Below, in pieces: positions 1-64,000 of a stretch of DNA of 64,000 bases. The stretch lies in the IMG/VR virus record IMGVR_UViG_3300043409_001033, positions 1 to 64,000 of that record. The stretch is one strand, 5' to 3'. Position 1 is the first letter of the stretch; each line of letters begins with the position of its first letter. The position numbers were made by a program, and so were the translations under genes. The stretch comes from a virus. A model generated the notes under the pieces. The model was not told the DNA's origin and searched no databases. It saw only the letters and a program-made list of their open reading frames with translations.

Positions 1-327
1 ATTTAACCTTTGAATATCAATTTTTAAGTCTTCAATTTTATTTAAAGTATTTATCTTTACATTTTTGATTAGTTCTTGAATATTAGTACTAAACTCGTAG
101 TAAAAATACACGTTCCAATTATTTTTATCATCCTTTTTAAACATCACTTCGTATGGTCGTCTATATTTTCCTTCATATAAAGCTAATGAATATGTAGGAT
201 TTTGTTCTAATTCCCAATAGTCAGAAAAACTAATTTCTCTTTTAAATATTAAAGTATCAAATGACAAATCGGATTCATTGAACGTATATAATACAGATGG
301 ATAAGGTATATTATGTTCAATTTTCAT
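1..327 (-). CDS. hypothetical protein, partial (runs off the left edge)
   Basis: Manual translation from ATG at 327 gives MKIEHNIPYPSVLYTFNESDL..., open to position 1. The start overlaps the stop region of 317..682. Not in the ORF track. Confidence 0.7.
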   Translation of the reverse strand, partial: MKIEHNIPYPSVLYTFNESDLSFDTLIFKREISFSDYWELEQNPTYSLALYEGKYRRPYEVMFKKDDKNNWNVYFYYEFSTNIQELIKNVKINTLNKIEDLKIDIQRLN

Positions 328-682
328 ATTTGGATAATTTTAAATCTTCAATTTCACTCTTTAGTTCGTATATTTCATCAAGAGCTTCGTCGAATTTATC
401 TTCAAGACGGTCATTTTCTTCTTTGAAAGATTCAATGTCTTCTTTTAAATTCTCAATTTTATTTTCTAAGTCTTCAATTTCTTCTTCAAGGTCTTCTTTT
501 TGATAATATAATTCATTTCCAAATTCTCTTAATGTAGAGTTATGATGTCTGATTACTTCACAATATTTCAAAGCTTCTGTTAAATCTTCTTCATTATCAA
601 CATAAGTTTTTAAAGTGTCTATCACTTCATCAATATATTGACAAGTATTTGGTACGTCTGTTTGGTCTCTTCTTGTTCTCAT
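317..682 (-). CDS. hypothetical protein with acidic coiled-coil C-terminus
   Basis: 121-aa ORF with heptad E/L-rich repeats (LEEEIEDLENKIENLKEDIE); tightly packed in the operon. Confidence 0.75.
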   Translation of the reverse strand: MRTRRDQTDVPNTCQYIDEVIDTLKTYVDNEEDLTEALKYCEVIRHHNSTLREFGNELYYQKEDLEEEIEDLENKIENLKEDIESFKEENDRLEDKFDEALDEIYELKSEIEDLKLSKYEN

Positions 683-687
683 AGGAA

Positions 688-1149
688 TTATTTATCTTTT
701 GTTAAATCAATCGCTTCTAATAAATTATATTTTAAAATATCAGATACTTCTTTATACGCATTTAATCGTTCCTTTAAATAATTTTTCATATCTATCATAT
801 CATAATAATCATTGGTTATTTTTTCAATTTCTTTTTGTTGGGATTCAATTGTATTATATGATTGACTTAAATTAGTTTGTAAATTATCATTTTCTAAAGT
901 TAAATCATTATATAAGTTTATATTCTTATTTAATTCATTTTCTAAAGACGTGATGTTAGAAGTCAATTCATCAATTATATTAGATTGTTCTTTAATGAAT
1001 ACACAAGCATTAGTATAATATGATTGAATTTTAAATAAAATTTTATTGAAATATTCTTCTTCTCTATTATTAGGAGTGTTTTCAAGTATGAAACCAGAAA
1101 GTTCTTTAAAATCATCCTTTAAATAATCAAATTCAAATTTATTTTTCAT
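688..1149 (-). CDS. hypothetical coiled-coil protein
   Basis: 153-aa ORF with a heptad pattern; ATGA overlap with the upstream exonuclease. Confidence 0.75.
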   Translation of the reverse strand: MKNKFEFDYLKDDFKELSGFILENTPNNREEEYFNKILFKIQSYYTNACVFIKEQSNIIDELTSNITSLENELNKNINLYNDLTLENDNLQTNLSQSYNTIESQQKEIEKITNDYYDMIDMKNYLKERLNAYKEVSDILKYNLLEAIDLTKDK

Positions 1150-2171
1150 TTCTTTAATTTTAAAAAGTTATTAATTAACCATTGTTCGACATTTGGAGCA
1201 TAAATATGATTTTTAATATCATCTTCAAAGGCTTTAGATAAAAAACTATTAGAATCTAAATTTAGTTCCTGTTGTAAACAAATATCTACTAAATCTTTAT
1301 CATAAACATCTAATTCAATATTGTGTAAATCCATTAGTTGATAATTCATTTCTAATTGCTCTTTAGATTCAATTAGTTTTGTATATTTTGATAATGGTTT
1401 TTTAATATTTTTAGTTTTTGAAATAGCATATTCATAAATTTCATTTAATGAAGTTTGATTTTTTTGAGATATTAATGGATAGTATTTTTTAATAGTTGAT
1501 TCTCCTAAACCTTCAATATTTGGAATATCATCTGAAATATCTCCTAATATACATCTATAATTTAAAAAATTTATTGGATAAACTCCGTGTTTATTAAATA
1601 CTTCTTGGGTATTGTAGGTTACTTTTTCAATTGGATTGTAAATGTTGATATTTGATTCAATTAATTGAAGATAATCTTTATCATTAGAAACTATTGTAAT
1701 CTTTGATTTAAGACACAATCTTTTTGATAGATAAGCAATTATATCATCGGCTTCATATCGTTCAATAGAGAACAAATAAATGGGTAAATCTTGAAGATAT
1801 TGAATTAATCTTACAAGTTGTTTATGAAAACTTTCATCATTTTCTTTTGGGTCTTCAAAAACAGCTTGATTGACAATTCCTTTGTTTAATCTTTTTGATT
1901 TATATAGGGGATAAATCTTTTTTCTACGAGCAGATGAGTCATTTCCTTCAAAAACAATAAATACTTTTATTGGAGATTGCTCTTTGATTGTTTTGGATAG
2001 GGAATTAAGAAATCCAACTAATCCACCAATATGATTACCGTATTTATTGATAGTATTATTTACGATAAAACTTCTAATAAACATATTCATTGCATCAATA
2101 ATTACAATATGTTCTTGAGAAGAGTTATTAGTCGAATTTCTTAATTTTTGTAATCTTTCTTGTAAGTTCAT
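1146..2171 (-). CDS. 5'-3' exonuclease / flap endonuclease (T4 RNase H / Pol I N-terminal family)
   Basis: Motifs IIDAMN, RKKIYPLYKSKR, YEADDIIA, SNDKDYLQL and GDISDDIPNIEGLG (H3TH). Confidence 0.93.
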   Translation of the reverse strand: MNLQERLQKLRNSTNNSSQEHIVIIDAMNMFIRSFIVNNTINKYGNHIGGLVGFLNSLSKTIKEQSPIKVFIVFEGNDSSARRKKIYPLYKSKRLNKGIVNQAVFEDPKENDESFHKQLVRLIQYLQDLPIYLFSIERYEADDIIAYLSKRLCLKSKITIVSNDKDYLQLIESNINIYNPIEKVTYNTQEVFNKHGVYPINFLNYRCILGDISDDIPNIEGLGESTIKKYYPLISQKNQTSLNEIYEYAISKTKNIKKPLSKYTKLIESKEQLEMNYQLMDLHNIELDVYDKDLVDICLQQELNLDSNSFLSKAFEDDIKNHIYAPNVEQWLINNFLKLKK

Positions 2172-2186
2172 AAAATTTGTTTTTAA

Positions 2187-3284
2187 TTAATCTTCGTTAT
2201 TTTCGTCTTCTACAACTAATTCTATTTCGGATTCGCTACTTGCTCCTAACTTAGTGACCCAACTTCTTTGATGTTGTTTTTTGTAAGAATCAATTGCTTC
2301 TTTGGTATTAGCAATAAACCCATGTTTAGTCATAACAAGTTTACCTTTAGCAGAAATTCCGTTATCGGTATGTTGTTTTTCAATTTGGACTTTAGTAACT
2401 TTTCCAAAAACTAACTCTTTACCTTTTGAAGTTGCCTTTAATACACTTGTTCCTGCGTCTTTGATTCCACCAAAAGTAATTTGTAATGAAGCTTGTTTCC
2501 ATAGAGCATCTCCACCTTTGTTTTTCATTTTTGGTTGTTCATTGAATCCCATTGGAACAGTAACCGTAATATGATTTACAACTACTAAACTTGCGTGATA
2601 AGGGTTAGATGCTTTTCTTGTTAAACCAATATTTTTACAAACTTGGGTAAACTCTCTACTCATAGCTCCACCATCCCACATATTGTTAGCATTTCCTGTT
2701 TCAATTGTTTGTTTACAAGGAACAACTCCTGCTGAATCCCATAAAAACATTACATCTCTTGGTAATCTACCGCTTCTTTGGTCAGCAAGTACCTTGTTGA
2801 TACATTGTGCAACAGATTCAATAGTTGGTAGTTGTTCAACGTCTCTATAAATAAAATCTCCAACATAAGTTATTTTTTCAAGAACTTCTCCTGTCGATTC
2901 GTCTATTTCTTCTTCAACAACTCTTTCACACTCAAAACCAGCGTCAATTAAATGTTCAAATGACCATTTCATCTCGGTAATAAGGAATACGATAAAAATT
3001 CCTTCTCTTTGACAAGCCTTAGCAACTTCGATTAATAGAGTAGATTTACCAGTATCAGAGTGACCACGAATAATAGTTGTACCAGAAATAGGAATTAATC
3101 CATTTGTATTAAGAGAATCTTCGATACAATCAGATAATCTTAGGTGTTGTTCTTTTTTATACGCACTTGAAGTTACTCCACCCAAAGATACATTATAATC
3201 AGAAACATTAAATTCTCTTTTCTTAATTACTCCTTGAGTGTTTTTTGAGTTTATTAACTCAGAAATACTTGATTTTTTAGCCAT
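2187..3284 (-). CDS. uvsX: RecA/UvsX-family recombinase
   Basis: Walker A GHSDTGKS, Walker B FLWDS, VVVNH and GGDAL (the RecA GGxAL motif); adjacent to the SSB gene. Confidence 0.88.
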   Translation of the reverse strand: MAKKSSISELINSKNTQGVIKKREFNVSDYNVSLGGVTSSAYKKEQHLRLSDCIEDSLNTNGLIPISGTTIIRGHSDTGKSTLLIEVAKACQREGIFIVFLITEMKWSFEHLIDAGFECERVVEEEIDESTGEVLEKITYVGDFIYRDVEQLPTIESVAQCINKVLADQRSGRLPRDVMFLWDSAGVVPCKQTIETGNANNMWDGGAMSREFTQVCKNIGLTRKASNPYHASLVVVNHITVTVPMGFNEQPKMKNKGGDALWKQASLQITFGGIKDAGTSVLKATSKGKELVFGKVTKVQIEKQHTDNGISAKGKLVMTKHGFIANTKEAIDSYKKQHQRSWVTKLGASSESEIELVVEDENNED

Positions 3285-3345
3285 AATTATTTTTTATAAG
3301 ATTTCTCATTTGTCATAGGATTTAATTGTGAAATAATTTAATTTA

Positions 3346-3374
3346 AAAACAAATTGGGGAGAATATCTCCCCAA
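3346..3374 (-). terminator. intrinsic terminator after the SSB gene
   Basis: Stem TTGGGGAGA-TAT-TCTCCCCAA followed by TTTGTTTTT on the minus strand. Confidence 0.75.
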
Positions 3375-3382
3375 AATTTTAA

Positions 3383-4555
3383 TTAATCAAATGGTAAATC
3401 TTCTTCATCATCTTCTTCATCGGCAACAAATGCTTTTCTCATAGATGGTTTTGGAATTGGTGCAGATTTTTTTGGAGCAGGTTTAAATTCTTCTTCCTCA
3501 TCTTCATCATCCTCAAACTTAGCTTTAGAAACTTGTTGTTTGGGTTTAGAAGAAATCTCTACTTCTTTCTTTTGACGAGCAATGAAAATTTCGAGAACTT
3601 CTTCTAATTTTTCAACAGATGGTTCTAAATACAAATCATCATAAAAACTTGGTACTTTCTTCCAAAAGTTTTCTAATTCTTTATCTGAATCAAAAACTGG
3701 TCTTCTTTGTTTATTTGAAAATTCAATTTCTACAATAGACTTTCCAATTTTCTTTTCTCTTGTTCTTGGGTCGGTAAATTCTTCCTCTTGAGTAGTGATA
3801 ATTAAATCAGTACCATCTTGTAAGTCGAATCTGTTATAATATCCTTCTTCAAATTCATCCAATGTATGAACAAAGTCCTTTGGAAACTTTAATTTTTTGA
3901 CATAAATTTGATATAATTCATAAACCGTTTCAATTGTTTCAATTGCTTTATCATCAAAATCTTCATTGATAGCGTCTTCTGTTTCATCAGAAATTTTAAC
4001 AACCGAATTTTTCAATAATAATTTTTTGAAATGGTTCTTTGCTCGTTGTAATTCATCTTTTTCAAGAGCGGATAATACTTTTCCAAATCTTTCTTTAGAG
4101 ATTTCCCAAAACTTAGGAGTTTGAGTATCGTCGTCTCTATCAAGAACAAGTAAATAATAACGGTCTAAATCTTTTAATTTTTTTGCGATTAATTTTACTT
4201 CTTCTGCATCTTTTGGAGACATTGATTTTGCATCAATATAAAGACTCATTCGGTATTTATTGATAGGGTCTTCGGATTGAGGAAGTGCGGATAATTTCTT
4301 ACCTTGATATGGCAAGAATCCTTGTTCAGTTACCCATTCACGTTGAATAATAGCAGGATAATCTTCCATGTTATATCTTTGGTCGATATAATCTCCGTTT
4401 TCATCTAATCTTGGAATAAAGACACGAACTGTATTCTTGCCGAGTTTAGTTGGTCTCCATAACAAATGAGAAACAGATTCTTTTTTTGGATATTGAGAAT
4501 TATTCTTAGGTTTATTGAACTGTTCTCGTAAATTTTTTAAATGCGGAATTGCCAT
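3383..4555 (-). CDS. single-stranded DNA-binding protein (T4 gp32-like)
   Basis: N-terminal LWRP...NTVR, RYYLLVLDRD, DLQDGTDLII and a very acidic tail ending EEDLPFD; next to recA. Confidence 0.75.
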   Translation of the reverse strand: MAIPHLKNLREQFNKPKNNSQYPKKESVSHLLWRPTKLGKNTVRVFIPRLDENGDYIDQRYNMEDYPAIIQREWVTEQGFLPYQGKKLSALPQSEDPINKYRMSLYIDAKSMSPKDAEEVKLIAKKLKDLDRYYLLVLDRDDDTQTPKFWEISKERFGKVLSALEKDELQRAKNHFKKLLLKNSVVKISDETEDAINEDFDDKAIETIETVYELYQIYVKKLKFPKDFVHTLDEFEEGYYNRFDLQDGTDLIITTQEEEFTDPRTREKKIGKSIVEIEFSNKQRRPVFDSDKELENFWKKVPSFYDDLYLEPSVEKLEEVLEIFIARQKKEVEISSKPKQQVSKAKFEDDEDEEEEFKPAPKKSAPIPKPSMRKAFVADEEDDEEDLPFD

Positions 4556-4595
4556 AAAATTGTTTTTATTGTTTATTTATTGTAATTAATTTAAT

Positions 4596-4757
4596 TTATA
4601 TTTCTGTTTTGGAGTTCCATTCTTCTAATAACTCATAGGCGTAATCACAACCTTCCCAGTTATCAACCCCAGCACATCTTAGAGCGTTCAATACCAGTTC
4701 TTGTGATTCTAATTCATCCAATCTTTTCTTGGATACAAGTACTAATTCTTCTTCCAT
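4596..4757 (-). CDS. small phage protein with a GVDNWEG motif
   Basis: Manual translation MEEELVLVSKKRLDELESQELVLNALRCAGVDNWEGCDYAYELLEEWNSKTEI* (53 aa, shorter than any ORF in the track). LxALxxAGVDNWxG recurs in small phage proteins. Confidence 0.75.
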   Translation of the reverse strand: MEEELVLVSKKRLDELESQELVLNALRCAGVDNWEGCDYAYELLEEWNSKTEI

Positions 4758-4762
4758 TGTAA

Positions 4763-5038
4763 TTAATTTAATTTAGTTTCTAAAAAATTCATAATATAAT
4801 TTTCTATTTCTTGTTGAACTTGAGTTGTATCGCTATTATAAGAATCATAATCTCGTGTCCAACTATATAACAAAAAAGATGATACTAAAAGTTCAATATA
4901 TTCTACTTTTGATATTAAAATATTTACACCTTCGCTTTCTCTAATTTGTAGAAAATGTTGTTTTAGATGTTCTAAACCTTCATCTAATTTAGGTTTAATT
5001 ATTGAAGAAAAAGTTTCTTCATTTAGTTGATTGTACAT
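4763..5038 (-). CDS. hypothetical protein
   Basis: 91-aa ORF in the co-directional cluster. Confidence 0.65.
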   Translation of the reverse strand: MYNQLNEETFSSIIKPKLDEGLEHLKQHFLQIRESEGVNILISKVEYIELLVSSFLLYSWTRDYDSYNSDTTQVQQEIENYIMNFLETKLN

Positions 5039-5047
5039 AATAATTTG

Positions 5048-5233
5048 TTAAAATAATTTTTGGTCTTCATTGAATTTTAGAGAAGCAAAGAACCAATAAG
5101 CCAACAGAATCAATGAAGATATAAAGAAAGTTGTTGTAAAAAATTGCTCTTTAAAAGGAAAATCATTAAAATAATTTATGATTCTCAATAAACTACAAAA
5201 ATAAAAAGCGTTTGTTAAATGTTTAAATTTCAT
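5048..5233 (-). CDS. small membrane protein
   Basis: 61 aa with hydrophobic stretches (FFTTTFFISSLILLAYWFFASL). Confidence 0.6.
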   Translation of the reverse strand: MKFKHLTNAFYFCSLLRIINYFNDFPFKEQFFTTTFFISSLILLAYWFFASLKFNEDQKLF

Positions 5234-5289
5234 AATAATTGTTTGTTTTAATTGTTAAAATATTTTTTCGTTGTATTGATTATATTTAT

Positions 5290-5361
5290 TTAAACTACAA
5301 AGAACATACAAACTAACAGACATATAAGAAATATCTCGGTAAAATTGTTTTTCCTTTTCAT
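5290..5361 (-). CDS. possible 23-aa membrane micropeptide
   Basis: Manual translation MKRKNNFTEIFLICLLVCMFFVV*: basic N-terminus plus a hydrophobic helix; fills an intergenic gap. Confidence 0.3.
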   Translation of the reverse strand: MKRKNNFTEIFLICLLVCMFFVV

Positions 5362-5408
5362 AAAGAAAAGAAAGTATTGCAGATATACCTCCTATATAAA
5401 TTAAATGT

Positions 5409-5789
5409 TTAAATTTCATAAATTTTTATTAAATTATTTTTTAAAATTGTGAGTTCATTATTTCTTACTAAAATTAATGATTTGTCGTATAATGACCAAT
5501 TGATATTTTCACCCAATTGTTGTCTAAGTTCATTAAGACCATTCATGGTGTAAAGTGTAATACATGGAGGAGATTCATCGCCTTTTCTTCGATGACACAC
5601 CATTGTATTATCATAAAGATTTTGATTTGGTTCAATTTCTACATTGTAAGAAATGAGATACTCATTTTCAATGCTTGGAGTTTCAAATACATACATTTTT
5701 CCAAATAAAACTTTGTATTGTGTAGTAATATTTGAAATATGTAAATCAAGTTGTTCTTTTGGAACGAATGTAATAACTAATTTTTGCAT
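5409..5789 (-). CDS. hypothetical phage protein
   Basis: 126-aa ORF directly downstream of the PolA-like gene; HRRK...TLYTMNGLN segment. Confidence 0.7.
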   Translation of the reverse strand: MQKLVITFVPKEQLDLHISNITTQYKVLFGKMYVFETPSIENEYLISYNVEIEPNQNLYDNTMVCHRRKGDESPPCITLYTMNGLNELRQQLGENINWSLYDKSLILVRNNELTILKNNLIKIYEI

Positions 5790-5821
5790 AATATCATAAA
5801 GTTTATAATAGTAGAACGATA

Positions 5822-7000
5822 TTATAAATCGAATAGTTCCATTTCTTTAAAATTTTTTCCAAATTTTATTGAACAATAGGTTTCTTGTTGGATAATATTT
5901 TTTATATCAATTAAGGTTTGTTTTTTATCTTCTTTAGAATAATCAATCAAGAAACTATCGTAAAAATACAATATTAGTTTAGTTTTTTTATTTGAAAGAA
6001 AATCTTGAATATTTTTCATAGTTAGAATATTTTTTTCTGTTTCTAATACTTGTAGTATTCTTGGAATATCTTTATTTGTGTTTTCTAATAGAATTTTTTT
6101 ATTTGATATTGGTGATTGAAAGTATTGCAATTTACTAAGTTTATTTTTAAAATCAAAGAATTTTTTGAAAAAAATATTATCTGGAAATGGATTTTCTTTT
6201 ATATCTCCAAAAAGATACCACATAGATTCTTTTTTTGATTCTTCTCTATTATCGGAGTTATATACTTCCATTAGTTCGGTGTATATATCATTTGTTTTAA
6301 ATTTATGATTTAGTAAATCGGCTAAAAGGTGTATTTGATAATTTTTATAATCAAATTCGATTAGATAATCGTTATTTGGGATAATTGCTTTTCTTGAATC
6401 ATCTTTTGTTGAGATTGCCGTTATGTTATATCCATTTACAACATTGGTTGGTCTTGAATAGGTGTTATAGATATTATAATTAGAATATAATTTATCATCT
6501 ATTAAGATATTTTTATTTTTAAAGTATCTTAAATCAATATTGATTGGGTTTGATTCTAAACTTATTATAACATCAACAAAAATATTGTTATAAAAATCTA
6601 AAAATTGATTATTTTCATTGTTTAGTAGATGAGAAATATTATCAAATCTTTTTCTACAATGTTCTAATAACTTATTATTAGGAATAATGGTAATAATATT
6701 TGAAATATCTTTATAAAGATTTGTATAATGATTATGTAAAGGAAATTTTACAAATTCTAAGGTAGAATAATCATTTGAAAGGAACTTAATGTCAATTAAC
6801 TCGACATCACATGATAATGACAATAAAGATTTACAAAATTTAATGTCTTGAACAAAATAACTATTAATTTCAAGTGGTAATTTATCATATAATTTATCTT
6901 GATTTGTCGATAAGTCTCTAATATAAAATTTATAAGCATGATTTATTTGATTCCTATAATCGTAGTTGATAGGAATAATGTCTAAATAATAATTTGTCAT
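5822..7000 (-). CDS. minimal/divergent family A DNA polymerase-like protein
   Basis: TYSRPT...NITAI...SRKAIIP (pre-motif A), motif A EFDYKNYQ, DIY, motif B REESK...YLFG, LQVLE and motif C LYFYDSFLID. Only 392 aa, with no clear 3'-5' exonuclease motifs. Confidence 0.75.
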   Translation of the reverse strand: MTNYYLDIIPINYDYRNQINHAYKFYIRDLSTNQDKLYDKLPLEINSYFVQDIKFCKSLLSLSCDVELIDIKFLSNDYSTLEFVKFPLHNHYTNLYKDISNIITIIPNNKLLEHCRKRFDNISHLLNNENNQFLDFYNNIFVDVIISLESNPINIDLRYFKNKNILIDDKLYSNYNIYNTYSRPTNVVNGYNITAISTKDDSRKAIIPNNDYLIEFDYKNYQIHLLADLLNHKFKTNDIYTELMEVYNSDNREESKKESMWYLFGDIKENPFPDNIFFKKFFDFKNKLSKLQYFQSPISNKKILLENTNKDIPRILQVLETEKNILTMKNIQDFLSNKKTKLILYFYDSFLIDYSKEDKKQTLIDIKNIIQQETYCSIKFGKNFKEMELFDL

Positions 7001-7015
7001 AAGAATTTAATTTAA

Positions 7016-7219
7016 CTAAATGAACCTTGTCGATTTATAACCACAATTTTCACAAGAAGTTTTGTATTGTGGTGGATTAGTCATTAATTGAATTGACCTA
7101 TCATCATAAAGTTCATTGTTGCATTTTGGACAATTGTGACCATTCTTAGCTAAATTTGGAATTGGTCTTAATGTTTCTCCTATAATTTTTTTATAGGGAT
7201 TTGATTCTAATGTTTGCAT
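7016..7219 (-). CDS. small zinc-ribbon protein
   Basis: CPKC...CENCG in 67 aa. Confidence 0.7.
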   Translation of the reverse strand: MQTLESNPYKKIIGETLRPIPNLAKNGHNCPKCNNELYDDRSIQLMTNPPQYKTSCENCGYKSTRFI

Positions 7220-7227
7220 AATTATTT

Positions 7228-9513
7228 TTAGTTATTATTTATATAATTATTATTTGGATTTGTTCCTCGTAAGTGAATTAAAAATTGATTATATGTTAAT
7301 ACTTTGGCAAATTTGACAGGTTCAAAAGAACCAGTTTCATCTAATATTACTGTTTGTGTTTCAATAGTTGTAGTCCAATCGTTATTTGATAAATCATGTG
7401 ATAATCTTGTTATAATAAATCCTACTCTATTTGTTTTTCCAAAACCTTTGTAACCTACGGGCAACATATTATCTGGAATTTTGAATACGTCTCCAATTCT
7501 TAACCCTGCTATACCGTCCATTGTTATATTTAGTTTTATCGGAAGTATTCCAGCGGTAGAATGTGTTAAATTTCCATCTTGTAATTGTAACTTCATTTCA
7601 AGTGAAATTAGTTCCTTTAAAGCATCAGAAATTTGTGGGGAAGTTGAATGAATATTTAGTTGTTTTCCTAAATTTAGTTCATTGACATAATCTCTAACGG
7701 TTAGTAAAAGATTAGTTGATTTTTCTTTAGCTAAATCTTCTACGGTATTTTGCTCTTTATTCGGCTCGATTCTTTGTCTAATAATTCTATCAGATAAACC
7801 TCTATTAAACAAATCAAATAAATTAGTATTAACGCCAGTTGAACCATTTGAATTAACTCCAGCGGAAATAGCAATCATACTTGATTGATTTGGATAAATC
7901 ATAGAATTAATTGAATAATTTCTAACCGTAGATTTTAAGCCAGATAATTCTAATGTAAATTTTTGCTTATCATCTCTTCCTTCGGTATAAGAAGCATCAA
8001 TAATTCTTATCAAATCGGATTCATGGTCACAAATTACTTTAAAATCATTGATATTTCCTAATGATTCATTAACATTTTTTAAAATATATAGTAAATAATT
8101 TGATAAAGTAGTATTTTCATCAACTTTACTATCAGTTATTGCTGTTATTAAAAAATCAATGTTCAAATAAATGTTCTTAATATAGGCTCTATTGTACTTA
8201 TTATCTACAAAGTAGATGTTAGTATCATTTAATGAACTTTCGTCCGTTAGAGTCAATCTATGAAGCAATAAGTCTCTATTTTTACACGATTCAATATAAC
8301 AAACATCTAAATTTATTGGAATTTGTAAATAATGTGCAAAACATAAATTATCTCCACCATTTTTATCATCTAAAGATAATTTTACAAATGGAGTTCCTTT
8401 ATCGGTTGATAGTAAAACATTGTTATTTAAAATATTGATTAAATCTGCAAATCTAATATAAGATTTAAAGGTTTGTTGAGAATTTTGACTTTTTATTCCA
8501 ACATAACCCGAACAAAAATTAATATTACCAAATCTTTCAACATTGATTGTTTGATAAGTTAATTTGTTGTAACCAATATTTTGTAATTTTAAATTGTTAC
8601 TACTATATTCTTTTAAAGTAGATAAAATAGCATTTAATTTAGATTTATTAGAATCTTTTTCAATAGATACTTTTTGGGATGAATCTAAACTTGTAAATGA
8701 ATCTAAATCAAATTTAGAAACATAGTTCATTTTCAAAGATTCTATAATTTCACCAATGGTTAATATTTCTACTGTTACATCAAAACAATTATCTTGACCC
8801 GACACATTTTGCCAAGAGTAATTTAGAACATAACCATATAAAGCGTCATAATTTCCCGATGAATTTTCAATTAATTTTTGAGATTTAGTTGTTGTACTAT
8901 TTCCATATATATCGGAAAATATTTGCTCTTTAGATAAATTAGTTGAATCTAATATATTGTAATTTTTATAATCGGTTACATATTTGTTATTATTGTTGAT
9001 AAAGGTTGTCCAACCATATTCTAATAAAACAGTATAACCAACTCTACAATATAATAATTCTATTCTTTCTAATTCTTTTAAAGAGTTACATCTAATTTTA
9101 ACAGTTGCTTGTTGAAGCGTTCCGTAAGCAGATTTTGAATGAACCGAAACACTTATTATACCCGACATAGGAGATAAACCTCTTTCTAAAGTTCGTGTTG
9201 CATTAAATTTGTCTCCATAAGCACCAACTTTATCTCCTAAACCATATCTTGATGTATAAGTATTTTTTGATTCGTCGAATGATAATTCTCCGCCTTCTAA
9301 AATATGGAGTTTTGCAAGATGATTTCCTGTTTTAACTCCAAGATATTTAGCAAGATTTGGGTCATCTATATTTACACTACTTGATAATCTAACAAAACAA
9401 GTACGAGTATTTAACCAAGTTAAAAATTCATTATCTCGGTTAGATACTCTTTCTTGTCTTAATGACAATTGTTTTTGTATATATGGTCTAAATGACCCTT
9501 TAAATATTGACAT
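7228..9513 (-). CDS. putative baseplate hub protein (gp27/late control D-like)
   Basis: Follows the tape measure, tube-initiator and LysM genes. Contains RVGYTVLLEYGW and a C-terminal LNITMDGIAGLRIGDVF...IITRLSHDLSNNDWTTTIE typical of hub proteins. Confidence 0.6.
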   Translation of the reverse strand: MSIFKGSFRPYIQKQLSLRQERVSNRDNEFLTWLNTRTCFVRLSSSVNIDDPNLAKYLGVKTGNHLAKLHILEGGELSFDESKNTYTSRYGLGDKVGAYGDKFNATRTLERGLSPMSGIISVSVHSKSAYGTLQQATVKIRCNSLKELERIELLYCRVGYTVLLEYGWTTFINNNNKYVTDYKNYNILDSTNLSKEQIFSDIYGNSTTTKSQKLIENSSGNYDALYGYVLNYSWQNVSGQDNCFDVTVEILTIGEIIESLKMNYVSKFDLDSFTSLDSSQKVSIEKDSNKSKLNAILSTLKEYSSNNLKLQNIGYNKLTYQTINVERFGNINFCSGYVGIKSQNSQQTFKSYIRFADLINILNNNVLLSTDKGTPFVKLSLDDKNGGDNLCFAHYLQIPINLDVCYIESCKNRDLLLHRLTLTDESSLNDTNIYFVDNKYNRAYIKNIYLNIDFLITAITDSKVDENTTLSNYLLYILKNVNESLGNINDFKVICDHESDLIRIIDASYTEGRDDKQKFTLELSGLKSTVRNYSINSMIYPNQSSMIAISAGVNSNGSTGVNTNLFDLFNRGLSDRIIRQRIEPNKEQNTVEDLAKEKSTNLLLTVRDYVNELNLGKQLNIHSTSPQISDALKELISLEMKLQLQDGNLTHSTAGILPIKLNITMDGIAGLRIGDVFKIPDNMLPVGYKGFGKTNRVGFIITRLSHDLSNNDWTTTIETQTVILDETGSFEPVKFAKVLTYNQFLIHLRGTNPNNNYINNN

Positions 9514-9567
9514 TAATTAATTTATATAATATAGAAACTATTTTTCTATACAATTTAGTTCCAAACC

Positions 9568-9864
9568 TTAACTATTTATTTTTTGAAATGCTGTTGTATA
9601 TTCTGATAAATCTGGTATTCTTAATTGTAAATTTGGTTCTACTCTTAAAGTATCTTTTCGTATATCATTAACAGAAGCTATTACCCACCACAAAGTTTCA
9701 TCATTATAAAAATTAAATGCAAGTTTGGTTAAAGAATCCGAATTATCGGTTAAGATATAAGTATCATTATCCGATAATGGTAAGTTTGATGGATAATAAA
9801 CAGTAGAATAAAATCTTCTACCATTAAGTGTTTTTAGAATATCACAATACTGGGTTCTTTCCAT
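9568..9864 (-). CDS. LysM-like baseplate protein (gp53/tail X type)
   Basis: DSLTKLAFNFYNDETLWWVIASVN...LQLRIP. Confidence 0.85.
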   Translation of the reverse strand: MERTQYCDILKTLNGRRFYSTVYYPSNLPLSDNDTYILTDNSDSLTKLAFNFYNDETLWWVIASVNDIRKDTLRVEPNLQLRIPDLSEYTTAFQKINS

Positions 9865-9866
9865 TG

Positions 9867-11204
9867 TTAAGCAGTTCTATAATCATTTGCATTTTGAATA
9901 GATACCATATTGAAATCTCTTTTGTTTTGATTCAAGGTATCAGCAATAGTTTTACTATTAGATGATTGTGGTGTTTTTGTAGATGTCTTATTTGAAATGA
10001 TTGAATTTTCCAAAATAGCCATATCACCAACTATCCATTTACGATTTGATTTTGTATCTTTTATTTTTTCATTGGGTAATACAAAAAAGCTATCACTTAA
10101 AGATTTCTTTGGTAAAAAGTTGTGAATTACTTTTAATGACATGGAAACTTCAATCATCATTGGTAGTGTATATTCATCATTTGATATACCTTCATCCGAA
10201 CCATTTTGTGTATCTAAAGCAATAACCCAAGCACTTTCATCGGGAATTGTGTAAGTCAAAGATGAGATTAGACAGGGTTGATTTTCTAAATAATCCCCAA
10301 TAGTAATTTTGTGAAATGAGCCTCTTAGTTTATTTTTATAATAATCTCCGTAAGTACTTGAAGCCAATGTATTCAATTTTTGATACATCACTTTCATTTC
10401 TTGTTTTGTATGAGAATATATTTTAAAAGTTAAACTAATTGTTCTATCGGTTTTTTGATAAGTATAAAAAGATTCTCCTCTACCCATATAACTAAATGAA
10501 TTATGTTCGGGAGAATAAGAATCGGATATTCCTGTTAAATTGGCTCTAAATACTAAATAATTACCAAAATTAGGATTATTATTATCTATTGTTTGTATTC
10601 TAAATCTTACTAAATCTCTTGTTTGTTGTCTTAAATAATCAGTAGTAGGATTTGTAACATCGGTTGGAGAAATTCTACTATCAAAAAGTTTAGTATCATT
10701 TGTTCCACCTAAAGGAAAGTTTGAGTAATAAGGTGGTAAATTACCTATGGTTTCATCAGTTACGCCTAATCCAACTCTTTTTTCAAGATTAAATTTTTTA
10801 TAAGACTCTACATAAGGTTTATTGGTAACAGGATTGTTTAATCCTTCTACTTTAGCCCTAAAATCTTCCATAGAAATATCAGAACCATCATAAGAAGTAA
10901 TCTGTCTATATGACCAAGATAAACCATTATTTGCAGTTGATGGTGGCGAAGAAGGATTATTTCTTGTTACAACAGTATTTTGACTTTGATTAAAGGTATC
11001 CTTTTGTTGTATAAAAATTTTATCAGCAATATCTTTCAAATCATCTCCTTTTAAAACAGGAAAAGTTTCATTTTTAGCAACTACTTCTTGTTTTATTTTA
11101 GATAATGATGGATTTAAAGTATCAAGTAGTACTTTACTTGCTATAATTTCGGCAGTAACACGTCCATAATTAGTTGGTAAATTGTTTAATGAAATTATTG
11201 ACAT
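9867..11204 (-). CDS. tail tube initiator / baseplate-tube junction protein
   Basis: FRANLTGISDSYSPEHNSFSYMGRGESFYTYQKTDRTISLTF...LPMMIEVSMSL; lies between tape measure and LysM genes. Confidence 0.65.
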   Translation of the reverse strand: MSIISLNNLPTNYGRVTAEIIASKVLLDTLNPSLSKIKQEVVAKNETFPVLKGDDLKDIADKIFIQQKDTFNQSQNTVVTRNNPSSPPSTANNGLSWSYRQITSYDGSDISMEDFRAKVEGLNNPVTNKPYVESYKKFNLEKRVGLGVTDETIGNLPPYYSNFPLGGTNDTKLFDSRISPTDVTNPTTDYLRQQTRDLVRFRIQTIDNNNPNFGNYLVFRANLTGISDSYSPEHNSFSYMGRGESFYTYQKTDRTISLTFKIYSHTKQEMKVMYQKLNTLASSTYGDYYKNKLRGSFHKITIGDYLENQPCLISSLTYTIPDESAWVIALDTQNGSDEGISNDEYTLPMMIEVSMSLKVIHNFLPKKSLSDSFFVLPNEKIKDTKSNRKWIVGDMAILENSIISNKTSTKTPQSSNSKTIADTLNQNKRDFNMVSIQNANDYRTA

Positions 11205-11207
11205 TAT

Positions 11208-13718
11208 CTATTGATTATGGTTTGTTTTATTAAATGCTTGTTTTATTGGTAAAGAATCAATCTGAACTGTTGTATTTTTTCTCTTGGTTACTTCAATTAG
11301 TTCATCAATCTTTTTAGAAAACATTTCAAAATCACTCGTTGGTACTTTACCCGTTGGATATTGATATATACCTCTTTGTAATGGGTCTATTTCTTTATTC
11401 ATTGATAATTTTGCCTTATATTCAACTGATTTTTCTCCTTTATTGCCTTTGATTGACTCTAATTCGGAAAGATTTTTTAACTGTTCTATGCCATATTTAC
11501 TTATTTCTTGTATTAGCGACTTATATTCATCACTATCTTTATTGACATTTGGTAATTTTCTCGATGCTATATTCTTTGCAAGATATTCTTTCTCATCTTT
11601 ATCGCTAATAACACCGAAGAAATTTGCATAACTAACAAAACTATCTGCTAATTTGTCTAATATAGCTCCATCACCAAATATTTCCGCAATTTTTTCCTTA
11701 ATTTTATTTAAAGTCTCTTCAAATTTTTGTTGAGCAGATAATTGGGATAGATTTTGTTGTCCGAGTTCTCCTAATTGTCTTATTTTTTCTTCTTGAGATA
11801 ACAAACCATCGTTCATTATCTTAGAATATTTACTTTTAAATTCTTCGCTATGGGATAAAAAACTTCTTTGGTCTTCGGTAAACTTATTATTACCAACTTT
11901 AATCAAAGTAGCGTTGATTTTTTGTTGATAAAGCATATCAATCATCTCTTTACGAGTATAACCCAATGCTTGAGCATACGATTGTTGTTGGAGAACATTC
12001 ATATTAGTAAATTCATCGAATGAACCTACTTGAGATGTTATCTCTTTCATTAACGTAGCAGTATCGCCCATCAAACTTGCATAACGAGCCTTTTCAAGAT
12101 TAATACTTTTACCAGTTATTAACTCAGCACTTAATTCAGCGTTAAGACTTGATTCAAAATCTAATAAAGACTCACTTATACTATCTATTTTCTCTAAAGT
12201 AGTACCTAATTCTTGTGCCTTTGTAACTGCTTTAGCAATCTCTCCATAATTTCCTTTAAAATTAGCTTTGATTTCACTTGAACTATGCAAAACTTTTTCT
12301 AAAACACCTTTTACATTAGCTAAACCTTTGGATTGTAATACAATATTACCAATTATATCATTTTCTACTTTAGATATTTCTTGATTATTGTATAAAGCAT
12401 TTGAAATTAATTCATTATTGGCTTGTTGAGATAAACCAATTAGTTTATTATTTCTTACAATACTTTTTAAAAATTCTTCGGATAAATTTACACTATAACC
12501 AAACTCGTCGTTGAATTTAATTTGAGATTTAATTAAATCATCAATATTTATTCCAAGTTCATTATTAAAAGATTCTAATCTATCATAAACTCCACCAATT
12601 TCATTCTTAGAAACGTTAAAAGATTTGGCTAAATCAGTTGCTCTACTATCGGCTTTAGCCATTAGTTCGACAATCTCTTTTAATAAAGCAACACTTCCTC
12701 CAACTAAACCCATTTTAACCAAACTACTATTTTCTATTAAAGAAGACGTTAAAGCAGTAGTTGTTCCTTGACCAGCTTTCATCTTTTGTGACATAGCATC
12801 ACTCATAGCTCTAAAATCAATAATAGAACTTAATGGTGTATGTTGTAAAGATTTCAAAACTCTATCAATACCAGCAATACTTTTCTCGGTTTGTCGAGTT
12901 ATATTGTAATATTTTTCAAACTGTTCGGTTATTTTCTTTATACCATCTTCTTGTAGAGTTAGTGAAGAAATAACATTAGTTGATTCTAATATATTATTTA
13001 TTAATTCGGCTACATCTTTATCTCCATTAGATTTTTCTAATATCTCTTTTATAATATTAGCGGAAACTTGAGATTCTTTATCAAGTTTGGTTCTAATTGA
13101 TTTTTCTTGTTTTTCAGATGTTGCGTTTGTTAATTCTTCTAATAGATTCTGATATTTGGCTCCTGATATTTCTAATTGTTTAGTTAGAGTTTCGTCTATT
13201 AAACCAGAACCGACAATACTTCCACTTGTTAGGAGTTTTTGTAATTCTACATAACCAGTTTTTAAAGATTTTTGAGCTTTTTCTTGCTCTTGAAATACTT
13301 TAGCAGATGATAATTCTAATTTAGATAATTCTTTTTTGATTTTTAGAGAATCCATTTCTCCTCTAACAATCTTATTAGTAAAATCTAATGTGTCGTCTAA
13401 AAAATGTAAATTTTTATTAGTTAAATCGTTGATATTTTTTCTTGTAGCTTCATCTGCTTTAGTATGTTTAAAAATCTCTTTGTTAAACTTTAAAATGTCA
13501 TCAATATTATGTCTTTGTTTTGAATATAATTTACCTGCTTGCTCTAATGACTTATTAATATCAACATAAGACTTAGCCAATCTTTGATTTGCATTAATCA
13601 TTTTAACTACTTCTTCTACCGAAAGTTGCATATTTCTTGCTCCTTCGAGTATATCTTTCATTGCAGATAATGCTTCTATATCATATTTAACACCTCCTAT
13701 GGTTACTTGTTTAGCCAT
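11208..13718 (-). CDS. tail tape measure protein
   Basis: 836 aa, helical; LLDFESSLNAELSAELITGKSINLEKAR and QQQSYAQALG; follows the chaperone pair. Confidence 0.8.
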   Translation of the reverse strand: MAKQVTIGGVKYDIEALSAMKDILEGARNMQLSVEEVVKMINANQRLAKSYVDINKSLEQAGKLYSKQRHNIDDILKFNKEIFKHTKADEATRKNINDLTNKNLHFLDDTLDFTNKIVRGEMDSLKIKKELSKLELSSAKVFQEQEKAQKSLKTGYVELQKLLTSGSIVGSGLIDETLTKQLEISGAKYQNLLEELTNATSEKQEKSIRTKLDKESQVSANIIKEILEKSNGDKDVAELINNILESTNVISSLTLQEDGIKKITEQFEKYYNITRQTEKSIAGIDRVLKSLQHTPLSSIIDFRAMSDAMSQKMKAGQGTTTALTSSLIENSSLVKMGLVGGSVALLKEIVELMAKADSRATDLAKSFNVSKNEIGGVYDRLESFNNELGINIDDLIKSQIKFNDEFGYSVNLSEEFLKSIVRNNKLIGLSQQANNELISNALYNNQEISKVENDIIGNIVLQSKGLANVKGVLEKVLHSSSEIKANFKGNYGEIAKAVTKAQELGTTLEKIDSISESLLDFESSLNAELSAELITGKSINLEKARYASLMGDTATLMKEITSQVGSFDEFTNMNVLQQQSYAQALGYTRKEMIDMLYQQKINATLIKVGNNKFTEDQRSFLSHSEEFKSKYSKIMNDGLLSQEEKIRQLGELGQQNLSQLSAQQKFEETLNKIKEKIAEIFGDGAILDKLADSFVSYANFFGVISDKDEKEYLAKNIASRKLPNVNKDSDEYKSLIQEISKYGIEQLKNLSELESIKGNKGEKSVEYKAKLSMNKEIDPLQRGIYQYPTGKVPTSDFEMFSKKIDELIEVTKRKNTTVQIDSLPIKQAFNKTNHNQ

Positions 13719-13999
13719 TAACGTACTTTAGGTGAATTGAAAGGAGTAGCATTTTTATACTTACTCGCTAATTTGTTTAATTGTTTGGTACTTACATTTT
13801 CAGTTAATCTATTTGGATTAGCTTCAATCATAGAATCTTCTAATCTTTCTTTGATTGCGTTTAATTCCATCTTTCTAACCGATACAGGCATATAATTTAT
13901 TACATAAAAATCAGTAAAACCTTTTCCATAAAATAATAAATCCCTTATCTCTTGTTTAACCGATTTTCGGTACTCGTTTGATGTCATAAAACAAGTCAA
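13718..13999 (-). CDS. second tail assembly chaperone ORF (GT-like; own start at 13987 or reached by frameshift)
   Basis: Overlaps the upstream chaperone by 44 nt in the +1 frame, sits immediately before the tape measure gene, and contains YMPVSVR. Confidence 0.65.
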   Translation of the reverse strand: MTCFMTSNEYRKSVKQEIRDLLFYGKGFTDFYVINYMPVSVRKMELNAIKERLEDSMIEANPNRLTENVSTKQLNKLASKYKNATPFNSPKVR

Positions 14000-14705
14000 T
14001 ATAGCGAAAGGGAATAGTATGTTCCTCCCCTCCTTCGGAGTCTTTCACTCTAATATCAACTTCGGGTGAAATTTCATTATGAAATAAAATAATCTCTCTA
14101 ACATCTATACCAACTAATTTATTTGAAATAAAATTTTCAATAGTTTCTTTTGAATAATCTTTATCAACCGATGTTATAATCTTTTTTAATTTTAATTGTC
14201 TATCAAAATTTTCTTCGGGAAATAATTCTCTTAGTCTATTTGCTTCTTCTTCAATTTCAATTAAATCTCCATGTGTCAAAAGTTTAATTGTAATATTTAT
14301 TCCCGACCACGGTAATTCAAAAGGAATTTCATTTGAATTATTAAATAAAGATTCATTAAAAGGTTTGTTTGGTAATTTTGTTAAATCTACTCTTAGTGGT
14401 TTACCTTTATATTCATAATCTACAATATGACCATAAGATAAAATTCTTGAAGCCAATAGCAATTGAAATCTATCTCCTTCTATTAAATCATTGATATTAA
14501 TATCTTTATCAACAATCAATGACTGACAAAATTTATCCAACGTATATTGAATACCTCTATTAATATAGTTAATATTAGTTAATATATCTTCGTGAAAAGC
14601 TGTCATATATCTCATATCAACATATCCTTTTGATAAAGGGTTTGATTTAGGATATACTAATCCTTTACTCGGTAAGTCGATTCTTTCTGTTTGAAACGGT
14701 AACAT
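13956..14705 (-). CDS. baseplate hub assembly / tail chaperone (T4 gp26-like)
   Basis: IDLPSKGLVY, MRYMTAFHEDIL, GDRFQLLLASRILSYG and FELPWSG; lies between tube and tape measure genes. Confidence 0.75.
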   Translation of the reverse strand: MLPFQTERIDLPSKGLVYPKSNPLSKGYVDMRYMTAFHEDILTNINYINRGIQYTLDKFCQSLIVDKDININDLIEGDRFQLLLASRILSYGHIVDYEYKGKPLRVDLTKLPNKPFNESLFNNSNEIPFELPWSGINITIKLLTHGDLIEIEEEANRLRELFPEENFDRQLKLKKIITSVDKDYSKETIENFISNKLVGIDVREIILFHNEISPEVDIRVKDSEGGEEHTIPFRYIDLFYDIKRVPKIG

Positions 14706-14722
14706 AATGGTAGTTCTTTTTA

Positions 14723-14732
14723 TTATAAATAT
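14723..14732 (-). promoter_or_regulatory. late-promoter-like motif ATATTTATAA
   Basis: Exact 10-mer 17 nt upstream of ATG 14705; recurs before 11 other genes. Confidence 0.7.
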
Positions 14733-14761
14733 CTAAAAGTTTTAATTTGGTATAAGTATAT

Positions 14762-14795
14762 AAAAAAATATCCCACCTCAAGGAAGTGGGTATTT
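14762..14795 (-). terminator. intrinsic terminator after the tail tube gene
   Basis: CCCACTTC-CTT-GAGGTGGG stem followed by ATATTTTTTT. Confidence 0.75.
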
Positions 14796-14823
14796 AAAAA
14801 GAAAGAAGAATTACCAAAAATTT

Positions 14824-15309
14824 TTAGAAATCTAAATTAGACCAGTCAACAGAAATATCTAATGTAATATCTACTTTAGCGTCTTCTGCTTTACTATAAT
14901 CTGCTCCTGTAATTGTTTTAATCCAACATCCATAACAAGTCCATTGTTGAACTACTGTACCCAAACCATCTACAATTTGAACCGTGATTGTTTTTTTATA
15001 CGTATCAGCATATCCCTTTAGTCCTGTTGGTCTTTCAGCTTGCAATCTATGCCATGTGTATACTAATTGCATAGTTGAAGGTAGGATTGCTTGATATAAA
15101 GTTAAAGACATATCTGTATAAGTTGTTCTTCCTGCAACTTTTTCAGAAGTGTTTATTTGTTGTATTTCAATTTGAGAAGTAACTGGTTGTGGTATTGTTA
15201 CGGCTTGAACTAAAAATGGAGGAATACCATCAATCAATACTTGAAATCTTGATTTCTGTAAAGGTTCGATAGGTAAGCCCAAAAGTTCGTTATTTGTTAA
15301 TGTTGCCAT
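14824..15309 (-). CDS. gp19: tail tube protein (T4 gp19-like)
   Basis: EPLQKSRF, KVAGRTTYTDMSLTLY, GYADTYKK and WTCYGCWI; directly downstream of the sheath gene. Confidence 0.9.
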   Translation of the reverse strand: MATLTNNELLGLPIEPLQKSRFQVLIDGIPPFLVQAVTIPQPVTSQIEIQQINTSEKVAGRTTYTDMSLTLYQAILPSTMQLVYTWHRLQAERPTGLKGYADTYKKTITVQIVDGLGTVVQQWTCYGCWIKTITGADYSKAEDAKVDITLDISVDWSNLDF

Positions 15310-15327
15310 TGATGAAGTTTCTTTTAT

Positions 15328-15337
15328 TTATAAATAT
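15328..15337 (-). promoter_or_regulatory. late-promoter-like motif ATATTTATAA
   Basis: Exact 10-mer 18 nt upstream of the tube ATG. Confidence 0.7.
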
Positions 15338-15361
15338 AGAAATCGTAAAATTTATTAATCA

Positions 15362-17065
15362 TTAAGCAAGCACAGCACCAGTTTCTCTAAGAACAAGATT
15401 GAACACAATTTTTTCAATTGCTTTAATTGGAATCAATTCAATTTTGATTTGAATTTCTCCTCTATCTATTGTCTCAGGTGAATCATCAATTGTAGTTGAA
15501 TAAGCACTAATACCGTAGTCTTTGATTAGTTTTTCTAAATAAGCATTAATATCATTTTTAAGTGAAATTATTGTTTTTCCAGATGCTTGTTCTTCAATAT
15601 ACTTATTACCAATTACTGTTAAATTAAACTTAGCTTCAATTAACATTAATCTTACATTGTTTTTATCTAATACAGTTTGTTTTTTCTGTAAAGTATTTTG
15701 ACCTAAAACAACGTAATCATAAGCAGGATGTTTTGAAATAAAGTTTACGTTTCCTTTATTTAAGGCATCTTTTTGTTTTTCCGAAAGTTTTACTTGAGAA
15801 GTAACAACAGACGATAAACTACCGTTATTATAACCAGCAGGAGCATAAAATGGTTGTTTGTATTTTTTAATATAAGCATAAACGCCAGCAACAACCGTAG
15901 ATGGAGTTACCCATACGTTTTTATTTAATCCTGTTGAGGGAATTTGTACGTGGTTGTAATATAATGTTCCATAATTACTATCATACAGGCTTGCAACAGA
16001 AATTGCATCAGTATCTTTTCTACCATAAGAAACAGCATCACCTACTAATAAAGCATCTCCTCTACCTTCTACCATACCTAATGCTTTAGTGAATATCGCA
16101 GGATGAGTTTCAGCACTTATACCAGATAAGAATAACAAATTAAATTGGAAATCATCTTTATTTGATAATAAGTCAATTGCAGTGTCATAAGCAGTTGTTG
16201 TTGAATCATATCCTTGTGAGTTACTACCAGAAATATTTTCAAAAAATGCTTGTGGATGAGTAATCTTTCCATCCGAACCACCAGAGAAACTACCAGATGA
16301 ATTAGCAGGTAACGAACCACTTAATAAAGGATTCACGTTTCCAGCATTATCAAAATAATTTGGTGTTTTTTGTAAAACAGAAGAAATTCTAATAAATTTA
16401 GATTTATTTGGATAAGAACCAGATTTATTAAGAATTTTGTTTACAGAATCATACACATAAACACTATCTCCAATTTTATTTGAAATATAATCAGTAGAGG
16501 TTGGGTCTAATGATAAATTATCAAATTGTTCTAATACAATCGGTTTTTTAGCATTATCATCTCCTCTACGAACAAGCAACGAGAACGTTCCTCTCGAAGT
16601 ATCAGAATTAGCAACTTCCCATCTAATATTATCAACTGTTCCAAGTGTCAGAGAACCAGAACTATTAGCAATCTCAGAACCAGAATTATTCAAAATAGAA
16701 CCATCGTTCAATGTTTCGATAATGAATGAAGCAGAAGTATTTGGAGAAGTAACAGTTGAAGTAGCAGGAGAATAAGAACCAGATTTGATAGGAACAACCA
16801 ATAAAGTATCTCCACCATTGTTGAAATATTCTTTAGCTAATAATGAACCTTGATATTCATAATAATCAGAACCAGATTTAAAGGTTGTTCCAAAAAAATC
16901 AGCAAATTGTTGATATGAAGTTACAGAAGTAGGAACAAATGCTTTACCTTTAACCGTAGGTGTTACAACGCAAGCACCGATTGTAATATTACCAGATGAA
17001 TATGCAGTTAAATCGGTTTCGGTGAAATATACGCCAGACGCTTTATTTATATATGATACAGACAT
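15362..17065 (-). CDS. gp18: contractile tail sheath protein (T4 gp18-like)
   Basis: SGVYFTETD, YFNNGG, FYAPAGYNNG, GQNTLQ, NVRLML and IDRGEI. Confidence 0.93.
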   Translation of the reverse strand: MSVSYINKASGVYFTETDLTAYSSGNITIGACVVTPTVKGKAFVPTSVTSYQQFADFFGTTFKSGSDYYEYQGSLLAKEYFNNGGDTLLVVPIKSGSYSPATSTVTSPNTSASFIIETLNDGSILNNSGSEIANSSGSLTLGTVDNIRWEVANSDTSRGTFSLLVRRGDDNAKKPIVLEQFDNLSLDPTSTDYISNKIGDSVYVYDSVNKILNKSGSYPNKSKFIRISSVLQKTPNYFDNAGNVNPLLSGSLPANSSGSFSGGSDGKITHPQAFFENISGSNSQGYDSTTTAYDTAIDLLSNKDDFQFNLLFLSGISAETHPAIFTKALGMVEGRGDALLVGDAVSYGRKDTDAISVASLYDSNYGTLYYNHVQIPSTGLNKNVWVTPSTVVAGVYAYIKKYKQPFYAPAGYNNGSLSSVVTSQVKLSEKQKDALNKGNVNFISKHPAYDYVVLGQNTLQKKQTVLDKNNVRLMLIEAKFNLTVIGNKYIEEQASGKTIISLKNDINAYLEKLIKDYGISAYSTTIDDSPETIDRGEIQIKIELIPIKAIEKIVFNLVLRETGAVLA

Positions 17066-17208
17066 TTATGTATTTTTTAATTATATATATGAGAAAAACA
17101 AGAAAAATTCAAACTTTCTTTAAAAGTTTATAAAGATTCTTTATTTAATTATATTTTCTCTATATAAATTATAAAAACTACCTAAAATTATGAGTAAAAT
17201 AAGTTGTA

Positions 17209-18006
17209 TCATAAAGGAACTACTGTTTCGGTAATCTTAATTGAAGTTGGTGTATATTTTTTTCCTACTTGATTTATTTCTCTAATTTGAACAGATGGAA
17301 CTATATGTCCATGAATTGTTAATGAAAAATCAGTTTTGATTAATCTTTCATTTTCAACTGAAATATCAGAAGAATCTGAAAATGATTCTATATTTGTTTT
17401 GAATGAAAAACTATTTGGTTTACCCCAATATGAATTAGAAGAATATAATAATGATTCAACTATTTTGTTCATGTTTTCAACAAAATTAGTCAATATAATT
17501 CCATTATAAGTAATGGTTAAATAATCAGGAACCGTTACGGTATAAGTTTCTATTTGTGGTTTTCTAAACTTAGAAAATCTATCATAAATATTCTTCTCAG
17601 AATAGGCTCTATTGAACGTAAATTGACTAAGTGGAACATTACCATCAACCTTATTAATAAAGTCTCTATTAGGCGTTATTGAGTCTCTATTAAGGACAAT
17701 TATTGGAACTAATATTTTATCATTTTTATCACGATAATAACCATCGGTTTGAATAGCTTTCCAAACCTCTTGATTACCTATAATTATAGGAACTTTAATA
17801 ATAGTTCCATTTTGAACTATTTGAGGTTTTATTATATTATTTATATAATATAGGATTGCATCATCATGGGTAATTAAATCTACATTTAATCTTTCAAGAG
17901 TAGAATCGTCTTTAGTAGATATATCATTTGCTCTATCCGAGTATTTATCTACTTGTGAGATAGTGTCTTGTTGAACCGATATATTTTGTAATAACTTCTT
18001 TGCCAT
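17209..18006 (-). CDS. gp15: tail terminator / sheath stabiliser (T4 gp15-like)
   Basis: IIKVPIIIG...W, PIIVLNR and VPDYLTITY...MNKIVE; canonical neck-gp15-sheath order. Confidence 0.7.
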   Translation of the reverse strand: MAKKLLQNISVQQDTISQVDKYSDRANDISTKDDSTLERLNVDLITHDDAILYYINNIIKPQIVQNGTIIKVPIIIGNQEVWKAIQTDGYYRDKNDKILVPIIVLNRDSITPNRDFINKVDGNVPLSQFTFNRAYSEKNIYDRFSKFRKPQIETYTVTVPDYLTITYNGIILTNFVENMNKIVESLLYSSNSYWGKPNSFSFKTNIESFSDSSDISVENERLIKTDFSLTIHGHIVPSVQIREINQVGKKYTPTSIKITETVVPL

Positions 18007-18011
18007 TTTAA

Positions 18012-18506
18012 TTAGATTCTTGAAGATGTAATATTTAATTTCTCAGGAGAAATATATACAAAAGTTGTACTTACCGAAATACTTTCTCCATAATTTGATA
18101 AATATTCATCTCCATAATTATAAACAGGATTTTTTCCTGCTATATATTGATTTTCATTAGACATTTTTAATTCATAATAATCATCGTTCCAAACAATAAC
18201 ATCTCCTAATTCGGGAAATATATCTTTTTCTTTTAGATGGTCTTTTAAAAAATCAATTTGAAGAGTACGTGCCGTGTCGGGCATTGATGAATTAATAGTA
18301 TTTTGAAATTCTCCATGGTTAATAACACAATAAACTAAAACAGGTGGATACCAAGATTTATTTAAAGATTCTCCATAAATATTAGTTGGGGATTCTTCAA
18401 CAATTAATTTATAATAACCAACTTGTTGTTCCATGATATTTTCTATCACTTCTTTGTTGATATGTTTAAATAAATTTATATCTCTACTTGAACCAAATAA
18501 TGCCAT
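18012..18506 (-). CDS. gp14: neck / head-closure protein (T4 gp14-like)
   Basis: NIYGES and PELGDVIVWNDDYYE; position downstream of gp13. Confidence 0.7.
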   Translation of the reverse strand: MALFGSSRDINLFKHINKEVIENIMEQQVGYYKLIVEESPTNIYGESLNKSWYPPVLVYCVINHGEFQNTINSSMPDTARTLQIDFLKDHLKEKDIFPELGDVIVWNDDYYELKMSNENQYIAGKNPVYNYGDEYLSNYGESISVSTTFVYISPEKLNITSSRI

Positions 18507-18847
18507 TATTGTATTTTTGTAATATTGTTTGGATTATAATCTATTCTATATAAACCAACTATTTTATTAAAATCACTACTTCCTCTTAAAGCCATGTTTC
18601 TAATAATTTTAAAATCTTTTTGAGGATTTGTATTAGAAATAAATTTTACATTAGCAAAGCTAAATCCAATTGTGTCGGTTTCCTTTGAATTTAGATAATC
18701 CGAATCTTTTGGTTTAACAATTACTACATTAGGAATCCCTCTTAAATTATTAAATATGTCGGCTCTATCTACTTGTTTATCTACTTTTATAAGAATCTTT
18801 ACTTGATATAAATTTAAAGATTCTTTGATTAAATTTGCTATTTTCAT
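18506..18847 (-). CDS. hypothetical protein, possible head-associated protein
   Basis: 113 aa; N-terminal MKIANLIKES resembles an I-x-E propeptide. Confidence 0.6.
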   Translation of the reverse strand: MKIANLIKESLNLYQVKILIKVDKQVDRADIFNNLRGIPNVVIVKPKDSDYLNSKETDTIGFSFANVKFISNTNPQKDFKIIRNMALRGSSDFNKIVGLYRIDYNPNNITKIQ

Positions 18848-18851
18848 TATT

Positions 18852-20054
18852 TTATTTAATATAAAATGGTAATGGAATATTTGCTAAAGTTTGAGATACC
18901 GACGATGCTTCTGCTTGTTGTCTTTCCAATTGATTTTTTCTTGAGGTTGCTTCTAACATTTCACGTAATTGTTGAAGTAAATCATCTCTTCTTTTATTGG
19001 CTTCGGTTATTAAATCTTGACTATTTAATTGTAATGTTTGCCCATCTTTTACATAAGGAATACCATTGGTAAATTTACCACGAATCATTGCAAGCATTTT
19101 CATCGAATACGCACAAGTCATATTAAATATCCAATCTTTACCTGTTGAGTTTATTGAAGAATAGGTGATATTTCCAATAGGAATATTTGAAATATTTGAT
19201 ACAAATGGATTGGTTTGAGTTGGTGGAGTTGAACCACTTTGATTATAAACATAATCATAATTTGCATCTCGTTCACTTGTTTTAATATATTCAAACCAAT
19301 ATTTACCCGATACTAATGGAATAGGCTGAATGGTTAAAACATTATTTCTTAATTCAAATGTATAAGAACTTCTTCTAATTTCATCGTTAAATTCAATAGC
19401 TTGGATTCTCATTGCATCATAGTTCATAGGCATTAATAAATAATTAACACCTACGTAAGAATCTCCGTAACCAAACCCATCTAAGAAGTTAGCAGTAGCA
19501 AGACCACCTGCCATAGTTGGGTCTAAAAATCTTGTAACAGCAGGACTTCTTTGATAAAATAATCTTTTGATTTCTATGGAGTCATCGGGATTTAAACTAC
19601 CCGAAGCAATAGCCCATTGCTTTAAATCGTATGTTTGTTGTCCTGCTACAACGTCAATATGACCTTTGTGATAAGTAACATTCCCACCCGAACCTGCTTC
19701 TGAACCGTAAGTTTTAGCTATTCTGATTATATTTCCTAAAGATGGGGTTATTTTAACATTATTAATGTCAAATGAAGAATCATTAGGTATAGGACTATTT
19801 TCAAAATTTATATAATTATCTCTTATCTTGAAGTTATTTACTTCACGAGAATATTCAAGAGTAGCTTGTTCAAAGGCATTATAAAAATGAATGTCTTGTA
19901 GTTCAACATCCATTATAGGGTATCCTAATTGAAATGCACAATATCTTGCTACTTTATCGGCATCACTTGCAAATTGAGGGTCATTATCGTAAATACCTCT
20001 TGCAGTCTTACCTGCCGAAAAAGTTGAGCTACCTGACCAAACAATTATTTCCAT
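18852..20054 (-). CDS. gp13: neck / head-tail adaptor protein (T4 gp13-like)
   Basis: LGYPIMDVELQD, WI...KMLAMIRGKF, LQLNSQDLITEA and a C-terminal PLPFYI. Confidence 0.85.
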   Translation of the reverse strand: MEIIVWSGSSTFSAGKTARGIYDNDPQFASDADKVARYCAFQLGYPIMDVELQDIHFYNAFEQATLEYSREVNNFKIRDNYINFENSPIPNDSSFDINNVKITPSLGNIIRIAKTYGSEAGSGGNVTYHKGHIDVVAGQQTYDLKQWAIASGSLNPDDSIEIKRLFYQRSPAVTRFLDPTMAGGLATANFLDGFGYGDSYVGVNYLLMPMNYDAMRIQAIEFNDEIRRSSYTFELRNNVLTIQPIPLVSGKYWFEYIKTSERDANYDYVYNQSGSTPPTQTNPFVSNISNIPIGNITYSSINSTGKDWIFNMTCAYSMKMLAMIRGKFTNGIPYVKDGQTLQLNSQDLITEANKRRDDLLQQLREMLEATSRKNQLERQQAEASSVSQTLANIPLPFYIK

Positions 20055-20066
20055 ACTTACTTTTAT

Positions 20067-20076
20067 TTATAAATAT
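20067..20076 (-). promoter_or_regulatory. late-promoter-like motif ATATTTATAA
   Basis: Exact 10-mer 12 nt upstream of the gp13 ATG. Confidence 0.7.
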
Positions 20077-20098
20077 GGAAATAATTGAATTTGTAAAG

Positions 20099-21178
20099 TT
20101 AGAAACCAATCTTCTTTGTATTAAGTTTAACTTTTGGTTGTTGATATTCAATATTATAAATATCTGCTAATGTCATTGGTGCTTCTGTTATGTAATCTAA
20201 ATCAAGTTCCTTTAGTAGATTATTTGATTGTTCAACATTTAATTTAGAAAATTTATGTTCTGCTATCAATCTTCCTTTTCTTAATAAAGCAGGGTCTATT
20301 CGTTCCCTTTCCATATTAAAAGTAGCAATAACATAAATGTTTAACAAATCTCCATAAATACCATCGGTTAAATTTAATAAATTAGATACACCACCACTGC
20401 TATCTTGTGAAATATTTCTATCGGTTAAAACTTTTTCTGCATCTTCTAAAATAAGAATAGAGTTATTGTTATTTATCAAAAAATCTGTAAAATCTGGATT
20501 AGTGATGCAATTTATTAAGTTAGGTGGAATAAAAATAACTGGTTTATTGAAATCTGATACCATATATTTTATAAGATTACTTTTACCTGTCCCTGCTTCT
20601 CTATGCAATAATATTAGTTTTCCATTAGACTTATCTTCATTGACAGATGAAATAATTGTATCATAAATTGGTTTAAATTCTTTTGAGTAGTGTGTTTCAA
20701 TATTTAAAATTGGTCTTTGGAGTTTCAACGAAACAGTAGTTAAGCCATTCTTAGTTGTTCTAAGTAGATTGATGTTATTTACACCATCTTTTATTAAATT
20801 ATCGAAGCAAGTCTCGATTAATTCTAATATAAACTTAGATTTATTTTCTATGTAATAAATTTTAACTTCATTTCCAATCCCCCAATCGTTTGTAGTAATT
20901 ACAATACCTGATTTGTATTCAAAAGTATACATCGCATCCCATTTAGAAGTAGGTGTTATTCCTGTTCTCGATTGTATCAATGGATATTTTAAAAATATGT
21001 CATAATTAACGTTATTGAGTTTCACATAATTTACAACTTGTTTTGGAAAGAGTCTTTTAAAATAATTAATTACAACATTACTCGTAAATTCTTCGTTACA
21101 ATTATCATGTAATCCATCTAATTGTAAATTAGCATTTGGTAAATTTTTTAAAATTTCTTCTTTTAGTTCTTTTGTCAT
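20099..21178 (-). CDS. AAA+ ATPase
   Basis: Walker A HREAGTGKS (first Gly replaced by Arg), Walker B ILEDAE, LLNLTDG, ATFN and IDPALLRKGR (second region of homology). Confidence 0.9.
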   Translation of the reverse strand: MTKELKEEILKNLPNANLQLDGLHDNCNEEFTSNVVINYFKRLFPKQVVNYVKLNNVNYDIFLKYPLIQSRTGITPTSKWDAMYTFEYKSGIVITTNDWGIGNEVKIYYIENKSKFILELIETCFDNLIKDGVNNINLLRTTKNGLTTVSLKLQRPILNIETHYSKEFKPIYDTIISSVNEDKSNGKLILLHREAGTGKSNLIKYMVSDFNKPVIFIPPNLINCITNPDFTDFLINNNNSILILEDAEKVLTDRNISQDSSGGVSNLLNLTDGIYGDLLNIYVIATFNMERERIDPALLRKGRLIAEHKFSKLNVEQSNNLLKELDLDYITEAPMTLADIYNIEYQQPKVKLNTKKIGF

Positions 21179-21218
21179 ATTATTTGTTAGTTTTATTTTT
21201 TTGTAAAGATAATTGTTA

Positions 21219-24068
21219 TTATTTGAATTTCAAAATTAATTCATCTTTTGTTTTACCATTTTTTGATAAATGTTTTGCAACATTATTTCTAAGATAGAAA
21301 GTTTCGTATTTTTTGTCGGTAAATAAATACTCTAAATCTTTTGGAATGTTCAATAACAAATTATCATATTTTAATAAAGCGGAAATGAAAGTGTCTTTCC
21401 AATGTTCAATATTGTAATAAATTTGTTGATTTGAATAAGTCTCTAAATCATAATAAGGAATTGATGTAAAAACTAAATCAAATTTATTTTCAAAACTTGA
21501 ATCATCAAAATCTTCAAATCTACAATTAAAAATCTTAACATTATTGAAATTTTTTGAAAGTTCTATCAATTCATTATAAGTATCAATATTTGGTTCACAA
21601 CCAATATAAGTACCATTTGGATAAATAGACTTAAATCCTAATAATCTACCACCAAATCCACAACAAGGGTCTAATACAATTGGTTTTTGTTTATTACCAA
21701 TAAATTCTTTATAAATAGCTCCTGCAACCAAAGGTTTAAAAAATGAGATTGTTCCTCTAATAGCAGAAATTCCTTTTAAAATTTGTTTATAAGATAAATC
21801 AAAAACTTCACCAGATTCATTTAATCCAATTCTATATTCAACTATTTTTCTCAAAGTTTCATTGTCTTGATACATTTGATAAGCAGTTAATTTATGTCCT
21901 TTGTATTTGGAATGAAAATAACTTTTGAATATAGATTTTAAATATGTAACTCCAACAGGATAAGCATTATTTTTGAATACTTTATCCTGTCTATCATACA
22001 CCTTAGACATATCATAATTATTAATAGTCAATGCAATATCAACAATAGAATTATTTGAAGTTGGGTATGGGAACTCTGGTTCGTATATTTTCAATAGTCT
22101 TATAATAGGCGAAACCATATCTTTTAAAAAAGAATCTCCTGATAATGGGGAATTTTTATGATTAATAAAATAATCTCTACTCATAATAACTTGATTATGA
22201 GGAATTGTTTGTTCAACTACTCTATTATATTTTTCTAAATCTTCTAATGATTGTAATTTAGGAACATCTAAATCTAATATTCTATAATCGACCTTTCCAA
22301 ATTTTCTTTTATCTCCAATAGCACCTGTTAATTGGTCTTTGTTTAGATTTTCTTTTTTCATAGGATGATAATATGAACCATCAATTTCTACCAATAGATT
22401 TTGTTCTGGTAAATAAAAATCAATTAAACCAAATTCTTGTGGGTATTGTGAAATATAAGGTATATTCAATCTTTCGCAAAAGTTTTTAAAAGCTAATTCT
22501 CCTTTAGTATCTCTCTTTTTTTGGTTAGAACCTCTCAAAATAGCACTTCTACTCATTTTAGCTCTTGTTTCGTCTGTTAACAAAGAACCGTCCCAAATAG
22601 GAGGTGGTGTATGTTCTTTTATATAATCTCTACAATATGAAACTTCGCCTTTATCGTTTCTACCACTCTCTAATATAGTAACTTTTTGTCCACAATTGTT
22701 TTCACATTTACACGTAGGATGAATATCATTAAAAATATATTTCAAAATATAGTCTTTTTTTGTAATATTATGATTACGCTTAACGTGTTTTGATAACATA
22801 AACTCACTAAGCATTTTTTGATTACAAATTTTACAAAACAAATTTGAGTTTTCTAATTTTTGGTTTAATTCAATAACATGAGGTCTAAATTCTCCAAATG
22901 TTTCTGTATATCTCCTAATGTTCCATTCTGGGTGTTTGTGTGCTAAGTGAGTTCTAATTCCATGCACTGTGTTTTCTTGATTACAAATTTTACAAACATG
23001 AATAGAATTATCAACTATTATTTTAGGCTCTTGTTTTGGTTTTAAATTAGCAATTTTATTTAACAATTTTTCATTTTTGATAGCATCTTTTTCAACCTTA
23101 GCAATATGTCTAAGAATAGACTTTTGAAAAGATTTTTGTTGTCTTAATTGTTCTTTTGCTAATTCCTTTTCTTCTTTAGTTTTGATATTATATAATGATT
23201 TCTTTGTTTGTATCTGTTTTTCAATATTTACATAATTTGAATCACCATATTTTTCTAATTTAGTTTGTTTAATTTTATCCGATGATGTTGGGATAAACAT
23301 TGCATTTTCAACACCGTGTTTAGATAATAAAGTAGCTTTCATATTTTCATATTTCAATTTAGCTACTTCTGGTTTGTCTGGTTGTCTTTCTCTATGATGA
23401 TTCAAATAATACTGGAAATAGTTATTATCTCTTAACTCTCTTTTGTCTGAAAATAGGGTTGGTTGACCGCATCCACATAAACATAATGGTGCGATACCTT
23501 TTAATTTTACATTTAGATAATAATCCTTTTTTGATAAGTTATGTTCTTTCTTTAAATGTCTAACAAATTCTCCCGAATTAGATAATGTTTTGTTACATAC
23601 TTCGCATAAGTGAGGTTCATTGATGAATCTTTCCGAATCTTGTTTGATGACGCTTTCTTTAGGTACATAATTAGGTTTAGTTTTCATTGTCTCCGCCTTT
23701 TTCTCATTAACTTCCTTAGATTTAGAGATATGTTCTACACCATACTTTTTTAACCAAGTTTGTTTTTGATTTTCTTTAGCCTTTTGTTTACTTTCTTCTG
23801 AAAGTGGTTCTCTCGGAGAATGATTTCGAGCGTATTCATAAAAATAAGCTCTATTTAGGTATTTAGATTCTTGCCTAAAACCTACTAATTTATCACAATC
23901 TTCTTTACACATACATTTTGGATGGTGTCCATCAAATATATGTTCTATAAGATAATCTTTCAATTCTACTTCATGTTTTCTCAAATGAAGTGTGAAAGTT
24001 CTCGGAGTTTCAAAAGTTTCTCCACATATTTTACATTTTTTGTAAAATTCACTTAGGTTGTCAATCAT
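21219..24068 (-). CDS. multi-zinc-finger / Vsr-DUF559-like endonuclease / DNA amino-methyltransferase fusion
   Basis: Four C2H2 fingers, three CxCx(1-3)C..H units, three K(Y/H)G repeats, NUMOD3-like LTDETRAKMS, nuclease IDFYLPEQNLLVEIDGSYYH, MTase motif I VLDPCCGFGGRLLG and motif IV FTSIPYY. Start moved from TTG 24134 to ATG 24068 because the extension overlaps a terminator and a promoter motif. Confidence 0.82.
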   Translation of the reverse strand: MIDNLSEFYKKCKICGETFETPRTFTLHLRKHEVELKDYLIEHIFDGHHPKCMCKEDCDKLVGFRQESKYLNRAYFYEYARNHSPREPLSEESKQKAKENQKQTWLKKYGVEHISKSKEVNEKKAETMKTKPNYVPKESVIKQDSERFINEPHLCEVCNKTLSNSGEFVRHLKKEHNLSKKDYYLNVKLKGIAPLCLCGCGQPTLFSDKRELRDNNYFQYYLNHHRERQPDKPEVAKLKYENMKATLLSKHGVENAMFIPTSSDKIKQTKLEKYGDSNYVNIEKQIQTKKSLYNIKTKEEKELAKEQLRQQKSFQKSILRHIAKVEKDAIKNEKLLNKIANLKPKQEPKIIVDNSIHVCKICNQENTVHGIRTHLAHKHPEWNIRRYTETFGEFRPHVIELNQKLENSNLFCKICNQKMLSEFMLSKHVKRNHNITKKDYILKYIFNDIHPTCKCENNCGQKVTILESGRNDKGEVSYCRDYIKEHTPPPIWDGSLLTDETRAKMSRSAILRGSNQKKRDTKGELAFKNFCERLNIPYISQYPQEFGLIDFYLPEQNLLVEIDGSYYHPMKKENLNKDQLTGAIGDKRKFGKVDYRILDLDVPKLQSLEDLEKYNRVVEQTIPHNQVIMSRDYFINHKNSPLSGDSFLKDMVSPIIRLLKIYEPEFPYPTSNNSIVDIALTINNYDMSKVYDRQDKVFKNNAYPVGVTYLKSIFKSYFHSKYKGHKLTAYQMYQDNETLRKIVEYRIGLNESGEVFDLSYKQILKGISAIRGTISFFKPLVAGAIYKEFIGNKQKPIVLDPCCGFGGRLLGFKSIYPNGTYIGCEPNIDTYNELIELSKNFNNVKIFNCRFEDFDDSSFENKFDLVFTSIPYYDLETYSNQQIYYNIEHWKDTFISALLKYDNLLLNIPKDLEYLFTDKKYETFYLRNNVAKHLSKNGKTKDELILKFK

Positions 24069-24088
24069 ACGTCTTTTAGTAATTGTAA

Positions 24089-24098
24089 TTATAAATAT
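24089..24098 (-). promoter_or_regulatory. late-promoter-like motif ATATTTATAA
   Basis: Exact 10-mer 20 nt upstream of ATG 24068. Confidence 0.65.
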
Positions 24099-24114
24099 AC
24101 AACCAAAGGTAAAC

Positions 24115-24153
24115 AAAAAAAGTTTCAAACTCAATTAAGAATTTGAAACTTTT
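24115..24153 (-). terminator. intrinsic terminator after the major capsid gene
   Basis: AAAGTTTCAAAT...GTTTGAAACTTT inverted repeat running into a T7 tract. Confidence 0.75.
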
Positions 24154-24220
24154 TAAAATTTGATAAAAAATAATAAAATATTATGTATTTATTGTATTAT
24201 TTCGATATTTTTTATCTTAA

Positions 24221-25816
24221 TTACACCGTATGAAGTCCGCCAACAATTACATCTCCAAAAAATGAGTTTCTAAGGGCAGTTTTAGCATATCGGGTCAACA
24301 TGAACTTATTAGGGGTAGCTGTATTATAATTATAAATCAAAGGTGTAACTTCGAGAGGAATATAAGGACATAAAGCGGCTCCTGCTTCTAAGAAGTTTGC
24401 ACCTTTAAAGCCCATTAACAAGCGGTTCTCAGTATAATAAGGGTTTTTGAACACTTTATATTGAGAGTTGAATGAACCTACACGTGTATTACCTAAACCA
24501 GACGTAGCTTTACCTACTTCGGCATCAGACATATAACCAGCCATCGACTCTAACACGTTAGCAACTTTTGGCGATACAACAATGAAGTTAGCTTCACCTC
24601 TTACAGTTTTTTGCAAGATAGAGTTAGACACTTTATTGATTTTTGTACCCAAAGTTCTAAACCAATCTTGTTGAGAGTTATAATAACCAGAAGTCATTGG
24701 TGTGAACGCAGTGCCAGTAGAGTTGATTTGGATGTTGTTTTCAGCAGTCCAATAATCACGAGTACCACCAGCAGGCACAGCACTTGAAATCATATCTAAT
24801 ACTTCTAAGTCGATTTCTCTTGCGATACTATCAGACATCATACCAGTAATTTCAGATTCCAAGTCGATACCTTGATACGCCTTAACGTCCTGTATCATTT
24901 CTTGTGTCCATTGCCCTTTTAATTTACGAGTTTTAGCAGAAACTTGTTTTGAAGTCCATTCAGCATAGAACTCAGGAATGTTCAATGAACCAGTTCTATC
25001 TTCAAAGTCACCACGAGCATTATCAACAGTTTGTTTTTGGTAATAAACCAAAGCAGTACCATTTACAACGTTTGCACTTGAACCAGATACCACGAAGATA
25101 ACGTTAGTACCAGTTCCATCGGTAACAGTATACTGTTGATAAACGTTAGCTGGAACAACACCAGAACCAGACAAAGTGAAACCTCTTACAGCCAACACAT
25201 CATAAGATGGTAAAGATGAAGTTGGTACAGATACTAATTTGATTTCGTTACGAGCAACAGAACCAGATAAAGATGAATCAAACCAAACATCTTTAAATGA
25301 ACCAGATGTTACAGTTGTTGATGCAGAAGCAGAGTTTGGTGCAAGTGAATACGTGAAACGACCAGAACCATACAAACCACCAGAAACATCAGCACCAGTA
25401 TCAGTGATACCATATACAGAATCTCCGCTTGTAAATGGTGATTTAGAGTTTGCATATTTGAAATCCAAATAGAACACTAAACCAGTTGGCATTTGCAATG
25501 GTTGAATAGAAACAAACTCTTTTGCAGAAATCAAGTCAGCAAATACCTTACGTACTAAAGGTAAGATAACACCAGCAACTTGTTCACCAGTTCCACCCGG
25601 ATAAGTAGCACCACCTAAGTTAGTTTGGTTAGTTGTTTCTTTTAAAATGTGACCTAATTGGTTATGTAAAAGGTTTGCCATTTGAACTTTTTCAATTGGA
25701 TTCAAGCCTTCCAATAAACCAATTTTCTCATACATTCCTACTTTCTCAGTAGATTTTTGATATTGTTCGTTGATTGCTTTTCTTTGATAATCAGCGAATT
25801 GTTGGAAATTTGACAT
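24221..25816 (-). CDS. gp23: major capsid protein (T4 gp23-like)
   Basis: LPLVRKVF, VSIQPLQMPTGLVFYLDF, AKTRKLKGQWTQEMIQD, EIDLEVL, CPYIPL and LTRYAK. Confidence 0.97.
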   Translation of the reverse strand: MSNFQQFADYQRKAINEQYQKSTEKVGMYEKIGLLEGLNPIEKVQMANLLHNQLGHILKETTNQTNLGGATYPGGTGEQVAGVILPLVRKVFADLISAKEFVSIQPLQMPTGLVFYLDFKYANSKSPFTSGDSVYGITDTGADVSGGLYGSGRFTYSLAPNSASASTTVTSGSFKDVWFDSSLSGSVARNEIKLVSVPTSSLPSYDVLAVRGFTLSGSGVVPANVYQQYTVTDGTGTNVIFVVSGSSANVVNGTALVYYQKQTVDNARGDFEDRTGSLNIPEFYAEWTSKQVSAKTRKLKGQWTQEMIQDVKAYQGIDLESEITGMMSDSIAREIDLEVLDMISSAVPAGGTRDYWTAENNIQINSTGTAFTPMTSGYYNSQQDWFRTLGTKINKVSNSILQKTVRGEANFIVVSPKVANVLESMAGYMSDAEVGKATSGLGNTRVGSFNSQYKVFKNPYYTENRLLMGFKGANFLEAGAALCPYIPLEVTPLIYNYNTATPNKFMLTRYAKTALRNSFFGDVIVGGLHTV

Positions 25817-25818
25817 AG

Positions 25819-26745
25819 TTATTTACCTAAGTTTTTTTTGATTTTTAATGCAAAAGAGTCCATTTGATTAGATTCTTTTAAAATTGATTGAGTTTTTGGT
25901 GCTGGGTTTGTGTTTCTGAAAATACCTTCTTTGATTGCAGTCTTAGAATTGATTTTCTTTGGTTCAACCTTTTCTTTTTTGTTTTTGTAAGATTCTGCTA
26001 AAAGTGAATAAGCTCTTGTAATCTCTTCAACTGATTTCATTGAATCAAAAGATTCAGAAATTTTGATAACTTGTTCTTGCGGTAATTTAACCTCCGAAGT
26101 AAGTTTGTTTAAATACTTAATATGAGTAGCGGTTAATAAAGATTCATTCAAAGATTGTTTCAAAATCTTAATAGCTTCTTTCAATTGAGCATTTTCTTGT
26201 TTTAAACTTTGAAGTTCAGCATTAGAAGTTTCAGCAGTTTGAGTTTGAATACCAATTTCTTGTAAAATTGTTTCTAACATAGCATCTTCATCAAGACCAT
26301 CTTCACTTGAATCTCCACCCATATCAGGCATTTCAGAGCTATCTTCTGTTCCTGCTTCATCACCTAAAAGACTTGAAACAACATCGGTAATCATTGCTTG
26401 TAAGTCAGCTTTAGTTAATTGTGAGATTGGTGTATCGTCTCCAGATTCTTCTCCTCCCATTTCTGTTTCAGGAGCTTCTTCTGTTTCTGTTTCAGATGTT
26501 TCGTCTTCTGTTTCTTCCTCAGATTCTTCTTCGTTTAATCCGAAATCGAAAATTTCTTGCATTGATTCATCTTCATCTTCGGTATCATCGTAACTATCTT
26601 CGGCTTCTTGTAATTTAGCGTCAACCATAGATTTAATCGTTGGAGCTAATTGTTCAGTTAAAGAATCCTCAAATTTTTTACGCATCATGGTTTGAATATT
26701 CTTCGCTTCAAGAATAACATCAAGTTTTTCGTCTTTTTTTGACAT
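25819..26745 (-). CDS. prohead scaffold/core protein (T4 gp22-like)
   Basis: Very acidic and coiled-coil, with many L/I-x-E sites; lies between protease and capsid genes. Confidence 0.8.
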   Translation of the reverse strand: MSKKDEKLDVILEAKNIQTMMRKKFEDSLTEQLAPTIKSMVDAKLQEAEDSYDDTEDEDESMQEIFDFGLNEEESEEETEDETSETETEEAPETEMGGEESGDDTPISQLTKADLQAMITDVVSSLLGDEAGTEDSSEMPDMGGDSSEDGLDEDAMLETILQEIGIQTQTAETSNAELQSLKQENAQLKEAIKILKQSLNESLLTATHIKYLNKLTSEVKLPQEQVIKISESFDSMKSVEEITRAYSLLAESYKNKKEKVEPKKINSKTAIKEGIFRNTNPAPKTQSILKESNQMDSFALKIKKNLGK

Positions 26746-26755
26746 TGTTATTTTT

Positions 26756-26823
26756 ATTGGATATATCTATTGGAGATACAATTGGATTGGATTTGAAAAG
26801 AGAAGCAATATTGGGAGTTGCTT
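26756..26823 (-). promoter_or_regulatory. structured 5' leader of the scaffold/capsid operon with five CCAAT repeats
   Basis: Plus-strand ATTGG at 26756, 26769, 26781, 26786 and 26810; two copies lie in hairpin loops (TATCT-CCAAT-AGATA and AAGCAA-CTCCCAATA-TTGCTT). Confidence 0.45.
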
Positions 26824-26942
26824 ATGTGTAATTCAATAATAGATATAGAACTATTAAAAATTTATATTCATTTTTTATATAATTTTATAAAGAATCTATT
26901 GTACTTTATAAAGAACTTTTCAAAAATGTATAAAAAATGGGT

Positions 26943-27569
26943 CTATCGACCCAAAATTTGATTTAAAATATGATTTAACTTACTATATTGCTCTTCAACT
27001 TGATAAGAAACAATATTTTCTTGCACAACTTCGGGACTACCACTTCCCAAAATAGAACCATGATTAGAATTTCTTGTAACTAAATCATAAGCTATAATAT
27101 CTAATGATTCAACAATAATATCATCTCCTCTTTGAGAAGTATTTCCCAAACTTCTTGAAGAAACCCCTACTTTATCTCCTAATTTTAAAAACTTAGCAAC
27201 TCTTTGACCTTGTGGAATTTCGGGAAAATCATAAATAGCAATATTTCCATATAATTTATTACCTTTCCACCAAGTATCAACTATTTTATGAGAAACGGTT
27301 TCATATTTTACTTCGGCATCATCATAATGGTCTAATGAACCATATAATTCATTAGAGTTTTTTAATCCCATGTATCTTTCAATAGATTCTTTCAAAACAG
27401 AATAAGGATAAATCCTTCCATTTCCGTTTCTTTCATCAGCAGTTGATAATAAAGTAGGAATTATTAATAATCCATTATCAGATTGTTTATATGACTCGGT
27501 TAATTGTTGTTTTGACAATTGTAAATAACCTAAACTTTCCGTTAATAATTGTTTATTTTGATTTTGCAT
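26943..27569 (-). CDS. gp21: prohead core protease (T4 gp21-like)
   Basis: NGNGRIYP, YGSLDH, VSH, GVSSRSLG and YDLV. Confidence 0.93.
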   Translation of the reverse strand: MQNQNKQLLTESLGYLQLSKQQLTESYKQSDNGLLIIPTLLSTADERNGNGRIYPYSVLKESIERYMGLKNSNELYGSLDHYDDAEVKYETVSHKIVDTWWKGNKLYGNIAIYDFPEIPQGQRVAKFLKLGDKVGVSSRSLGNTSQRGDDIIVESLDIIAYDLVTRNSNHGSILGSGSPEVVQENIVSYQVEEQYSKLNHILNQILGR

Positions 27570-29052
27570 TTTTTGTTTTTGGTTTAGTAGGAATAGGTTT
27601 TGTCATATTCACTAAAACAGTTTTTAAAATGGTAATATTTGATAAATAATCTTTGTCTATTTTTTGTTTTATAACAGGTTTTTTGTATAATTGATTAGAT
27701 AAATTATCTATCATTGCTTTATATTCATTTTTGTCTTTGTTATAAAGTTTTTTTAACTTTTCGATAGATTTATTAAATTTATCATCGTCTTTAGTTTCAC
27801 TTTTTATTAAAGAATATATTGCTCTCTGTGGAGTATTTGATTCTATACTGTCATTGCCTGTTAATATTTTTAATAGTCTTTTATAAGCACTTTCAATACT
27901 ATCTAACTTGATATTCTTTTGGTCATTTTTTATTAAGAAATATTCATTATTGTCTTTATCAAACACGTGGGGATAAAATACTACTTCTTTACCATCTTTA
28001 TTAAAACTAAGTTTATATTTTTTAGTTTTATTATTTATAATATTTGATATTAATTTCCAATCATTAAATTCAGCGTTGTTTATAACTGTTTTGAATTGTT
28101 TTGCTAATACAGAAGGGTCTTTGACCTTTTGTTTTAGTGATTGGGTTAATGGTATCTCTTGAGAAGTACTTGTTTCACCTGTTTCACCCTCATCTGGTGT
28201 TATAGAGGTTGACTTTGTAGTAGAATCGTCTTCTGGCGAGGTGTTTAATTCAAACTCTTGTCTTTTACCTCCTACTGTTGGTTGATGGATTCCACTTGAT
28301 GTTGGTTTAGATTTTTTATTTAGTTCTTTTTTCTCTTTCTTGGTTGGTTGAGCTAATTTTAAGAAATACTTTTGAGCAATTTCAAAATCATCAAATTTCT
28401 TTTCTTTATTAAAAGTATCTTTTACACCATATTGAATATTTTCTCCTTGAGTATTAATTATTAATGATAAATCTTTATCTGCTTTTGATATTAATAGAAT
28501 ATTTTGAAAAGGTTTATTAGTTTTATTCTTTTGTAATCTAATATCAATTGGTTTCCAACCCCAAGATTTTGTAGTTGATAATATTGAATCAAATTTTCTT
28601 TTTAAGAATGAGTAACTTGGTTCTTCTTGGTTTGATAAAGGTTCTTTTAATAAAGTTATTAATTCTGTGTTGGCTTCTTTTAATGTTGGAAATTCTTCTA
28701 ATTTGTCTATTGATTCATATTCTGAATTATAGGTTGAATAAGTTGAATTTTTATTATCTACCGATATTATTATTCCTACTTTTGTAGATTCTCTTTGAAA
28801 ATATATTTCATTATTGTATGTTGGTGTTGAAGTTGTCTCTACGTGGGAACTTACCTTTGACCAACCTAAAGAAAGAGCTTGTTGCTCTAAATTCTTAAAA
28901 TAATTTTCGGTATATTTTCTAAAAGGATTTTCTACTTTTGGTAATCTTGGAATAGATTTCTTTTTTGGCTTTTCTATTTGAACAGGTTGTGTTGGGGTTG
29001 ATTTTTTGTTTATCAACCCACTAAAGAAATCAGCAAAACCTTCATTAGTCAT
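27553..29052 (-). CDS. hypothetical protein with three diverged ~85-aa repeats, possible internal head protein
   Basis: Repeat cores ALSLGWSKV, TKSWGWKPI and AEFNDWKLI, each ending in a helix (LKEANTELITL, FEIAQKYFLKL, IESAYKRLLKI); N-terminal MTNE-GF. Confidence 0.65.
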   Translation of the reverse strand: MTNEGFADFFSGLINKKSTPTQPVQIEKPKKKSIPRLPKVENPFRKYTENYFKNLEQQALSLGWSKVSSHVETTSTPTYNNEIYFQRESTKVGIIISVDNKNSTYSTYNSEYESIDKLEEFPTLKEANTELITLLKEPLSNQEEPSYSFLKRKFDSILSTTKSWGWKPIDIRLQKNKTNKPFQNILLISKADKDLSLIINTQGENIQYGVKDTFNKEKKFDDFEIAQKYFLKLAQPTKKEKKELNKKSKPTSSGIHQPTVGGKRQEFELNTSPEDDSTTKSTSITPDEGETGETSTSQEIPLTQSLKQKVKDPSVLAKQFKTVINNAEFNDWKLISNIINNKTKKYKLSFNKDGKEVVFYPHVFDKDNNEYFLIKNDQKNIKLDSIESAYKRLLKILTGNDSIESNTPQRAIYSLIKSETKDDDKFNKSIEKLKKLYNKDKNEYKAMIDNLSNQLYKKPVIKQKIDKDYLSNITILKTVLVNMTKPIPTKPKTKNAKSK

Positions 29053-29059
29053 ATTTTAA

Positions 29060-30280
29060 TTATTTTCTACCTTTCCAAAATATAGCACCAGCAATTTTCT
29101 TAGCAGTTTCTTCGGGATAACCACTTTTTTCAGCTTTAGATACTATCTTATCAAAACCTTTACCTTTTTTACCAAAATCGTAACCATGTTTAGCCTTTTT
29201 AACGATTTCAGATTTTTCCTCTTTACTTAAACCACTTGAAGGTTTACCAGTTTCGGCTAAATATTGTAAAGTAACTTCTTTTAATCTTTGTTTGAAATCT
29301 TCATCAATACCAGCTTGAGATAAATGTTTATAATACTCAGGGTCTTCACTTAAATGGTCTTTAGCAATTTCTTTAGCAGTCTCCTCGCTATTAGTATGCT
29401 CCATTTCATGTTTAGTTCCTTTTTCTAATTCATCTTTATCAAACTCTTTATCAGATGTTCCATCACCAAGACCTCCAATTAAATTTTCAATCTCATATAA
29501 TTTTTTGATAATTTTCATTCCATTATCTTTATCAACTAATGTATCAGATGTTACTTTCTTTGCTAAATTGGAATCTTTTTGTTTATAATTAGCAATAAGA
29601 TTTGTATAATAAGATGGGTCTTTCTCTAAATTAGCTAAAACTTTTTTACCAGCCTTTAAGGCATCTTTACATTTATCAAATTCAATTGAAAACCCAACAT
29701 TATAAGCATGAGAAGAAACTTGGTCATAAGTTAATTCTTCATTGATACTTATTGGTCGAGCTTTTACTACTTTAATTGCACAACCTTTTTGTTCATTCAA
29801 ATCATCGACACTATAATCATTATCTACTTGTGGGTATTGGTCTAATTTATCTTGATTATGAATTAAAAAATCGGTTGCAACAGAAGTTTCATCATTATCA
29901 ACATTATCTAATTTATTATAAGTATTTTCCAAAAACTCATTAATATCATCCGCACCAATTTGTCTATGTTTATCATTATAGATATAATCAATTGAATTAG
30001 GAATATCTACCGAAATAATATGAATTTCTTTTTCATCGGGTTGTGAAAAATTAATTTTATCTAAAGTTTGTGGTTTAGATTGTTGAATCATTCCATAGTC
30101 TTGCATTTCAAACATCACACCCTTTCTCCTTAGATTATTCAATAACATTTCATAAGTTAATCTTGGTGTAAAACAAGATTTATATTGGGGATATTTAGCA
30201 ACTTCTAATATAAATTGATTTTTGGTCATTTGATTAGAAATAACCTTATTATACAATCTTTGAATAATATTTTTGGACAT
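29060..30280 (-). CDS. head-module protein with two DUF5661-like units and a basic C-terminal module
   Basis: GFSIEFDK...NLEKDPSYY and GTKHEMEH...DHLSEDPEYY; numerous L/I-x-E sites. Confidence 0.6.
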   Translation of the reverse strand: MSKNIIQRLYNKVISNQMTKNQFILEVAKYPQYKSCFTPRLTYEMLLNNLRRKGVMFEMQDYGMIQQSKPQTLDKINFSQPDEKEIHIISVDIPNSIDYIYNDKHRQIGADDINEFLENTYNKLDNVDNDETSVATDFLIHNQDKLDQYPQVDNDYSVDDLNEQKGCAIKVVKARPISINEELTYDQVSSHAYNVGFSIEFDKCKDALKAGKKVLANLEKDPSYYTNLIANYKQKDSNLAKKVTSDTLVDKDNGMKIIKKLYEIENLIGGLGDGTSDKEFDKDELEKGTKHEMEHTNSEETAKEIAKDHLSEDPEYYKHLSQAGIDEDFKQRLKEVTLQYLAETGKPSSGLSKEEKSEIVKKAKHGYDFGKKGKGFDKIVSKAEKSGYPEETAKKIAGAIFWKGRK

Positions 30281-30283
30281 TTG

Positions 30284-30664
30284 TTATAATGTTTGTAATT
30301 TTGAGAATATATCTTTAATTTTTAATAAAATTTCATTCTTTACTTGAGGACTCATTGAAAAATCATCTTCTACATTTTCTTTTAATTTATTAATATGAGA
30401 AAGAATGATTGAAACTTCTTTTAATTTTGATTTAAGAATGGAATAACCTTTTCTTTTTTGTTGTTTGGTAGAATTAGTTTTGATTTGTTTATTAAAAGAA
30501 GAATACGAAATTTCATTGATAAATTTGTTTTTATTTAAAACTTGTTCAACTACTTTTTTTATCTTTTTCTTAGAAATTTTCTTACCTAAGTTTTGTTCAC
30601 CGACTCCTCCTGTAAATGTTGAACCTCCAAGATTAGTAGCATTTGTTGTTAGTCCTCCATCCAT
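30284..30664 (-). CDS. hypothetical head-module protein
   Basis: 126 aa; FTGGVGEQ and FINE-ISY; packed in the head operon. Confidence 0.65.
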   Translation of the reverse strand: MDGGLTTNATNLGGSTFTGGVGEQNLGKKISKKKIKKVVEQVLNKNKFINEISYSSFNKQIKTNSTKQQKRKGYSILKSKLKEVSIILSHINKLKENVEDDFSMSPQVKNEILLKIKDIFSKLQTL

Positions 30665-30668
30665 TTTA

Positions 30669-31499
30669 TTAAGCTAAATTAGTTTTTAGTTCTTCGTATA
30701 AATCATTATACATTAATACTTTGTTAATAGTATCTTCGGATAAGTTGATATTATTTTTAAAAGAATCTATATCGTTGATTACTTCTTGTAGTTTTTTTGA
30801 AGTAGTTTCATCTTTAACTAATTTTAACTTGGATTCACATAATTTGATAATGTTATCTAAGTTATTTTTAATTTTATCTGGTGTTAAAGATTCTGTGATA
30901 TAATCTATCATAATTGATTTTTGATTTTCATTTAGGACAGATTTATATTTTTCATTGAATTTATCAATTGCTACTTTGTATGCGATTTTCTTTGTTAGTT
31001 TATCTAACTTGTTATATTCTTCTAAGAACTCATCTTTTTCATCTTTCTTGGTGAAATGTTCTAAAAGAGTTACTTTATTTTTAACTATTTCGGTAATATC
31101 ATAACCTTTATCTTCGTTTTGAGATTCTAAAATATTATAGATACTTGCGTTTAATGAATAATTAGGAACTCTTTGTTTAAAAAAGTTTGGATAATTATTA
31201 TTAATATCTTTTACAAGATTGTATTTATCTTTGTTTATTTTAGATTTATCTAATTTGTTATAATAACTTATAGCTTCATTTAAAATAAGAGATGCTTCGT
31301 TTTCAGATTTACCTGTTGTTTCACTAAGAGTTTTATATAGTTTATACTCTTTGGCTAACTCGGTATTATGAAAGTGTTTCTTGATAAGGTTTAAAGATTT
31401 AGGAACTTCATTAGAAATTACTTCGGATGTCATTTGTTGAATTAACATCTCATACAATAAACCAGTATTTTTTATTTTTTTATGTTTACTATTCATCAT
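30669..31499 (-). CDS. hypothetical head-assembly protein downstream of portal
   Basis: KHKKIKNTGLLYEMLIQQ, ELAKEYKLY and FNEKY; has its own late motif. Confidence 0.7.
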   Translation of the reverse strand: MMNSKHKKIKNTGLLYEMLIQQMTSEVISNEVPKSLNLIKKHFHNTELAKEYKLYKTLSETTGKSENEASLILNEAISYYNKLDKSKINKDKYNLVKDINNNYPNFFKQRVPNYSLNASIYNILESQNEDKGYDITEIVKNKVTLLEHFTKKDEKDEFLEEYNKLDKLTKKIAYKVAIDKFNEKYKSVLNENQKSIMIDYITESLTPDKIKNNLDNIIKLCESKLKLVKDETTSKKLQEVINDIDSFKNNINLSEDTINKVLMYNDLYEELKTNLA

Positions 31500-31522
31500 T
31501 TAGCGATTATATCACTTATTTA

Positions 31523-31532
31523 TTATAAATAT
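31523..31532 (-). promoter_or_regulatory. late-promoter-like motif ATATTTATAA
   Basis: Exact 10-mer 23 nt upstream of ATG 31499. Confidence 0.65.
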
Positions 31533-31541
31533 ATAAATTAG

Positions 31542-33353
31542 TTAGAAATGTAATTTATGAAGTTTAAATGTCTCTTCAACTGTTTTTCCTAAATAAATAT
31601 TAACCTTATTTTTTCTTTTTGGTTGAACATTTTCATAGATATTAGTCATTGAGATTGGATTAGCATTTGATTGAGACTTAACATTTGTTCCTCTATTAAT
31701 GCCTAATCTATCTCTGCCTAAAGTACTATCATCAGTATTCATATTCGATGCTCTTGCAATAGGTCTTCCTAATACTTGTTTATCAAAGTTATTTGCTCCG
31801 TCCATCGGGTCGGGTTTAACTATATCAGTTTTATCGTTATATAGATTAGCTAAATCATGTGGAGTTCCATAAGATTCACCTGATTCTAATGGGTCATTCC
31901 CTTCGTTTTCAATTTGAGATATTCTAAATAATCGTTTTTTATCTTCTAAGATTTCATCTCGCATATTATCAAATTCATCTTCGCTTAGGTGTAAGATATT
32001 TTTATAAAGATAATCGGAAGAAGCAATGTTGTTGTCCATCATTGTAATCATCAAGTCAACCTTCTCTTTTAATAAAGCAATTTTTTCTTGTTCATAGATA
32101 ATAGAAGGAGAAGTAAGTTCTAATTCAAAATTCATTAAGTTATTACTTCTAAACCCTCTTGAATATAAATGAATCAACGCAATCTTATATAATTCAGAAA
32201 TAACCGAATTTTGGATTCTTTCTACAATCGGAACAAAATTTATAGTTTGATTTGCTAAAGTAGATGTACCATTCAAATCTCCAATTTCAGTATATTCAGA
32301 TTTTGGAATTTTAAGAGCCATGAATAGTTTATCTTTGTGATAATTAACGTCTTCCATTCCAGCAAACGTTAAACCACTAATATTTTCTATTCTTGTTGCA
32401 TCTCTATCACCTCTTTTTGGAATATAATAATCTTCAAGTAAATTCATCATATTATACTTTAGATTATAATCTCCCGTAGAATAATCCATAAATGGAGTCT
32501 TTTTGGAAGAGTTCATTATCTTCTCCATATAAGCATCAACTTCATTAGCAGGTAATGCACCAACGTCAATAGAGTAAATTCTTTTATCAGCAGAACGCAT
32601 TAAACGATGAAGCAATGAAGCATCTTCCATTAGTGTCAACATTTTCCATGTTTTTCTTGCGTTCTCTATATAAGATTTACCATAAGGATAATAAGAAGTA
32701 TCCGAATTTAATCTAAAGTGAGCAACTTCAAAATTTTGATACTTTATTGAATTAGAACTTGTGTAACCAGTTTCATCATAAATAAAATTTGTTTCGCCTG
32801 TTTTTGGGTCTTCTATTCTTGATGTAAGGTAAGTTGACATTGGAAATGTACCTACTACACCATAGTCTTCCATAAGTTTGATGTATAAAAAGCTATCTCC
32901 ATACATTAACATTGTGCGAACCCAACCGTATAAATTTTCATCTATTGATAAAACATCATAAAATAAATTAGTCAATACTTGTTTTATCTCTTCATCAGAA
33001 GTCTTTATTTTTAAAATATCTCCTTCAAGATTTTTTGTAGTAACTTTAGATGCTAAAATATCAAGAGCAGAAGAAATGATAGCATCTAAGTTCATCATTT
33101 CATATTCTGAATATAATTGACTTCTTAAAATACCTTGTTGAAATCCTACAACCGAACTCCCAAAAGCACCTACTATATTGTTATTTCCTTGATAAAGCCT
33201 TGTAAATCTATCAGTAAAGTAATTAGTTTGTAAACCACCAGACTGTTGATATTTATTCATATCAAGAACCTTAATTTGGTTATTACTGATATGGGTAACT
33301 ATCGTCTGTTGAGAAAACATCCGTTTTAATCTGCCCAAAAAGGATTTGTCCAT
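31542..33353 (-). CDS. gp20: portal protein (T4 gp20-like)
   Basis: YEMMNLDAIISSALDI, PYGKSYIE, LMEDASLLHRLMRSADKRIYSIDVG, LEDYYIPKR and ALKIPK. Confidence 0.95.
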   Translation of the reverse strand: MDKSFLGRLKRMFSQQTIVTHISNNQIKVLDMNKYQQSGGLQTNYFTDRFTRLYQGNNNIVGAFGSSVVGFQQGILRSQLYSEYEMMNLDAIISSALDILASKVTTKNLEGDILKIKTSDEEIKQVLTNLFYDVLSIDENLYGWVRTMLMYGDSFLYIKLMEDYGVVGTFPMSTYLTSRIEDPKTGETNFIYDETGYTSSNSIKYQNFEVAHFRLNSDTSYYPYGKSYIENARKTWKMLTLMEDASLLHRLMRSADKRIYSIDVGALPANEVDAYMEKIMNSSKKTPFMDYSTGDYNLKYNMMNLLEDYYIPKRGDRDATRIENISGLTFAGMEDVNYHKDKLFMALKIPKSEYTEIGDLNGTSTLANQTINFVPIVERIQNSVISELYKIALIHLYSRGFRSNNLMNFELELTSPSIIYEQEKIALLKEKVDLMITMMDNNIASSDYLYKNILHLSEDEFDNMRDEILEDKKRLFRISQIENEGNDPLESGESYGTPHDLANLYNDKTDIVKPDPMDGANNFDKQVLGRPIARASNMNTDDSTLGRDRLGINRGTNVKSQSNANPISMTNIYENVQPKRKNKVNIYLGKTVEETFKLHKLHF

Positions 33354-33364
33354 TTGTCTTTTAT

Positions 33365-33374
33365 TTATAAATAT
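33365..33374 (-). promoter_or_regulatory. late-promoter-like motif ATATTTATAA
   Basis: Exact 10-mer 11 nt upstream of the portal ATG. Confidence 0.7.
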
Positions 33375-33407
33375 ATTATTTGTTCTTCTTTCTTAAATTT
33401 GGTAATA

Positions 33408-34997
33408 TTAAAATAATTTTGATGGGTCAAACCCCATATCTTTTAATATTTTATCTTGTTGATATAAAGCATAATTATTGTTCATCATTGAATTTAATTC
33501 GGGATGTTTATATACTTTAATTCCATCTAAGGCACTTCTTCTTAAATCATTAGCTTTATTGGTATGTACTAAAATATTGTCTCTTAAATGAGAATAAATG
33601 GAAAGTGGCATAATTAAGTCATCGGTACAACCTCTTGTTGCTTGAGCCTTTCCGTTGAAATAAATAAATGTACATAATTCATTATATGTTCTTCTTGACC
33701 TAATTATCAATGATTTATGTCTTAACATATATTCCAATTTAGAAATACAAATTGGTCTAACGTTCCAAGACATATTAAAACCAGTTGATAGTGAAGATGG
33801 GTCAACATAAGAGTTTACATATAAACTATAATCGTTATCAGACGAACCTTTTTTTACACGATATAAATTTGCATATCCAATACTTTCCAACTCTTGAACA
33901 GTAGCATAACCAATACCAGTATTTTCAACAATTAATAAAGCGTCTCCATAGGCAGTGGCAATTTCCTTTGCTTTTCTTGCTAATTCGATTGGAGGAATTT
34001 GACCATCTAACTCAGCTACTTGTTCGTTATCTTCTATGTCTATTACTTGAATTGTTGAATCATCCCCACCGTCTCCTTTTGCAGTATCTACAATAACAGC
34101 ATATCTTCTACCATATTGATAATATTTCCAAACCCAATATTCTTCACTTTCACCTATTTTTATGATTGGTTCTTGTAAAGTATTTTTGTCAATATAATCT
34201 AAAATATCAGCATCAATAACAGTATTACCACTACCCATAAACTCGCAATCATACTCTTGAGCAAATGCTTGTTTACCTAATGCAGATATTTGAGTTTGTT
34301 TCCATTTTTCATCTCTTTCGGGGTGTAAATTCCACTTTAATTTAATTGGTAAATAACCATTCTTACCAGATTCGGCTTCCGTCCACATTTTGTGAAAATG
34401 GTCTCCTGTTCCGTTTGGTGTAGATAGGATAATAATTTTACCACCACCAGTTGCAATCAATGGTTCAACAGATTTGATAACAGATTCAAATTTAGGGATG
34501 AACGCAGATTCATCCATAATTACTAAGTTTGCAGATGTTGAACGAGCGGCATCGGAAGCAGATGAATAAGCTTTTACAGATGAACCATTTGATAATCTTA
34601 ACTCCTTAGTATTTGAAATTGTAATTGTAGTTCCAAGCAATAACCATTCGGGAATTGTTGAAAACATTAATTTTACCTTTTTCAAAACTTCTTCGGAAGT
34701 AGATTGACGGTTAGATATAATTGAAACTAACGAAGCATCTTCAAAAATCATCATGTGAATAGCAACTAATGCTAATAGGGTAGAAATACCCATTTGACGA
34801 GCTTTTAATATGATACTTCTATCACTTTTTGATAATGCAGTTAAAGTCTTGGCTTGAAAATCGTAAAGATGAAATGGTTGATGTCTTTCTACGTTTGAAC
34901 GGATTGTACAATAACTTGCCATTTTGGTAATGTCAGTTGCACATTCTATATATTTTTTTTGTAGTAATTCTTTATGTTCTTTTGTAAATGTAGCCAT
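33408..34997 (-). CDS. gp17: terminase large subunit (T4 gp17-like)
   Basis: LYDFQ, KARQMGIST (Walker A), VIMDESAF (Walker B), STPNG, QEYDCEF, nuclease VDTAKG..DDS and DDLIM. Confidence 0.96.
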   Translation of the reverse strand: MATFTKEHKELLQKKYIECATDITKMASYCTIRSNVERHQPFHLYDFQAKTLTALSKSDRSIILKARQMGISTLLALVAIHMMIFEDASLVSIISNRQSTSEEVLKKVKLMFSTIPEWLLLGTTITISNTKELRLSNGSSVKAYSSASDAARSTSANLVIMDESAFIPKFESVIKSVEPLIATGGGKIIILSTPNGTGDHFHKMWTEAESGKNGYLPIKLKWNLHPERDEKWKQTQISALGKQAFAQEYDCEFMGSGNTVIDADILDYIDKNTLQEPIIKIGESEEYWVWKYYQYGRRYAVIVDTAKGDGGDDSTIQVIDIEDNEQVAELDGQIPPIELARKAKEIATAYGDALLIVENTGIGYATVQELESIGYANLYRVKKGSSDNDYSLYVNSYVDPSSLSTGFNMSWNVRPICISKLEYMLRHKSLIIRSRRTYNELCTFIYFNGKAQATRGCTDDLIMPLSIYSHLRDNILVHTNKANDLRRSALDGIKVYKHPELNSMMNNNYALYQQDKILKDMGFDPSKLF

Positions 34998-35000
34998 CTT

Positions 35001-35171
35001 CTATCGAATAGAATTTAATTCATTTTGGGTGTCAATCTGTCTTTGTTTTAAATCTTTTAAAATAGCTTGTAGGGCTTGTTTACGAGTCATCTTTTCTTGA
35101 TTAGACATTATTCCATCAAGTTCTTTAATTAACCCTTGTTTTATAGTTTCTTTTAATTGATATTTATTCAT
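35001..35171 (-). CDS. small hypothetical protein (56 aa)
   Basis: Likely start is ATG 35171 (MNKYQLKETIKQGLIKE...), 7 nt after a late motif. The longer track ORF runs through a terminator. Confidence 0.6.
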   Translation of the reverse strand: MNKYQLKETIKQGLIKELDGIMSNQEKMTRKQALQAILKDLKQRQIDTQNELNSIR

Positions 35172-35178
35172 CTTTTGT

Positions 35179-35188
35179 TTATAAATAT
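35179..35188 (-). promoter_or_regulatory. late-promoter-like motif ATATTTATAA
   Basis: Exact 10-mer directly following a terminator. Confidence 0.65.
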
Positions 35189-35191
35189 CAC

Positions 35192-35220
35192 AAAAAACAA
35201 AAACCACCCTATTGAGTGGT
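35192..35220 (-). terminator. intrinsic terminator
   Basis: ACCACTC-AATA-GGGTGGT followed by TTTTGTTTTTT. Confidence 0.75.
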
Positions 35221-35243
35221 CTTTGAAAAATAAACAACTAAAA

Positions 35244-37562
35244 CTAAGAAATTGAGAAATTAAACATTTTGCAATAATAGTCTTTATTGGCAGTTGGAAT
35301 ATTTGGTAAAATTGTATTTCTATAAGCATAAGATGTAGTTTCCCAATCATCTGCCGTTACATGAAAATATCTCATAATACCATCAATAGAACATCTTGCA
35401 ATAAAATCTGTTGGTTCTACACCTTCTGGTCTAAATGCGGTTAATAAAACTTTATTTGATGACTTAGAAATTCTTACAGGTAATACATCTGTCATACTTG
35501 TATCCCAATTTATCGCATAAGTTTTTAACCAAGTAGTACCTCCGTCTAAAGAGTATTCTGTATTCCAGAATTGTGGAACCAGTTCTCTATAAGCAGAAAT
35601 TGCTCCGATTGAATCAAGCATTTGAATTGCACCCAACACGCCAGAGTAGGTGTCAATCCCACCTGCATTACTTGTTACTGCTCTGTCCCATAGTTCTAAA
35701 TCTACTCCGTTGATAAACCCAAGTAAAGTAAAAATAAAAGCGTATTTTCGCCCTATATTTTGATTGGAATGTTCAGTCAAAGAATCCGTAACCAACAACC
35801 CGTTGTAGTTTTTGGAAAATTCATTCCTACCTAATAAACTTCCTTTATCAGCTAATAGTTTAGGCATGAACAGGTTTCTTCTATTGTTCAATTTATATCT
35901 ACAATACCAAGCTTGCCATTCCATATTGGTTCCACATAAAGCAGTTGGATTTAATACTGTCCTTTCGGAGTATGTTCCAAATTTATTTACGTCTATGTAA
36001 TTACCAGAGTTATCTAAAGGGTAATGACTTCCTTGTGGGGCAAGCATTTCAAAATAAAAACTCTGTTCGGTTGAAGGCATTAAGTTATCATAATCTAATA
36101 AACTTTCGTTATTAATAGATTTACTTAATAATGTTGTTCTGGTTTCTACCTTCCAGTCTGTATTTAGTTTACTGAGTGCTGTTGAATTATAATTACCGTC
36201 ATTATCTGGGTAATTGTATGTTTTTTTGGCTCCTGTTGCTAAGTCTTCTGTATATCCGAACTCTTGGAATGGTGCCGAATATAGCGATACAAAATAACCT
36301 CTTGTTTTTCTTGCACCAGCAATTAAAAATACTCTATGTTTTTCTGAACCGTTTTCGTACCCTGTTTCTATGTCAGACATGACTATACATCTCTGAGATT
36401 TGTTGTTTATATTATCTTGACCTCCTAATAAGTTAGACTGTCCTATCTCGGTTCCAGTGTCATATAATTGTTCAAGTGTTTTAGGTGTCCACGGGTCAGT
36501 TGAGTCTGTTGCGTTGTATTGATTGTGACATCTATTGAAATACGGTATTGCGGATGTGAAGGTAAAGTAACCGTCATCTTTGTAATCTATACCATTTCTA
36601 AGTGGGTCAGGGTTTACTTGTCCACCATATACCAATCCAGCCAATCCAAGTTCCCATGCTTTTCTATTATAGGTTGTGAAAGAATTATGAGGAACATCCC
36701 AGTATACAGCCCAAATAGGTCGAGTATAACCAGTTGAATCTACATAAGTTCTAAGAGGAGTAGTTCCGAAATGTGTGAGATTTAATAAACTTCCAGTAGT
36801 TTGTGCTAAAGTTTTTGTAATGTTTGTAGCACTTGAAGCGTAGAAGTTTGTAGATGAATTAATGGTAGTTGTACTTGTTGTAGTACTTCCATTAATAGTT
36901 GTACTTGTTGTTGGATAAGCAACACACAATACATCTAACATAATCCAATCTAACGATGGGGGACAAACAGCAATAGAAGTTCCCGTTGGTAAAGAATTTA
37001 AAATCTTAGATGGGTCTAAATTATTTTGAAATTCTAATAAACAAACATCATCAGTAACATTATTAGATGAACATTTGAAATAATAAGTATTACCAACTAA
37101 ATAACCACCAGCATTTGATGTAGGTTGAATGTGAATATATTTTTCAAGTAACCCATTTGTATTGATGGTTGTACTACTTGTGGTTGAAGTAGTAGATGTC
37201 GTGGTAGTAGGTGTAGAATAATCTAAAACAGTATATGTTGTCGTAAACTCACAAGTAGTACCATTTGAATAAATTTTTATAGAAATATCATCTCCAATAT
37301 TAGGAATAGAAGCAAATGGTATGATTGCATAAATATATGAACCAACTCCAGATTGAGCTTGTGGAGAAGGACTTTCATAAAGAATCTCATTAGATTCATT
37401 CTTGATAGTAATCGTATATGGACTAAGACCACTAACCGTACTTTCGGGGATAATCCCAATTTGTAAACCAGTACTTACAATAATTTGAGTTATTGTATTT
37501 GGACTAAGAGTAGGGTCAGTTGCTTGTGTCCGTATATGTAAATTACCGCAATTTAAAGGCAT
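35244..37562 (-). CDS. large putative virion appendage protein with Thr-rich linkers and a ~510-aa C-terminal globular domain
   Basis: Tracts TPTTTTSTTSTTSSTT and PTTSTTINGSTTTSTTT; Cys module shared with 49635..51587; variant late motif (ATACTTATAA) at 37570-37579. Confidence 0.6.
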   Translation of the reverse strand: MPLNCGNLHIRTQATDPTLSPNTITQIIVSTGLQIGIIPESTVSGLSPYTITIKNESNEILYESPSPQAQSGVGSYIYAIIPFASIPNIGDDISIKIYSNGTTCEFTTTYTVLDYSTPTTTTSTTSTTSSTTINTNGLLEKYIHIQPTSNAGGYLVGNTYYFKCSSNNVTDDVCLLEFQNNLDPSKILNSLPTGTSIAVCPPSLDWIMLDVLCVAYPTTSTTINGSTTTSTTTINSSTNFYASSATNITKTLAQTTGSLLNLTHFGTTPLRTYVDSTGYTRPIWAVYWDVPHNSFTTYNRKAWELGLAGLVYGGQVNPDPLRNGIDYKDDGYFTFTSAIPYFNRCHNQYNATDSTDPWTPKTLEQLYDTGTEIGQSNLLGGQDNINNKSQRCIVMSDIETGYENGSEKHRVFLIAGARKTRGYFVSLYSAPFQEFGYTEDLATGAKKTYNYPDNDGNYNSTALSKLNTDWKVETRTTLLSKSINNESLLDYDNLMPSTEQSFYFEMLAPQGSHYPLDNSGNYIDVNKFGTYSERTVLNPTALCGTNMEWQAWYCRYKLNNRRNLFMPKLLADKGSLLGRNEFSKNYNGLLVTDSLTEHSNQNIGRKYAFIFTLLGFINGVDLELWDRAVTSNAGGIDTYSGVLGAIQMLDSIGAISAYRELVPQFWNTEYSLDGGTTWLKTYAINWDTSMTDVLPVRISKSSNKVLLTAFRPEGVEPTDFIARCSIDGIMRYFHVTADDWETTSYAYRNTILPNIPTANKDYYCKMFNFSIS

Positions 37563-37590
37563 CTTTTATTTATAAGTATAATAAAATAAT

Positions 37591-38841
37591 TTAAAAATTT
37601 CTTCTAAAGAATATTCGGTCTTCGATAACAGAACCATTATGACCAATAATATCAATATCTACTCCAGCGTAGAAACTTCCAAAATTGGTAATTGACCAAC
37701 CACTTCCTCCCATCATACTCATGCAATTTTTATATCTAAATCTTTTTCCAAATTGAGTAGCAGATTGATGTAAATCTCCTTTAACTAAATGAATATTTGG
37801 AGTTCTAATATCATGTTGATAAATATAATCATTAATAAAATTCTCGGTTTTATCATTTAGGTTAAAAGGTAAACCGTGTTTCATATTAATTTTATCTTTA
37901 CCATGAGTAATAATAAATGTATGGTCGTTATAAACATAATGTCCAATAAACTTATTAAATACTTGAGTTGTAATATTTTTATAAGTTGAGTTTAGATAAA
38001 TTTCTAAAGTTCTATTGACAATATATTGTAAATCTCCATCATGGTTTGAATCTCCTACCGAATAAAAATTAATATTTTTTGTAATATCTAACTCAATTAA
38101 ATTATCAAAGAAATTTCGCATGATACTAAAATAAGTTTCAAACTGTTCTTTGTTGTTTAGATTTTGTGGTAGATAATGTCCACCTCTTGTTGTTTGATGG
38201 TTGAATCCATCTAAAGTATCTCCTAAATTAATTATAAAAATATCTTGGAATTTTCCATATAAATTTTTATAATCTAATAATCTTTCTAAAATATAATTGA
38301 TTCTATTTTTTAATACATCTTTATCATATTTATTTTCGTATAGAGAATCCGATTCTATCATTGCTCCTACGTGTAAATCTGACAAATATACATTTATTGC
38401 GGTATTTTTATTATAATTTGTACTTAATTGTAACTTAGGCGTTACGGGATTTTCAATAAAATAATTTTTTAATGAATCTAATAAAGAAACTTCATTTTCA
38501 ATTAGAGAATCATCTTTTGGTTTAACTTTTACCGAGAATCTTGTTTTTTCTCCTTGTTGCCAAACAGAATATTGCGTAACAACAGATTTAGATAAATCTA
38601 CTTGCTCTTCGATAAATTCTTTTATTGGTTTAGAAATATCACAAAGATTGGATGGTAAAAAATCATCATCGCTTTTTGTAATTTTTCTTCTGCCTTCGGC
38701 TGTTCTAATAATACCTTTTACAACATCTTTGTTTACTCCAAATTTTTCACAAACTTCTTTATAAGCATTATAAGAACCTTTTTGAATTGGATGTTGAATT
38801 AAATACTCTCTAATTTTTTGGTTTCTTTCTTTTATATTCAT
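37591..38841 (-). CDS. calcineurin-like metallophosphoesterase with an N-terminal HTH-like segment
   Basis: SDLHVG, LGDTLDG, DSNHD, THG and GDLH metal-binding motifs. Confidence 0.85.
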   Translation of the reverse strand: MNIKERNQKIREYLIQHPIQKGSYNAYKEVCEKFGVNKDVVKGIIRTAEGRRKITKSDDDFLPSNLCDISKPIKEFIEEQVDLSKSVVTQYSVWQQGEKTRFSVKVKPKDDSLIENEVSLLDSLKNYFIENPVTPKLQLSTNYNKNTAINVYLSDLHVGAMIESDSLYENKYDKDVLKNRINYILERLLDYKNLYGKFQDIFIINLGDTLDGFNHQTTRGGHYLPQNLNNKEQFETYFSIMRNFFDNLIELDITKNINFYSVGDSNHDGDLQYIVNRTLEIYLNSTYKNITTQVFNKFIGHYVYNDHTFIITHGKDKINMKHGLPFNLNDKTENFINDYIYQHDIRTPNIHLVKGDLHQSATQFGKRFRYKNCMSMMGGSGWSITNFGSFYAGVDIDIIGHNGSVIEDRIFFRRNF

Positions 38842-38850
38842 AAAATTATT

Positions 38851-39348
38851 TTATTGATTTTCTTCTTGTTCAGCTTCTTCGGGAGCAAGTGGATTAAATA
38901 CACTATTGGTAGGTTCACTCGTTGGAGGTGTAAAATCAGGTTGTCCACCACCTTCTACTCCTTCTGTTCCTGTTGGTTCTTGCATTGGTGCTTCAATAGC
39001 ACTTAATGGTTTTTTAAGAACTAATAAATCAGTAATAGCCTTTGAAGCTCTATCAATTTCACCAGCAACCGTTAGATTGTATTGCTTACCACTGATTTTT
39101 GCTTGAAAGGCATTTTTTCCAATATAAGTTAATAAAAATGTAAAGTCATTTGCTAAAACTACTTGAAATGTCGTTGGTTTAGGAGCCTTTAATTGAATAT
39201 CATTGATAAAATGAATATATTTTGGACTAAGTAAACTAACTAAAATTTGTTTTAGTTGAGGACTTTTATGAGTAAAAGTTATAATTCTATCAAGATTCTT
39301 CATCTCTTCGAGAATTAACTTTAAAACTTTTTTATTTTGATTTTGCAT
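38851..39348 (-). CDS. hypothetical protein (probable start ATG 39348, MQNQNKK)
   Basis: APKPTTF and a Pro/Glu-rich tail; start chosen because the junction is identical to the protease start junction. Confidence 0.7.
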   Translation of the reverse strand: MQNQNKKVLKLILEEMKNLDRIITFTHKSPQLKQILVSLLSPKYIHFINDIQLKAPKPTTFQVVLANDFTFLLTYIGKNAFQAKISGKQYNLTVAGEIDRASKAITDLLVLKKPLSAIEAPMQEPTGTEGVEGGGQPDFTPPTSEPTNSVFNPLAPEEAEQEENQ

Positions 39349-39904
39349 TTTTAATCTTAGTTTGCAATTCACCAATTTCATTATCAAGTTCAGAAATTCT
39401 ATTCTTGATTAAGTCAATTTTTTGGTTAGCAGTTTCGTCTAACATCTTGTCTTTCTTTAGTAACATATAACCTTCTAATTGCTTATTGATACCATTTCTT
39501 GTATTGATAAGATTTTCTAATTGAGATTTTCTTGAAATCAATAAATCTTTTGAAAATTCTTTAATTAGTTTATTTGCATTTCTAATAGCAGTTCCTTCTT
39601 TCTTCACAATATAACGAATACTGTCTAAAGAAAGTTCCCCATTTTGTTGTTTTAATAATAAATCTGGAATATTTGTTTTTATTACAATATTTTCATGGGT
39701 AGATTGTTCGTCGGGAGCTTTAATAACATAAATCTCACCGATTTCATCTTTATCTCTAAGATGATTTCCCATTGATTCGTTTCTATTTATCAAATCAGAT
39801 TGAATATCCATTGATTCATCTTCTTTGATAAGGTTTAATGTTTGTAATTTTTGGAGAACTATTGGAAATAACTTCTCTAATAAAATTTTTTTATCCGTGT
39901 CCAT
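39332..39904 (-). CDS. hypothetical protein, possible internal head protein
   Basis: 190 aa; LLE and LIKE sites in the N-terminus; coiled-coil C-terminus. Confidence 0.7.
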   Translation of the reverse strand: MDTDKKILLEKLFPIVLQKLQTLNLIKEDESMDIQSDLINRNESMGNHLRDKDEIGEIYVIKAPDEQSTHENIVIKTNIPDLLLKQQNGELSLDSIRYIVKKEGTAIRNANKLIKEFSKDLLISRKSQLENLINTRNGINKQLEGYMLLKKDKMLDETANQKIDLIKNRISELDNEIGELQTKIKNAKSK

Positions 39905-39907
39905 TGT

Positions 39908-40576
39908 TTATTTGTTTTTTAATAAATAATTTACTAATATACCTCCGATAGCACCAACGTCGCCTAAGATATACTCTAATTGTTGTCTTTCTAATTCTTT
40001 GTGATGAGTAATAAATTCAATGCCTAATATTCCTAACAATTTATCGTCAATAGAATAAATAGGAAATGAATACATTGTTTTGATGGGATAAATATTAATC
40101 AGAGCATCCATGTCGTATTTTGGCGAATCTGCATTTTGGAAGTCTATAAATAAAAATGTGTTTTTTACTATTTCAGAAATGTATCTATAATATAAATGAA
40201 TAGGAATATTTTGATACATTTCTTGAGTTTTGACAATACCTACATCGGCAGATTCAAATTTCATACTAAACTTTTGCATAGATTTAGCATTGTATAAATA
40301 ATTTGAACCGTTATGAAATTGTTCTATCCAAATTTTATCACAATTGACACTATTCTTTATTGAATCTAATTTATCATATACAATTTTACAGGCTTCAAGT
40401 TCCAGTAGAACAGCATCTTTAGTAGTGTCTTCTTTTTTACCAAATAGTTTTTTTGCGTGTTCAGTGACGTAGGGTGCAATTACATACGTCAATATTGCGA
40501 TAAAAATAGAAACTAAAGTAGTCAATATTGTTGAAAATTGAATATCGGTTAATAATAGTATAAATAGATATGTCAC
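39908..40576 (-). CDS. putative holin, T4 T-like (N-terminal TM segment + GAF-like domain)
   Basis: Hydrophobic aa 3-35, then IEQFHNG and YSFPIYSIDDKLLGILGIEF (GAF-like strands). GTG start with a late motif at 40595-40604. Confidence 0.55.
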   Translation of the reverse strand: MTYLFILLLTDIQFSTILTTLVSIFIAILTYVIAPYVTEHAKKLFGKKEDTTKDAVLLELEACKIVYDKLDSIKNSVNCDKIWIEQFHNGSNYLYNAKSMQKFSMKFESADVGIVKTQEMYQNIPIHLYYRYISEIVKNTFLFIDFQNADSPKYDMDALINIYPIKTMYSFPIYSIDDKLLGILGIEFITHHKELERQQLEYILGDVGAIGGILVNYLLKNK

Positions 40577-40594
40577 AACTTAATATATTTTTAC

Positions 40595-40604
40595 TTATAA
40601 ATAT
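40595..40604 (-). promoter_or_regulatory. late-promoter-like motif ATATTTATAA
   Basis: Exact 10-mer 18 nt upstream of GTG 40576. Confidence 0.65.
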
Positions 40605-40606
40605 AG

Positions 40607-41155
40607 TTATTTCATTAAATTGTCTAATATATTCATTTTTTGGTCAACTAATTTACTAACTTGGTCATCATCGAGTATATTTTCGATGGTTTCTGTTACT
40701 ACTCCATCTTCATTGAATATTTTTCTTGGTTTAGAATTTGATAAATATTCTTTGTACTCATCTTTCAAAGAACGTTTCATTGCTTCTATACTTTTATTTA
40801 TTTGGTATTTTTCCCATTCTTCGTAAAGTCCACTAATTTTCAATTGTGTTTCAAATTTTAATTGACATGAAAAACAATGATTGTATAATTTATACATTCT
40901 TTCATCCATCGGGTCACGCATTTTACACTTACAAGATGGACAAAAGTTTGGTGTTAATACACTTGATTTTAATGAATCAAATTTAGAAATTGATTTTACT
41001 ACTCCATCTTTAAAAATCCATTGTTTTCCATTTTCTTCCCATGTTTCCCCTTCTTTTCGAGTAGATTTTTTTGGTTCGGCATTAAATACTTTTAATGATG
41101 TATCTTCCAATCTTCCTAAAAGTCTGTTACTTATTAATTGTTCTTCTTTTGTCAT
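40607..41155 (-). CDS. hypothetical zinc-binding protein
   Basis: RKEGETWEENGKQW; CPSC...CFSC. Confidence 0.7.
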   Translation of the reverse strand: MTKEEQLISNRLLGRLEDTSLKVFNAEPKKSTRKEGETWEENGKQWIFKDGVVKSISKFDSLKSSVLTPNFCPSCKCKMRDPMDERMYKLYNHCFSCQLKFETQLKISGLYEEWEKYQINKSIEAMKRSLKDEYKEYLSNSKPRKIFNEDGVVTETIENILDDDQVSKLVDQKMNILDNLMK

Positions 41156-41177
41156 CTTATTTTATAATTTTTATATT

Positions 41178-43154
41178 TTAGCAATTCCAAGCTCTTCTCG
41201 ACCAATAATTAGCTTTAGTTCTATCTTTTCCACCACCTTTAATTCCTTTTGAGCGTGAACAGTATGATTTCTTTCTATCGGGATTATTTTTCTTTATATT
41301 ATAATCTTTTGAACCAAAATTTACTTTAACCACTCTTCCATCTTTACCTTTGACATAAACTTTAAACTTTTTAACATCTCCTCTCATTGGTTTGTTTAGT
41401 GGAACTTTTTTACCTTTGTATTCTGCTTCGGATATTAATTGTCCATTTTGTTGAATACCTTTTAACCAGTCTACTGTTTTATCAAAATCACTATCTGGAA
41501 CATCGTATTCTTCGCAATCACATTCGTTTAATGATGCGTTTGATTTGTCAAATGAACTCATGTATTCTTTTATAGCGTTTAATGCTTGATTTGGTAAATT
41601 TAGATGAGACAACTTAATTCCAAACATATTTGTTATGTTAAAATTATCCGCTGTCCAAATGCTATATTTATTGGAATAAAACCTTATATTGAGTTTACTG
41701 AAATCGAATAGTTTTGTTATTATGCTTATAGCATCTTTTATTTCATTGTCTTGTAGTTCGGCATCTTCGTCATATAACATTGCATTATATATTCTAACGA
41801 ATAATTGAGAGAATCTGTCACCTTCATCTGATAACTCTTCAAAATGTTCTATTTCATCGTCAGTGTATTTTTCAACAGGTTGTTTGTCAATTATTATTAT
41901 ATATTTCTTATTTAAAGATACGGATGCGTCGTACATTTTAGATGAACTTGGAGTAGATACGCACCATTTACTGTTTGCTCCATATTTACAAGATGCTTTG
42001 TGACTCAATGGTGATACGATTGTATACCGTGAATCTCTATAAATATTTACTCTTTCAGATGACTTGACACTACCTTCGTCTAATTTATATTCTTTACTAT
42101 TTTCGCAATCACATTCCATTAACGGTCTGTCTACATTATATGGTTCAATATATACTACTTCTCCATTTGATTTAGAGTATTTGAAAATATCACTTTTAAA
42201 AGTAATTGGTTCTTTTAATCTTTTAACATATTTTTTACCCATGCCTTTTTTTACATAGGCAATTGTAGCATGAGGTTGATATGATGGATATTTATCACTA
42301 TTTTCAAAATTTTTCTTAAAATAATTATGTAGTTTATGTAAAACGGGGGATTCTACATTAAATTTAACTACATCAAACTTATCATTTTCAAATAAATCAA
42401 TCTTAGTAAACGTAACTTCAATTGGATTTTTTAATTTTTGTAAAAGTTGTTCGATTTTATCTACATCGACATTTTCACTAAAACCATATAAAACAGTTAC
42501 ATGAGGTTCATCTTCTTTTCCATAAGAAGAATCATTTTCCTCAGTATATAAATCTTCATCATCTATTTGAGATAAAACATAATTCCATTTTGGAATATCT
42601 AATTGTAACATTAAACAACCAAATTCATGTACTTCTTTCTTTGGTTCATTAGGGTCTATTCCAGTATTTGTCAATAACTCTTTATACATGGTTTTTATCT
42701 CTTCTTCTAATTTTTTATTAATTTCATCTAAATTAGGAATAGAAATATCTCCCGATAAAGTAGGAACAGATTTTTTTGTTGAAATGTATGGTGTCACAAG
42801 TATTTGAGGATTGATTTTTGAATAGTTTCTCATAATAATACCAGCCAAAGAATTTGCTTCATTTTCTATATCAGAACCAGTATCACCAGCGTTGTTATAT
42901 AATTCTTTTTTCTCTAATTGGAAAAAATGTACGATTTCATGGGCTAAACTTCTACAAATATCAGCTAATAATCTATCTTTGACATAAACTACTATTTCAA
43001 TATTTTGTGTATCAAAATGAGCTAAAGTAGAAGTTTGAGATTTATCTTTTGTTAAGATTATTTTTGGTAATCGTTCAACATTAATTTGTTTTATTGTAGA
43101 TAACTCATCAAAAACATATTTTATAAAATCATTAAGAATCTCGTTACAATTCAT
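41178..43154 (-). CDS. multidomain polyprotein: HExxH metallopeptidase-like + 2H phosphoesterase (Acb1/gp57B-like) + SCKYG..KWC domain + basic C-terminal domain
   Basis: AHEIVH (aa 71-76) with downstream ENEAN; PHVTV (217-221) and PHATI (294-298); ASCKYGANSKWC (387-398); KKFKVYVK...VNFG...ANYWS (595-652). Confidence 0.8.
   Translation of the reverse strand: MNCNEILNDFIKYVFDELSTIKQINVERLPKIILTKDKSQTSTLAHFDTQNIEIVVYVKDRLLADICRSLAHEIVHFFQLEKKELYNNAGDTGSDIENEANSLAGIIMRNYSKINPQILVTPYISTKKSVPTLSGDISIPNLDEINKKLEEEIKTMYKELLTNTGIDPNEPKKEVHEFGCLMLQLDIPKWNYVLSQIDDEDLYTEENDSSYGKEDEPHVTVLYGFSENVDVDKIEQLLQKLKNPIEVTFTKIDLFENDKFDVVKFNVESPVLHKLHNYFKKNFENSDKYPSYQPHATIAYVKKGMGKKYVKRLKEPITFKSDIFKYSKSNGEVVYIEPYNVDRPLMECDCENSKEYKLDEGSVKSSERVNIYRDSRYTIVSPLSHKASCKYGANSKWCVSTPSSSKMYDASVSLNKKYIIIIDKQPVEKYTDDEIEHFEELSDEGDRFSQLFVRIYNAMLYDEDAELQDNEIKDAISIITKLFDFSKLNIRFYSNKYSIWTADNFNITNMFGIKLSHLNLPNQALNAIKEYMSSFDKSNASLNECDCEEYDVPDSDFDKTVDWLKGIQQNGQLISEAEYKGKKVPLNKPMRGDVKKFKVYVKGKDGRVVKVNFGSKDYNIKKNNPDRKKSYCSRSKGIKGGGKDRTKANYWSRRAWNC
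41511..42116. repeat. perfect 15-bp direct repeat TTCGCAATCACATTC (encodes ECDCE) flanking one in-frame module
   Basis: Copies at 41511-41525 and 42102-42116, 591 nt (197 codons) apart. Confidence 0.9.
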
Positions 43155-43161
43155 CTTTTGT

Positions 43162-43171
43162 TTATAAATAT
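43162..43171 (-). promoter_or_regulatory. late-promoter-like motif ATATTTATAA
   Basis: Exact 10-mer 7 nt upstream of the polyprotein ATG. Confidence 0.7.
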
Positions 43172-43181
43172 GATTGATAAC

Positions 43182-43207
43182 AAAAAATGCGAACTATGTT
43201 CGCATTT
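43182..43207 (-). terminator. intrinsic terminator
   Basis: AATGCGAAC-ATA-GTTCGCATT followed by TTTT. Confidence 0.85.
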
Positions 43208-43215
43208 AAAAGATT

Positions 43216-43998
43216 TTAACTTAAATATATAAGATTTCCATCATCATCTACAAAACAAATATCTTCCTGATTTTTATAAATAGAATTATACATATCTTTA
43301 TTATCTTTAAATTGTTGATAATGAAATTCACTTATTTCTTCATTTGTCATTGGCGAATTATATATTTCTTCAAACCATTCTCCACTATATAAATCTTTAT
43401 TTGTTTGTTGTTCTCTAAAATATTCTAAATGATATTTTAATTTTTCATTATTTCCAAATTTTGTCAATAAATCATAATAAAGTTTACCATTGTTCAACAT
43501 TAATAAGTTTGCATTTAAACTTTGAATCGTTTCTTTAGTATCATTATACTTTTGATTCATATTTTGAATAACGTCTTCTTTAGCATTTTTTATAAATGAT
43601 TCATTATTAAGATTTGATTTATATTTTTCTAATTGTTTACCTAATCTTAAAATTTCTTTATTTATAGATTCTTCTTGAGATTTCTTATCAATATTTGGTA
43701 GTTCTAAGTAAACATTATATCCTTGAATATTGGTGTATTCAAATAGATTATTTCTTTCAAACATTGGATATAAATTGTAATCAATATTTTGTATATTAAC
43801 ACCATGTAATTTTTCTATACACATAGCATTAGAAACAATATAAACATCATTTAATTCAATATCTTTACCCATCATATCAATAGATAAATTTAAAGGGATA
43901 GATTTGTTTATATTATATTTATTTCTAATATTTCTTACAAATTCAACAATCTTAAACAAAGTATCAAAATTGTAACATAGTATTTCTTGATGGTTCAT
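43216..43998 (-). CDS. stand-alone valyl-tRNA synthetase C-terminal region (tRNA-binding coiled-coil arm) with an unknown C-terminal extension
   Basis: IVEFVRNIRNKYNINKSIPL and KEILRLGKQLEKYKSNLNNESFIKNAKEDVIQ resemble ValRS IRNIR..NI and EI.RL.K...KL.N..FV..AP..VV; no HIGH or KMSKS motif. Confidence 0.8.
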   Translation of the reverse strand: MNHQEILCYNFDTLFKIVEFVRNIRNKYNINKSIPLNLSIDMMGKDIELNDVYIVSNAMCIEKLHGVNIQNIDYNLYPMFERNNLFEYTNIQGYNVYLELPNIDKKSQEESINKEILRLGKQLEKYKSNLNNESFIKNAKEDVIQNMNQKYNDTKETIQSLNANLLMLNNGKLYYDLLTKFGNNEKLKYHLEYFREQQTNKDLYSGEWFEEIYNSPMTNEEISEFHYQQFKDNKDMYNSIYKNQEDICFVDDDGNLIYLS

Positions 43999-44186
43999 TA
44001 ATCTTGATTATTTAAAGTGTCAAAAACTATTTTGCTACATTTTTTACAAACTAAATGATATTGTTTTTGTTCTCTACTCAAAAAAGCATGAGTAATATCT
44101 TGAAATAACCATTTCATAGAAGAATCTTTTCCGCATATTGTTATTTTATCATTAGAAGGATTTTTTATACAATGAATATATTCCAT
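43998..44186 (-). CDS. small Cys/His zinc-binding protein
   Basis: IHC...TICG...CKKC in 62 aa. Confidence 0.65.
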   Translation of the reverse strand: MEYIHCIKNPSNDKITICGKDSSMKWLFQDITHAFLSREQKQYHLVCKKCSKIVFDTLNNQD

Positions 44187-44250
44187 ATTTTTTTATTTTA
44201 TTTATTATCAAAACCAATAAAATTGACAATTAGTTTCAAAATTTAGATAT

Positions 44251-45222
44251 TTATTTCATATTCTTTAATTTGATTCTAAGCAACTCTTTTAGGTTCATTG
44301 GTAGTGTTTGTTGGATTAATTGTTTTACGAGCTTCTTGCCCAATTTAGAGGGGTCTTTGTCCTCCATTTCTACAAGATAAACTCTTTTACCAATGTGCAT
44401 TAAATCAATGGATATTTCTAAAGATAATTTAAAAGCATCTTTATCTAAACAAATGTAAATATCATTAACGTCTTGTTGATAAATTCTTTCAATTAACATT
44501 GGAGACATATTTTTTCCAAAAAGAGGAATAGCATTTTCTCCAATAGCAATTGCATCAAAAGAACCTTCACATAGATATATTGGTTGAGTAAAATCTATTA
44601 GATTTTCAAAGTTAATAATATTTTCATCTATATTTTTTGGTTTAAGATATTTTAATTGTGGATTTTCTTCATCTGATAATAATCTTGCTGTAAAATTTAT
44701 TAACCTATTATCTTTATCATAAGATGGTATGATGATTCTATTTTCATAATATCCTGTTAAACAATATCCAATGTGGTAAGTGTAAATATCTTTTTTTGAT
44801 ATGTTTCTTGATTTAAGATATTGAATAGCGTTTTCTAATTTTGCATTAGATATTTTTCCATATAATGATTTATCAATATCTCCTAAAAATATAAATTCTT
44901 TTGGAAGAGTTAATGTAGGGATTGGTTTTGATTCTTGTGGTTTAGTTGGTAATTGAACATATTTACTTAATGTTTCAATTTTGGAATAATCTACATTTAT
45001 TTTTTTAAATAGATAATGTAAATTATTTCCTTTTAAACCACATGACCAACAATGATAAGGATTTTTTCCTTGTGTAGTGGTTAGAACTATTTCTAACTTT
45101 TTATTACCTAAATTATGGGAAGAACATTTTGGATTGATACATTTGAAAGCATAATTATCATCCGATGTGTGTTTTGAAGAACCTAAGACAGATTCTAATA
45201 AATTTAATAATAATACGTTCAT
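44251..45222 (-). CDS. dnaG: DNA primase (zinc finger + TOPRIM)
   Basis: CINPKC..H..CWSC, YLKSRNI, RIIIP, FTAR, KYLKP, CEGSFDA and CLDKDA. Confidence 0.93.
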   Translation of the reverse strand: MNVLLLNLLESVLGSSKHTSDDNYAFKCINPKCSSHNLGNKKLEIVLTTTQGKNPYHCWSCGLKGNNLHYLFKKINVDYSKIETLSKYVQLPTKPQESKPIPTLTLPKEFIFLGDIDKSLYGKISNAKLENAIQYLKSRNISKKDIYTYHIGYCLTGYYENRIIIPSYDKDNRLINFTARLLSDEENPQLKYLKPKNIDENIINFENLIDFTQPIYLCEGSFDAIAIGENAIPLFGKNMSPMLIERIYQQDVNDIYICLDKDAFKLSLEISIDLMHIGKRVYLVEMEDKDPSKLGKKLVKQLIQQTLPMNLKELLRIKLKNMK

Positions 45223-45239
45223 AAAATTTGATTTGTAAT

Positions 45240-45494
45240 TTAAACTAACTGATAACCTAAGTTATTTTCAAGTTTTTGTTTTATTTTATCTCTATATTCA
45301 GAAATTTTTAAATCTTTTTTGAAAGGTTTCGATATTACCAATACACTCTTTAAAGTTTCATTATTAAAATTTCCATCATAAATACATCTTAAAAAATTTA
45401 TTATTCGTTGAGGTTCATTTTGATTAACCCATCCATATATTTTATCATATATTGTATCAAATTGGATATGCGATTCTTCTTTATAAACGTCCAT
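45240..45494 (-). CDS. hypothetical protein
   Basis: 84-aa ORF overlapping its upstream neighbour. Confidence 0.65.
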   Translation of the reverse strand: MDVYKEESHIQFDTIYDKIYGWVNQNEPQRIINFLRCIYDGNFNNETLKSVLVISKPFKKDLKISEYRDKIKQKLENNLGYQLV

Positions 45495-45897
45495 AATTTT
45501 TAGATTCGTTATCTATATAATTTTTCATTTCTAACAATTTTTTATACACATCGTTTGAATATAAATCACTTGCTATCCTATCAACAACTTCTTCAATCTT
45601 AGGATTATCAATCAAGTCATCTTCATCGGGGTTTAACCCAAACAAATTAAATAGTTTTCTTCTAAAATATTCAATATCTTTTTCACAATTGATTACAGAT
45701 GAATCTTCTAAATTTATTATTTGAACAAGAGATTCGTCTAAAGCATCACACGTTGCAGAATCCGTTATTACAGTGTATTTTTTATACTTCATTGGAATAT
45801 AACGAGATGATGTTTCAATCATTAATTTGGTCTCATTGTCTTCTAATGAAACATATTTTTCAATTGCTTTTTGGTAATCATTATCAGAAACTTTCAT
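45481..45897 (-). CDS. hypothetical protein
   Basis: 138-aa ORF overlapping both neighbours. Confidence 0.65.
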   Translation of the reverse strand: MKVSDNDYQKAIEKYVSLEDNETKLMIETSSRYIPMKYKKYTVITDSATCDALDESLVQIINLEDSSVINCEKDIEYFRRKLFNLFGLNPDEDDLIDNPKIEEVVDRIASDLYSNDVYKKLLEMKNYIDNESKNYGRL

Positions 45898-46351
45898 AAT
45901 TTTTTATTTTACTTGGATAATATCTACCCAAAATGTTATAATTATAATATTTATCTACATTTTCAATGACTCTTTCTTCCATTTGACATCTTAACTCTAA
46001 ATAAGATAAAGTTTGTTTATCTGTTACGGCATATAAGATTTCTCTTTTGAAATTTCCTTTACCCAAAAGTTTAATATCTTCTTTTAGGGTTTCGGAACTT
46101 CCCCAATATTCTTTCCATTTAGATTCGGTTACTACTTTCTTTTTTGTAGGCTTCTTTCCTCTTTTTGGTGGAAGATTTATAAGTTCTTTTTTGGTTAGTT
46201 TTTTATTAACGGTCGAAGTTAATAATTTTTTTCCAATATATTGTTTATTATTTGTTAAATTTGTTATTCTATAAATAAATCCAATATGTTTTGATAAATC
46301 TATTTTTTCGGAATTAATCCAATCGTTGTTTTCCATAATTTTACATATCAA
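45884..46351 (-). CDS. GIY-YIG nuclease-family protein
   Basis: GFIYRITNLTNNKQYIGKK, YWGSS, FKREIL and YYNYNI; the true start may be ATG 46336. Confidence 0.85.
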   Translation of the reverse strand: MICKIMENNDWINSEKIDLSKHIGFIYRITNLTNNKQYIGKKLLTSTVNKKLTKKELINLPPKRGKKPTKKKVVTESKWKEYWGSSETLKEDIKLLGKGNFKREILYAVTDKQTLSYLELRCQMEERVIENVDKYYNYNILGRYYPSKIKNYESF

Positions 46352-46649
46352 ATCTTACTTCAAAGATTGTATCGGTGGTTTTTGATAAAGGGATTGGTTG
46401 ATTTGATTTAGCAATTGCTACTAATTCTTTATTATTATTGTATAGTCCTATTGTTGAAACGTAAGGTTGAAAAGATTCTTCATTAACAAAATCTTTTACT
46501 ATTCCATCTACTGAATTAGGGTTTACTAATAAAGATTTATTTGTAGAGTATAAAAATTCTCTTTCCTTTGCTTTACAACGAACTATTGTTTCAAATACAG
46601 TATGTGAGTTTTTAAACTCAATGCTAAAATTACCAGTGTTAGTTATCAT
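46341..46649 (-). CDS. detached C-terminal baseplate / tail-collar-like domain
   Basis: PYVSTIGLYNNNKELVAIAK...VRFDM is paralogous to the C-terminus of 55157..56170 (TYVTTLGVYTDKMELVGVAK...VKFSW). Confidence 0.75.
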   Translation of the reverse strand: MITNTGNFSIEFKNSHTVFETIVRCKAKEREFLYSTNKSLLVNPNSVDGIVKDFVNEESFQPYVSTIGLYNNNKELVAIAKSNQPIPLSKTTDTIFEVRFDM

Positions 46650-47589
46650 ATCCTAATTTTTTACCAGTTTTTAAAATTTCTTGAACATAGAATTTGGTAT
46701 TAGAATTTTTATCAATTGTGTTTATATCATATTTGTATGGAAAATCATTTCTAAAAGCATCTTTAAAAAATACATTTTTCATTTGTGGTGTTATTCCAGC
46801 ATTATGATATATTTTATATTTATCAACATCGTTTATTCCACAAGCCCAAGAAAATTCTAAATCTTGATGCAATCTTGTATCGAATCCATGTTTCCATGCT
46901 AAATATTGAACTGCTATCATATCCGCTACCCAATATTGAAACTCGTGATAATTTTCTTTTGGTTGATTTGAACAAATAGCCCATTGAGATTTGTAATATT
47001 CAGTTCTATCTTTTAATTTGAATATTTGTTCACTTACTTTTTCTACTTCATTCCAAAATTGATAGTTTGTTCCGTATAAAAAATATTGACAACCTCCTGT
47101 ATATTGCTTATTCCTTCTTACAACTAATGGAGAAACGCCTGTTATTTCGCAAATATCTAATAAAACATCTGTTCCTTTTAATATGACATAATCATAATTC
47201 AAATAAGACCTTGTATCACTAACAAACCAATAGTCACTTTGGTTCATTTGTTCAAAATTTGGTAATCCTTTATAAGTAAAACAAATATCACTATCGTGAT
47301 AAAACATTTTCTCATCTTCTAAATGAGGATTATTTTGAATAAATTTTTTGATGATATGGGGTCTAATCGTAGGTTGATAACTTACATCTAAACGAGTATC
47401 TTCAATTAAAATAATATTTGATTTAAGTTGATTTTTTAATGTTAATAAATCATTACTTGGTATTCCTTTATATCCAAATAAAGCATAAACATTTGATAAA
47501 TCAACACCATTTAATTCAAAATTTGTATGTTGAACTTGTATTTCCCAAATGAATCTTTTATCATCGGGTTGGGCAGATAAATAAATCAT
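46639..47589 (-). CDS. GT-A fold glycosyltransferase, resembling peptide O-glycosyltransferases (GT95/GT96-like)
   Basis: YQPTIRPHIIKKF, FYHDSDICF (DxD), GGCQY, WVADM and IYHNAG. Confidence 0.7.
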   Translation of the reverse strand: MIYLSAQPDDKRFIWEIQVQHTNFELNGVDLSNVYALFGYKGIPSNDLLTLKNQLKSNIILIEDTRLDVSYQPTIRPHIIKKFIQNNPHLEDEKMFYHDSDICFTYKGLPNFEQMNQSDYWFVSDTRSYLNYDYVILKGTDVLLDICEITGVSPLVVRRNKQYTGGCQYFLYGTNYQFWNEVEKVSEQIFKLKDRTEYYKSQWAICSNQPKENYHEFQYWVADMIAVQYLAWKHGFDTRLHQDLEFSWACGINDVDKYKIYHNAGITPQMKNVFFKDAFRNDFPYKYDINTIDKNSNTKFYVQEILKTGKKLGYDN

Positions 47590-48419
47590 ATTCTATAATT
47601 CTTCCAGTAAGTATGTTCTTTATTATAACTATCTGAAAATGAATCATAGTGATTTGTAAAATTTCTTCCATGTTTGATGTGGATAGATTGTTGTTTGTCA
47701 TAAACAACCTTTACACCAAAACTCGGTTCGACAGAATTATATTCTCCTTGTAAATATTTTAACAAAATAGCACTAAAGTATTCAACAGCAAAATCAAATT
47801 TCATCGTCATTTGATGTAATGGAATCGTAGATTGTTTTAAATTTGAATATCCAAATTCATTTAATCCACCATAATTCATATTACAAATAATATTTTCATT
47901 AAAATCTTCATATTCAAAATGTTCGCTTGTATATAAAACATCATGTTCTAAAAAAGATACATATTCATACCCTTTATTATATTTTTTAGCAAGTAATAAA
48001 CATTGAAGAATTTGTGAAACTATCGTAAAATGAGATGAATTGTTTTTATTGATTGAACTTAAATTATAAAATTTATCATTATTTATCTTTTCCCAAGCAC
48101 AAGTAATAATGTCTATTTTAGAAGTTAATTTCTCTAATTCAAATAATACCTTTGATAAAATATCGGGTCTTATTTGATTATTTGTATAAAATATACCTAA
48201 TCTATTACTTGTTGGAAATTTATTAAAATAATCCACTAAGAAAGTATCCCATTCCTTTATGATAATTGTTGAATTAACACATAGATATTTTCTATTGTTT
48301 GGTTCGGGGTCGGAAAATAAATTATTACTAACTACAAAATCTTCTTTTTGTGATTGGACAATATTAGTAACATCAATTTCATTGGTAATTCCTCTATAAA
48401 CTGCTTTAGTTATGAGCAT
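47586..48419 (-). CDS. glycosyltransferase (GT-A/GT2-like) with an N-terminal SUEL/DUF3395-like lectin-type domain
   Basis: N-terminal ITKAVY...DVTNIV...NNLFSDPEPNNRKYL; YVSFLEHDVLY (ExD) and IHIKHGRNFT; ATGA-coupled to the downstream GT. Confidence 0.65.
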   Translation of the reverse strand: MLITKAVYRGITNEIDVTNIVQSQKEDFVVSNNLFSDPEPNNRKYLCVNSTIIIKEWDTFLVDYFNKFPTSNRLGIFYTNNQIRPDILSKVLFELEKLTSKIDIITCAWEKINNDKFYNLSSINKNNSSHFTIVSQILQCLLLAKKYNKGYEYVSFLEHDVLYTSEHFEYEDFNENIICNMNYGGLNEFGYSNLKQSTIPLHQMTMKFDFAVEYFSAILLKYLQGEYNSVEPSFGVKVVYDKQQSIHIKHGRNFTNHYDSFSDSYNKEHTYWKNYRI

Positions 48420-49642
48420 GGATTATTATTGATAAATGTTAAATTATCATAAGTTTTTGGAAAGTAATCATTTATACAAATAAATGAAACTATATCATTG
48501 GGATTTTTAGATATTGTAAATGTTGAATCAGTATTATCTTTTGGAATAACTGTTTGATAATTTACAATTTGTGTAGAATTTGATTCAAAATAAGTAATTG
48601 TGTAGTAACCAGAAATATTTACATCAACTGGTGCTGAATAACGTTTACCAGATTTTAATAAAGAAGCTCTAATATCAAACGTATTTCCAGATTCATCGTC
48701 TAATTGCGTAACAACAATTTTTACTTGTGAAGAACTTGTATCAACAGTGCATTGTGTAACAGCAACCGTTACATCGGCAAAGGAATCTTCATTTTGATTA
48801 AATGCTCTTACGGTAATAAATTCTCCCCCAACATAATTAGTTGCTACGCCAGAATTAGTAGGTAAAGTAAACTCTGTTTCGTTTGGTTTTAATGTATAAT
48901 CAGGTGTATCAAAGTTATTACTACAAACAAAATTTTGATTATAGCAATATCTAAATATGGTTGCATTAGAAATATTAAATACTCTTATTTTAGCATCTGT
49001 TTTCCCACAAGTATTTGGTATATATTGAACTTCAAAACTTGGGTTTGGACATGATAAAACAGGAGAAGTATATGTAGCAGTTATAGCATGATTAGTAGAA
49101 TCTCTTGCCGTAAATACATAAGAACCTTCTTTTATATCAAGTTCAAAAAATGAATTTGGTTCAACGTTATCATAATCTCTTACAATTTCATTAGTGATAG
49201 AGTCTTTTATTTGTAACTCTATTTTAGAAGAATTATTTCCTCCAAAACTAACTCGTATTCTACTAAATATAATACCATTTACCTTGATACATGACTTTAC
49301 TACAACCGAAATAGATAGATTTCCTATTGTAGTTGTAGAAGTTGTAGTTCCTTGTGTAGTTGATGTATATGGTAATGTAGTTGGTGGAACGTATAGTTTA
49401 GTTGTTCTTGAAGTATCAGGAATTATAAATTGTGTTGTTGCTACATTTATTAATGTGTATTCTTTAACAGTTCCGCAATTTAATCTCGTAACTTCAATAT
49501 TGTATATAGGAGAATATTCTTCAAATGAAATAGTAAACGGAAAGGAAACATTTTCATAAATAGTTTTACCTAAATATGAAATGTTATAATTTCCGCTATT
49601 GTTTACCGAATTATTAGAATATGTTAATGTAAAATTATACAA
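48410..49642 (-). CDS. beta-rich putative virion appendage protein with a Thr-rich linker
   Basis: PPTTLPYTSTTQGTTTSTTT; Ig/SprB-like segment (GSYVFTARDS); paired cysteines. Confidence 0.6.
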   Translation of the reverse strand: MYNFTLTYSNNSVNNSGNYNISYLGKTIYENVSFPFTISFEEYSPIYNIEVTRLNCGTVKEYTLINVATTQFIIPDTSRTTKLYVPPTTLPYTSTTQGTTTSTTTIGNLSISVVVKSCIKVNGIIFSRIRVSFGGNNSSKIELQIKDSITNEIVRDYDNVEPNSFFELDIKEGSYVFTARDSTNHAITATYTSPVLSCPNPSFEVQYIPNTCGKTDAKIRVFNISNATIFRYCYNQNFVCSNNFDTPDYTLKPNETEFTLPTNSGVATNYVGGEFITVRAFNQNEDSFADVTVAVTQCTVDTSSSQVKIVVTQLDDESGNTFDIRASLLKSGKRYSAPVDVNISGYYTITYFESNSTQIVNYQTVIPKDNTDSTFTISKNPNDIVSFICINDYFPKTYDNLTFINNNPCS

Positions 49643-51587
49643 GATTTTGAATAGTTATTTTTCTCGAAACTTGAACAGAACCATCGCAGTTAGTAACTGT
49701 TAAATAAATATATGGTGTTGGAAATTCGGAGTTATTCCATGTAACATTAGCACTGTTATCTGTTTCTGCACTATTTAATGTTCCACCAACTACTTCCCAC
49801 AAATAGGAAGTTACGGGACTTCCGTTATATGAACCATTTAAGCTATACTCATAAGCAACATCAGAATATACAACAAATGTTCCACTAATTGCCACATTTG
49901 ATAAAGGTATACATGGTGCAATCGTTGTTGTAGACGTTGTAGTCGTACTTGTGGTTGAGGTACTTGTAGATGTAGTAGTTGTTGTGCTTGGATTACAATT
50001 ATTTCTATTATCCAACATGATTTGATACAATTTGTTTCTACCTACATCTTTAATGTAAACTTGATAAACTTGTTGTTGATAGTTTGTTCCAATTTTATTT
50101 AAAGTAATATCAAAACTTGTTCCAGTTACATTTGTAAATGAACCATTATCCAAAGAATATTGATAATTACCAGAACCATTATAAGCGTCAAACGTCCATC
50201 TAAAAGTTGTGTCTGTACAAGTCATATTGGGAACTGATACATAAAAGCTATCACTATAACTTATTACATTACAAGAAGCATTTTGAGATGCTCCTATTAT
50301 TGCTGGTAGTGTTGAATTGGTTATTGCTGTAATATTTCCTGTTACAGAATCTAATGAAAATAATCTTGGGGTAGGTAAAGTCGCTTGAAAATATATTAAA
50401 GAATTATATACATATAAACTTCTTAGGTTGTAATAACCACTTAAACCGCTTAAACTATATTTTCTCAAAATTAGATTTGAACCATCGGCTTTCATTAACC
50501 ATATTTGAGGTTCATTTCCAATATGAGGGTCATAAATCAATGCTAAAAAACAATTCATTGATTGTACGTATGCTAATTCTTCTAATGAACAATATTGAAA
50601 AGTATTTGAATTTGGATATGAATAAGATATTCTTGATATAACAGAATTAAACTCATAACCACCCGAAACGGGTGTATATTTTCCAATAGAATATTCACCT
50701 GCATAAAAGTTACCAGAGGTATCGTGACATTGACCTCTTGCTATTAAATTAGCTTCTTCGGTAGGGTCAGTTGTTATGGATTGGATACCATAGGAACCAT
50801 CTGTTAAATCTAAAGTTTGTAAAACATATTGACTACCACTTTGGATAGCGGAATATAATTTATTACTATATAAAGATATATCAAGACTAATCCCCCAGTT
50901 TGAATAAATAGTGGAATATGTATTATCAACAGGATTGTAGTAATAAACATTTTGATTGTTATTACCAAAAACTCCGCATGGATTATAAGTTGGAGTTGTA
51001 GTTGTGCTACTTGTTGTTAAAGTAGTTGAAGTACTTGTAGTCGTACTTGTGGTTGAAGTAGTAGAACCTCCAGAAGTCGTGGTTGTTAAACATGGTATAT
51101 TTATATTATTTATTTCAGAAATACAACTTTGGTCATTGTAATCTCTTAATTGAATTTTATAATTTGCACACGATAATTTAAAACTAAAATTATTTGAACT
51201 AATAGGCGTAGTCCAATCTCTAACAACAGTAGTTCCCGATAAGATTTTAATTTGATATAATCTATAAAAAGAACTTTGAATCAAATCTACTAAAATATAT
51301 CCTTTTTGTTCATTATAATCATAAGGAAAACTTTCATTATTGACAAAAGTAACAGATGAAAATCCAATATCACATGGATTAGCGGTTGTAGTAGAAGTCG
51401 TACTTGTAGTCGTTTGCTCAGAACAATCTATAATAGTAGAACCACTTGGCAAAGAATTATACGTGATTCTGTTTAAATCAGAACGCATAAAATTAAAGCA
51501 GTCTATACCAGTCATAGTGTTATCATTACAACGGTAAAACAACGTCTCAGTTCCTTTTTGTACTTTTATAAATTTATGCTTATTCAT
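49635..51587 (-). CDS. putative virion appendage/adhesin with three mucin-like Thr tracts, propeller-like, SprB-like and PKD-like modules
   Basis: Three T/S tracts of 11 to ~33 aa; GSGNYQYSLDNG..YQVYIKD (SprB-like); YLWEVVGG..VTW..LTVTNCDG (PKD-like). Confidence 0.65.
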   Translation of the reverse strand: MNKHKFIKVQKGTETLFYRCNDNTMTGIDCFNFMRSDLNRITYNSLPSGSTIIDCSEQTTTSTTSTTTANPCDIGFSSVTFVNNESFPYDYNEQKGYILVDLIQSSFYRLYQIKILSGTTVVRDWTTPISSNNFSFKLSCANYKIQLRDYNDQSCISEINNINIPCLTTTTSGGSTTSTTSTTTSTSTTLTTSSTTTTPTYNPCGVFGNNNQNVYYYNPVDNTYSTIYSNWGISLDISLYSNKLYSAIQSGSQYVLQTLDLTDGSYGIQSITTDPTEEANLIARGQCHDTSGNFYAGEYSIGKYTPVSGGYEFNSVISRISYSYPNSNTFQYCSLEELAYVQSMNCFLALIYDPHIGNEPQIWLMKADGSNLILRKYSLSGLSGYYNLRSLYVYNSLIYFQATLPTPRLFSLDSVTGNITAITNSTLPAIIGASQNASCNVISYSDSFYVSVPNMTCTDTTFRWTFDAYNGSGNYQYSLDNGSFTNVTGTSFDITLNKIGTNYQQQVYQVYIKDVGRNKLYQIMLDNRNNCNPSTTTTTSTSTSTTSTTTTSTTTIAPCIPLSNVAISGTFVVYSDVAYEYSLNGSYNGSPVTSYLWEVVGGTLNSAETDNSANVTWNNSEFPTPYIYLTVTNCDGSVQVSRKITIQNLV

Positions 51588-51625
51588 AACAAATTAACAA
51601 TAAATAATTTTAAATAGTTCCATGA

Positions 51626-52231
51626 TTATAAAATATCCCACCCAGTTCCAAAACTTTGTATTGTATATGATGATTTTGGAATACTCGTAGATAAATAATT
51701 GTAATCATCAATTAATTGAGAACCGCTTGGAATAATATTTACAGAATTTAATGTATTATCTACTTTTTTTATTATGAAAGTTCTTCCTTGAACTAAATTT
51801 GCATCCATTAATGAAATATTAATAGAACTTCCAGAAGCATTTACTCTAATAGTACCATCGAATTGATTTAATGAATAATTAGAAATAACGGTTTTTGGAA
51901 CAGATTCTATTATACTACCAGAAATATTTATAGTAGAACCAGAATTATTTATATAAGATAAATAAACAAATGAACCAGAAAGACTTATACTACTAATCGA
52001 ATTTACAGAATCCTGTAAAATATTATATTCAACATCATCTAACACCTTAATTGGGTTAGAACCACTTCGTTTAAAGTAAAGTGAACCACTACCAATAGCC
52101 ATCAAACCATCCCTTGTTAAATAAGAGTTGGAATCATTTACTGTTAAATAATATGGAATAGCAAAATTAGAAATACTTGAATAGTTATCTCCAACTAAAT
52201 CTCCATATATTTTTTGTGAACCACTTGCCAT
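51626..52231 (-). CDS. tail fibre-like protein rich in SGS
   Basis: Eight SGS in 201 aa; C-terminal GRTFIIKKVD...GSQLID...GTGWDIL fibre-type domain. Confidence 0.65.
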   Translation of the reverse strand: MASGSQKIYGDLVGDNYSSISNFAIPYYLTVNDSNSYLTRDGLMAIGSGSLYFKRSGSNPIKVLDDVEYNILQDSVNSISSISLSGSFVYLSYINNSGSTINISGSIIESVPKTVISNYSLNQFDGTIRVNASGSSINISLMDANLVQGRTFIIKKVDNTLNSVNIIPSGSQLIDDYNYLSTSIPKSSYTIQSFGTGWDIL

Positions 52232-52561
52232 TTAGAATATAATTAGTTTAAATGATATTGAACTTGTAGCATTTACTGTAACACTGTTTGCAGTTCTATC
52301 TATTTTGTTTGGTATAAATATTTCATTTCCACTACCATCTTCACAACGAATACCGTTTATGTATGGTAATAAATGTTCATCTTGTAAAACAGTAACAGTG
52401 CTTACATTTGAACAAGTTTTTATATATCGTTGTTTAAATTCAAAAACAGCAGAAATCAATTCTTTTACTAATGTATTTAATTCACCCCCTCTTGTTAAGG
52501 GATTTCTATTATCGCTTAGTGTATTATCTGTTAATGTTTCTATTTGACTTCTTGATAACAT
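52232..52561 (-). CDS. hypothetical virion protein
   Basis: 109 aa with its own late motif and a beta-rich C-terminus. Confidence 0.65.
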   Translation of the reverse strand: MLSRSQIETLTDNTLSDNRNPLTRGGELNTLVKELISAVFEFKQRYIKTCSNVSTVTVLQDEHLLPYINGIRCEDGSGNEIFIPNKIDRTANSVTVNATSSISFKLIIF

Positions 52562-52573
52562 TATTATTTTTAT

Positions 52574-52583
52574 TTATAAATAT
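52574..52583 (-). promoter_or_regulatory. late-promoter-like motif ATATTTATAA (includes the upstream gene's TAA stop)
   Basis: Exact 10-mer 12 nt upstream of ATG 52561. Confidence 0.6.
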
Positions 52584-55153
52584 GATGTTACACAATTATT
52601 ACCACTTATCAACCATGTTGGTTCTTGTTGTCCATTCAAACAGGCTATTCTTACTTTAGTTGAAATTTTACAAGATTTATTAGATTTTAATCTTACCCAA
52701 ACTGTATATAAACCATTTGGTAAATAGTTTGATTGATTATTTTCCGTGTAATACAAATCTACATCTCCGTTGAATGAATATTCTAAACCAGAAGAATCTT
52801 TAGTAAAAGGATTTAAAGCACTTACAATTATAATTCCTCTATTATCATTACTAACACCGCAGACAAAGTTTGTATATGGATATTCTCTAATAATAGGATT
52901 GCAATTAAAAATAGTTGTAGTAGAAGAAATATTACTTAATGTCAAAGATAATGTTTTATTATCATCTTCATTATTATAACCATTTCCAGCAATAGAATTA
53001 GGGTCATATTGGTCTACTTCCCATACTTGAGATTTTATTTGTTTAACATCACCGACATTACCATTAAATTTACCTTTAAATCTTATAACAAAACTATCTC
53101 CGACAATTAATTCATCTTTACTAAACAAATAATAACCATTTTCAAAAGTATAATCATAAGAAGATATACTTGATGTATTGATAATAAAGTTATTATCATA
53201 TTCTAACTTAATAACTAAATTAGTAGCATTACTATTTCCTTTATTTTGAATAACAATTGTAAAATCTAAATCGGTATTAATTAAAGGAGTAGTTGTACTT
53301 GAATAAAATGTTAATTCTAAATCAGATATTTCAATCTCACTATTAATTGTTGTAGATGTAGAAGTACTCGATGGTAAAGTAGTAGTAAAATCGACCGATG
53401 CTAATTGATTGAATGTCAATTGACTACTTAAAGTTTTACAAAAATCCTTTGTTTGATATATTAAAGAACTATTTGTGTATGAATCATCAACAATAACCTC
53501 TAAATAATTAGAATTTATGTCACTAACAAATTTTACACCTCCATTAAATTGCCAATTAGGAAATTCTTTTAGATAAAAATTAGTGTTAGCAAAAATTATA
53601 TAATTATTTTTTGTATTGGTTGGTATTAATTCTAATTCAACTTGAGAATCTACGCAAGTTGGTTCTAAACAGTTACCATTAAATGTAATAGTCTTAGTTG
53701 TTGTTGGACAACAATCACTATAAATAGTAGCAATAACATCTCCTCTACAACCAAATAACATTATACTATCTTTATAGGTAGGAATACCGCTCATTTCGCC
53801 TGTAAATGCCCATTGAACCGTAGAAATATTACAATGATTGGAAACTACTTTATATTCATTATATATTTGGTTTATTTGACCTAAAGCGTTTAAATCAACA
53901 TAATCTTTTATTTTATTAAAAGAATATTCTCCTGTCATAGGGTTCATTTTAAAATGATACTCTACATAGGATTCATTTGTTGTTGATTTTACCTTTAAGT
54001 TAAAATTATAAGCATTTCTTAGGTATGTATATGGATTTGATAAAGATGTATCAATGATTACTCTACTTGCTAATTCACTTATGGTAAAATATGTTAATCC
54101 ACCATCTTTTGAAAATGAAATATTATAATTTTGGTCGGTATCAAAAATGTAACTATAATTATTTATACCATTGTTTCTTGTAGAAGTTTTTATTACATCG
54201 GTTAATGATACAAAAATGTTATTACTTGGCAATACTTCTACTTGGTTTGATTTTTTGATTATTTGAAAATCTGCTACTCTACTTAAACAATTATTATCTG
54301 ATAATGTTGGATTTGGTATAGTTAAATCAAAATCACAGTTTTCAATTACGTTTATTTCAATATCTGAAATATTAGAACATATTCCTAATGAATCTTTTAC
54401 TAAATATTGAGCAGTATATGTACCTAAAGAAGAATTTGTAAAAGTTATTGATGAATTATTATTTGTATAAGTAAACCCATCCGATAAATTTAATAGTTGT
54501 AGTGTAGAACTATCTAAAGTTTGGGAGCAATATGTAATAGCATCAGATAATAAATCTATTATCTTTGTTTCATTTTTTAGAAATGTATATTTTTTTGGGA
54601 AAACTGTTGGTTCAACTGGAAATAAGCAGAAATAATTTTGATTAGTTACTACAACTATGCCTTGTTGATAAAAAATATTACCTACAAGGTCATCGGAAAT
54701 AGTGTCTATTAGATTTCCGTTACCATCATCTTCAATATTGAATGAATCGGAATTTAATTTAAAGAAAGTTGGTTGTATTTCATTACCAAACATACTTTGG
54801 GGAATGTCTAATACACGAATAACACTTCCAATTTCGGTTGGAAAATCTTTAACTAAGTCTTGATTATGATTATATGAATGAAATGAGGATGAGTGAATAC
54901 TCGAACCCGAATATTGTTGATAAAAAAGTCTATTTACATTATCATAAATAGACCTTTGGTAATATCCATTCGTTTTCGGTTCAGTTGGTAGATAGAAATT
55001 TCCATCAAGCTTCTTTCCAGTATAAATTTTGACATCAGAATCACTACCACTTCCACACACATTTGGTAAGTTGTTGTAATTTAACTTATATTGTTTGTGT
55101 GCTTGATATGGTATTGTATTAACATCGTCAATATTGAGTCGTTTTAATGACAT
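52574..55153 (-). CDS. baseplate-anchored protein with Ig-like, DUF11-like and SprB-like extensions
   Basis: N-terminal DDGNGNL..VGNIFYQQGIVVVT; YTAQYLVKD; DUF11-like SDLEL..FTIVIQNKG.SNATNL..DQYDPNS..EDD; LEYSFNG..LPNGLYTVWVR. Confidence 0.7.
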   Translation of the reverse strand: MSLKRLNIDDVNTIPYQAHKQYKLNYNNLPNVCGSGSDSDVKIYTGKKLDGNFYLPTEPKTNGYYQRSIYDNVNRLFYQQYSGSSIHSSSFHSYNHNQDLVKDFPTEIGSVIRVLDIPQSMFGNEIQPTFFKLNSDSFNIEDDGNGNLIDTISDDLVGNIFYQQGIVVVTNQNYFCLFPVEPTVFPKKYTFLKNETKIIDLLSDAITYCSQTLDSSTLQLLNLSDGFTYTNNNSSITFTNSSLGTYTAQYLVKDSLGICSNISDIEINVIENCDFDLTIPNPTLSDNNCLSRVADFQIIKKSNQVEVLPSNNIFVSLTDVIKTSTRNNGINNYSYIFDTDQNYNISFSKDGGLTYFTISELASRVIIDTSLSNPYTYLRNAYNFNLKVKSTTNESYVEYHFKMNPMTGEYSFNKIKDYVDLNALGQINQIYNEYKVVSNHCNISTVQWAFTGEMSGIPTYKDSIMLFGCRGDVIATIYSDCCPTTTKTITFNGNCLEPTCVDSQVELELIPTNTKNNYIIFANTNFYLKEFPNWQFNGGVKFVSDINSNYLEVIVDDSYTNSSLIYQTKDFCKTLSSQLTFNQLASVDFTTTLPSSTSTSTTINSEIEISDLELTFYSSTTTPLINTDLDFTIVIQNKGNSNATNLVIKLEYDNNFIINTSSISSYDYTFENGYYLFSKDELIVGDSFVIRFKGKFNGNVGDVKQIKSQVWEVDQYDPNSIAGNGYNNEDDNKTLSLTLSNISSTTTIFNCNPIIREYPYTNFVCGVSNDNRGIIIVSALNPFTKDSSGLEYSFNGDVDLYYTENNQSNYLPNGLYTVWVRLKSNKSCKISTKVRIACLNGQQEPTWLISGNNCVTSYL

Positions 55154-55156
55154 TTG

Positions 55157-56170
55157 TTACCAACTAAATTTTACTTTAATTATTTTATCTTCAATAAATG
55201 TCTTTTTGAGAGGTTTAGACAACTTAGCCACCCCAACTAATTCCATTTTATCGGTATATACTCCTAATGTAGTCACATAGGTAGTAGGATTATCTATGAT
55301 ACTTTGGTCAAATATGTTACCAGAACTATCTAAAATACTTGGATTAGTTGTAAAATTAAAATCAGCATTAGATAATCGACAAAAATAATACTTACTTGTA
55401 ACAGTTTCTTCCGAACGAACTTGAAAATATTGACCAGCAGAAATCATATTGAATAATTTTAACTCATTTCTTTGAGTAGCGTTAGTCGGAGTAGTAGTAA
55501 TATTCAATCCAATACCTTTATTTGCATAAGATAACGCTAATGCTTTTGGATTTAGTACAAATAATCCTAAATCAGGTAACACTATTCCATAAGTACCTTG
55601 AGTTGTATTGACAATAGATGAACCACTCGCTAATACGCCATTTGAACCAGAAATAATCGTATAATATCTTGTATTACCAATATAATTATTTACAATATCA
55701 ATCTTTGAATCATCTGTTAATGAAAGAATATTAGACCCAGACTTTAGTCTTAAATTAAATCCACCTTGTATTGATTCTCTATAACAATCTCTTGATAATG
55801 AAAGGACGAAAATTTCATCAGAAGAAATTCCACCAGTAGAGTTAAAATTAAATAAATCTGTTTCTGAGTTTAGAATATTTTGTCTGAATGATGAATATGA
55901 TATTTTTGTAAACTTAGTTCCGTCATAAGTTTGATAAGCAGAACCAGAAATATTACCCGAACCAGAAATATTAGCATAAGAAATGCTAAATTGTGGGGTT
56001 GCTAATGGATTTACCGAAATATTGTCTTTATACACATTTACATAAAATCCATTATCTATAACAGGAGTATAAAATGTAGATAAAATTTCAGTATCATTTG
56101 ACCAAGCAGGTTTAACTACTTTTTGAGAATCAAGTGTTGAGTCACTTGGTTGAAATTTAATATATGTCAT
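55157..56170 (-). CDS. baseplate / tail-collar structural protein
   Basis: QFSISY, YYFCR...FNFTTNPS and YVTTLGVY..ELVGVAKLSKP; five SGS. Confidence 0.7.
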   Translation of the reverse strand: MTYIKFQPSDSTLDSQKVVKPAWSNDTEILSTFYTPVIDNGFYVNVYKDNISVNPLATPQFSISYANISGSGNISGSAYQTYDGTKFTKISYSSFRQNILNSETDLFNFNSTGGISSDEIFVLSLSRDCYRESIQGGFNLRLKSGSNILSLTDDSKIDIVNNYIGNTRYYTIISGSNGVLASGSSIVNTTQGTYGIVLPDLGLFVLNPKALALSYANKGIGLNITTTPTNATQRNELKLFNMISAGQYFQVRSEETVTSKYYFCRLSNADFNFTTNPSILDSSGNIFDQSIIDNPTTYVTTLGVYTDKMELVGVAKLSKPLKKTFIEDKIIKVKFSW

Positions 56171-56820
56171 TATTTTTTCTGAATAATTAATGGAATTGAG
56201 ATAAACGCACCAGAATCACGACCAGTAATTGTGATTGTTGATACTAACTCAGTTAAATTACTTGTAAATAGTGTATCGGCAGAAGTTGCAGTTAATGTAA
56301 ATGAAGTTCCTAATTCAGATTTGGTTACTTTTGCTCCATAAACAGTAGTATCGCTTGATGTAGAAACATCAGTAACACCAACTCCTTTGAATGAACTAAG
56401 TAATCTAATGTCATTAACCATTACTACATAACCATTTGTTTCAAAAGTTGTATTTGAACCATTATAATTTAAAGTTTGTGGAGTAATAGTAATACTTGCA
56501 CCTTGTTTTAATACAATACTACCAGCACCGATTGTTAAGATAGGAATTTTTGAAGTTCCTTTTGGTAAAGATATTAGTTTTGAAATTAATACTTGGTTTT
56601 GATTAGGATTAGCTTCCATGATAGGAGTATTTTCGATTGCTTCTCCATAAAAAGCACTTCCTTTAGGATGATTTGGATTCCATAGAGAATAATCTATTTC
56701 ATCGTCACCCAAAGCGAAATATTGAATATTGAAACTGCCATCGTTTTTTGCCAATAATTCTCTTCCCTTTTGAGTAAGTATAGCTTCAACAGTAAGTAAT
56801 TGACTATCTAAAAATGCCAT
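56170..56820 (-). CDS. baseplate-region virion structural protein
   Basis: AILTQKGRELLA, FALGDDEIDY and TITITGRDSGA; late motif upstream. Confidence 0.7.
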   Translation of the reverse strand: MAFLDSQLLTVEAILTQKGRELLAKNDGSFNIQYFALGDDEIDYSLWNPNHPKGSAFYGEAIENTPIMEANPNQNQVLISKLISLPKGTSKIPILTIGAGSIVLKQGASITITPQTLNYNGSNTTFETNGYVVMVNDIRLLSSFKGVGVTDVSTSSDTTVYGAKVTKSELGTSFTLTATSADTLFTSNLTELVSTITITGRDSGAFISIPLIIQKK

Positions 56821-56835
56821 TTGAACCTTTTTTAT

Positions 56836-56845
56836 TTATAAATAT
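56836..56845 (-). promoter_or_regulatory. late-promoter-like motif ATATTTATAA
   Basis: Exact 10-mer 15 nt upstream of ATG 56820. Confidence 0.7.
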
Positions 56846-56854
56846 GTAAATAAT

Positions 56855-59800
56855 TTAATTTGATTTGTTAAGTGTATAATCATTTAGTAATTTTAACTTA
56901 ACTTCTTTTGTAATAGTATCAATATTACTCAAAACATTTGGGTTAATGTTACTTGGAATTAAGAATCCGTATCCACTTGCTCCCGTCTTTTTCTTAAAAT
57001 TGACAATTATGTTGGTTTCATCTTTAATTCGTTTTAAAATAACACATTCTTCAATGTTTTCTTTAGTCAAGTAACTCGGAATAGTATTAGATAAAGTAAT
57101 ATTGATGTTAGAATTTGTAATAATAACGTTTCCTACTTCTAAGTAAAATGAATTTTTAGTTTTCGAGTCTTTAATATAGATAATATCTCCACTTTCTATA
57201 TTAAATGGTTCATTTATATCACCATACTTAGAATAAATTTTACTATTTGTAGAATTAAAAATACTATTATCTATATAGTTAATAAGTTGTCTTGTTAAAA
57301 CAATAGATTTAGTATTCAACCCTTGAACAATATTATCATTATCTGCTATTTTTAAATTAGATACATTGGCAGTTGTATAAACAGATGAAGATTTCATTAA
57401 AGTTATAGAGCCACTTGTAACATTATTTGTTTCTAATTGTTCTAATACAAATAAAACTTTATCATATTTAGATAATGTATTACTATTTTTTATAGCAGTA
57501 TAATCTTTTGTTAAAACCCCTCTATTTCCAACTGGAATATTTCCTAAAATAGTTGATAATTCAAAAACTGGTATGTTTATGTTTACTGTTTCTTGGTCTT
57601 CTTCTAAATATTCGTCGTATAGCTTTTCAACCGATTGAGTTGTAAGATTTTTTACTTCAAATAATTTACCAGTCGTATATGGTATAGTATCATTAGAAGT
57701 ATAAATTCTATATGTTCTTTGGTCAGAATTGATTCGACTAATATTATCCCATGTCCAAGTTCTATCAGGATTATATGGAGGTCTTGTTGTACCAAGTGAG
57801 TTTTTACTATTTGACCAATAGTTATTGAAAAAAGTCATAGACTCGGTTCCGTTGATAGGTATTTCAAGATTTCGTTGGATAGTATTGTAAATATCTAAAG
57901 GAATCTCGTTTCCGTCTTGGTCAAATAACGGTTCTATTGGATTGTGTGTATAAATAACACTATCAATAATACTTTCATCTGAAATATAATTTTTATAAGT
58001 TGAAAGTTTATATTTGAATGAAAAACTACTTACGGTTGGTTTCAACAAAAGATTAATATCAACATTGAATTGATATTGATTTCTATTTGGAATAGTATAT
58101 GAAGAATATCTGTTATCTACCTCACTACCAACAATAAAACCACCCGTTGTATCGACATCTACTTGAGAAAAAAGGTCATAAATGAATTTTTTATCACTAA
58201 TATCTCTATCAAAAGGTTCTATGCTACGTAAATAAGTAGAATCTTCTTCACTTAATGAATCAAATTTGAAATATTTTTCAGAATTTGTAAAATAAAATAC
58301 AGGCTCAAATGAATAACCAGAAACAAATATTTCTTTTGAACCATCTAAAGATTTTTGATTAGAATATTTATTGACATCAAATAAAGAAACAACCGCACTA
58401 TCTCCTTTAACAAAATATCCTTGAATAGAATAAAAGTTCTTATTAGATTTATTCAAATCGGTCAAATTTCCATTAGAATCAACTAAATATTTTAATTGAA
58501 TATTAGATTTTTTATCAAATATTTTATTTTCATACACATCAGTAAACAATCCAATTTTATCTACATAAGATTCAATTGTAGGAGTTTTGTTTAACGATAT
58601 ATCTCCTTGTGTATATTTATTTAATTGTTTACTTGATAATTTATTTCCTTTGTATTTTGAATTTATTATTCCTGTTTGATTTGAATAATATTTAGAATCA
58701 ACTACATCGTTTGTTAAGTTATATACCGAATACTTAAATTCAGATAGTTCATTCTTTGATAATTTTGATTTTAAGAACTTATTTTTGTTGTTTGGTATAA
58801 ATCCTTCACTAAACTCATAAACAGCCTTTAAATCGTCTAAATGAAGCTCAGATTGAACGTTAAACTTATTTAATATTTCGGTTTGTGTAGAATCTATTAC
58901 AAACTCTGGTCTTTGATGTTTTATTATATTCCTATGGAGTACGTTTTGTCTTATCAATATCCCAGTATTGGTTGTATGGGATACAGGAACAAAATCATAA
59001 ATCATTTTAAATAACGAGTTATCAATGTATTGAATTAATTTTATATAATCTTTTACATTATAATTTCCAATAACTCTTTTTATATATGATTTTTTAATCA
59101 AGTCTAATGTAGAATATTTTGTATTGTACATACTACTTGGGTCTCCAATATAATCATCAATTGATATATGACCTAAGTTACTTATAATGTCATCATCTTG
59201 TTCAAAAGTTGGCGAAAATACAACATCTAAGAATTTATAATCAATAAAATCAGGTTCAGATTGGTCAATTGAAGTAAAACCACTTAACAAAGTTCCATAA
59301 TAATCTTTAGATTTTATTTTAATCGTATCGGTTACTCTTTTTGTAGTAGCCGTTCCAAAATTATTGTAATATATTTCATCATAATTAGTCACATAGTTAT
59401 TTTTATTTGGAAAACCAGTAAAAGTAACATACCAACTTGAATAAGGTTTGTTATAACTAAGAGATGGAAGAGTTGTTACCGAACTATGATTATAAGTCAT
59501 TAAATCCGTTCCAAGTGGCAGATAATACAATATATTATCAATAAAACCAGTTACATTCGATGATTCTACCGATTTAGGATTATAAAATCTACTAATAAGA
59601 TATTTATCTTCCAAAACATCGTTTCTTACTTCTAAAGATTGAATATTATAATCTAATCCTTGTCCAATAACTAATGACAAAGTTTTATCTAATATTACAG
59701 TTGGTTCATTTGTAATTTGTAAAGAACTTGTATAAACTTGAACTGTTTTAGCAGAATCTTCTTTAACAATATGAATTGTATAAATTCCTTTATTATTAGT

Positions 59801-61786
59801 TTGGTTATATTCTCTACTTAAATAAACATAAAACCATTCTTGGTCATAAAGTTCTACTTCTACTTTTTGACTTACATTATATCCATAATTAAGATATACT
59901 TTAGACGGTTTATTATCATAATTTTCAAGATTACAAGTTATAAAATCTTGACTTGTTGTTTTTAGTTTAAATAATGTTTCAGATTGTTGAAATACTGTTT
60001 GACCCGTAAATAAATCATTCGAGTTGAAATCACTTGGTCTAAAATCTCCTACTGAAACATTTGAACCAGATGGTTTACTATTTAGTTTAAATCTAAATCC
60101 TACTGAACTTGGTACTAAATCATTTGAGCCAGATGTCTTAAATGGAATGGTTAAATATCCATCTCTATTAGCATCAAGAGCATAATTAAATACATGGTCT
60201 TTTGATTCAAACGTATTTATTTCATTTGATAATGAACCATAATTGTATATTCTATAAACAGTATCGGGAATACCAAAAATATTTATTAATTGACGTAAAC
60301 CATTAATTGTCCCTTTACTTTTAAATAAGTAGGGTAAATTATGATAAAGTCTTTTGTAAATTTCTTTTGAATAGTTTTTTTGTGGTAGTTGAGTTACATC
60401 AACATTTGATAAACTATTGTATAACTTAACCCCAAATGATTTTAATACAGTCTCGACTAAATCAGGAGATATACCTTTATTCATATTGTTGTTAGCAACA
60501 TAAATGTCAGTCATCTTTCTAATATAAATCCAAATATTATCAAAATGATGTCCTACTAAATTTAAAAAATGAAACAATGGAGTGTTTCTTTCATCAATTA
60601 AGATATAATTAGGAATACTATTAACAAGAGATGATAAATTAAAATCATCATAGATTTTTGCTTCTCCTAATATACCAGAGTTATTAGAACCTTCATAATC
60701 AGCATTTCCTAACCAGTTTATTACGGTTTGTGATGAAGATGGTAAAAGTAACCCATCATTATCTTTTGGATATGCTTTTGGAGAAGTTGACGTATATAAG
60801 AAATATTCGTATTGGTCAAATTTAGTTAATACGTCACTTAATCTACTTTGATAAGTAATTATATTTCCAATATTATTATCAATGTTGTATAGATATGTTT
60901 CTATTAGATTAACTTTATACATAAAGTTTTTAATCCTTGAAACAATATTACTAAAATGGACAAACTCACTAAAGTCTTCCCAATTTACATTTATTGGAAG
61001 AGATTTATTGTTAGGTTTACTGAAAAATAAATTATTAAATCCTCCAAAGTTTTGTTCTAATGTATCCGTATCTAAGTAATCGGTTGAAAATGATTTCTTA
61101 TCGTCTAAATTAATATCAAAATTTGGTTGGAGTTTTTTGACAGGTTCAATTGCTTGAGTAGGTAAAACTAACTCAATATCAACAACGTTAGTCGGAATGA
61201 CTTCTTGTTGAACCCAACAAAATGATTTTGTTGTTATAGAAACATCAAGTGGTTCATATAACTTTACATATATTTCGTAAACATCATCATTAGTATTTAA
61301 GGCAACGTTTACTATTAAAAATAATTTATTTGATTGAAAGTTTAATAAATCATACTTTAAATAGTTGTATTTTTCAAAATTATCTTTAAGAGTGTTATAT
61401 AATGACTCTATCTCTATATTAGATAAAGTGTTTGAACTTAAAGAAATCTCTTGTCTATTAGAAGAAATTTCTTTAATAAATAGATATTCATTAGATAATT
61501 TTCTTAAAAAATTATAATGTATAGAATATTTTCCTTCAACAAATCCTCTATTAGTACAATCTAAGATAGGGTCTATCTCAAGTGATTGTAAATTACTATT
61601 CAGTAAACCATAATTAGCATCGGGTTTATAAGAAGTGTAATTATAATCGCTTGTGACAAGAGTATTATTTGAATCGTATATGTGTATCTCAGCTACATCA
61701 TTAACTAACCCAAAGACATCTAATAACTCTTTGTTATTAATTAAAGACAAATCGCTTGGATTTATTTTATTGAGATATTGTGACAT
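56855..61786 (-). CDS. large baseplate wedge protein (P2 gpI / T4 gp7-like core)
   Basis: 1643 aa; GHHFDNIWIY, NLPYLFKSKGTINGLRQLINIFGIP and DFVP...GILI. Confidence 0.7.
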   Translation of the reverse strand: MSQYLNKINPSDLSLINNKELLDVFGLVNDVAEIHIYDSNNTLVTSDYNYTSYKPDANYGLLNSNLQSLEIDPILDCTNRGFVEGKYSIHYNFLRKLSNEYLFIKEISSNRQEISLSSNTLSNIEIESLYNTLKDNFEKYNYLKYDLLNFQSNKLFLIVNVALNTNDDVYEIYVKLYEPLDVSITTKSFCWVQQEVIPTNVVDIELVLPTQAIEPVKKLQPNFDINLDDKKSFSTDYLDTDTLEQNFGGFNNLFFSKPNNKSLPINVNWEDFSEFVHFSNIVSRIKNFMYKVNLIETYLYNIDNNIGNIITYQSRLSDVLTKFDQYEYFLYTSTSPKAYPKDNDGLLLPSSSQTVINWLGNADYEGSNNSGILGEAKIYDDFNLSSLVNSIPNYILIDERNTPLFHFLNLVGHHFDNIWIYIRKMTDIYVANNNMNKGISPDLVETVLKSFGVKLYNSLSNVDVTQLPQKNYSKEIYKRLYHNLPYLFKSKGTINGLRQLINIFGIPDTVYRIYNYGSLSNEINTFESKDHVFNYALDANRDGYLTIPFKTSGSNDLVPSSVGFRFKLNSKPSGSNVSVGDFRPSDFNSNDLFTGQTVFQQSETLFKLKTTSQDFITCNLENYDNKPSKVYLNYGYNVSQKVEVELYDQEWFYVYLSREYNQTNNKGIYTIHIVKEDSAKTVQVYTSSLQITNEPTVILDKTLSLVIGQGLDYNIQSLEVRNDVLEDKYLISRFYNPKSVESSNVTGFIDNILYYLPLGTDLMTYNHSSVTTLPSLSYNKPYSSWYVTFTGFPNKNNYVTNYDEIYYNNFGTATTKRVTDTIKIKSKDYYGTLLSGFTSIDQSEPDFIDYKFLDVVFSPTFEQDDDIISNLGHISIDDYIGDPSSMYNTKYSTLDLIKKSYIKRVIGNYNVKDYIKLIQYIDNSLFKMIYDFVPVSHTTNTGILIRQNVLHRNIIKHQRPEFVIDSTQTEILNKFNVQSELHLDDLKAVYEFSEGFIPNNKNKFLKSKLSKNELSEFKYSVYNLTNDVVDSKYYSNQTGIINSKYKGNKLSSKQLNKYTQGDISLNKTPTIESYVDKIGLFTDVYENKIFDKKSNIQLKYLVDSNGNLTDLNKSNKNFYSIQGYFVKGDSAVVSLFDVNKYSNQKSLDGSKEIFVSGYSFEPVFYFTNSEKYFKFDSLSEEDSTYLRSIEPFDRDISDKKFIYDLFSQVDVDTTGGFIVGSEVDNRYSSYTIPNRNQYQFNVDINLLLKPTVSSFSFKYKLSTYKNYISDESIIDSVIYTHNPIEPLFDQDGNEIPLDIYNTIQRNLEIPINGTESMTFFNNYWSNSKNSLGTTRPPYNPDRTWTWDNISRINSDQRTYRIYTSNDTIPYTTGKLFEVKNLTTQSVEKLYDEYLEEDQETVNINIPVFELSTILGNIPVGNRGVLTKDYTAIKNSNTLSKYDKVLFVLEQLETNNVTSGSITLMKSSSVYTTANVSNLKIADNDNIVQGLNTKSIVLTRQLINYIDNSIFNSTNSKIYSKYGDINEPFNIESGDIIYIKDSKTKNSFYLEVGNVIITNSNINITLSNTIPSYLTKENIEECVILKRIKDETNIIVNFKKKTGASGYGFLIPSNINPNVLSNIDTITKEVKLKLLNDYTLNKSN

Positions 61787-62111
61787 TCTTAATAGTTTCT
61801 AATTCTTGGGTAGTTGTTAATAATTGTTGATTAAGAGTAGTTATCTCATCTAATAGTTCTTGAACAGAATTTGTAGATAGGTTTATACCCAAATATTCAG
61901 CAGATTTTTCTACTAAATATCTATGAGATTGGATTCCTTCTTTTGGAATAGCGTAGAATAAATCTTCATAAAGTTGAAAAAAATCTTCAATCGTTAGTTC
62001 TTGAATTACAGGTGTAGTAGTACTTTGGTCAATAAGTTGACGAAAAGAAGTATCTATTGTATTTTTAAAATCAGATTTTGATAATATTGATGTCTTTACT
62101 TCAATCTTCAT
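61767..62111 (-). CDS. hypothetical baseplate-module protein
   Basis: IDTSFRQL and FFQLYEDLFYAIP..SHRYLV; coupled to the wedge gene; late motif upstream. Confidence 0.7.
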   Translation of the reverse strand: MKIEVKTSILSKSDFKNTIDTSFRQLIDQSTTTPVIQELTIEDFFQLYEDLFYAIPKEGIQSHRYLVEKSAEYLGINLSTNSVQELLDEITTLNQQLLTTTQELETIKNVTISQ

Positions 62112-62119
62112 CTTTTTAA

Positions 62120-62129
62120 TTATAAATAT
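62120..62129 (-). promoter_or_regulatory. late-promoter-like motif ATATTTATAA
   Basis: Exact 10-mer 8 nt upstream of ATG 62111. Confidence 0.7.
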
Positions 62130-62131
62130 AT

Positions 62132-62164
62132 AAAAAAGAAAACAAGCCTAAAAGACTTGTTTCT
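62132..62164 (-). terminator. intrinsic terminator
   Basis: AAACAAGTCT-TTT-AGGCTTGTTT followed by TCTTTTTT. Confidence 0.75.
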
Positions 62165-62197
62165 AATCGTCAATCATGGATTTACAGTATCAATCTG

Positions 62198-62521
62198 TTA
62201 TTTTATTTGACTGTCAATTGGCGACATTCTACCAATTCTATGCGGTCTAAAATTTGGTGGGTAGGTTTGTAATATTTTATTTAACTTTTCTAAATTTTCA
62301 AAATATTTTTCACTTTTAGATAATCTTTCTATAATTCTATGAAAATCATTGATAGATATATTAGTTGATTCGTTTGCATTTATAGTACCATCCCATGAAT
62401 CGTAATAGCGTTGTTCACTTTCATAATCAGCTTTAAATTTTTCTTGTAATTCAAATTTTTCCTTTGGTTCTTTAAACAGATTATTGAACCATGATGTTAG
62501 TTTATTTAGTAATTTCTTCAT
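62198..62521 (-). CDS. hypothetical protein
   Basis: 107-aa ORF in an accessory pair bounded by two terminators. Confidence 0.65.
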   Translation of the reverse strand: MKKLLNKLTSWFNNLFKEPKEKFELQEKFKADYESEQRYYDSWDGTINANESTNISINDFHRIIERLSKSEKYFENLEKLNKILQTYPPNFRPHRIGRMSPIDSQIK

Positions 62522-62524
62522 AAT

Positions 62525-63193
62525 TTATAAATCACGTGTAAACACTCTTGTAAAATTAGTTGCAATATAACCAGAATTGTCCGTGGCAACTGGATTAAAT
62601 CCTTGCAGATATTTATCTATATACTTAATAAAAAATTTATAGGAACCACACCAGTAATATATTTCATAAACAAATCTAACAAATCCTTCTGAATTTTTTA
62701 TTTGGCTGATATATTCATTTTTATAAAAATCATCTAAAGATTTAACTCTAAAATCATACCCATTAATTAAACTTATTTCCGATTTATTGTATGGTAGATT
62801 GTCTATATTTATCTTTTCTCGTTCCAGTTTGTAAGTATAATACCAAGATAAATCAGATTCAGATAAACTTGGGTATTTAGCAGTGATACTTGAAATAGGA
62901 GTTGTCTTTAAACATTTTAACAAATTGTACCTATATTCATTTTTAAATAATTTAGCATCCTCGTTATATGAATTTATTTTTGAAAATTCTTCATCGGTTA
63001 ATTGACCAAAATCAATCGTACTACGACTATATAAAGGGTCTATTGATTTACGTTTAAAATTATTATCTACAAAAGAAAATATATCTTCATCTTTACTGAC
63101 GGTATTTAGATGCTCTAAGTCATGTTCATTGTAAATAATACTTTCGATTAATTTATCATTAGATTCTTTGTTATGTATTTCTATAATTTTCAT
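62525..63193 (-). CDS. hypothetical protein
   Basis: 222-aa ORF. Confidence 0.7.
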   Translation of the reverse strand: MKIIEIHNKESNDKLIESIIYNEHDLEHLNTVSKDEDIFSFVDNNFKRKSIDPLYSRSTIDFGQLTDEEFSKINSYNEDAKLFKNEYRYNLLKCLKTTPISSITAKYPSLSESDLSWYYTYKLEREKINIDNLPYNKSEISLINGYDFRVKSLDDFYKNEYISQIKNSEGFVRFVYEIYYWCGSYKFFIKYIDKYLQGFNPVATDNSGYIATNFTRVFTRDL

Positions 63194-63203
63194 AATAATT
63201 TCA

Positions 63204-63236
63204 TAAAATAAGGTAAATCTAAAAGACTTACCTTAT
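63204..63236 (-). terminator. hairpin / probable intrinsic terminator
   Basis: ATAAGGTAAGTCT-TTT-AGATTTACCTTAT followed by TTT. Confidence 0.65.
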
Positions 63237-63318
63237 ACATCAAACCTTTAAAACAATGAATAACTAATATGTTACCCGTACATAATCAATACAAATTACT
63301 TATTAAAAAAGTTCCATT

Positions 63319-64000
63319 TTAATCATTTATTTTAAAATATAAATCATCTTTGAAAATATATTCATTTCCATTGATTATTGTTTTGATGTCTATGGTATAA
63401 AATCTATTAGTTTGAAAATTAGTTGTATCAAACATAAAGAAGTTTCCATTGTTATCTAAACTTACTTTGGTATAATTTGTATCAAAATCTATAACATAAA
63501 AATCTGCCTTTAAATCTCTTATAGCATAGTAAGTAGTCGAAGGTAAATATTTTTTTACATTATATTGAGATACTTTTTGGAAAGTTCTTGTTGGATATTT
63601 TTCTCTACAAGAAACATTTATTCTATATTTATGTCCTTGATATAGTTTAAATGGATTACTTGCTAATGTAACGTAAGGTTCGGTTGTTATAACACTTCCT
63701 GATAATGAGTTTAGATAAGTTGAATCGTCATATCTTAGTTCATAGTATGGTTGATATATTGTATGGGTATCTTTGGAATAAAGATTTAGTAAATAAGTAG
63801 AACCAGATTTAATTGTTAAATCATTTTTTATTTGTAGACTATAAGAATAGGTTGTAGAACCAGAAAGGTTGAAATTAATATCTTTGTCACTATAAATAGT
63901 GTATGTATTTTCAGAAATTAATATTTCGGTTGATAAATATGAAGCAGAGTATTTATTCCAAGTAATTCCAGTTGTGTCATTATTACCATTTGTTAGTTTA
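63319..64000 (-). CDS. virion structural protein, partial (start beyond the right edge)
   Basis: Manual translation ...LYSKDTHTIYQPYYELRYDDS...REKYPTRTF...YIFKDDLYFKIND*; three SGS. Not in the ORF track. Confidence 0.75.
   Translation of the reverse strand, partial: KLTNGNNDTTGITWNKYSASYLSTEILISENTYTIYSDKDINFNLSGSTTYSYSLQIKNDLTIKSGSTYLLNLYSKDTHTIYQPYYELRYDDSTYLNSLSGSVITTEPYVTLASNPFKLYQGHKYRINVSCREKYPTRTFQKVSQYNVKKYLPSTTYYAIRDLKADFYVIDFDTNYTKVSLDNNGNFFMFDTTNFQTNRFYTIDIKTIINGNEYIFKDDLYFKIND

Follow-up and report, generated by a model that had tools for sequence, protein, structure and literature searches.

In the window, that is, the whole 64-kb stretch of DNA that was analysed, an ORF on the minus strand encodes a protein of four unrelated modules (HExxH, 2H, SCKYG..KWC and basic) separated by three linkers. 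The original prediction had named this ORF, its strand unstated, as a polyprotein that is possibly packaged and proteolytically processed. The ORF is real, each of its modules was found independently elsewhere, and the interpretation is partly supported. The features of the locus are as follows.

41178..43154, minus: polyprotein ORF (658 aa, 76 kDa, four modules)
42795..43154, minus: module 1, IrrE/M78-like zincin (aa 1-120), with H72ExxH76 and an E97-N-E-A-N helix
42621..42794, minus: linker 1 (aa 121-178), with LDE144, LEE151 and VHE177
42150..42620, minus: module 2, 2H phosphoesterase (aa 179-335), with H218-V-T and H295-A-T, recognized by Pfam, AF2 and Foldseek
42075..42149, minus: linker 2 (aa 336-360), with LME347, CDCE and LDE360, disordered in both models
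42102..42122, minus: left copy of a direct repeat (21 nt, 15 nt exact) that encodes ECDCE
41550..42074, minus: module 3, CKYG..WC domain (aa 361-535), a family without a name, absent from the relative P0002
41511..41531, minus: right copy of the same 21-nt repeat, the pair bracketing module 3
41427..41549, minus: linker 3 (aa 536-576), with LNE544, CDCE, an acidic EEYDV stretch (pI 4.1) and ISE576
41181..41426, minus: module 4, small basic domain (aa 577-658), pI 10.4, phrog_7595
43155..43171, minus: late-type promoter motif ATATTTATAAACAAAAG, with one mismatch to the consensus, abutting the ATG
43185..43207, minus: intrinsic-terminator-like hairpin (10-bp stem and T run) that closes the upstream, primase-side transcription unit
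40607..41155, minus: downstream gene of 182 aa with a CxxC...CxxC motif (30 BLAST hits in related loci)

Each module is an independent unit, found in phages and metagenomes either alone or in other orders and fusions, and P0002, a relative with 97% identity, is devoid of exactly aa 352-541 and hence of module 3. The ORF joins at least two unrelated effector-type domains in one phage polypeptide, as phage-type polyvalent proteins do. Searches with the complete protein or gene were less informative: phmmer of the 658-aa protein against the PDB found no match, a profile from the whole-protein alignment found marginal PDB matches only, megablast of the gene against a phage collection found none, and a single-protein search for related loci in viral contigs returned no relative. 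Neither NCBIfam nor Pfam assigned modules 3 and 4, or the neighbouring genes, to a named family.

In module 1, the announced HExxH motif reads H72-E-I-V-H76 and is followed downstream by the invariant E97-N-E-A-N. H72, E73, H76 and E97/E99 are invariant among 26 homologues, of which 18 match the Pfam family DUF6782 and 15 Peptidase_M78, all below threshold, and the look-alikes in the atlas are viral IrrE-like clusters. An HExxH motif with a downstream Glu is the signature of the zincin-like MPTases of polyvalent proteins, to which module 1 would belong on these residues. The N-terminus of the polyprotein, MNCNEILNDFIKYVFDE, fits a loose leader pattern (IKYVFDE) but corresponds to the conserved first zincin helix, and the segment is not kept as L/I-x-E in the relatives P0006 or P0009; it appears to hold no clear removable tag, which counts against the cargo model given below.

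Module 3 belongs to a genuine family, of which 562 representatives were retrieved at E<=0.001. It has no match in Pfam, and Foldseek of its model against the PDB gave nothing at E<=0.001. Several identities were considered and rejected. A GNAT fold was not accepted, since the best VIA wide match, to GNAT-like chains, has a Z of 5.1, under the stated noise level, and an rmsd near 4.7 across some 90 residues, and a link to PcfJ was seen in one distant homologue only (1.7e-4, below the cut-off). An intein was dismissed because the module is homologous to free-standing proteins with their own start codon and has no His-Asn at its end. Finally, identity between P0001 and P0004 is 79% in module 3, 52-56% in the enzyme modules and 85% in the basic domain. 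Lateral transfer of module 3 was not retained, since the basic domain is equally conserved and constraint explains the module 3 value just as well. The direct repeats are spaced by 591 nt, or 197 aa, the length missing from P0002. As for module 4, the 82-aa basic domain with its pI of 10.4 matches phrog_7595 and stands alone in pelagiphages.

Promoter context and neighbouring genes

The late motif reported for the polyprotein gene is present directly upstream of it. This copy, ATATTTATAAACAAAAG, includes TATAAACA (compare T4 late TATAAATA). The window contains 12 matches to the 17-nt T4-late-like motif ATATTTATAAATAAAAG versus 0.78 expected, other copies lying at 33358-33374, 5' of the portal gene, and at 20060-20076, 5' of the adaptor gene. 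The claim that the gene sits near the head genes holds in that it lies about 6 kb upstream of terminase, but an exonuclease gene is found in between.

This neighbourhood of replication and recombination genes (primase, exonuclease) would suit a late enzyme that remains in the cytoplasm, unpackaged, as an ordinary fusion protein whose several domains process nucleotides or RNA ends and are joined by flexible acidic linkers. A MuF or portal fusion is likewise absent in the source record. The succession of a terminator and a late promoter before the gene argues against such an enzyme, which on the whole of the evidence given here and below we consider unlikely.

Among the genes that neighbour the HExxH and basic-domain genes in relatives, the 182-aa CxxC...CxxC gene is the best conserved, and in related loci it is placed between the two. 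In L020 and L025, stand-alone 2H and basic-domain genes were observed 2.6-4.5 kb downstream of the capsid gene.

The 2H phosphoesterase and its possible substrates

Module 2 contains both HxT motifs that had been described, PH218VT and PH295AT, and H43/T45 and H120/T122 are invariant in its alignment (A3, 24 sequences). With a cut-off of 27 bits for each family, it matches the broader Pfam family 2_5_RNA_ligase2 (PF13563) with 43.8 bits in the whole protein and 47.3 bits as an isolated domain, and Pfam Acb1 (PF23474) with 36.6 and 39.9 bits, respectively. The AF2 model (pLDDT 89.9) gave 45 Foldseek hits in the PDB at E<=0.001, and among the matches listed all are of the 2H superfamily. Motifs and predicted fold agree in placing module 2 in this superfamily.

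The designation Acb1-like turned out to be too narrow, as Acb1, LigT, Usb1 and viral 2'-5' phosphodiesterases match about equally well. Foldseek ranks drCPDase and Usb1 on top, rotavirus VP3 and the poxvirus cGAMP phosphodiesterase also above Acb1, and LigT similarly to Acb1. In parallel, the profile search of the PDB retrieved Acb1 9q2g (3e-4), the LigT-like PH0099 (1.2e-3) and Acb1 7t26 (1.3e-3), and the best NCBIfam match is TIGR02258, an RNA 2',3'-cyclic phosphodiesterase family (1.8e-8, below its cut-off). Elsewhere the same 2H family is fused to CCA-adding/poly(A) polymerase, NTP_transf_2 and RNase T-like exonuclease domains, and also to portal and MuF proteins.

Whatever the mode of delivery, it is thus a serious possibility, somewhat short of even, that the domain heals RNA ends or acts as an RNase in the manner of LigT, CPDase or Usb1, for example in the repair of tRNAs cut by host anticodon or 3'-end nucleases, and does not degrade cyclic-oligonucleotide signals as Acb1 does. 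The structural ranking, the closeness of PH0099 to Acb1, the TIGR02258 match and the fusions to RNA-processing domains all point that way. Nevertheless, the Pfam Acb1 score exceeds its gathering cut-off and the top PDB profile match is the Acb1 of phage BCSR5. Moreover, 2H domains of the polyvalent type are reported never to associate with RNA ligases (Iyer 2017, PMC5512222), and no RNA ligase is found among the annotated genes of the window, the record being 44% complete. Regarding localization, the TIGR02258 match would also fit an unpackaged enzyme, against which stand the portal and MuF fusions of the same family.

Linkers, leaders and the prohead protease

All the separators named in the original prediction (LDE144, LEE151, VHE177, LME347, LDE360, LNE544 and ISE576) are present. 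The whole protein contains 9 L/I-x-E sites, versus 7.7 +/- 2.4 expected from composition, and shows no enrichment. This chance-level count is what an unpackaged enzyme would have if L-x-E and the leaders of its relatives were compositional features of K/E/L/I-rich proteins. It is the placement of the sites and not their total that is unusual: six of the nine lie within the linkers, which total 124 residues (binomial P = 0.002, against 2.6 expected when composition is taken into account), the linker borders having been drawn after looking and acidic linkers favouring L/I-x-E. The three intra-domain sites fall in confident strands or helices of the models, while E347 and E360 lie in segments of low pLDDT (below 50 for residues 166-176 of the 2H model; mean of 48 over residues 1-10 of the module 3 model).

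Conservation differs from one joint to the next. Alignment A2, whose 16 sequences share 21-39% identity, has only 10 invariant columns. One of them is Glu360, which stand-alone relatives keep throughout, and its invariance inside a disordered segment speaks against a compositional origin. An L-x-E directly before the basic domain was observed in the cultured Pelagibacter phage HTVC008M (AGE60465.1) and Flavobacterium phage vB_FspM_immuto (immuto136C_171) and in metagenome relatives, and a podovirus copy of the domain begins with Met where the L-x-E sits in these relatives, which again speaks against composition and an unpackaged enzyme. Linker 1 evolves rapidly (14-44% identity in relatives that are not close), and VHE177 and the sites at 142-151 are lost in P0004, P0009 and others. 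The proposal of prohead-protease-type sites at the domain borders is hence supported before modules 3 and 4, where they are conserved far beyond the surrounding linkers, but VHE177 is not conserved.

The protease proposed as the cutting enzyme is indeed of the gp21 type.

26943..27569, minus: prohead protease, Peptidase_S77 (T4 gp21 family; Pfam 2.4e-14, phrog_207 1.6e-31)

At the predicted border of its propeptide, the major capsid protein carries ILKE62, conserved as LLDE in relatives, and scaffold-like proteins contain 3.9-4.7 L/I-x-E per 100 aa versus 1.3 for the proteins of the window. In addition, stand-alone 2H, CKYG and basic-domain proteins carry leaders that resemble the T4 CTS and end in Φ-x-E. 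A [LIVMF]-x-E was found about 3-11 residues before the domain start in 21/21 stand-alone 2H relatives. Such a tripeptide in residues 5-20 is present in 39-46% of background ORFs of these AT-rich genomes, a frequency that favours the compositional explanation and with it the unpackaged enzyme. The strict T4-CTS-like pattern is more discriminating and argues against this explanation, as it was detected in 12/21 leaders of 2H and 6/15 leaders of module 3 relatives versus 16% of 840 background ORFs, a 2.5-3.5 fold enrichment drawn from homologous leaders that are not independent of each other. In the T4 CTS, the positions that matter are residues 4, 7 and 8, with Glu at the cut position (PMC9026906).

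A packaged polyvalent protein could also be cut by its own zincin-like peptidase, or be delivered uncut, the prohead protease being uninvolved. The HExxH module acts as a conserved hub, with 2H, CTP_transf-like, NT5C and NTP_transf_2 domains fused either before or after it, and its catalytic residues are invariant; autoprocessing has been argued for MPTase-containing polyvalent proteins (Iyer 2017, PMC5512222). Encapsidation of the N4 vRNAP depends on its MPTase region, although this polymerase is packaged without being processed (PMC5512222). Still, we hold this to be quite improbable: the motif conserved at the joints, (L/I)-x-E, is of the gp21 type and also marks the capsid propeptide, stand-alone 2H, module 3 and basic proteins that lack the zincin still have a leader and L-x-E, and zincin and basic domain are separate genes in many relatives.

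Probable head-delivered cargo and known counterparts

Taken together, the 658-aa protein is probably head-loaded cargo of a marine T4-like phage. From its sequence we infer a path of packaging, cleavage and ejection, as well as a type of substrate. The gene joins in one reading frame four domains that occur elsewhere as individual small phage proteins, and the three downstream ones appear to retain their former N-terminal leaders as linkers, each ending in (L/I)-x-E. The polyprotein would be synthesized alongside virion proteins and then enter the prohead, where the S77 protease would cut the exposed linker sites (about E144/E151, E347, E360, E544 and E576). This would free the zincin peptidase, the 2H phosphoesterase, the CKYG..WC domain and a 9.5-kDa basic domain, and the short acidic joints would be discarded. 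At the next infection the released pieces would exit with the DNA, and the 2H enzyme may remove nucleotide immune signals or 2',3'-cyclic-phosphate RNA ends before phage gene expression. We give about an even chance to this reading, in which an uncultured marine phage, a distant relative of T4, makes a late polyvalent precursor of cargo that the S77 protease cuts in the head. A bolder version, in which the protease yields four separately injected effectors, the 2H domain destroys cyclic-nucleotide or 2'-5' signals from DNA entry onwards and the ECDCE joints serve as DNA crossover points for gain and loss of modules, seems rather unlikely.

The core idea of a cargo polyprotein is already in print as a prediction. 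Head-delivered 2H domains in polyvalent proteins have been predicted (Iyer 2017, PMC5512222; Iyer 2022, PMC9503650), as have both DNA-coupled delivery and degradation of nucleotide immune signals (PMC5512222, PMC9503650). The present polyprotein shares with polyvalent proteins the several unrelated effector domains per polypeptide, the zincin-like HExxH peptidase as a hub and a 2H domain, which is among their phage-specific domains. On the other hand, it is small (658 aa, four domains), devoid of MuF, portal, ART and methylase-helicase domains, and includes in modules 3 and 4 families unnamed in Pfam and NCBIfam. Its joints also differ in carrying gp21-type (L/I)-x-E and in resembling retained N-terminal leaders, features that suggest cutting by the prohead protease and not by the zincin.

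The T4 internal proteins IPI, IPII, IPIII and Alt offer a second comparison. The phage has a T4-type head (gp23-like capsid protein, S77 protease), the leaders of stand-alone relatives are hydrophobic at CTS positions 4, 7 and 8 with Glu at the cut, one predicted product is small and basic, and expression is of the late type. In T4, an Asp at the cut position prevents processing and leaves targeting intact. However, the T4 proteins are single-domain with an N-terminal tag, whereas here the tag-like segments are internal and the N-terminus of the precursor is a folded zincin helix. With Acb1 (T4 gp57B; FBB1 7T26/7T27; BCSR5 9Q2G), module 2 has in common the 2H fold, the two HxT motifs and a Pfam Acb1 score above cut-off, but structural alignments give 12-15% identity and TM 0.44-0.57, and the 2H domain here is part of a late polyprotein. 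T4 57B is not known to be a late or packaged gene. Finally, in phiKZ (gp175), 201phi2-1 and SPN3US, gp21-related proteases process numerous head and ejection proteins by cutting behind a Glu in short motifs, frequently at several redundant sites. In contrast to the model proposed here, their substrates are not described as fused independent enzymatic effectors released as domains, and the phage studied here is about 170 kb and not phiKZ-like.

Should the modules indeed enter the head and be separated there, the polyprotein would offer a concrete, testable case of pre-made counter-defence enzymes that arrive with the phage DNA, and such early arrival would matter for defences that rely on signalling, among them CBASS, Pycsar, Thoeris and type III CRISPR. 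The same result would join the T4 capsid-targeting/gp21 system with the computationally defined polyvalent proteins, hitherto treated separately, and would mean that the head protease, besides a built-in zincin, can release effectors. More broadly, 2H, CKYG..WC, basic-domain and NMNAT-like proteins of many uncultured aquatic phages show this syntax of leader and cut site, which suggests a route to predicting virion cargo from sequence alone.

The gene and its surroundings

The open reading frame (ORF) at 41178..43154, originally predicted to encode a late-expressed polyprotein that is packaged and cut at its domain borders, is real; its coding strand is the minus strand, and its product has 658 aa. 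The catalytic motifs proposed for it (H72EIVH76, PH218VT and PH295AT) and the tripeptides LDE144, LEE151, VHE177, LME347, LDE360, LNE544 and ISE576 were all found, confirming the observation of four modules in one ORF.

All genes of at least 80 aa in this region of about 27% G+C run in the same direction. The primase gene lies 5' of the 658-aa gene and is followed by a terminator-like hairpin that ends the primase-side transcription unit. Between this hairpin and the ATG, and abutting the latter, stands the late motif ATATTTATAAACAAAAG. This 17-mer includes the T4 late -10 sequence, TATAAATA; it has 12 matches in the window versus 0.78 expected, 11 of the 12 being on the coding strand, and they precede genes including those for the portal and the head-tail adaptor. 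Its position leaves little or no space for a Shine-Dalgarno sequence, an arrangement that would be consistent with a Bacteroidota-type host. Judged by the capsid protein, Flavobacterium phage immuto (44%), Microcystis phage Mel-JY01 and Rhodothermus phage RM378 are the nearest isolates, and the host of the nearest is Flavobacterium. On the 3' side, after several genes without a name, lie those for an exonuclease, the large terminase, the portal, a prohead protease matching Peptidase_S77 (2.4e-14), a scaffold-like protein and a gp23-type capsid protein. The source record, a virus contig of 74 kb, has an estimated completeness of 44%.

Features around the 658-aa gene
43207-43185: terminator-like hairpin
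43155-43171, 37563-37579, 33358-33374 and others: copies of the late motif, ending 0-10 nt before a start codon
43216-43998: 260-aa upstream ORF whose match to the Pfam model of the valyl-tRNA synthetase tRNA-binding arm falls just short of the threshold (24.8 bits against 25.9)
40607-41155: 182-aa protein of no named family, with a zinc-ribbon-like CPSC...CFSC motif; no other neighbour of the HExxH and basic-domain genes is as conserved (30 matches in related loci)

Identity of the four modules

Module 1 is a predicted compact zincin, in which R61, D65, R68, H72, E73, H76, Q79 and E97-N-E-A-N are invariant across 26 homologues. Its members gave consistent, though sub-threshold, Pfam matches to DUF6782 (18/26), Peptidase_M78/IrrE (15/26) and Tox-MPTase3 (8/26).

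Module 2 is, by its sequence and predicted structure, a 2H phosphoesterase. Both 2_5_RNA_ligase2 (43.8 bits) and Acb1 (36.6 bits) exceed the 27-bit Pfam cut-off, and an alignment of 24 homologues yielded an AlphaFold model with a pLDDT of 89.9 and 45 Foldseek matches in the PDB at E<=0.001, with 2H enzymes throughout among those listed. The narrower label "Acb1-like" holds for the Pfam match, and the comparisons made did not place the module in Acb1 over other 2H families. In a PDB profile search, Acb1 of phage BCSR5 came first (3e-4), closely followed by LigT-like PH0099 (1.2e-3) and FBB1 Acb1 (1.3e-3). Enzymes that Foldseek ranks above Acb1 include a cyclic phosphodiesterase from Deinococcus, Usb1, the 2'-5' phosphodiesterase of rotavirus and a cGAMP phosphodiesterase from a poxvirus, and the closest NCBIfam model is an RNA 2',3'-cyclic phosphodiesterase, under its cut-off.

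Module 3 (aa 361-535) belongs to a large family without a name (562 representatives at E<=0.001) that appears to be mostly viral. The family comprises stand-alone proteins of 170-190 aa as well as repeats within giant proteins, with the shared motif P-L-[TS]-x-x-A-S-C-K-Y-G-A-x-x-x-W-C. It had no Pfam match, and PDB fold searches gave nothing convincing. Module 4 (aa 577-658), a basic domain with a pI of 10.4, matches phrog_7595; Pelagibacter podophages and records of Nitrosopumilaceae spindle-shaped viruses have it as a protein of its own.

Candidate cut sites and leaders

The 658-aa protein holds nine L/I-x-E sites versus 7.7 +/- 2.4 in shuffles, a number not above chance. Six of the nine fall in the 124 linker residues (binomial P 0.002, the linker borders having been drawn after inspection), a modest excess given a composition-aware expectation of 2.6. 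The in-domain sites E256, E315 and E530 are in strands or a helix modelled with confidence, and E347 and E360 in low-confidence segments. This placement in linkers is probably beyond chance.

Comparison with relatives is more telling than site counts. Across 16 module 3 sequences at 21-39% identity, ten columns are invariant, E360 being one of them, with a hydrophobic residue two positions earlier. Directly before the basic domain stand LEE in HTVC008M, LDE in phage immuto and CDCMLE in metagenome relatives, and in podovirus HTVC111P the protein itself starts, with MAKYKGR, at this border. In the capsid protein, ILKE62 sits at the expected end of the gp23-type propeptide, where relatives have LLDE. 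The density of sites per 100 aa is 3.9-4.7 in the scaffold-like proteins versus 1.3 window-wide. Placement, E360 and the site before the basic domain favour the proposal of cut sites at domain borders; the total is at chance, and VHE177 and the sites at 142-151 are not conserved, being lost in the relatives P0004 and P0009.

Stand-alone relatives of three modules carry short amphipathic leaders with Φ-x-E (Φ, hydrophobic) directly before the domain.

Leaders of stand-alone relatives
2H: MIKLKDLITE, MKIKKYIQFIKE
Module 3: MKHLKLFENFINE, MIKNFKEFLFE
Basic domain: MIKLLELLNE
NMNAT-like-HExxH: MNLGQYIAE

The 2H leader MKIKSYIQFINES was seen in loci L006, L007 and L019 and in proteins P0029-P0043, and all 21 stand-alone 2H proteins have an [LIVMF]-x-E tripeptide about 3-11 residues before the GC[VL]M strand. 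In the T4 capsid targeting sequence, residues 4, 7 and 8 and Glu 10 are the targeting and processing positions (PMC9026906). A strict pattern, hydrophobic at positions equivalent to 4, 7 and 8 with Glu at 10, was found in 12/21 leaders of 2H proteins and 6/15 of module 3 proteins, versus 16% of 840 background ORFs, counts that are non-independent because leaders are homologous within each family. The linkers align with stand-alone leaders: for example, NSKEYKLDE|G with the module 3 leader (the bar marks the predicted cut), and EEYDV...LISE|A with the pro-region of small basic proteins. The simplest reading is an in-frame fusion of neighbouring tagged cargo genes in which the cut sites were retained.

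Elsewhere in the window, the prohead protease (26943-27569) starts MQNQNKQLLTE|S and a conserved 165-aa ORF (38851-39348), from its ATG, MQNQNKKVLKLILE|E; the genes upstream of both end in KNAKSK. This KNAKSK-plus-leader unit is a duplicated gene junction, giving the 165-aa protein the protease's own N-terminal leader. A 126-aa ORF (30284-30664) begins MDGGLTTNATNLGGSTFTGGVGEQ and resembles the capsid protein (24221-25816) just past its predicted cut ILKE|TTNQTNLGGATYPGGTGEQ.

At its N-terminus, the 658-aa precursor opens directly with helix one of the zincin fold (F10 invariant) and shows no evident removable tag. The zincin could itself be the enzyme that processes the protein, as proposed for polyvalent proteins, or could instead be required for encapsidation, like the MPTase region of N4 vRNAP, which was reported to be necessary for it (PMC5512222). 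Overall, the interpretation as processed cargo is partly supported.

Module exchange and relation to polyvalent proteins

The modules are shuffled among relatives. The closest relative, P0002 (97% identical, 461 aa, on a 199-kb contig), corresponds to aa 1-351 plus 542-658 and lacks exactly module 3, which in the window is flanked by a direct repeat.

42102-42122 and 41511-41531, minus-strand gene: 21-nt direct repeat around module 3, 15 nt exact, encoding ECDCE

The copies are 591 nt (197 codons) apart, and one repeat unit equals the gap in P0002. P0004 is 59% identical and has all four modules; there, the repeat on either side of module 3 appears to be another pentapeptide, ENLED, offset by 5 residues. 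Many proteins combine HExxH and 2H, in either order. Many freshwater relatives have HExxH at the end of one protein, often behind a cytidylyltransferase-like domain, and the basic domain at the end of another, encoded 1-1.5 kb downstream. At 14-44% identity, versus 52-85% for domains, the linkers evolve far more quickly, and module joints may serve as crossover points for module gain and loss.

C-D-C (or C-x-C) between two L-x-E sites recurs in joints (41427-41549, 42075-42149): LME|CDCE and LNE|CDCE in the 658-aa protein, ELNE|ADCDCMLE|AKYQGR in distant relatives, and also in small proteins of L036, L039, L049, L054 and L058. Between the genes for portal and protease, a gene of 406 aa (29060-30280) carries DUF5661, common to P0018 (2H plus HExxH) and P0104 (module 3), which makes it a fusion-network member encoded within the head module. 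In L033, L049, L051, L058, L061 and L083, HExxH is fused to a cytidylyltransferase-like domain (GxFxPxHxGH, NMNAT-type) with leaders such as MNLGQYIAE|LLLE|; such fusions may represent a packaged NAD-related counter-defence enzyme. The basic-domain protein of L033 also has a DGNHR (ParB-like) segment.

Phage polyvalent proteins with a zincin hub have been defined previously; 2H was listed there among the phage-type domains, in fusions with MuF or portal proteins, and was suggested to degrade nucleotide signals or act as an RNase (Iyer et al. 2017, PMC5512222), a proposal repeated later (Iyer et al. 2022, PMC9503650). Such portal and MuF fusions were also seen in the proteins P0056-P0060. A 2025 preprint describes inhibition of a CBASS effector by a virion protein that is ejected, making injected anti-CBASS factors an emerging theme. 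What is new is a variant, in which a small polyvalent protein combines a putative T4-type leader and cut-site syntax with repeat-flanked module exchange.

Follow-up and report, generated by a model that had tools for sequence, protein, structure and literature searches.

Why should a T4-like phage keep two predicted glycosyltransferase genes directly behind genes for proteins with long threonine- and serine-rich stretches? The question is raised by a gene cassette in a 64,000-nucleotide stretch of viral DNA (the window), whose source is an uncultured, T4-like phage with Flavobacteria as its probable host. The first-pass annotation had read this locus as a virion O-glycosylation system. The core of that reading, a module with the tracts as acceptors, is upheld computationally by gene position and co-variation; the resemblance to GT95 and GT96 enzymes that had been drawn into it stays below the Pfam threshold. 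We consider it likely, from these genome comparisons, that the late structural block of the phage includes a phage-encoded cytoplasmic protein O-glycosylation module, the acceptors of which would be the Thr/Ser tracts of neighbouring appendage-type proteins.

The cassette and its tract proteins

The features needed for the argument are listed below, where GT1 is the gene at 46639-47589 and GT2 the gene at 47586-48419; "GT2-family" is reserved for the enzyme family type.

35244..37562, minus strand: 772-aa protein bearing a Thr/Ser linker at residues 115-132 and another at 226-238, 9 kb away and adjoining the terminase gene; possible further acceptor
46341..46649, minus strand: 102-aa ORF whose coding region overlaps the GT1 end; homologue of the gp164/gp165 C-terminal domain of Flavobacterium phage immuto
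46639..47589, minus strand: GT1, predicted 316-aa soluble GT-A glycosyltransferase, glycogenin/GT8-like (phrog_4417), from its fold and invariant motifs
47586..48212, minus strand: GT2 catalytic domain (residues 70-277), predicted GT-A of GT2-family type, from its fold and the invariant E158-H159-D160
48222..48419, minus strand: GT2 N-terminal domain (residues 1-66), a cysteine-free, shortened SUEL/rhamnose-binding-lectin-like module, from profile matches
48410..49642, minus strand: 410-aa protein directly upstream of GT2, 13.2% Thr, with a Thr-rich linker at residues 93-105 (nt 49328-49366); proposed acceptor
49635..51587, minus strand: 650-aa beads-on-a-string protein, 14% Thr and 12.9% Ser, with three Thr/Ser linkers; proposed main acceptor
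51626..52231, minus strand: 201-aa Ser-rich protein (18.9% Ser) inside the cassette, without a family match in Pfam, NCBIfam or PHROG
52232..52561, minus strand: 109-aa ORF, first gene of the packed run
52574..55153, minus strand: 859-aa protein with a Thr/Ser linker at residues 590-602 (nt 53348-53386); proposed baseplate-attached appendage and acceptor

The ORFs named in the first-pass annotation are all present where it had placed them, on the minus strand, and they form the overlapping chain that it had described: the 650-aa and 410-aa genes share 8 nt, the 410-aa gene and GT2 share 10 nt, and GT2 and GT1 share 4 nt. GT1 in turn overlaps the 102-aa ORF by 11 nt. The tightly packed run consists of the 109-aa, 201-aa, 650-aa and 410-aa genes followed by GT2 and GT1, with a TATAAATA motif at 52571-52578 (minus strand) just 5' of the 109-aa ORF; scans for sigma-70 promoters and terminators across the cassette gave results at chance level. 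A SegE-like homing endonuclease gene comes after the cassette, and a primase gene is found within a few kb of GT1 and GT2.

When a tract is defined as at least 10 T/S in 12 residues with at least 5 T, tracts occur in exactly four of the 59 window genes (those of the 772-aa, 410-aa, 650-aa and 859-aa proteins), as had been noticed earlier from the sequence alone; residue shuffling leads one to expect 0.03 such genes on average. The tract quoted at that time, TTTTSGGSTTSTTSTTTSTSTT, is located at residues 168-189 of the 650-aa protein, whose other linkers are at residues 56-68 and 532-555 (the three corresponding, in order of residues, to nt 51384-51422, 51021-51086 and 49923-49994). The linker of the 859-aa protein precedes a DUF11/CARDB-like Ig-type domain (DUF11 E 8.6e-7), and the N-terminal ~170 aa of this protein weakly resemble the N-terminus of immuto gp165, which belongs to the baseplate/fibre block (E 1e-4). 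Family scans of the four tract proteins returned no match to a known virion family, and for the 410-aa protein no family match of any kind in Pfam, NCBIfam or PHROG. From the synteny with the immuto fibre/spike slot, together with the N-terminal match at E 1e-4, we infer that the tract proteins of the window are virion parts.

Two predicted glycosyltransferases

The view that GT1 is a GT-A enzyme is borne out by its AF2 model (pLDDT 96.6), which aligns in VIA with glycogenin (6eql) at Z 15.0 and rmsd 3.0 over 205 residues, and further with the Skp1 alpha-GalT (Z 14.4), LgtC (13.6), and GlyE and UGGT (both 13.3). The nearest fold class is that of the GT8 enzymes, and the mechanism is probably a retaining one. 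The HDSD motif recorded earlier is H98-D99-S100-D101 and is conserved in the family, as are Y71, P77, W220 and H262, with D99, D101 and H262 being invariant. In the predicted structure D99-S-D101, which does not vary in 33 sequences, is found between strands 95-97 and 102-104, and H262, a candidate for the C-terminal His of the GT8 Mn2+ ligand set, is in a strand near the C-terminus. The protein begins with its first beta-strand (residues 2-8) and has no hydrophobic N-terminal helix; N-terminal hydrophobic or membrane segments were found in neither GT1 nor GT2.

GT1 is a member of phrog_4417 (E 1e-53), the function of which is not annotated, and has no Pfam match at E<=0.1 and no NCBIfam match; its profile, when compared with the sequences of solved structures, gave only spurious TAL-effector matches. 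PF01501 (Glyco_transf_8) had no match among 33 GT1 family members at E<=1, and GT1 was rejected as a sequence member of CAZy GT8 / Pfam PF01501, the threshold not being reached. Proteins 61% and 71% identical to GT1 are encoded on contigs of 176 kb and 69 kb, respectively, and a tblastn search of phage records detected homologues in 77 of them, none from Mycobacterium.

The GT-A assignment of GT2 likewise stands (AF2 pLDDT 90.4), with Z values of 12-14.5 to TarP, SpsA, RmlT and hyaluronan synthase for residues 70-277. In VIA the alignment with 6p61 has Z 14.5 and rmsd 2.6 over 161 residues, TarP scores 13.7, and RmlT and SpsA 13.3, although nucleotidyltransferases also fit at Z about 12.5; SpsA is the best Foldseek match. 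The best structural matches are enzymes of wall teichoic acid and polysaccharide, and the mechanism is probably inverting. The EHD motif corresponds to E158-H159-D160, which is invariant in 35 sequences and is placed where strand 153-158 ends; in GT1 and GT2 alike the acidic motif comes after beta-4. Pfam, PHROG and NCBIfam yielded no match for GT2, nor did 50,697 phage records.

The lectin-like character attributed to the N-terminus of GT2 was recovered with a family profile, A2, which matches the L-rhamnose-binding lectin 5h4s (E 2.2e-11) and CSL3 (2zx0, E 4.5e-6). Both matches are based on the motif sNdiFGDPxxGxxKYL, and the A2 consensus, sNdiFGDpkpGvvKYLev, in which the SUEL C-terminal motif (N..FGDPC.GT.KYL; Pfam PF02140) is recognisable, aligns with each of the three 5h4s domains and with the two CSL3 domains. 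N32, D37 and K44 of GT2 are invariant in the family and are aligned with N74, D79 and K86 of CSL3, which we take to be sugar-contacting residues. A full SUEL domain of ~95 residues is not matched: the GT2 module has ~66 residues, lacks the cysteines of the motif and has no Pfam match at E<=0.1.

Pairing of GT1 with Thr/Ser tracts

If the tracts are the substrates of GT1, the two might be expected to keep company elsewhere. A positional survey took GT1 as the anchor of 80 IMG/VR loci, which fall into 21 clusters at 70% identity. Tract genes are found at position -1 in 57 of 79 loci (14 of 21 after dereplication) and at position -2 in 17 of 72, whereas each of positions -8 to -3 and +2 to +8 has 0-4 of them. 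Several of the seeming exceptions have shorter T5-T7 runs, and a few loci (for example L032) are tract-free within 10 kb. In a replication with 80 metagenome loci a tract was found at position -1 in 23 of 72, with the short stand-alone form of GT1 only; tract neighbours are absent from the long forms (at least 440 aa), which are on large, probably cellular contigs.

Similar arrangements are seen in cultured phages. In small temperate siphophages the GT1 homologues are part of the tail module, with the major tail protein gene on one side and the tail chaperone genes on the other. In Enterococcus phage phiFL1A and Staphylococcus phage vB-SscS-F1 a major tail protein with a poly-Thr end is followed by the GT1 homologue, and in Clostridium phage phiCTP1 the gene before the homologue is that of gp18, which ends in poly-Thr and occupies the place of the major tail protein. 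The major tail protein of VPE25 also has a poly-Thr C-terminal end, and in Chryseobacterium phage MA9V-3 a poly-Thr gene is at position -1 of the GT1 homologue. Among 27 homologous major tail proteins of the Enterococcus type, GT1 is directly downstream of all 12 that have the poly-Thr tail and of none of the 15 that do not, and the joint trait requires four changes on the tree, with at least two of them forced by well-supported branches.

The close relatives of the window phage repeat this pattern. GT1 and tracts are both present in the window phage and in L166, its closest relative, where the 410-aa homologue is directly upstream of GT1, the 650-aa homologue is also tract-bearing, and the 772-aa homologue is directly upstream of the latter. 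GT1 and GT2 are both missing from Flavobacterium phage immuto, L280 and L281/282, and the syntenic cassette of these phages is tract-free. Among the relatives compared, none that keeps the Thr tracts without a glycosyltransferase was seen; tracts and GT1 were gained and lost together, both for the tail proteins and within this lineage, and the O-glycosylation idea therefore came through this comparison intact. The genome comparisons show a position-specific pairing of GT1 with poly-Thr tracts that has been repeatedly co-gained and co-lost across unrelated phages.

The cassette occupies the tail-fibre/tail-spike slot, which has conserved baseplate-region genes on one side and primase on the other. 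The 102-aa ORF (E 9e-16 to residues 248-357 of immuto gp165) has a 66% identical homologue after GT1 in L166, and in L280 its homologue is contained in a gene with an unsplit 575-aa form. Given its homology to the C-terminal domain of immuto gp164/gp165, this ORF marks the downstream edge of the cassette, which looks as though it had been inserted into, and had split, a gp165-like gene.

GT2 is the more loosely associated of the two. It is missing from 65 of the 80 GT1 loci and from L166, so that GT1 is mostly alone, and in 43 of 60 GT2 loci GT1 is one to four genes upstream of it. The window has the gene order GT2-GT1, and all other loci the opposite one. Where GT1 is lacking (L116, L085, L126), GT2 is fused to, or placed among, other glycosyltransferases. 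Two phage genomes, G007 (100% complete) and G004 (94%), have GT2 without GT1, and a strict dependence of GT2 on GT1 is therefore ruled out. An accessory enzyme located mostly after GT1 fits a role in glycan extension, and the proposal that GT1 primes and the lectin-fused GT2 extends agrees with this asymmetry of occurrence.

A proposed pathway and its rivals

Because GT1 comes and goes with the tracts across many unrelated phages, we think it probable that this phage adds sugars to proteins of its own particle. In the pathway that we propose, GT1, as a predicted soluble, metal-dependent GT-A enzyme, would start glycosylation on the Thr/Ser linkers of the 410-aa, 650-aa and 859-aa proteins, and possibly of the 772-aa protein as well; GT2 would recognise the first sugar and add a second, its lectin-like domain acting in analogy to the lectin of animal ppGalNAc-transferases that guides follow-up glycosylation of mucin repeats. 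Since the acceptors are in the tail-fibre/tail-spike slot of the baseplate region, the pathway would give tail appendages whose interdomain stalks are covered with sugar. Transfer onto Thr/Ser, the order of GT1 before GT2, and the identity and linkage of the sugars are what we infer for this pathway. The benefit might be protease resistance, stiffness, shielding or adhesion, with the stiffening and shielding roles being speculative.

The tract proteins might be glycosylated and yet not be components of the particle, serving instead as secreted or cell-surface adhesins or decoys during infection. That none of the four matches a known virion family would suit such a role, as would the DUF11/CARDB-type domains, which are common in bacterial surface proteins; we nevertheless think it unlikely, in view of the slot that the cassette occupies between baseplate-region genes and primase, the N-terminus that the 859-aa protein has in common with gp165 of that block, and the cultured Gram-positive phages in which it is the major tail protein that bears the tract. 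It is somewhat less probable that GT1 and GT2 act on a glycopolymer of the host envelope (LPS/O-antigen, capsule or a teichoic-acid-like polymer) for superinfection block or receptor remodelling, like prophage TarP, with the tracts as flexible linkers only. The nearest solved folds of GT2 do include TarP, TarS, RmlT, the WrtF fucosyltransferase and hyaluronan synthases, and some phages have GT2 in multi-GT clusters (GT9, GT4, TylF-like methyltransferase) reminiscent of polysaccharide clusters. Left unexplained, however, would be the placement of GT1 exactly one gene after a tract gene and its joint gain and loss with the poly-Thr tail of the tail tube (12/12 versus 0/15); both enzymes are without membrane segments, and their genes are in the structural block of a lytic-type T4-like phage and not in a lysogenic conversion module.

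The tract association would also have no explanation if the two enzymes glycosylated modified bases (hydroxymethyl-pyrimidine) of the phage DNA and so evaded restriction. The idea comes readily to mind, since phage glycosyltransferases are classically DNA-modifying, with T4-like phages as the textbook case, since the hypermodification of viral DNA involves diverse GT-A and GT-B enzymes, and since primase and homing endonuclease genes are a few kb away. We consider it very improbable: GT1 homologues occur inside the tail module of small temperate siphophages, and the related cultured phage immuto has 7-deazaguanine DNA-modification genes (queuosine-pathway, DpdA) instead. No ThyA-like hydroxymethylase or TET/JBP gene was found in the 74-kb record, but this is weak evidence because the record is only ~44% complete (and the TET control matched nowhere). 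Just as improbable, in our estimation, is that Thr-tract fibre genes and glycosyltransferase genes merely travel together in a mobile host-range cassette with no enzyme-substrate relation, as the inserted look of the cassette, the split gp165-like gene and the SegE-like endonuclease gene might suggest. GT1 is paired with tracts on carriers that are unrelated to one another, from tail tube C-termini and fibre linkers to proteins of jumbo phages, and in 21 GT1 clusters from very different phage types, and in the tail-protein case it is a short C-terminal tag, not a whole cassette, that changes with GT1.

Comparison with known glycosylation systems

The closest published case is the virion glycosylation of mycobacteriophages, which is cited in PMC12619734. 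The likeness is that a phage-encoded glycosyltransferase is genetically tied to a structural-protein acceptor, as GT1 is to the tracts by adjacency and by co-gain and co-loss. Phages Che8, Corndog and Myrna reportedly modify their own structural proteins with phage-encoded glycosyltransferases, and the glycans are reported to be C-terminal, on subunits of the capsid and the tail tube (Freeman et al. 2023, Cell Host Microbe). Such C-terminal glycans are what the poly-Thr-ended major tail proteins beside GT1 homologues would predict. The enzyme families are different, however, with no Mycobacterium among the 77 records that have GT1 homologues and GT2 unmatched in the phage collection; the hosts of GT1 phages are Bacteroidota and Firmicutes rather than Actinobacteria; and the acceptors proposed here are explicit poly-Thr/Ser tags and interdomain linkers. 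To our knowledge, mycobacteriophages are the only phages in which experiments have demonstrated self-glycosylation of the particle, and there it alters antibody recognition. We found no paper on the GT1 family or on the enzyme-tract pairing, and no glycan report for the phages considered here.

Should the pairing prove to be what it looks like, an enzyme family that is unannotated in Pfam, NCBIfam and PHROGs would be adding sugar to the tails or fibres of many phages, among them phages of Enterococcus, Staphylococcus, Lactobacillus and Clostridium that are used in the laboratory or relevant to therapy. This would bear on how phage immunogenicity, stability and adsorption are read, and would provide a small tag and its enzyme for O-glycosylating proteins in the bacterial cytoplasm. 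The window would add a variant with two enzymes, in which the second transferase is fused to a lectin-like domain. A broader generalization can be offered only tentatively: that tailed phages have a widespread mucin-type O-glycosylation system in which phrog_4417 enzymes start sugars on encoded poly-Thr tags, at tail tube C-termini in Enterococcus, Staphylococcus, Clostridium and Lactobacillus phages and in fibre linkers of T4-like and jumbo phages, and in which, in a subset, a SUEL-lectin/GT-A fusion (GT2) reads and extends the first sugar. If true, it would be the bacterial-virus counterpart of lectin-guided ppGalNAc-transferase action. The lectin domain of the animal GT27 GalNAc-transferases directs glycosylation near sugars that have already been added, and GT2 is like them in the fusion of a GT-A domain to a sugar-binding-type domain and in being beside dense Thr/Ser tracts. 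The relationship is one of analogy, not homology: the lectin-like part of GT2 is N-terminal, SUEL-type and cysteine-free in place of C-terminal and ricin-type, and its catalytic domain matches GT2-family enzymes, with no GT27 among the listed matches and EHD in place of DxH.

Among retaining GT8-type enzymes whose substrates are proteins or glycans bound to them, glycogenin, the Skp1 alpha-galactosyltransferase and GlyE are the best fold matches of GT1 (Z 13.3-15.0 over about 205-225 residues), and they are, as is predicted for GT1, soluble, cytoplasmic proteins with a DxD and a C-terminal His. GlyE belongs to the pneumococcal pathway for serine-rich-repeat proteins, in which it decorates an adhesin with Ser-rich repeats. 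GT1 shares only 7-13% sequence identity with these enzymes, however, and Glyco_transf_8 of Pfam is not matched.

The kinship with the plant and algal peptide O-glycosyltransferases GT95 HPAT and GT96 SERGT that had been suggested for GT1 was not recovered by the HPAT model (PF23452), which at E<=1 matches none of 33 family members and none of five homologues from cultured phages. The layout Y-x4-RP, DxD, W..M and YH is present and conserved in GT1, as in HPAT and SERGT1, but HPAT and SERGT are Golgi enzymes with a type II membrane anchor, whereas GT1 has no N-terminal anchor and its proposed acceptors are Thr/Ser and not hydroxyproline. A remote kinship of GT1 with HPAT is possible: one HPAT match, to a GT1 homologue in a 371-kb phage, has 16.4 bits against a cut-off of 23.9 (E 7.7e-4, model positions 7-112), and 10% of the members of a neighbouring ESM-Atlas cluster are annotated as HPAT.

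The cassette and its position in the genome

The linear 74-kb IMG/VR virus record whose first 64 kb make up the window has an estimated completeness of about 44%. The window has a GC content of about 27%, carries nearly all of its genes on the minus strand and encodes T4-type structural proteins, including a gp21-like prohead protease and the following:

14824-15309, gp19-like tail tube
15362-17065, tail sheath
24221-25816, gp23-like major capsid protein
31542-33353, gp20-like portal
33408-34997, large terminase

The nearest relative that we found among cultured phages, the Flavobacterium myovirus vB_FspM_immuto (immuto; 160 kb), has the same gene order as the window between the baseplate region and the primase. 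Within this shared order lies a variable slot, flanked and occupied in the window as follows:

45884-46351 (-), SegE-type GIY-YIG homing endonuclease
46341-46649 (-), 102-aa ORF
46639-47589 (-), GT1, putative glycosyltransferase, 316 aa
47586-48419 (-), GT2, putative glycosyltransferase with a lectin-like N-terminus
48410-49642, 410-aa tract protein
49635-51587, 650-aa tract protein
52232-52561 (-), 109-aa ORF
52574-55153, 859-aa tract protein
55157-56170, counterpart of immuto gp164
56170-56820, counterpart of immuto gp163 (55% identity)
56855-61786, counterpart of immuto gp161

The slot follows the gp161, gp163 and gp164 counterparts; in immuto it is occupied by genes annotated as tail fibre and tail spike, and in the window by the tract genes and both glycosyltransferase genes; beyond it, both genomes have a SegE-like endonuclease and then the primase. 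We infer that the tract proteins of the window are parts of the virion. Immuto gp165 is similar at its N-terminus to the initial ~170 residues of the 859-aa protein (E 1e-4) and in its C-terminal domain to the 102-aa ORF (E 9e-16), so that a gp165-like gene appears to have been split by the ~8-8.5-kb cassette of tract and glycosyltransferase genes (compared coordinates: window 46341-46649 plus 52574-55153; locus L249, 22327-23400; L280, 11765-13489). The split recurs in the relative L166, and L280 has an unsplit 575-aa form. The endonuclease (PF19835, E 7e-28) lies just 3' of the cassette; its family is labelled "NAD synthetase" in PHROG and in immuto, which looks like an annotation error.

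The four ORFs that the first-pass annotation placed in one chain (GT1, GT2 and the 410- and 650-aa genes) are all present, with head-to-tail overlaps of 8, 10 and 4 nt, and GT1 shares 11 nt with the ORF that follows it. Under a fixed rule (12 residues with at least 10 Thr/Ser, at least five of them Thr), exactly four of the 59 called window genes have tracts, namely the three in the slot and the 772-aa gene at 35244-37562, whereas shuffling of residues within genes yields 0.03 tract genes on average. The Thr content of these four genes (9-14%) is the highest among the long genes of the window. Since the tracts are flanked by blocks of ordinary sequence, they look like interdomain linkers.

Predicted properties of GT1 and GT2

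Neither protein matched a family in Pfam or NCBIfam, and neither has a predicted membrane segment. GT1 is a member of phrog_4417, a family of unknown function. Its AlphaFold model, built with homologue alignments as input, is confident (pLDDT 96.6) and predicts a GT-A fold nearest to retaining GT8-type enzymes; D99-x-D101 and H262 are invariant throughout the family alignment. One bacterial-type homologue has a second glycosyltransferase domain fused to it.

Fold matches of the GT1 model
Glycogenin: Z 15.0
Skp1 alpha-galactosyltransferase: Z 14.4
LgtC: Z 13.6
GlyE, UGGT: Z 13.3

The model of GT2 (pLDDT 90.4) has a GT-A fold at residues 70-277 whose nearest neighbours are the GT2-family enzymes 6p61, TarP, RmlT, SpsA and hyaluronan synthases (Z 12.3-14.5), nearly equalled by nucleotidyltransferases such as IspD (Z about 12.5). 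We favour a transferase over a nucleotidyltransferase because E158-H159-D160, after the fourth strand, is invariant and the first strand is GT2-like. The lectin-like N-terminus noted in the first-pass annotation is borne out at the profile level, with residues 1-66 matching SUEL/rhamnose-binding lectins (5h4s, E 2e-11; CSL3, E 5e-6), a match carried by their signature motif N..FGDP..G..KYL. This module is short and has none of the lectin cysteines; its invariant N32, D37 and K44 align with N74, D79 and K86 of CSL3, which we take to be sugar contacts.

GT2 is an accessory partner of GT1: it is missing from 65 of 80 GT1 loci and also from L166. Among 80 of 199 viral loci anchored on GT2, GT1 lies one to four genes upstream in 43 of the 60 with enough flank (11/21 after dereplication), usually with the tract gene first, then GT1, then GT2; the window is unusual in that GT2 precedes GT1. 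Two phage genomes, G007 (100% complete) and G004 (94%), have GT2 and no GT1; in such a context (L085, L126) GT2 lies amid genes of the families GT8, GT2, GT4 and GT9 and one that resembles sugar methyltransferases. These observations fit, although they do not prove, a role for GT2 in elaborating a glycan begun by another transferase. At L116, a 552-aa protein (9194-10849) has a Pfam GT2-family domain fused ahead of a GT2-type domain; the gene is directly 3' of three poly-Thr genes, with no GT1 at the locus. The initiating enzyme may be interchangeable.

Association of GT1 with Thr/Ser tracts in other genomes

The association between GT1 and the tracts was assessed in 80 of 454 IMG/VR loci anchored on GT1 (21 clusters at 70% identity); in several of the seeming exceptions the -1 gene bears shorter T5-T7 runs.

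Loci with a tract gene, by position relative to GT1
-8 to -4, each position: 0 or 1
-3: 4/72
-2: 17/72
-1: 57/79 (14/21 dereplicated)
+1: 10/79
+2 to +8, each position: 0 or 1

The pattern was repeated in a second, independent sample of 80 metagenome loci (-1 tract in 23/72), the signal being limited to the short stand-alone form of GT1 (~300-320 aa); forms of at least 440 aa, on large, probably cellular contigs, had no tract neighbours. Long homologues of 440-590 aa (loci L176, L181, L184, L197, L199, L210, L222 and L240; proteins P0152, P0153 and P0181) occur on contigs of very large size and in genomes of Pedobacter, Sphingobacterium and Chryseobacterium; they have an extra C-terminal region with no Pfam match, and likewise no Thr-tract neighbours.

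Among deposited phage genomes, 77 encode a homologue of GT1 (Lactobacillus, Enterococcus, Staphylococcus, Lactococcus, Clostridium, Chryseobacterium and other hosts), in all inspected cases within the morphogenesis module.

Cultured phages with a GT1 homologue and Thr/Ser tracts
Enterococcus phiFL1A: directly 3' of the gene for the major tail protein, whose C-terminus is a 21-residue Thr/Ser run
Clostridium phiCTP1: after gp18, which has two Thr runs at its end
Staphylococcus vB-SscS-F1: after a tail protein with nine terminal Thr, plus a poly-Thr protein
Enterococcus VPE25: part of the head-tail module; major tail protein with a poly-Thr end
Chryseobacterium MA9V-3: long Thr/Ser tracts in both preceding genes

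Joint gain and loss, and alternative functions

Joint gain and loss of tract and enzyme was seen among 27 homologues of the phiFL1A major tail protein, 64-100% identical, on Enterococcus-type siphophage and prophage contigs (L252-L278). All 12 with a poly-Thr tail have a GT1 homologue immediately downstream, and none of the 15 tail-less ones, which stop shortly past the conserved GETTGDY motif, has GT1 within about 4 kb. When this joint trait is mapped on a tree of the tail-protein cores, four changes are needed, and well-supported branches force at least two of them. The pairing is experimentally tractable in cultured phages such as phiFL1A.

Relatives of the window's phage agree. L166, the closest with flanking sequence (GT1 54% identical), has in order a 650-aa homologue with tracts, a 410-aa homologue, GT1, the 102-aa ORF and the primase. 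Immuto, L280 and L281/282 have neither GT1, GT2 nor a tract in the syntenic cassette, and immuto has no tract across 100 of its 160 kb. Because relatives without the transferases thus have no cassette tracts, the first-pass proposal that GT1 primes Ser/Thr on virion proteins and GT2 extends the glycan is not refuted.

Glycosylation of phage DNA by these enzymes is unlikely, given that small temperate phages have GT1 within their tail modules and that the coupling to tracts would be left unexplained; that no hydroxymethylase or TET gene was seen counts for little, because the 74-kb record is incomplete. Modification of the host envelope draws some support from the fold neighbours of GT2, but it cannot account for the joint gain and loss of GT1 and a tag on a tail protein. 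Mere hitch-hiking of transferase and tract genes in one cassette is contradicted by the tract carriers, which are mutually unrelated.

Relation to known systems

To our knowledge, glycosylation of phage virions has been shown experimentally only in mycobacteriophages. The mycobacteriophage system is described by Freeman et al. 2023 (as cited in PMC12619734), and its enzymes have no detectable kinship to GT1 or GT2. In its working GT1 is probably most similar to protein-directed transferases of the GT8 type, yet by sequence it falls outside GT8. The link to the plant families GT95 and GT96 in the first-pass annotation fell below threshold and is unsupported; the observations of that annotation were confirmed, and its core interpretation is supported. 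The combination of lectin-like and GT-A domains beside mucin-like tracts resembles animal ppGalNAc-transferases by analogy, not by homology. A full-text literature search found no paper on phage poly-Thr tags or the GT1 enzyme family. We infer every functional step of the module. It would be a case of phage self-glycosylation, a known kind of system, and what the window would contribute is a form that has two enzymes and the help of a lectin-like domain.

Other features of the window and of immuto

The octamer TATAAATA, which resembles T4 late promoters, is present 40 times in the window, compared with 25 expected. Minus-strand sites at 15325, 20064, 33362, 37567, 52571 and 56833 are very near start codons, a few bases 5' of several structural genes; among the genes just downstream are the one for the 772-aa tract protein and the 109-aa gene, the latter being the first of the run that closes with GT2 and GT1. 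Immuto (L250, record positions 18607-36971) encodes a full 7-deazaguanine DNA modification set (QueC, QueD, QueE, QueF, FolE and DpdA). Two other window proteins have recognizable domains:

21219-24134 (-), 971 aa, between the capsid gene and an AAA ATPase gene: C2H2 zinc finger, DUF7487 and a C-terminal methyltransferase-like domain
41178-43154 (-), 658 aa: 2H-phosphoesterase/Acb1-like (anti-CBASS) domain at residues ~205-324 (Pfam PF13563, E 3e-11; PF23474, E 4.5e-9)
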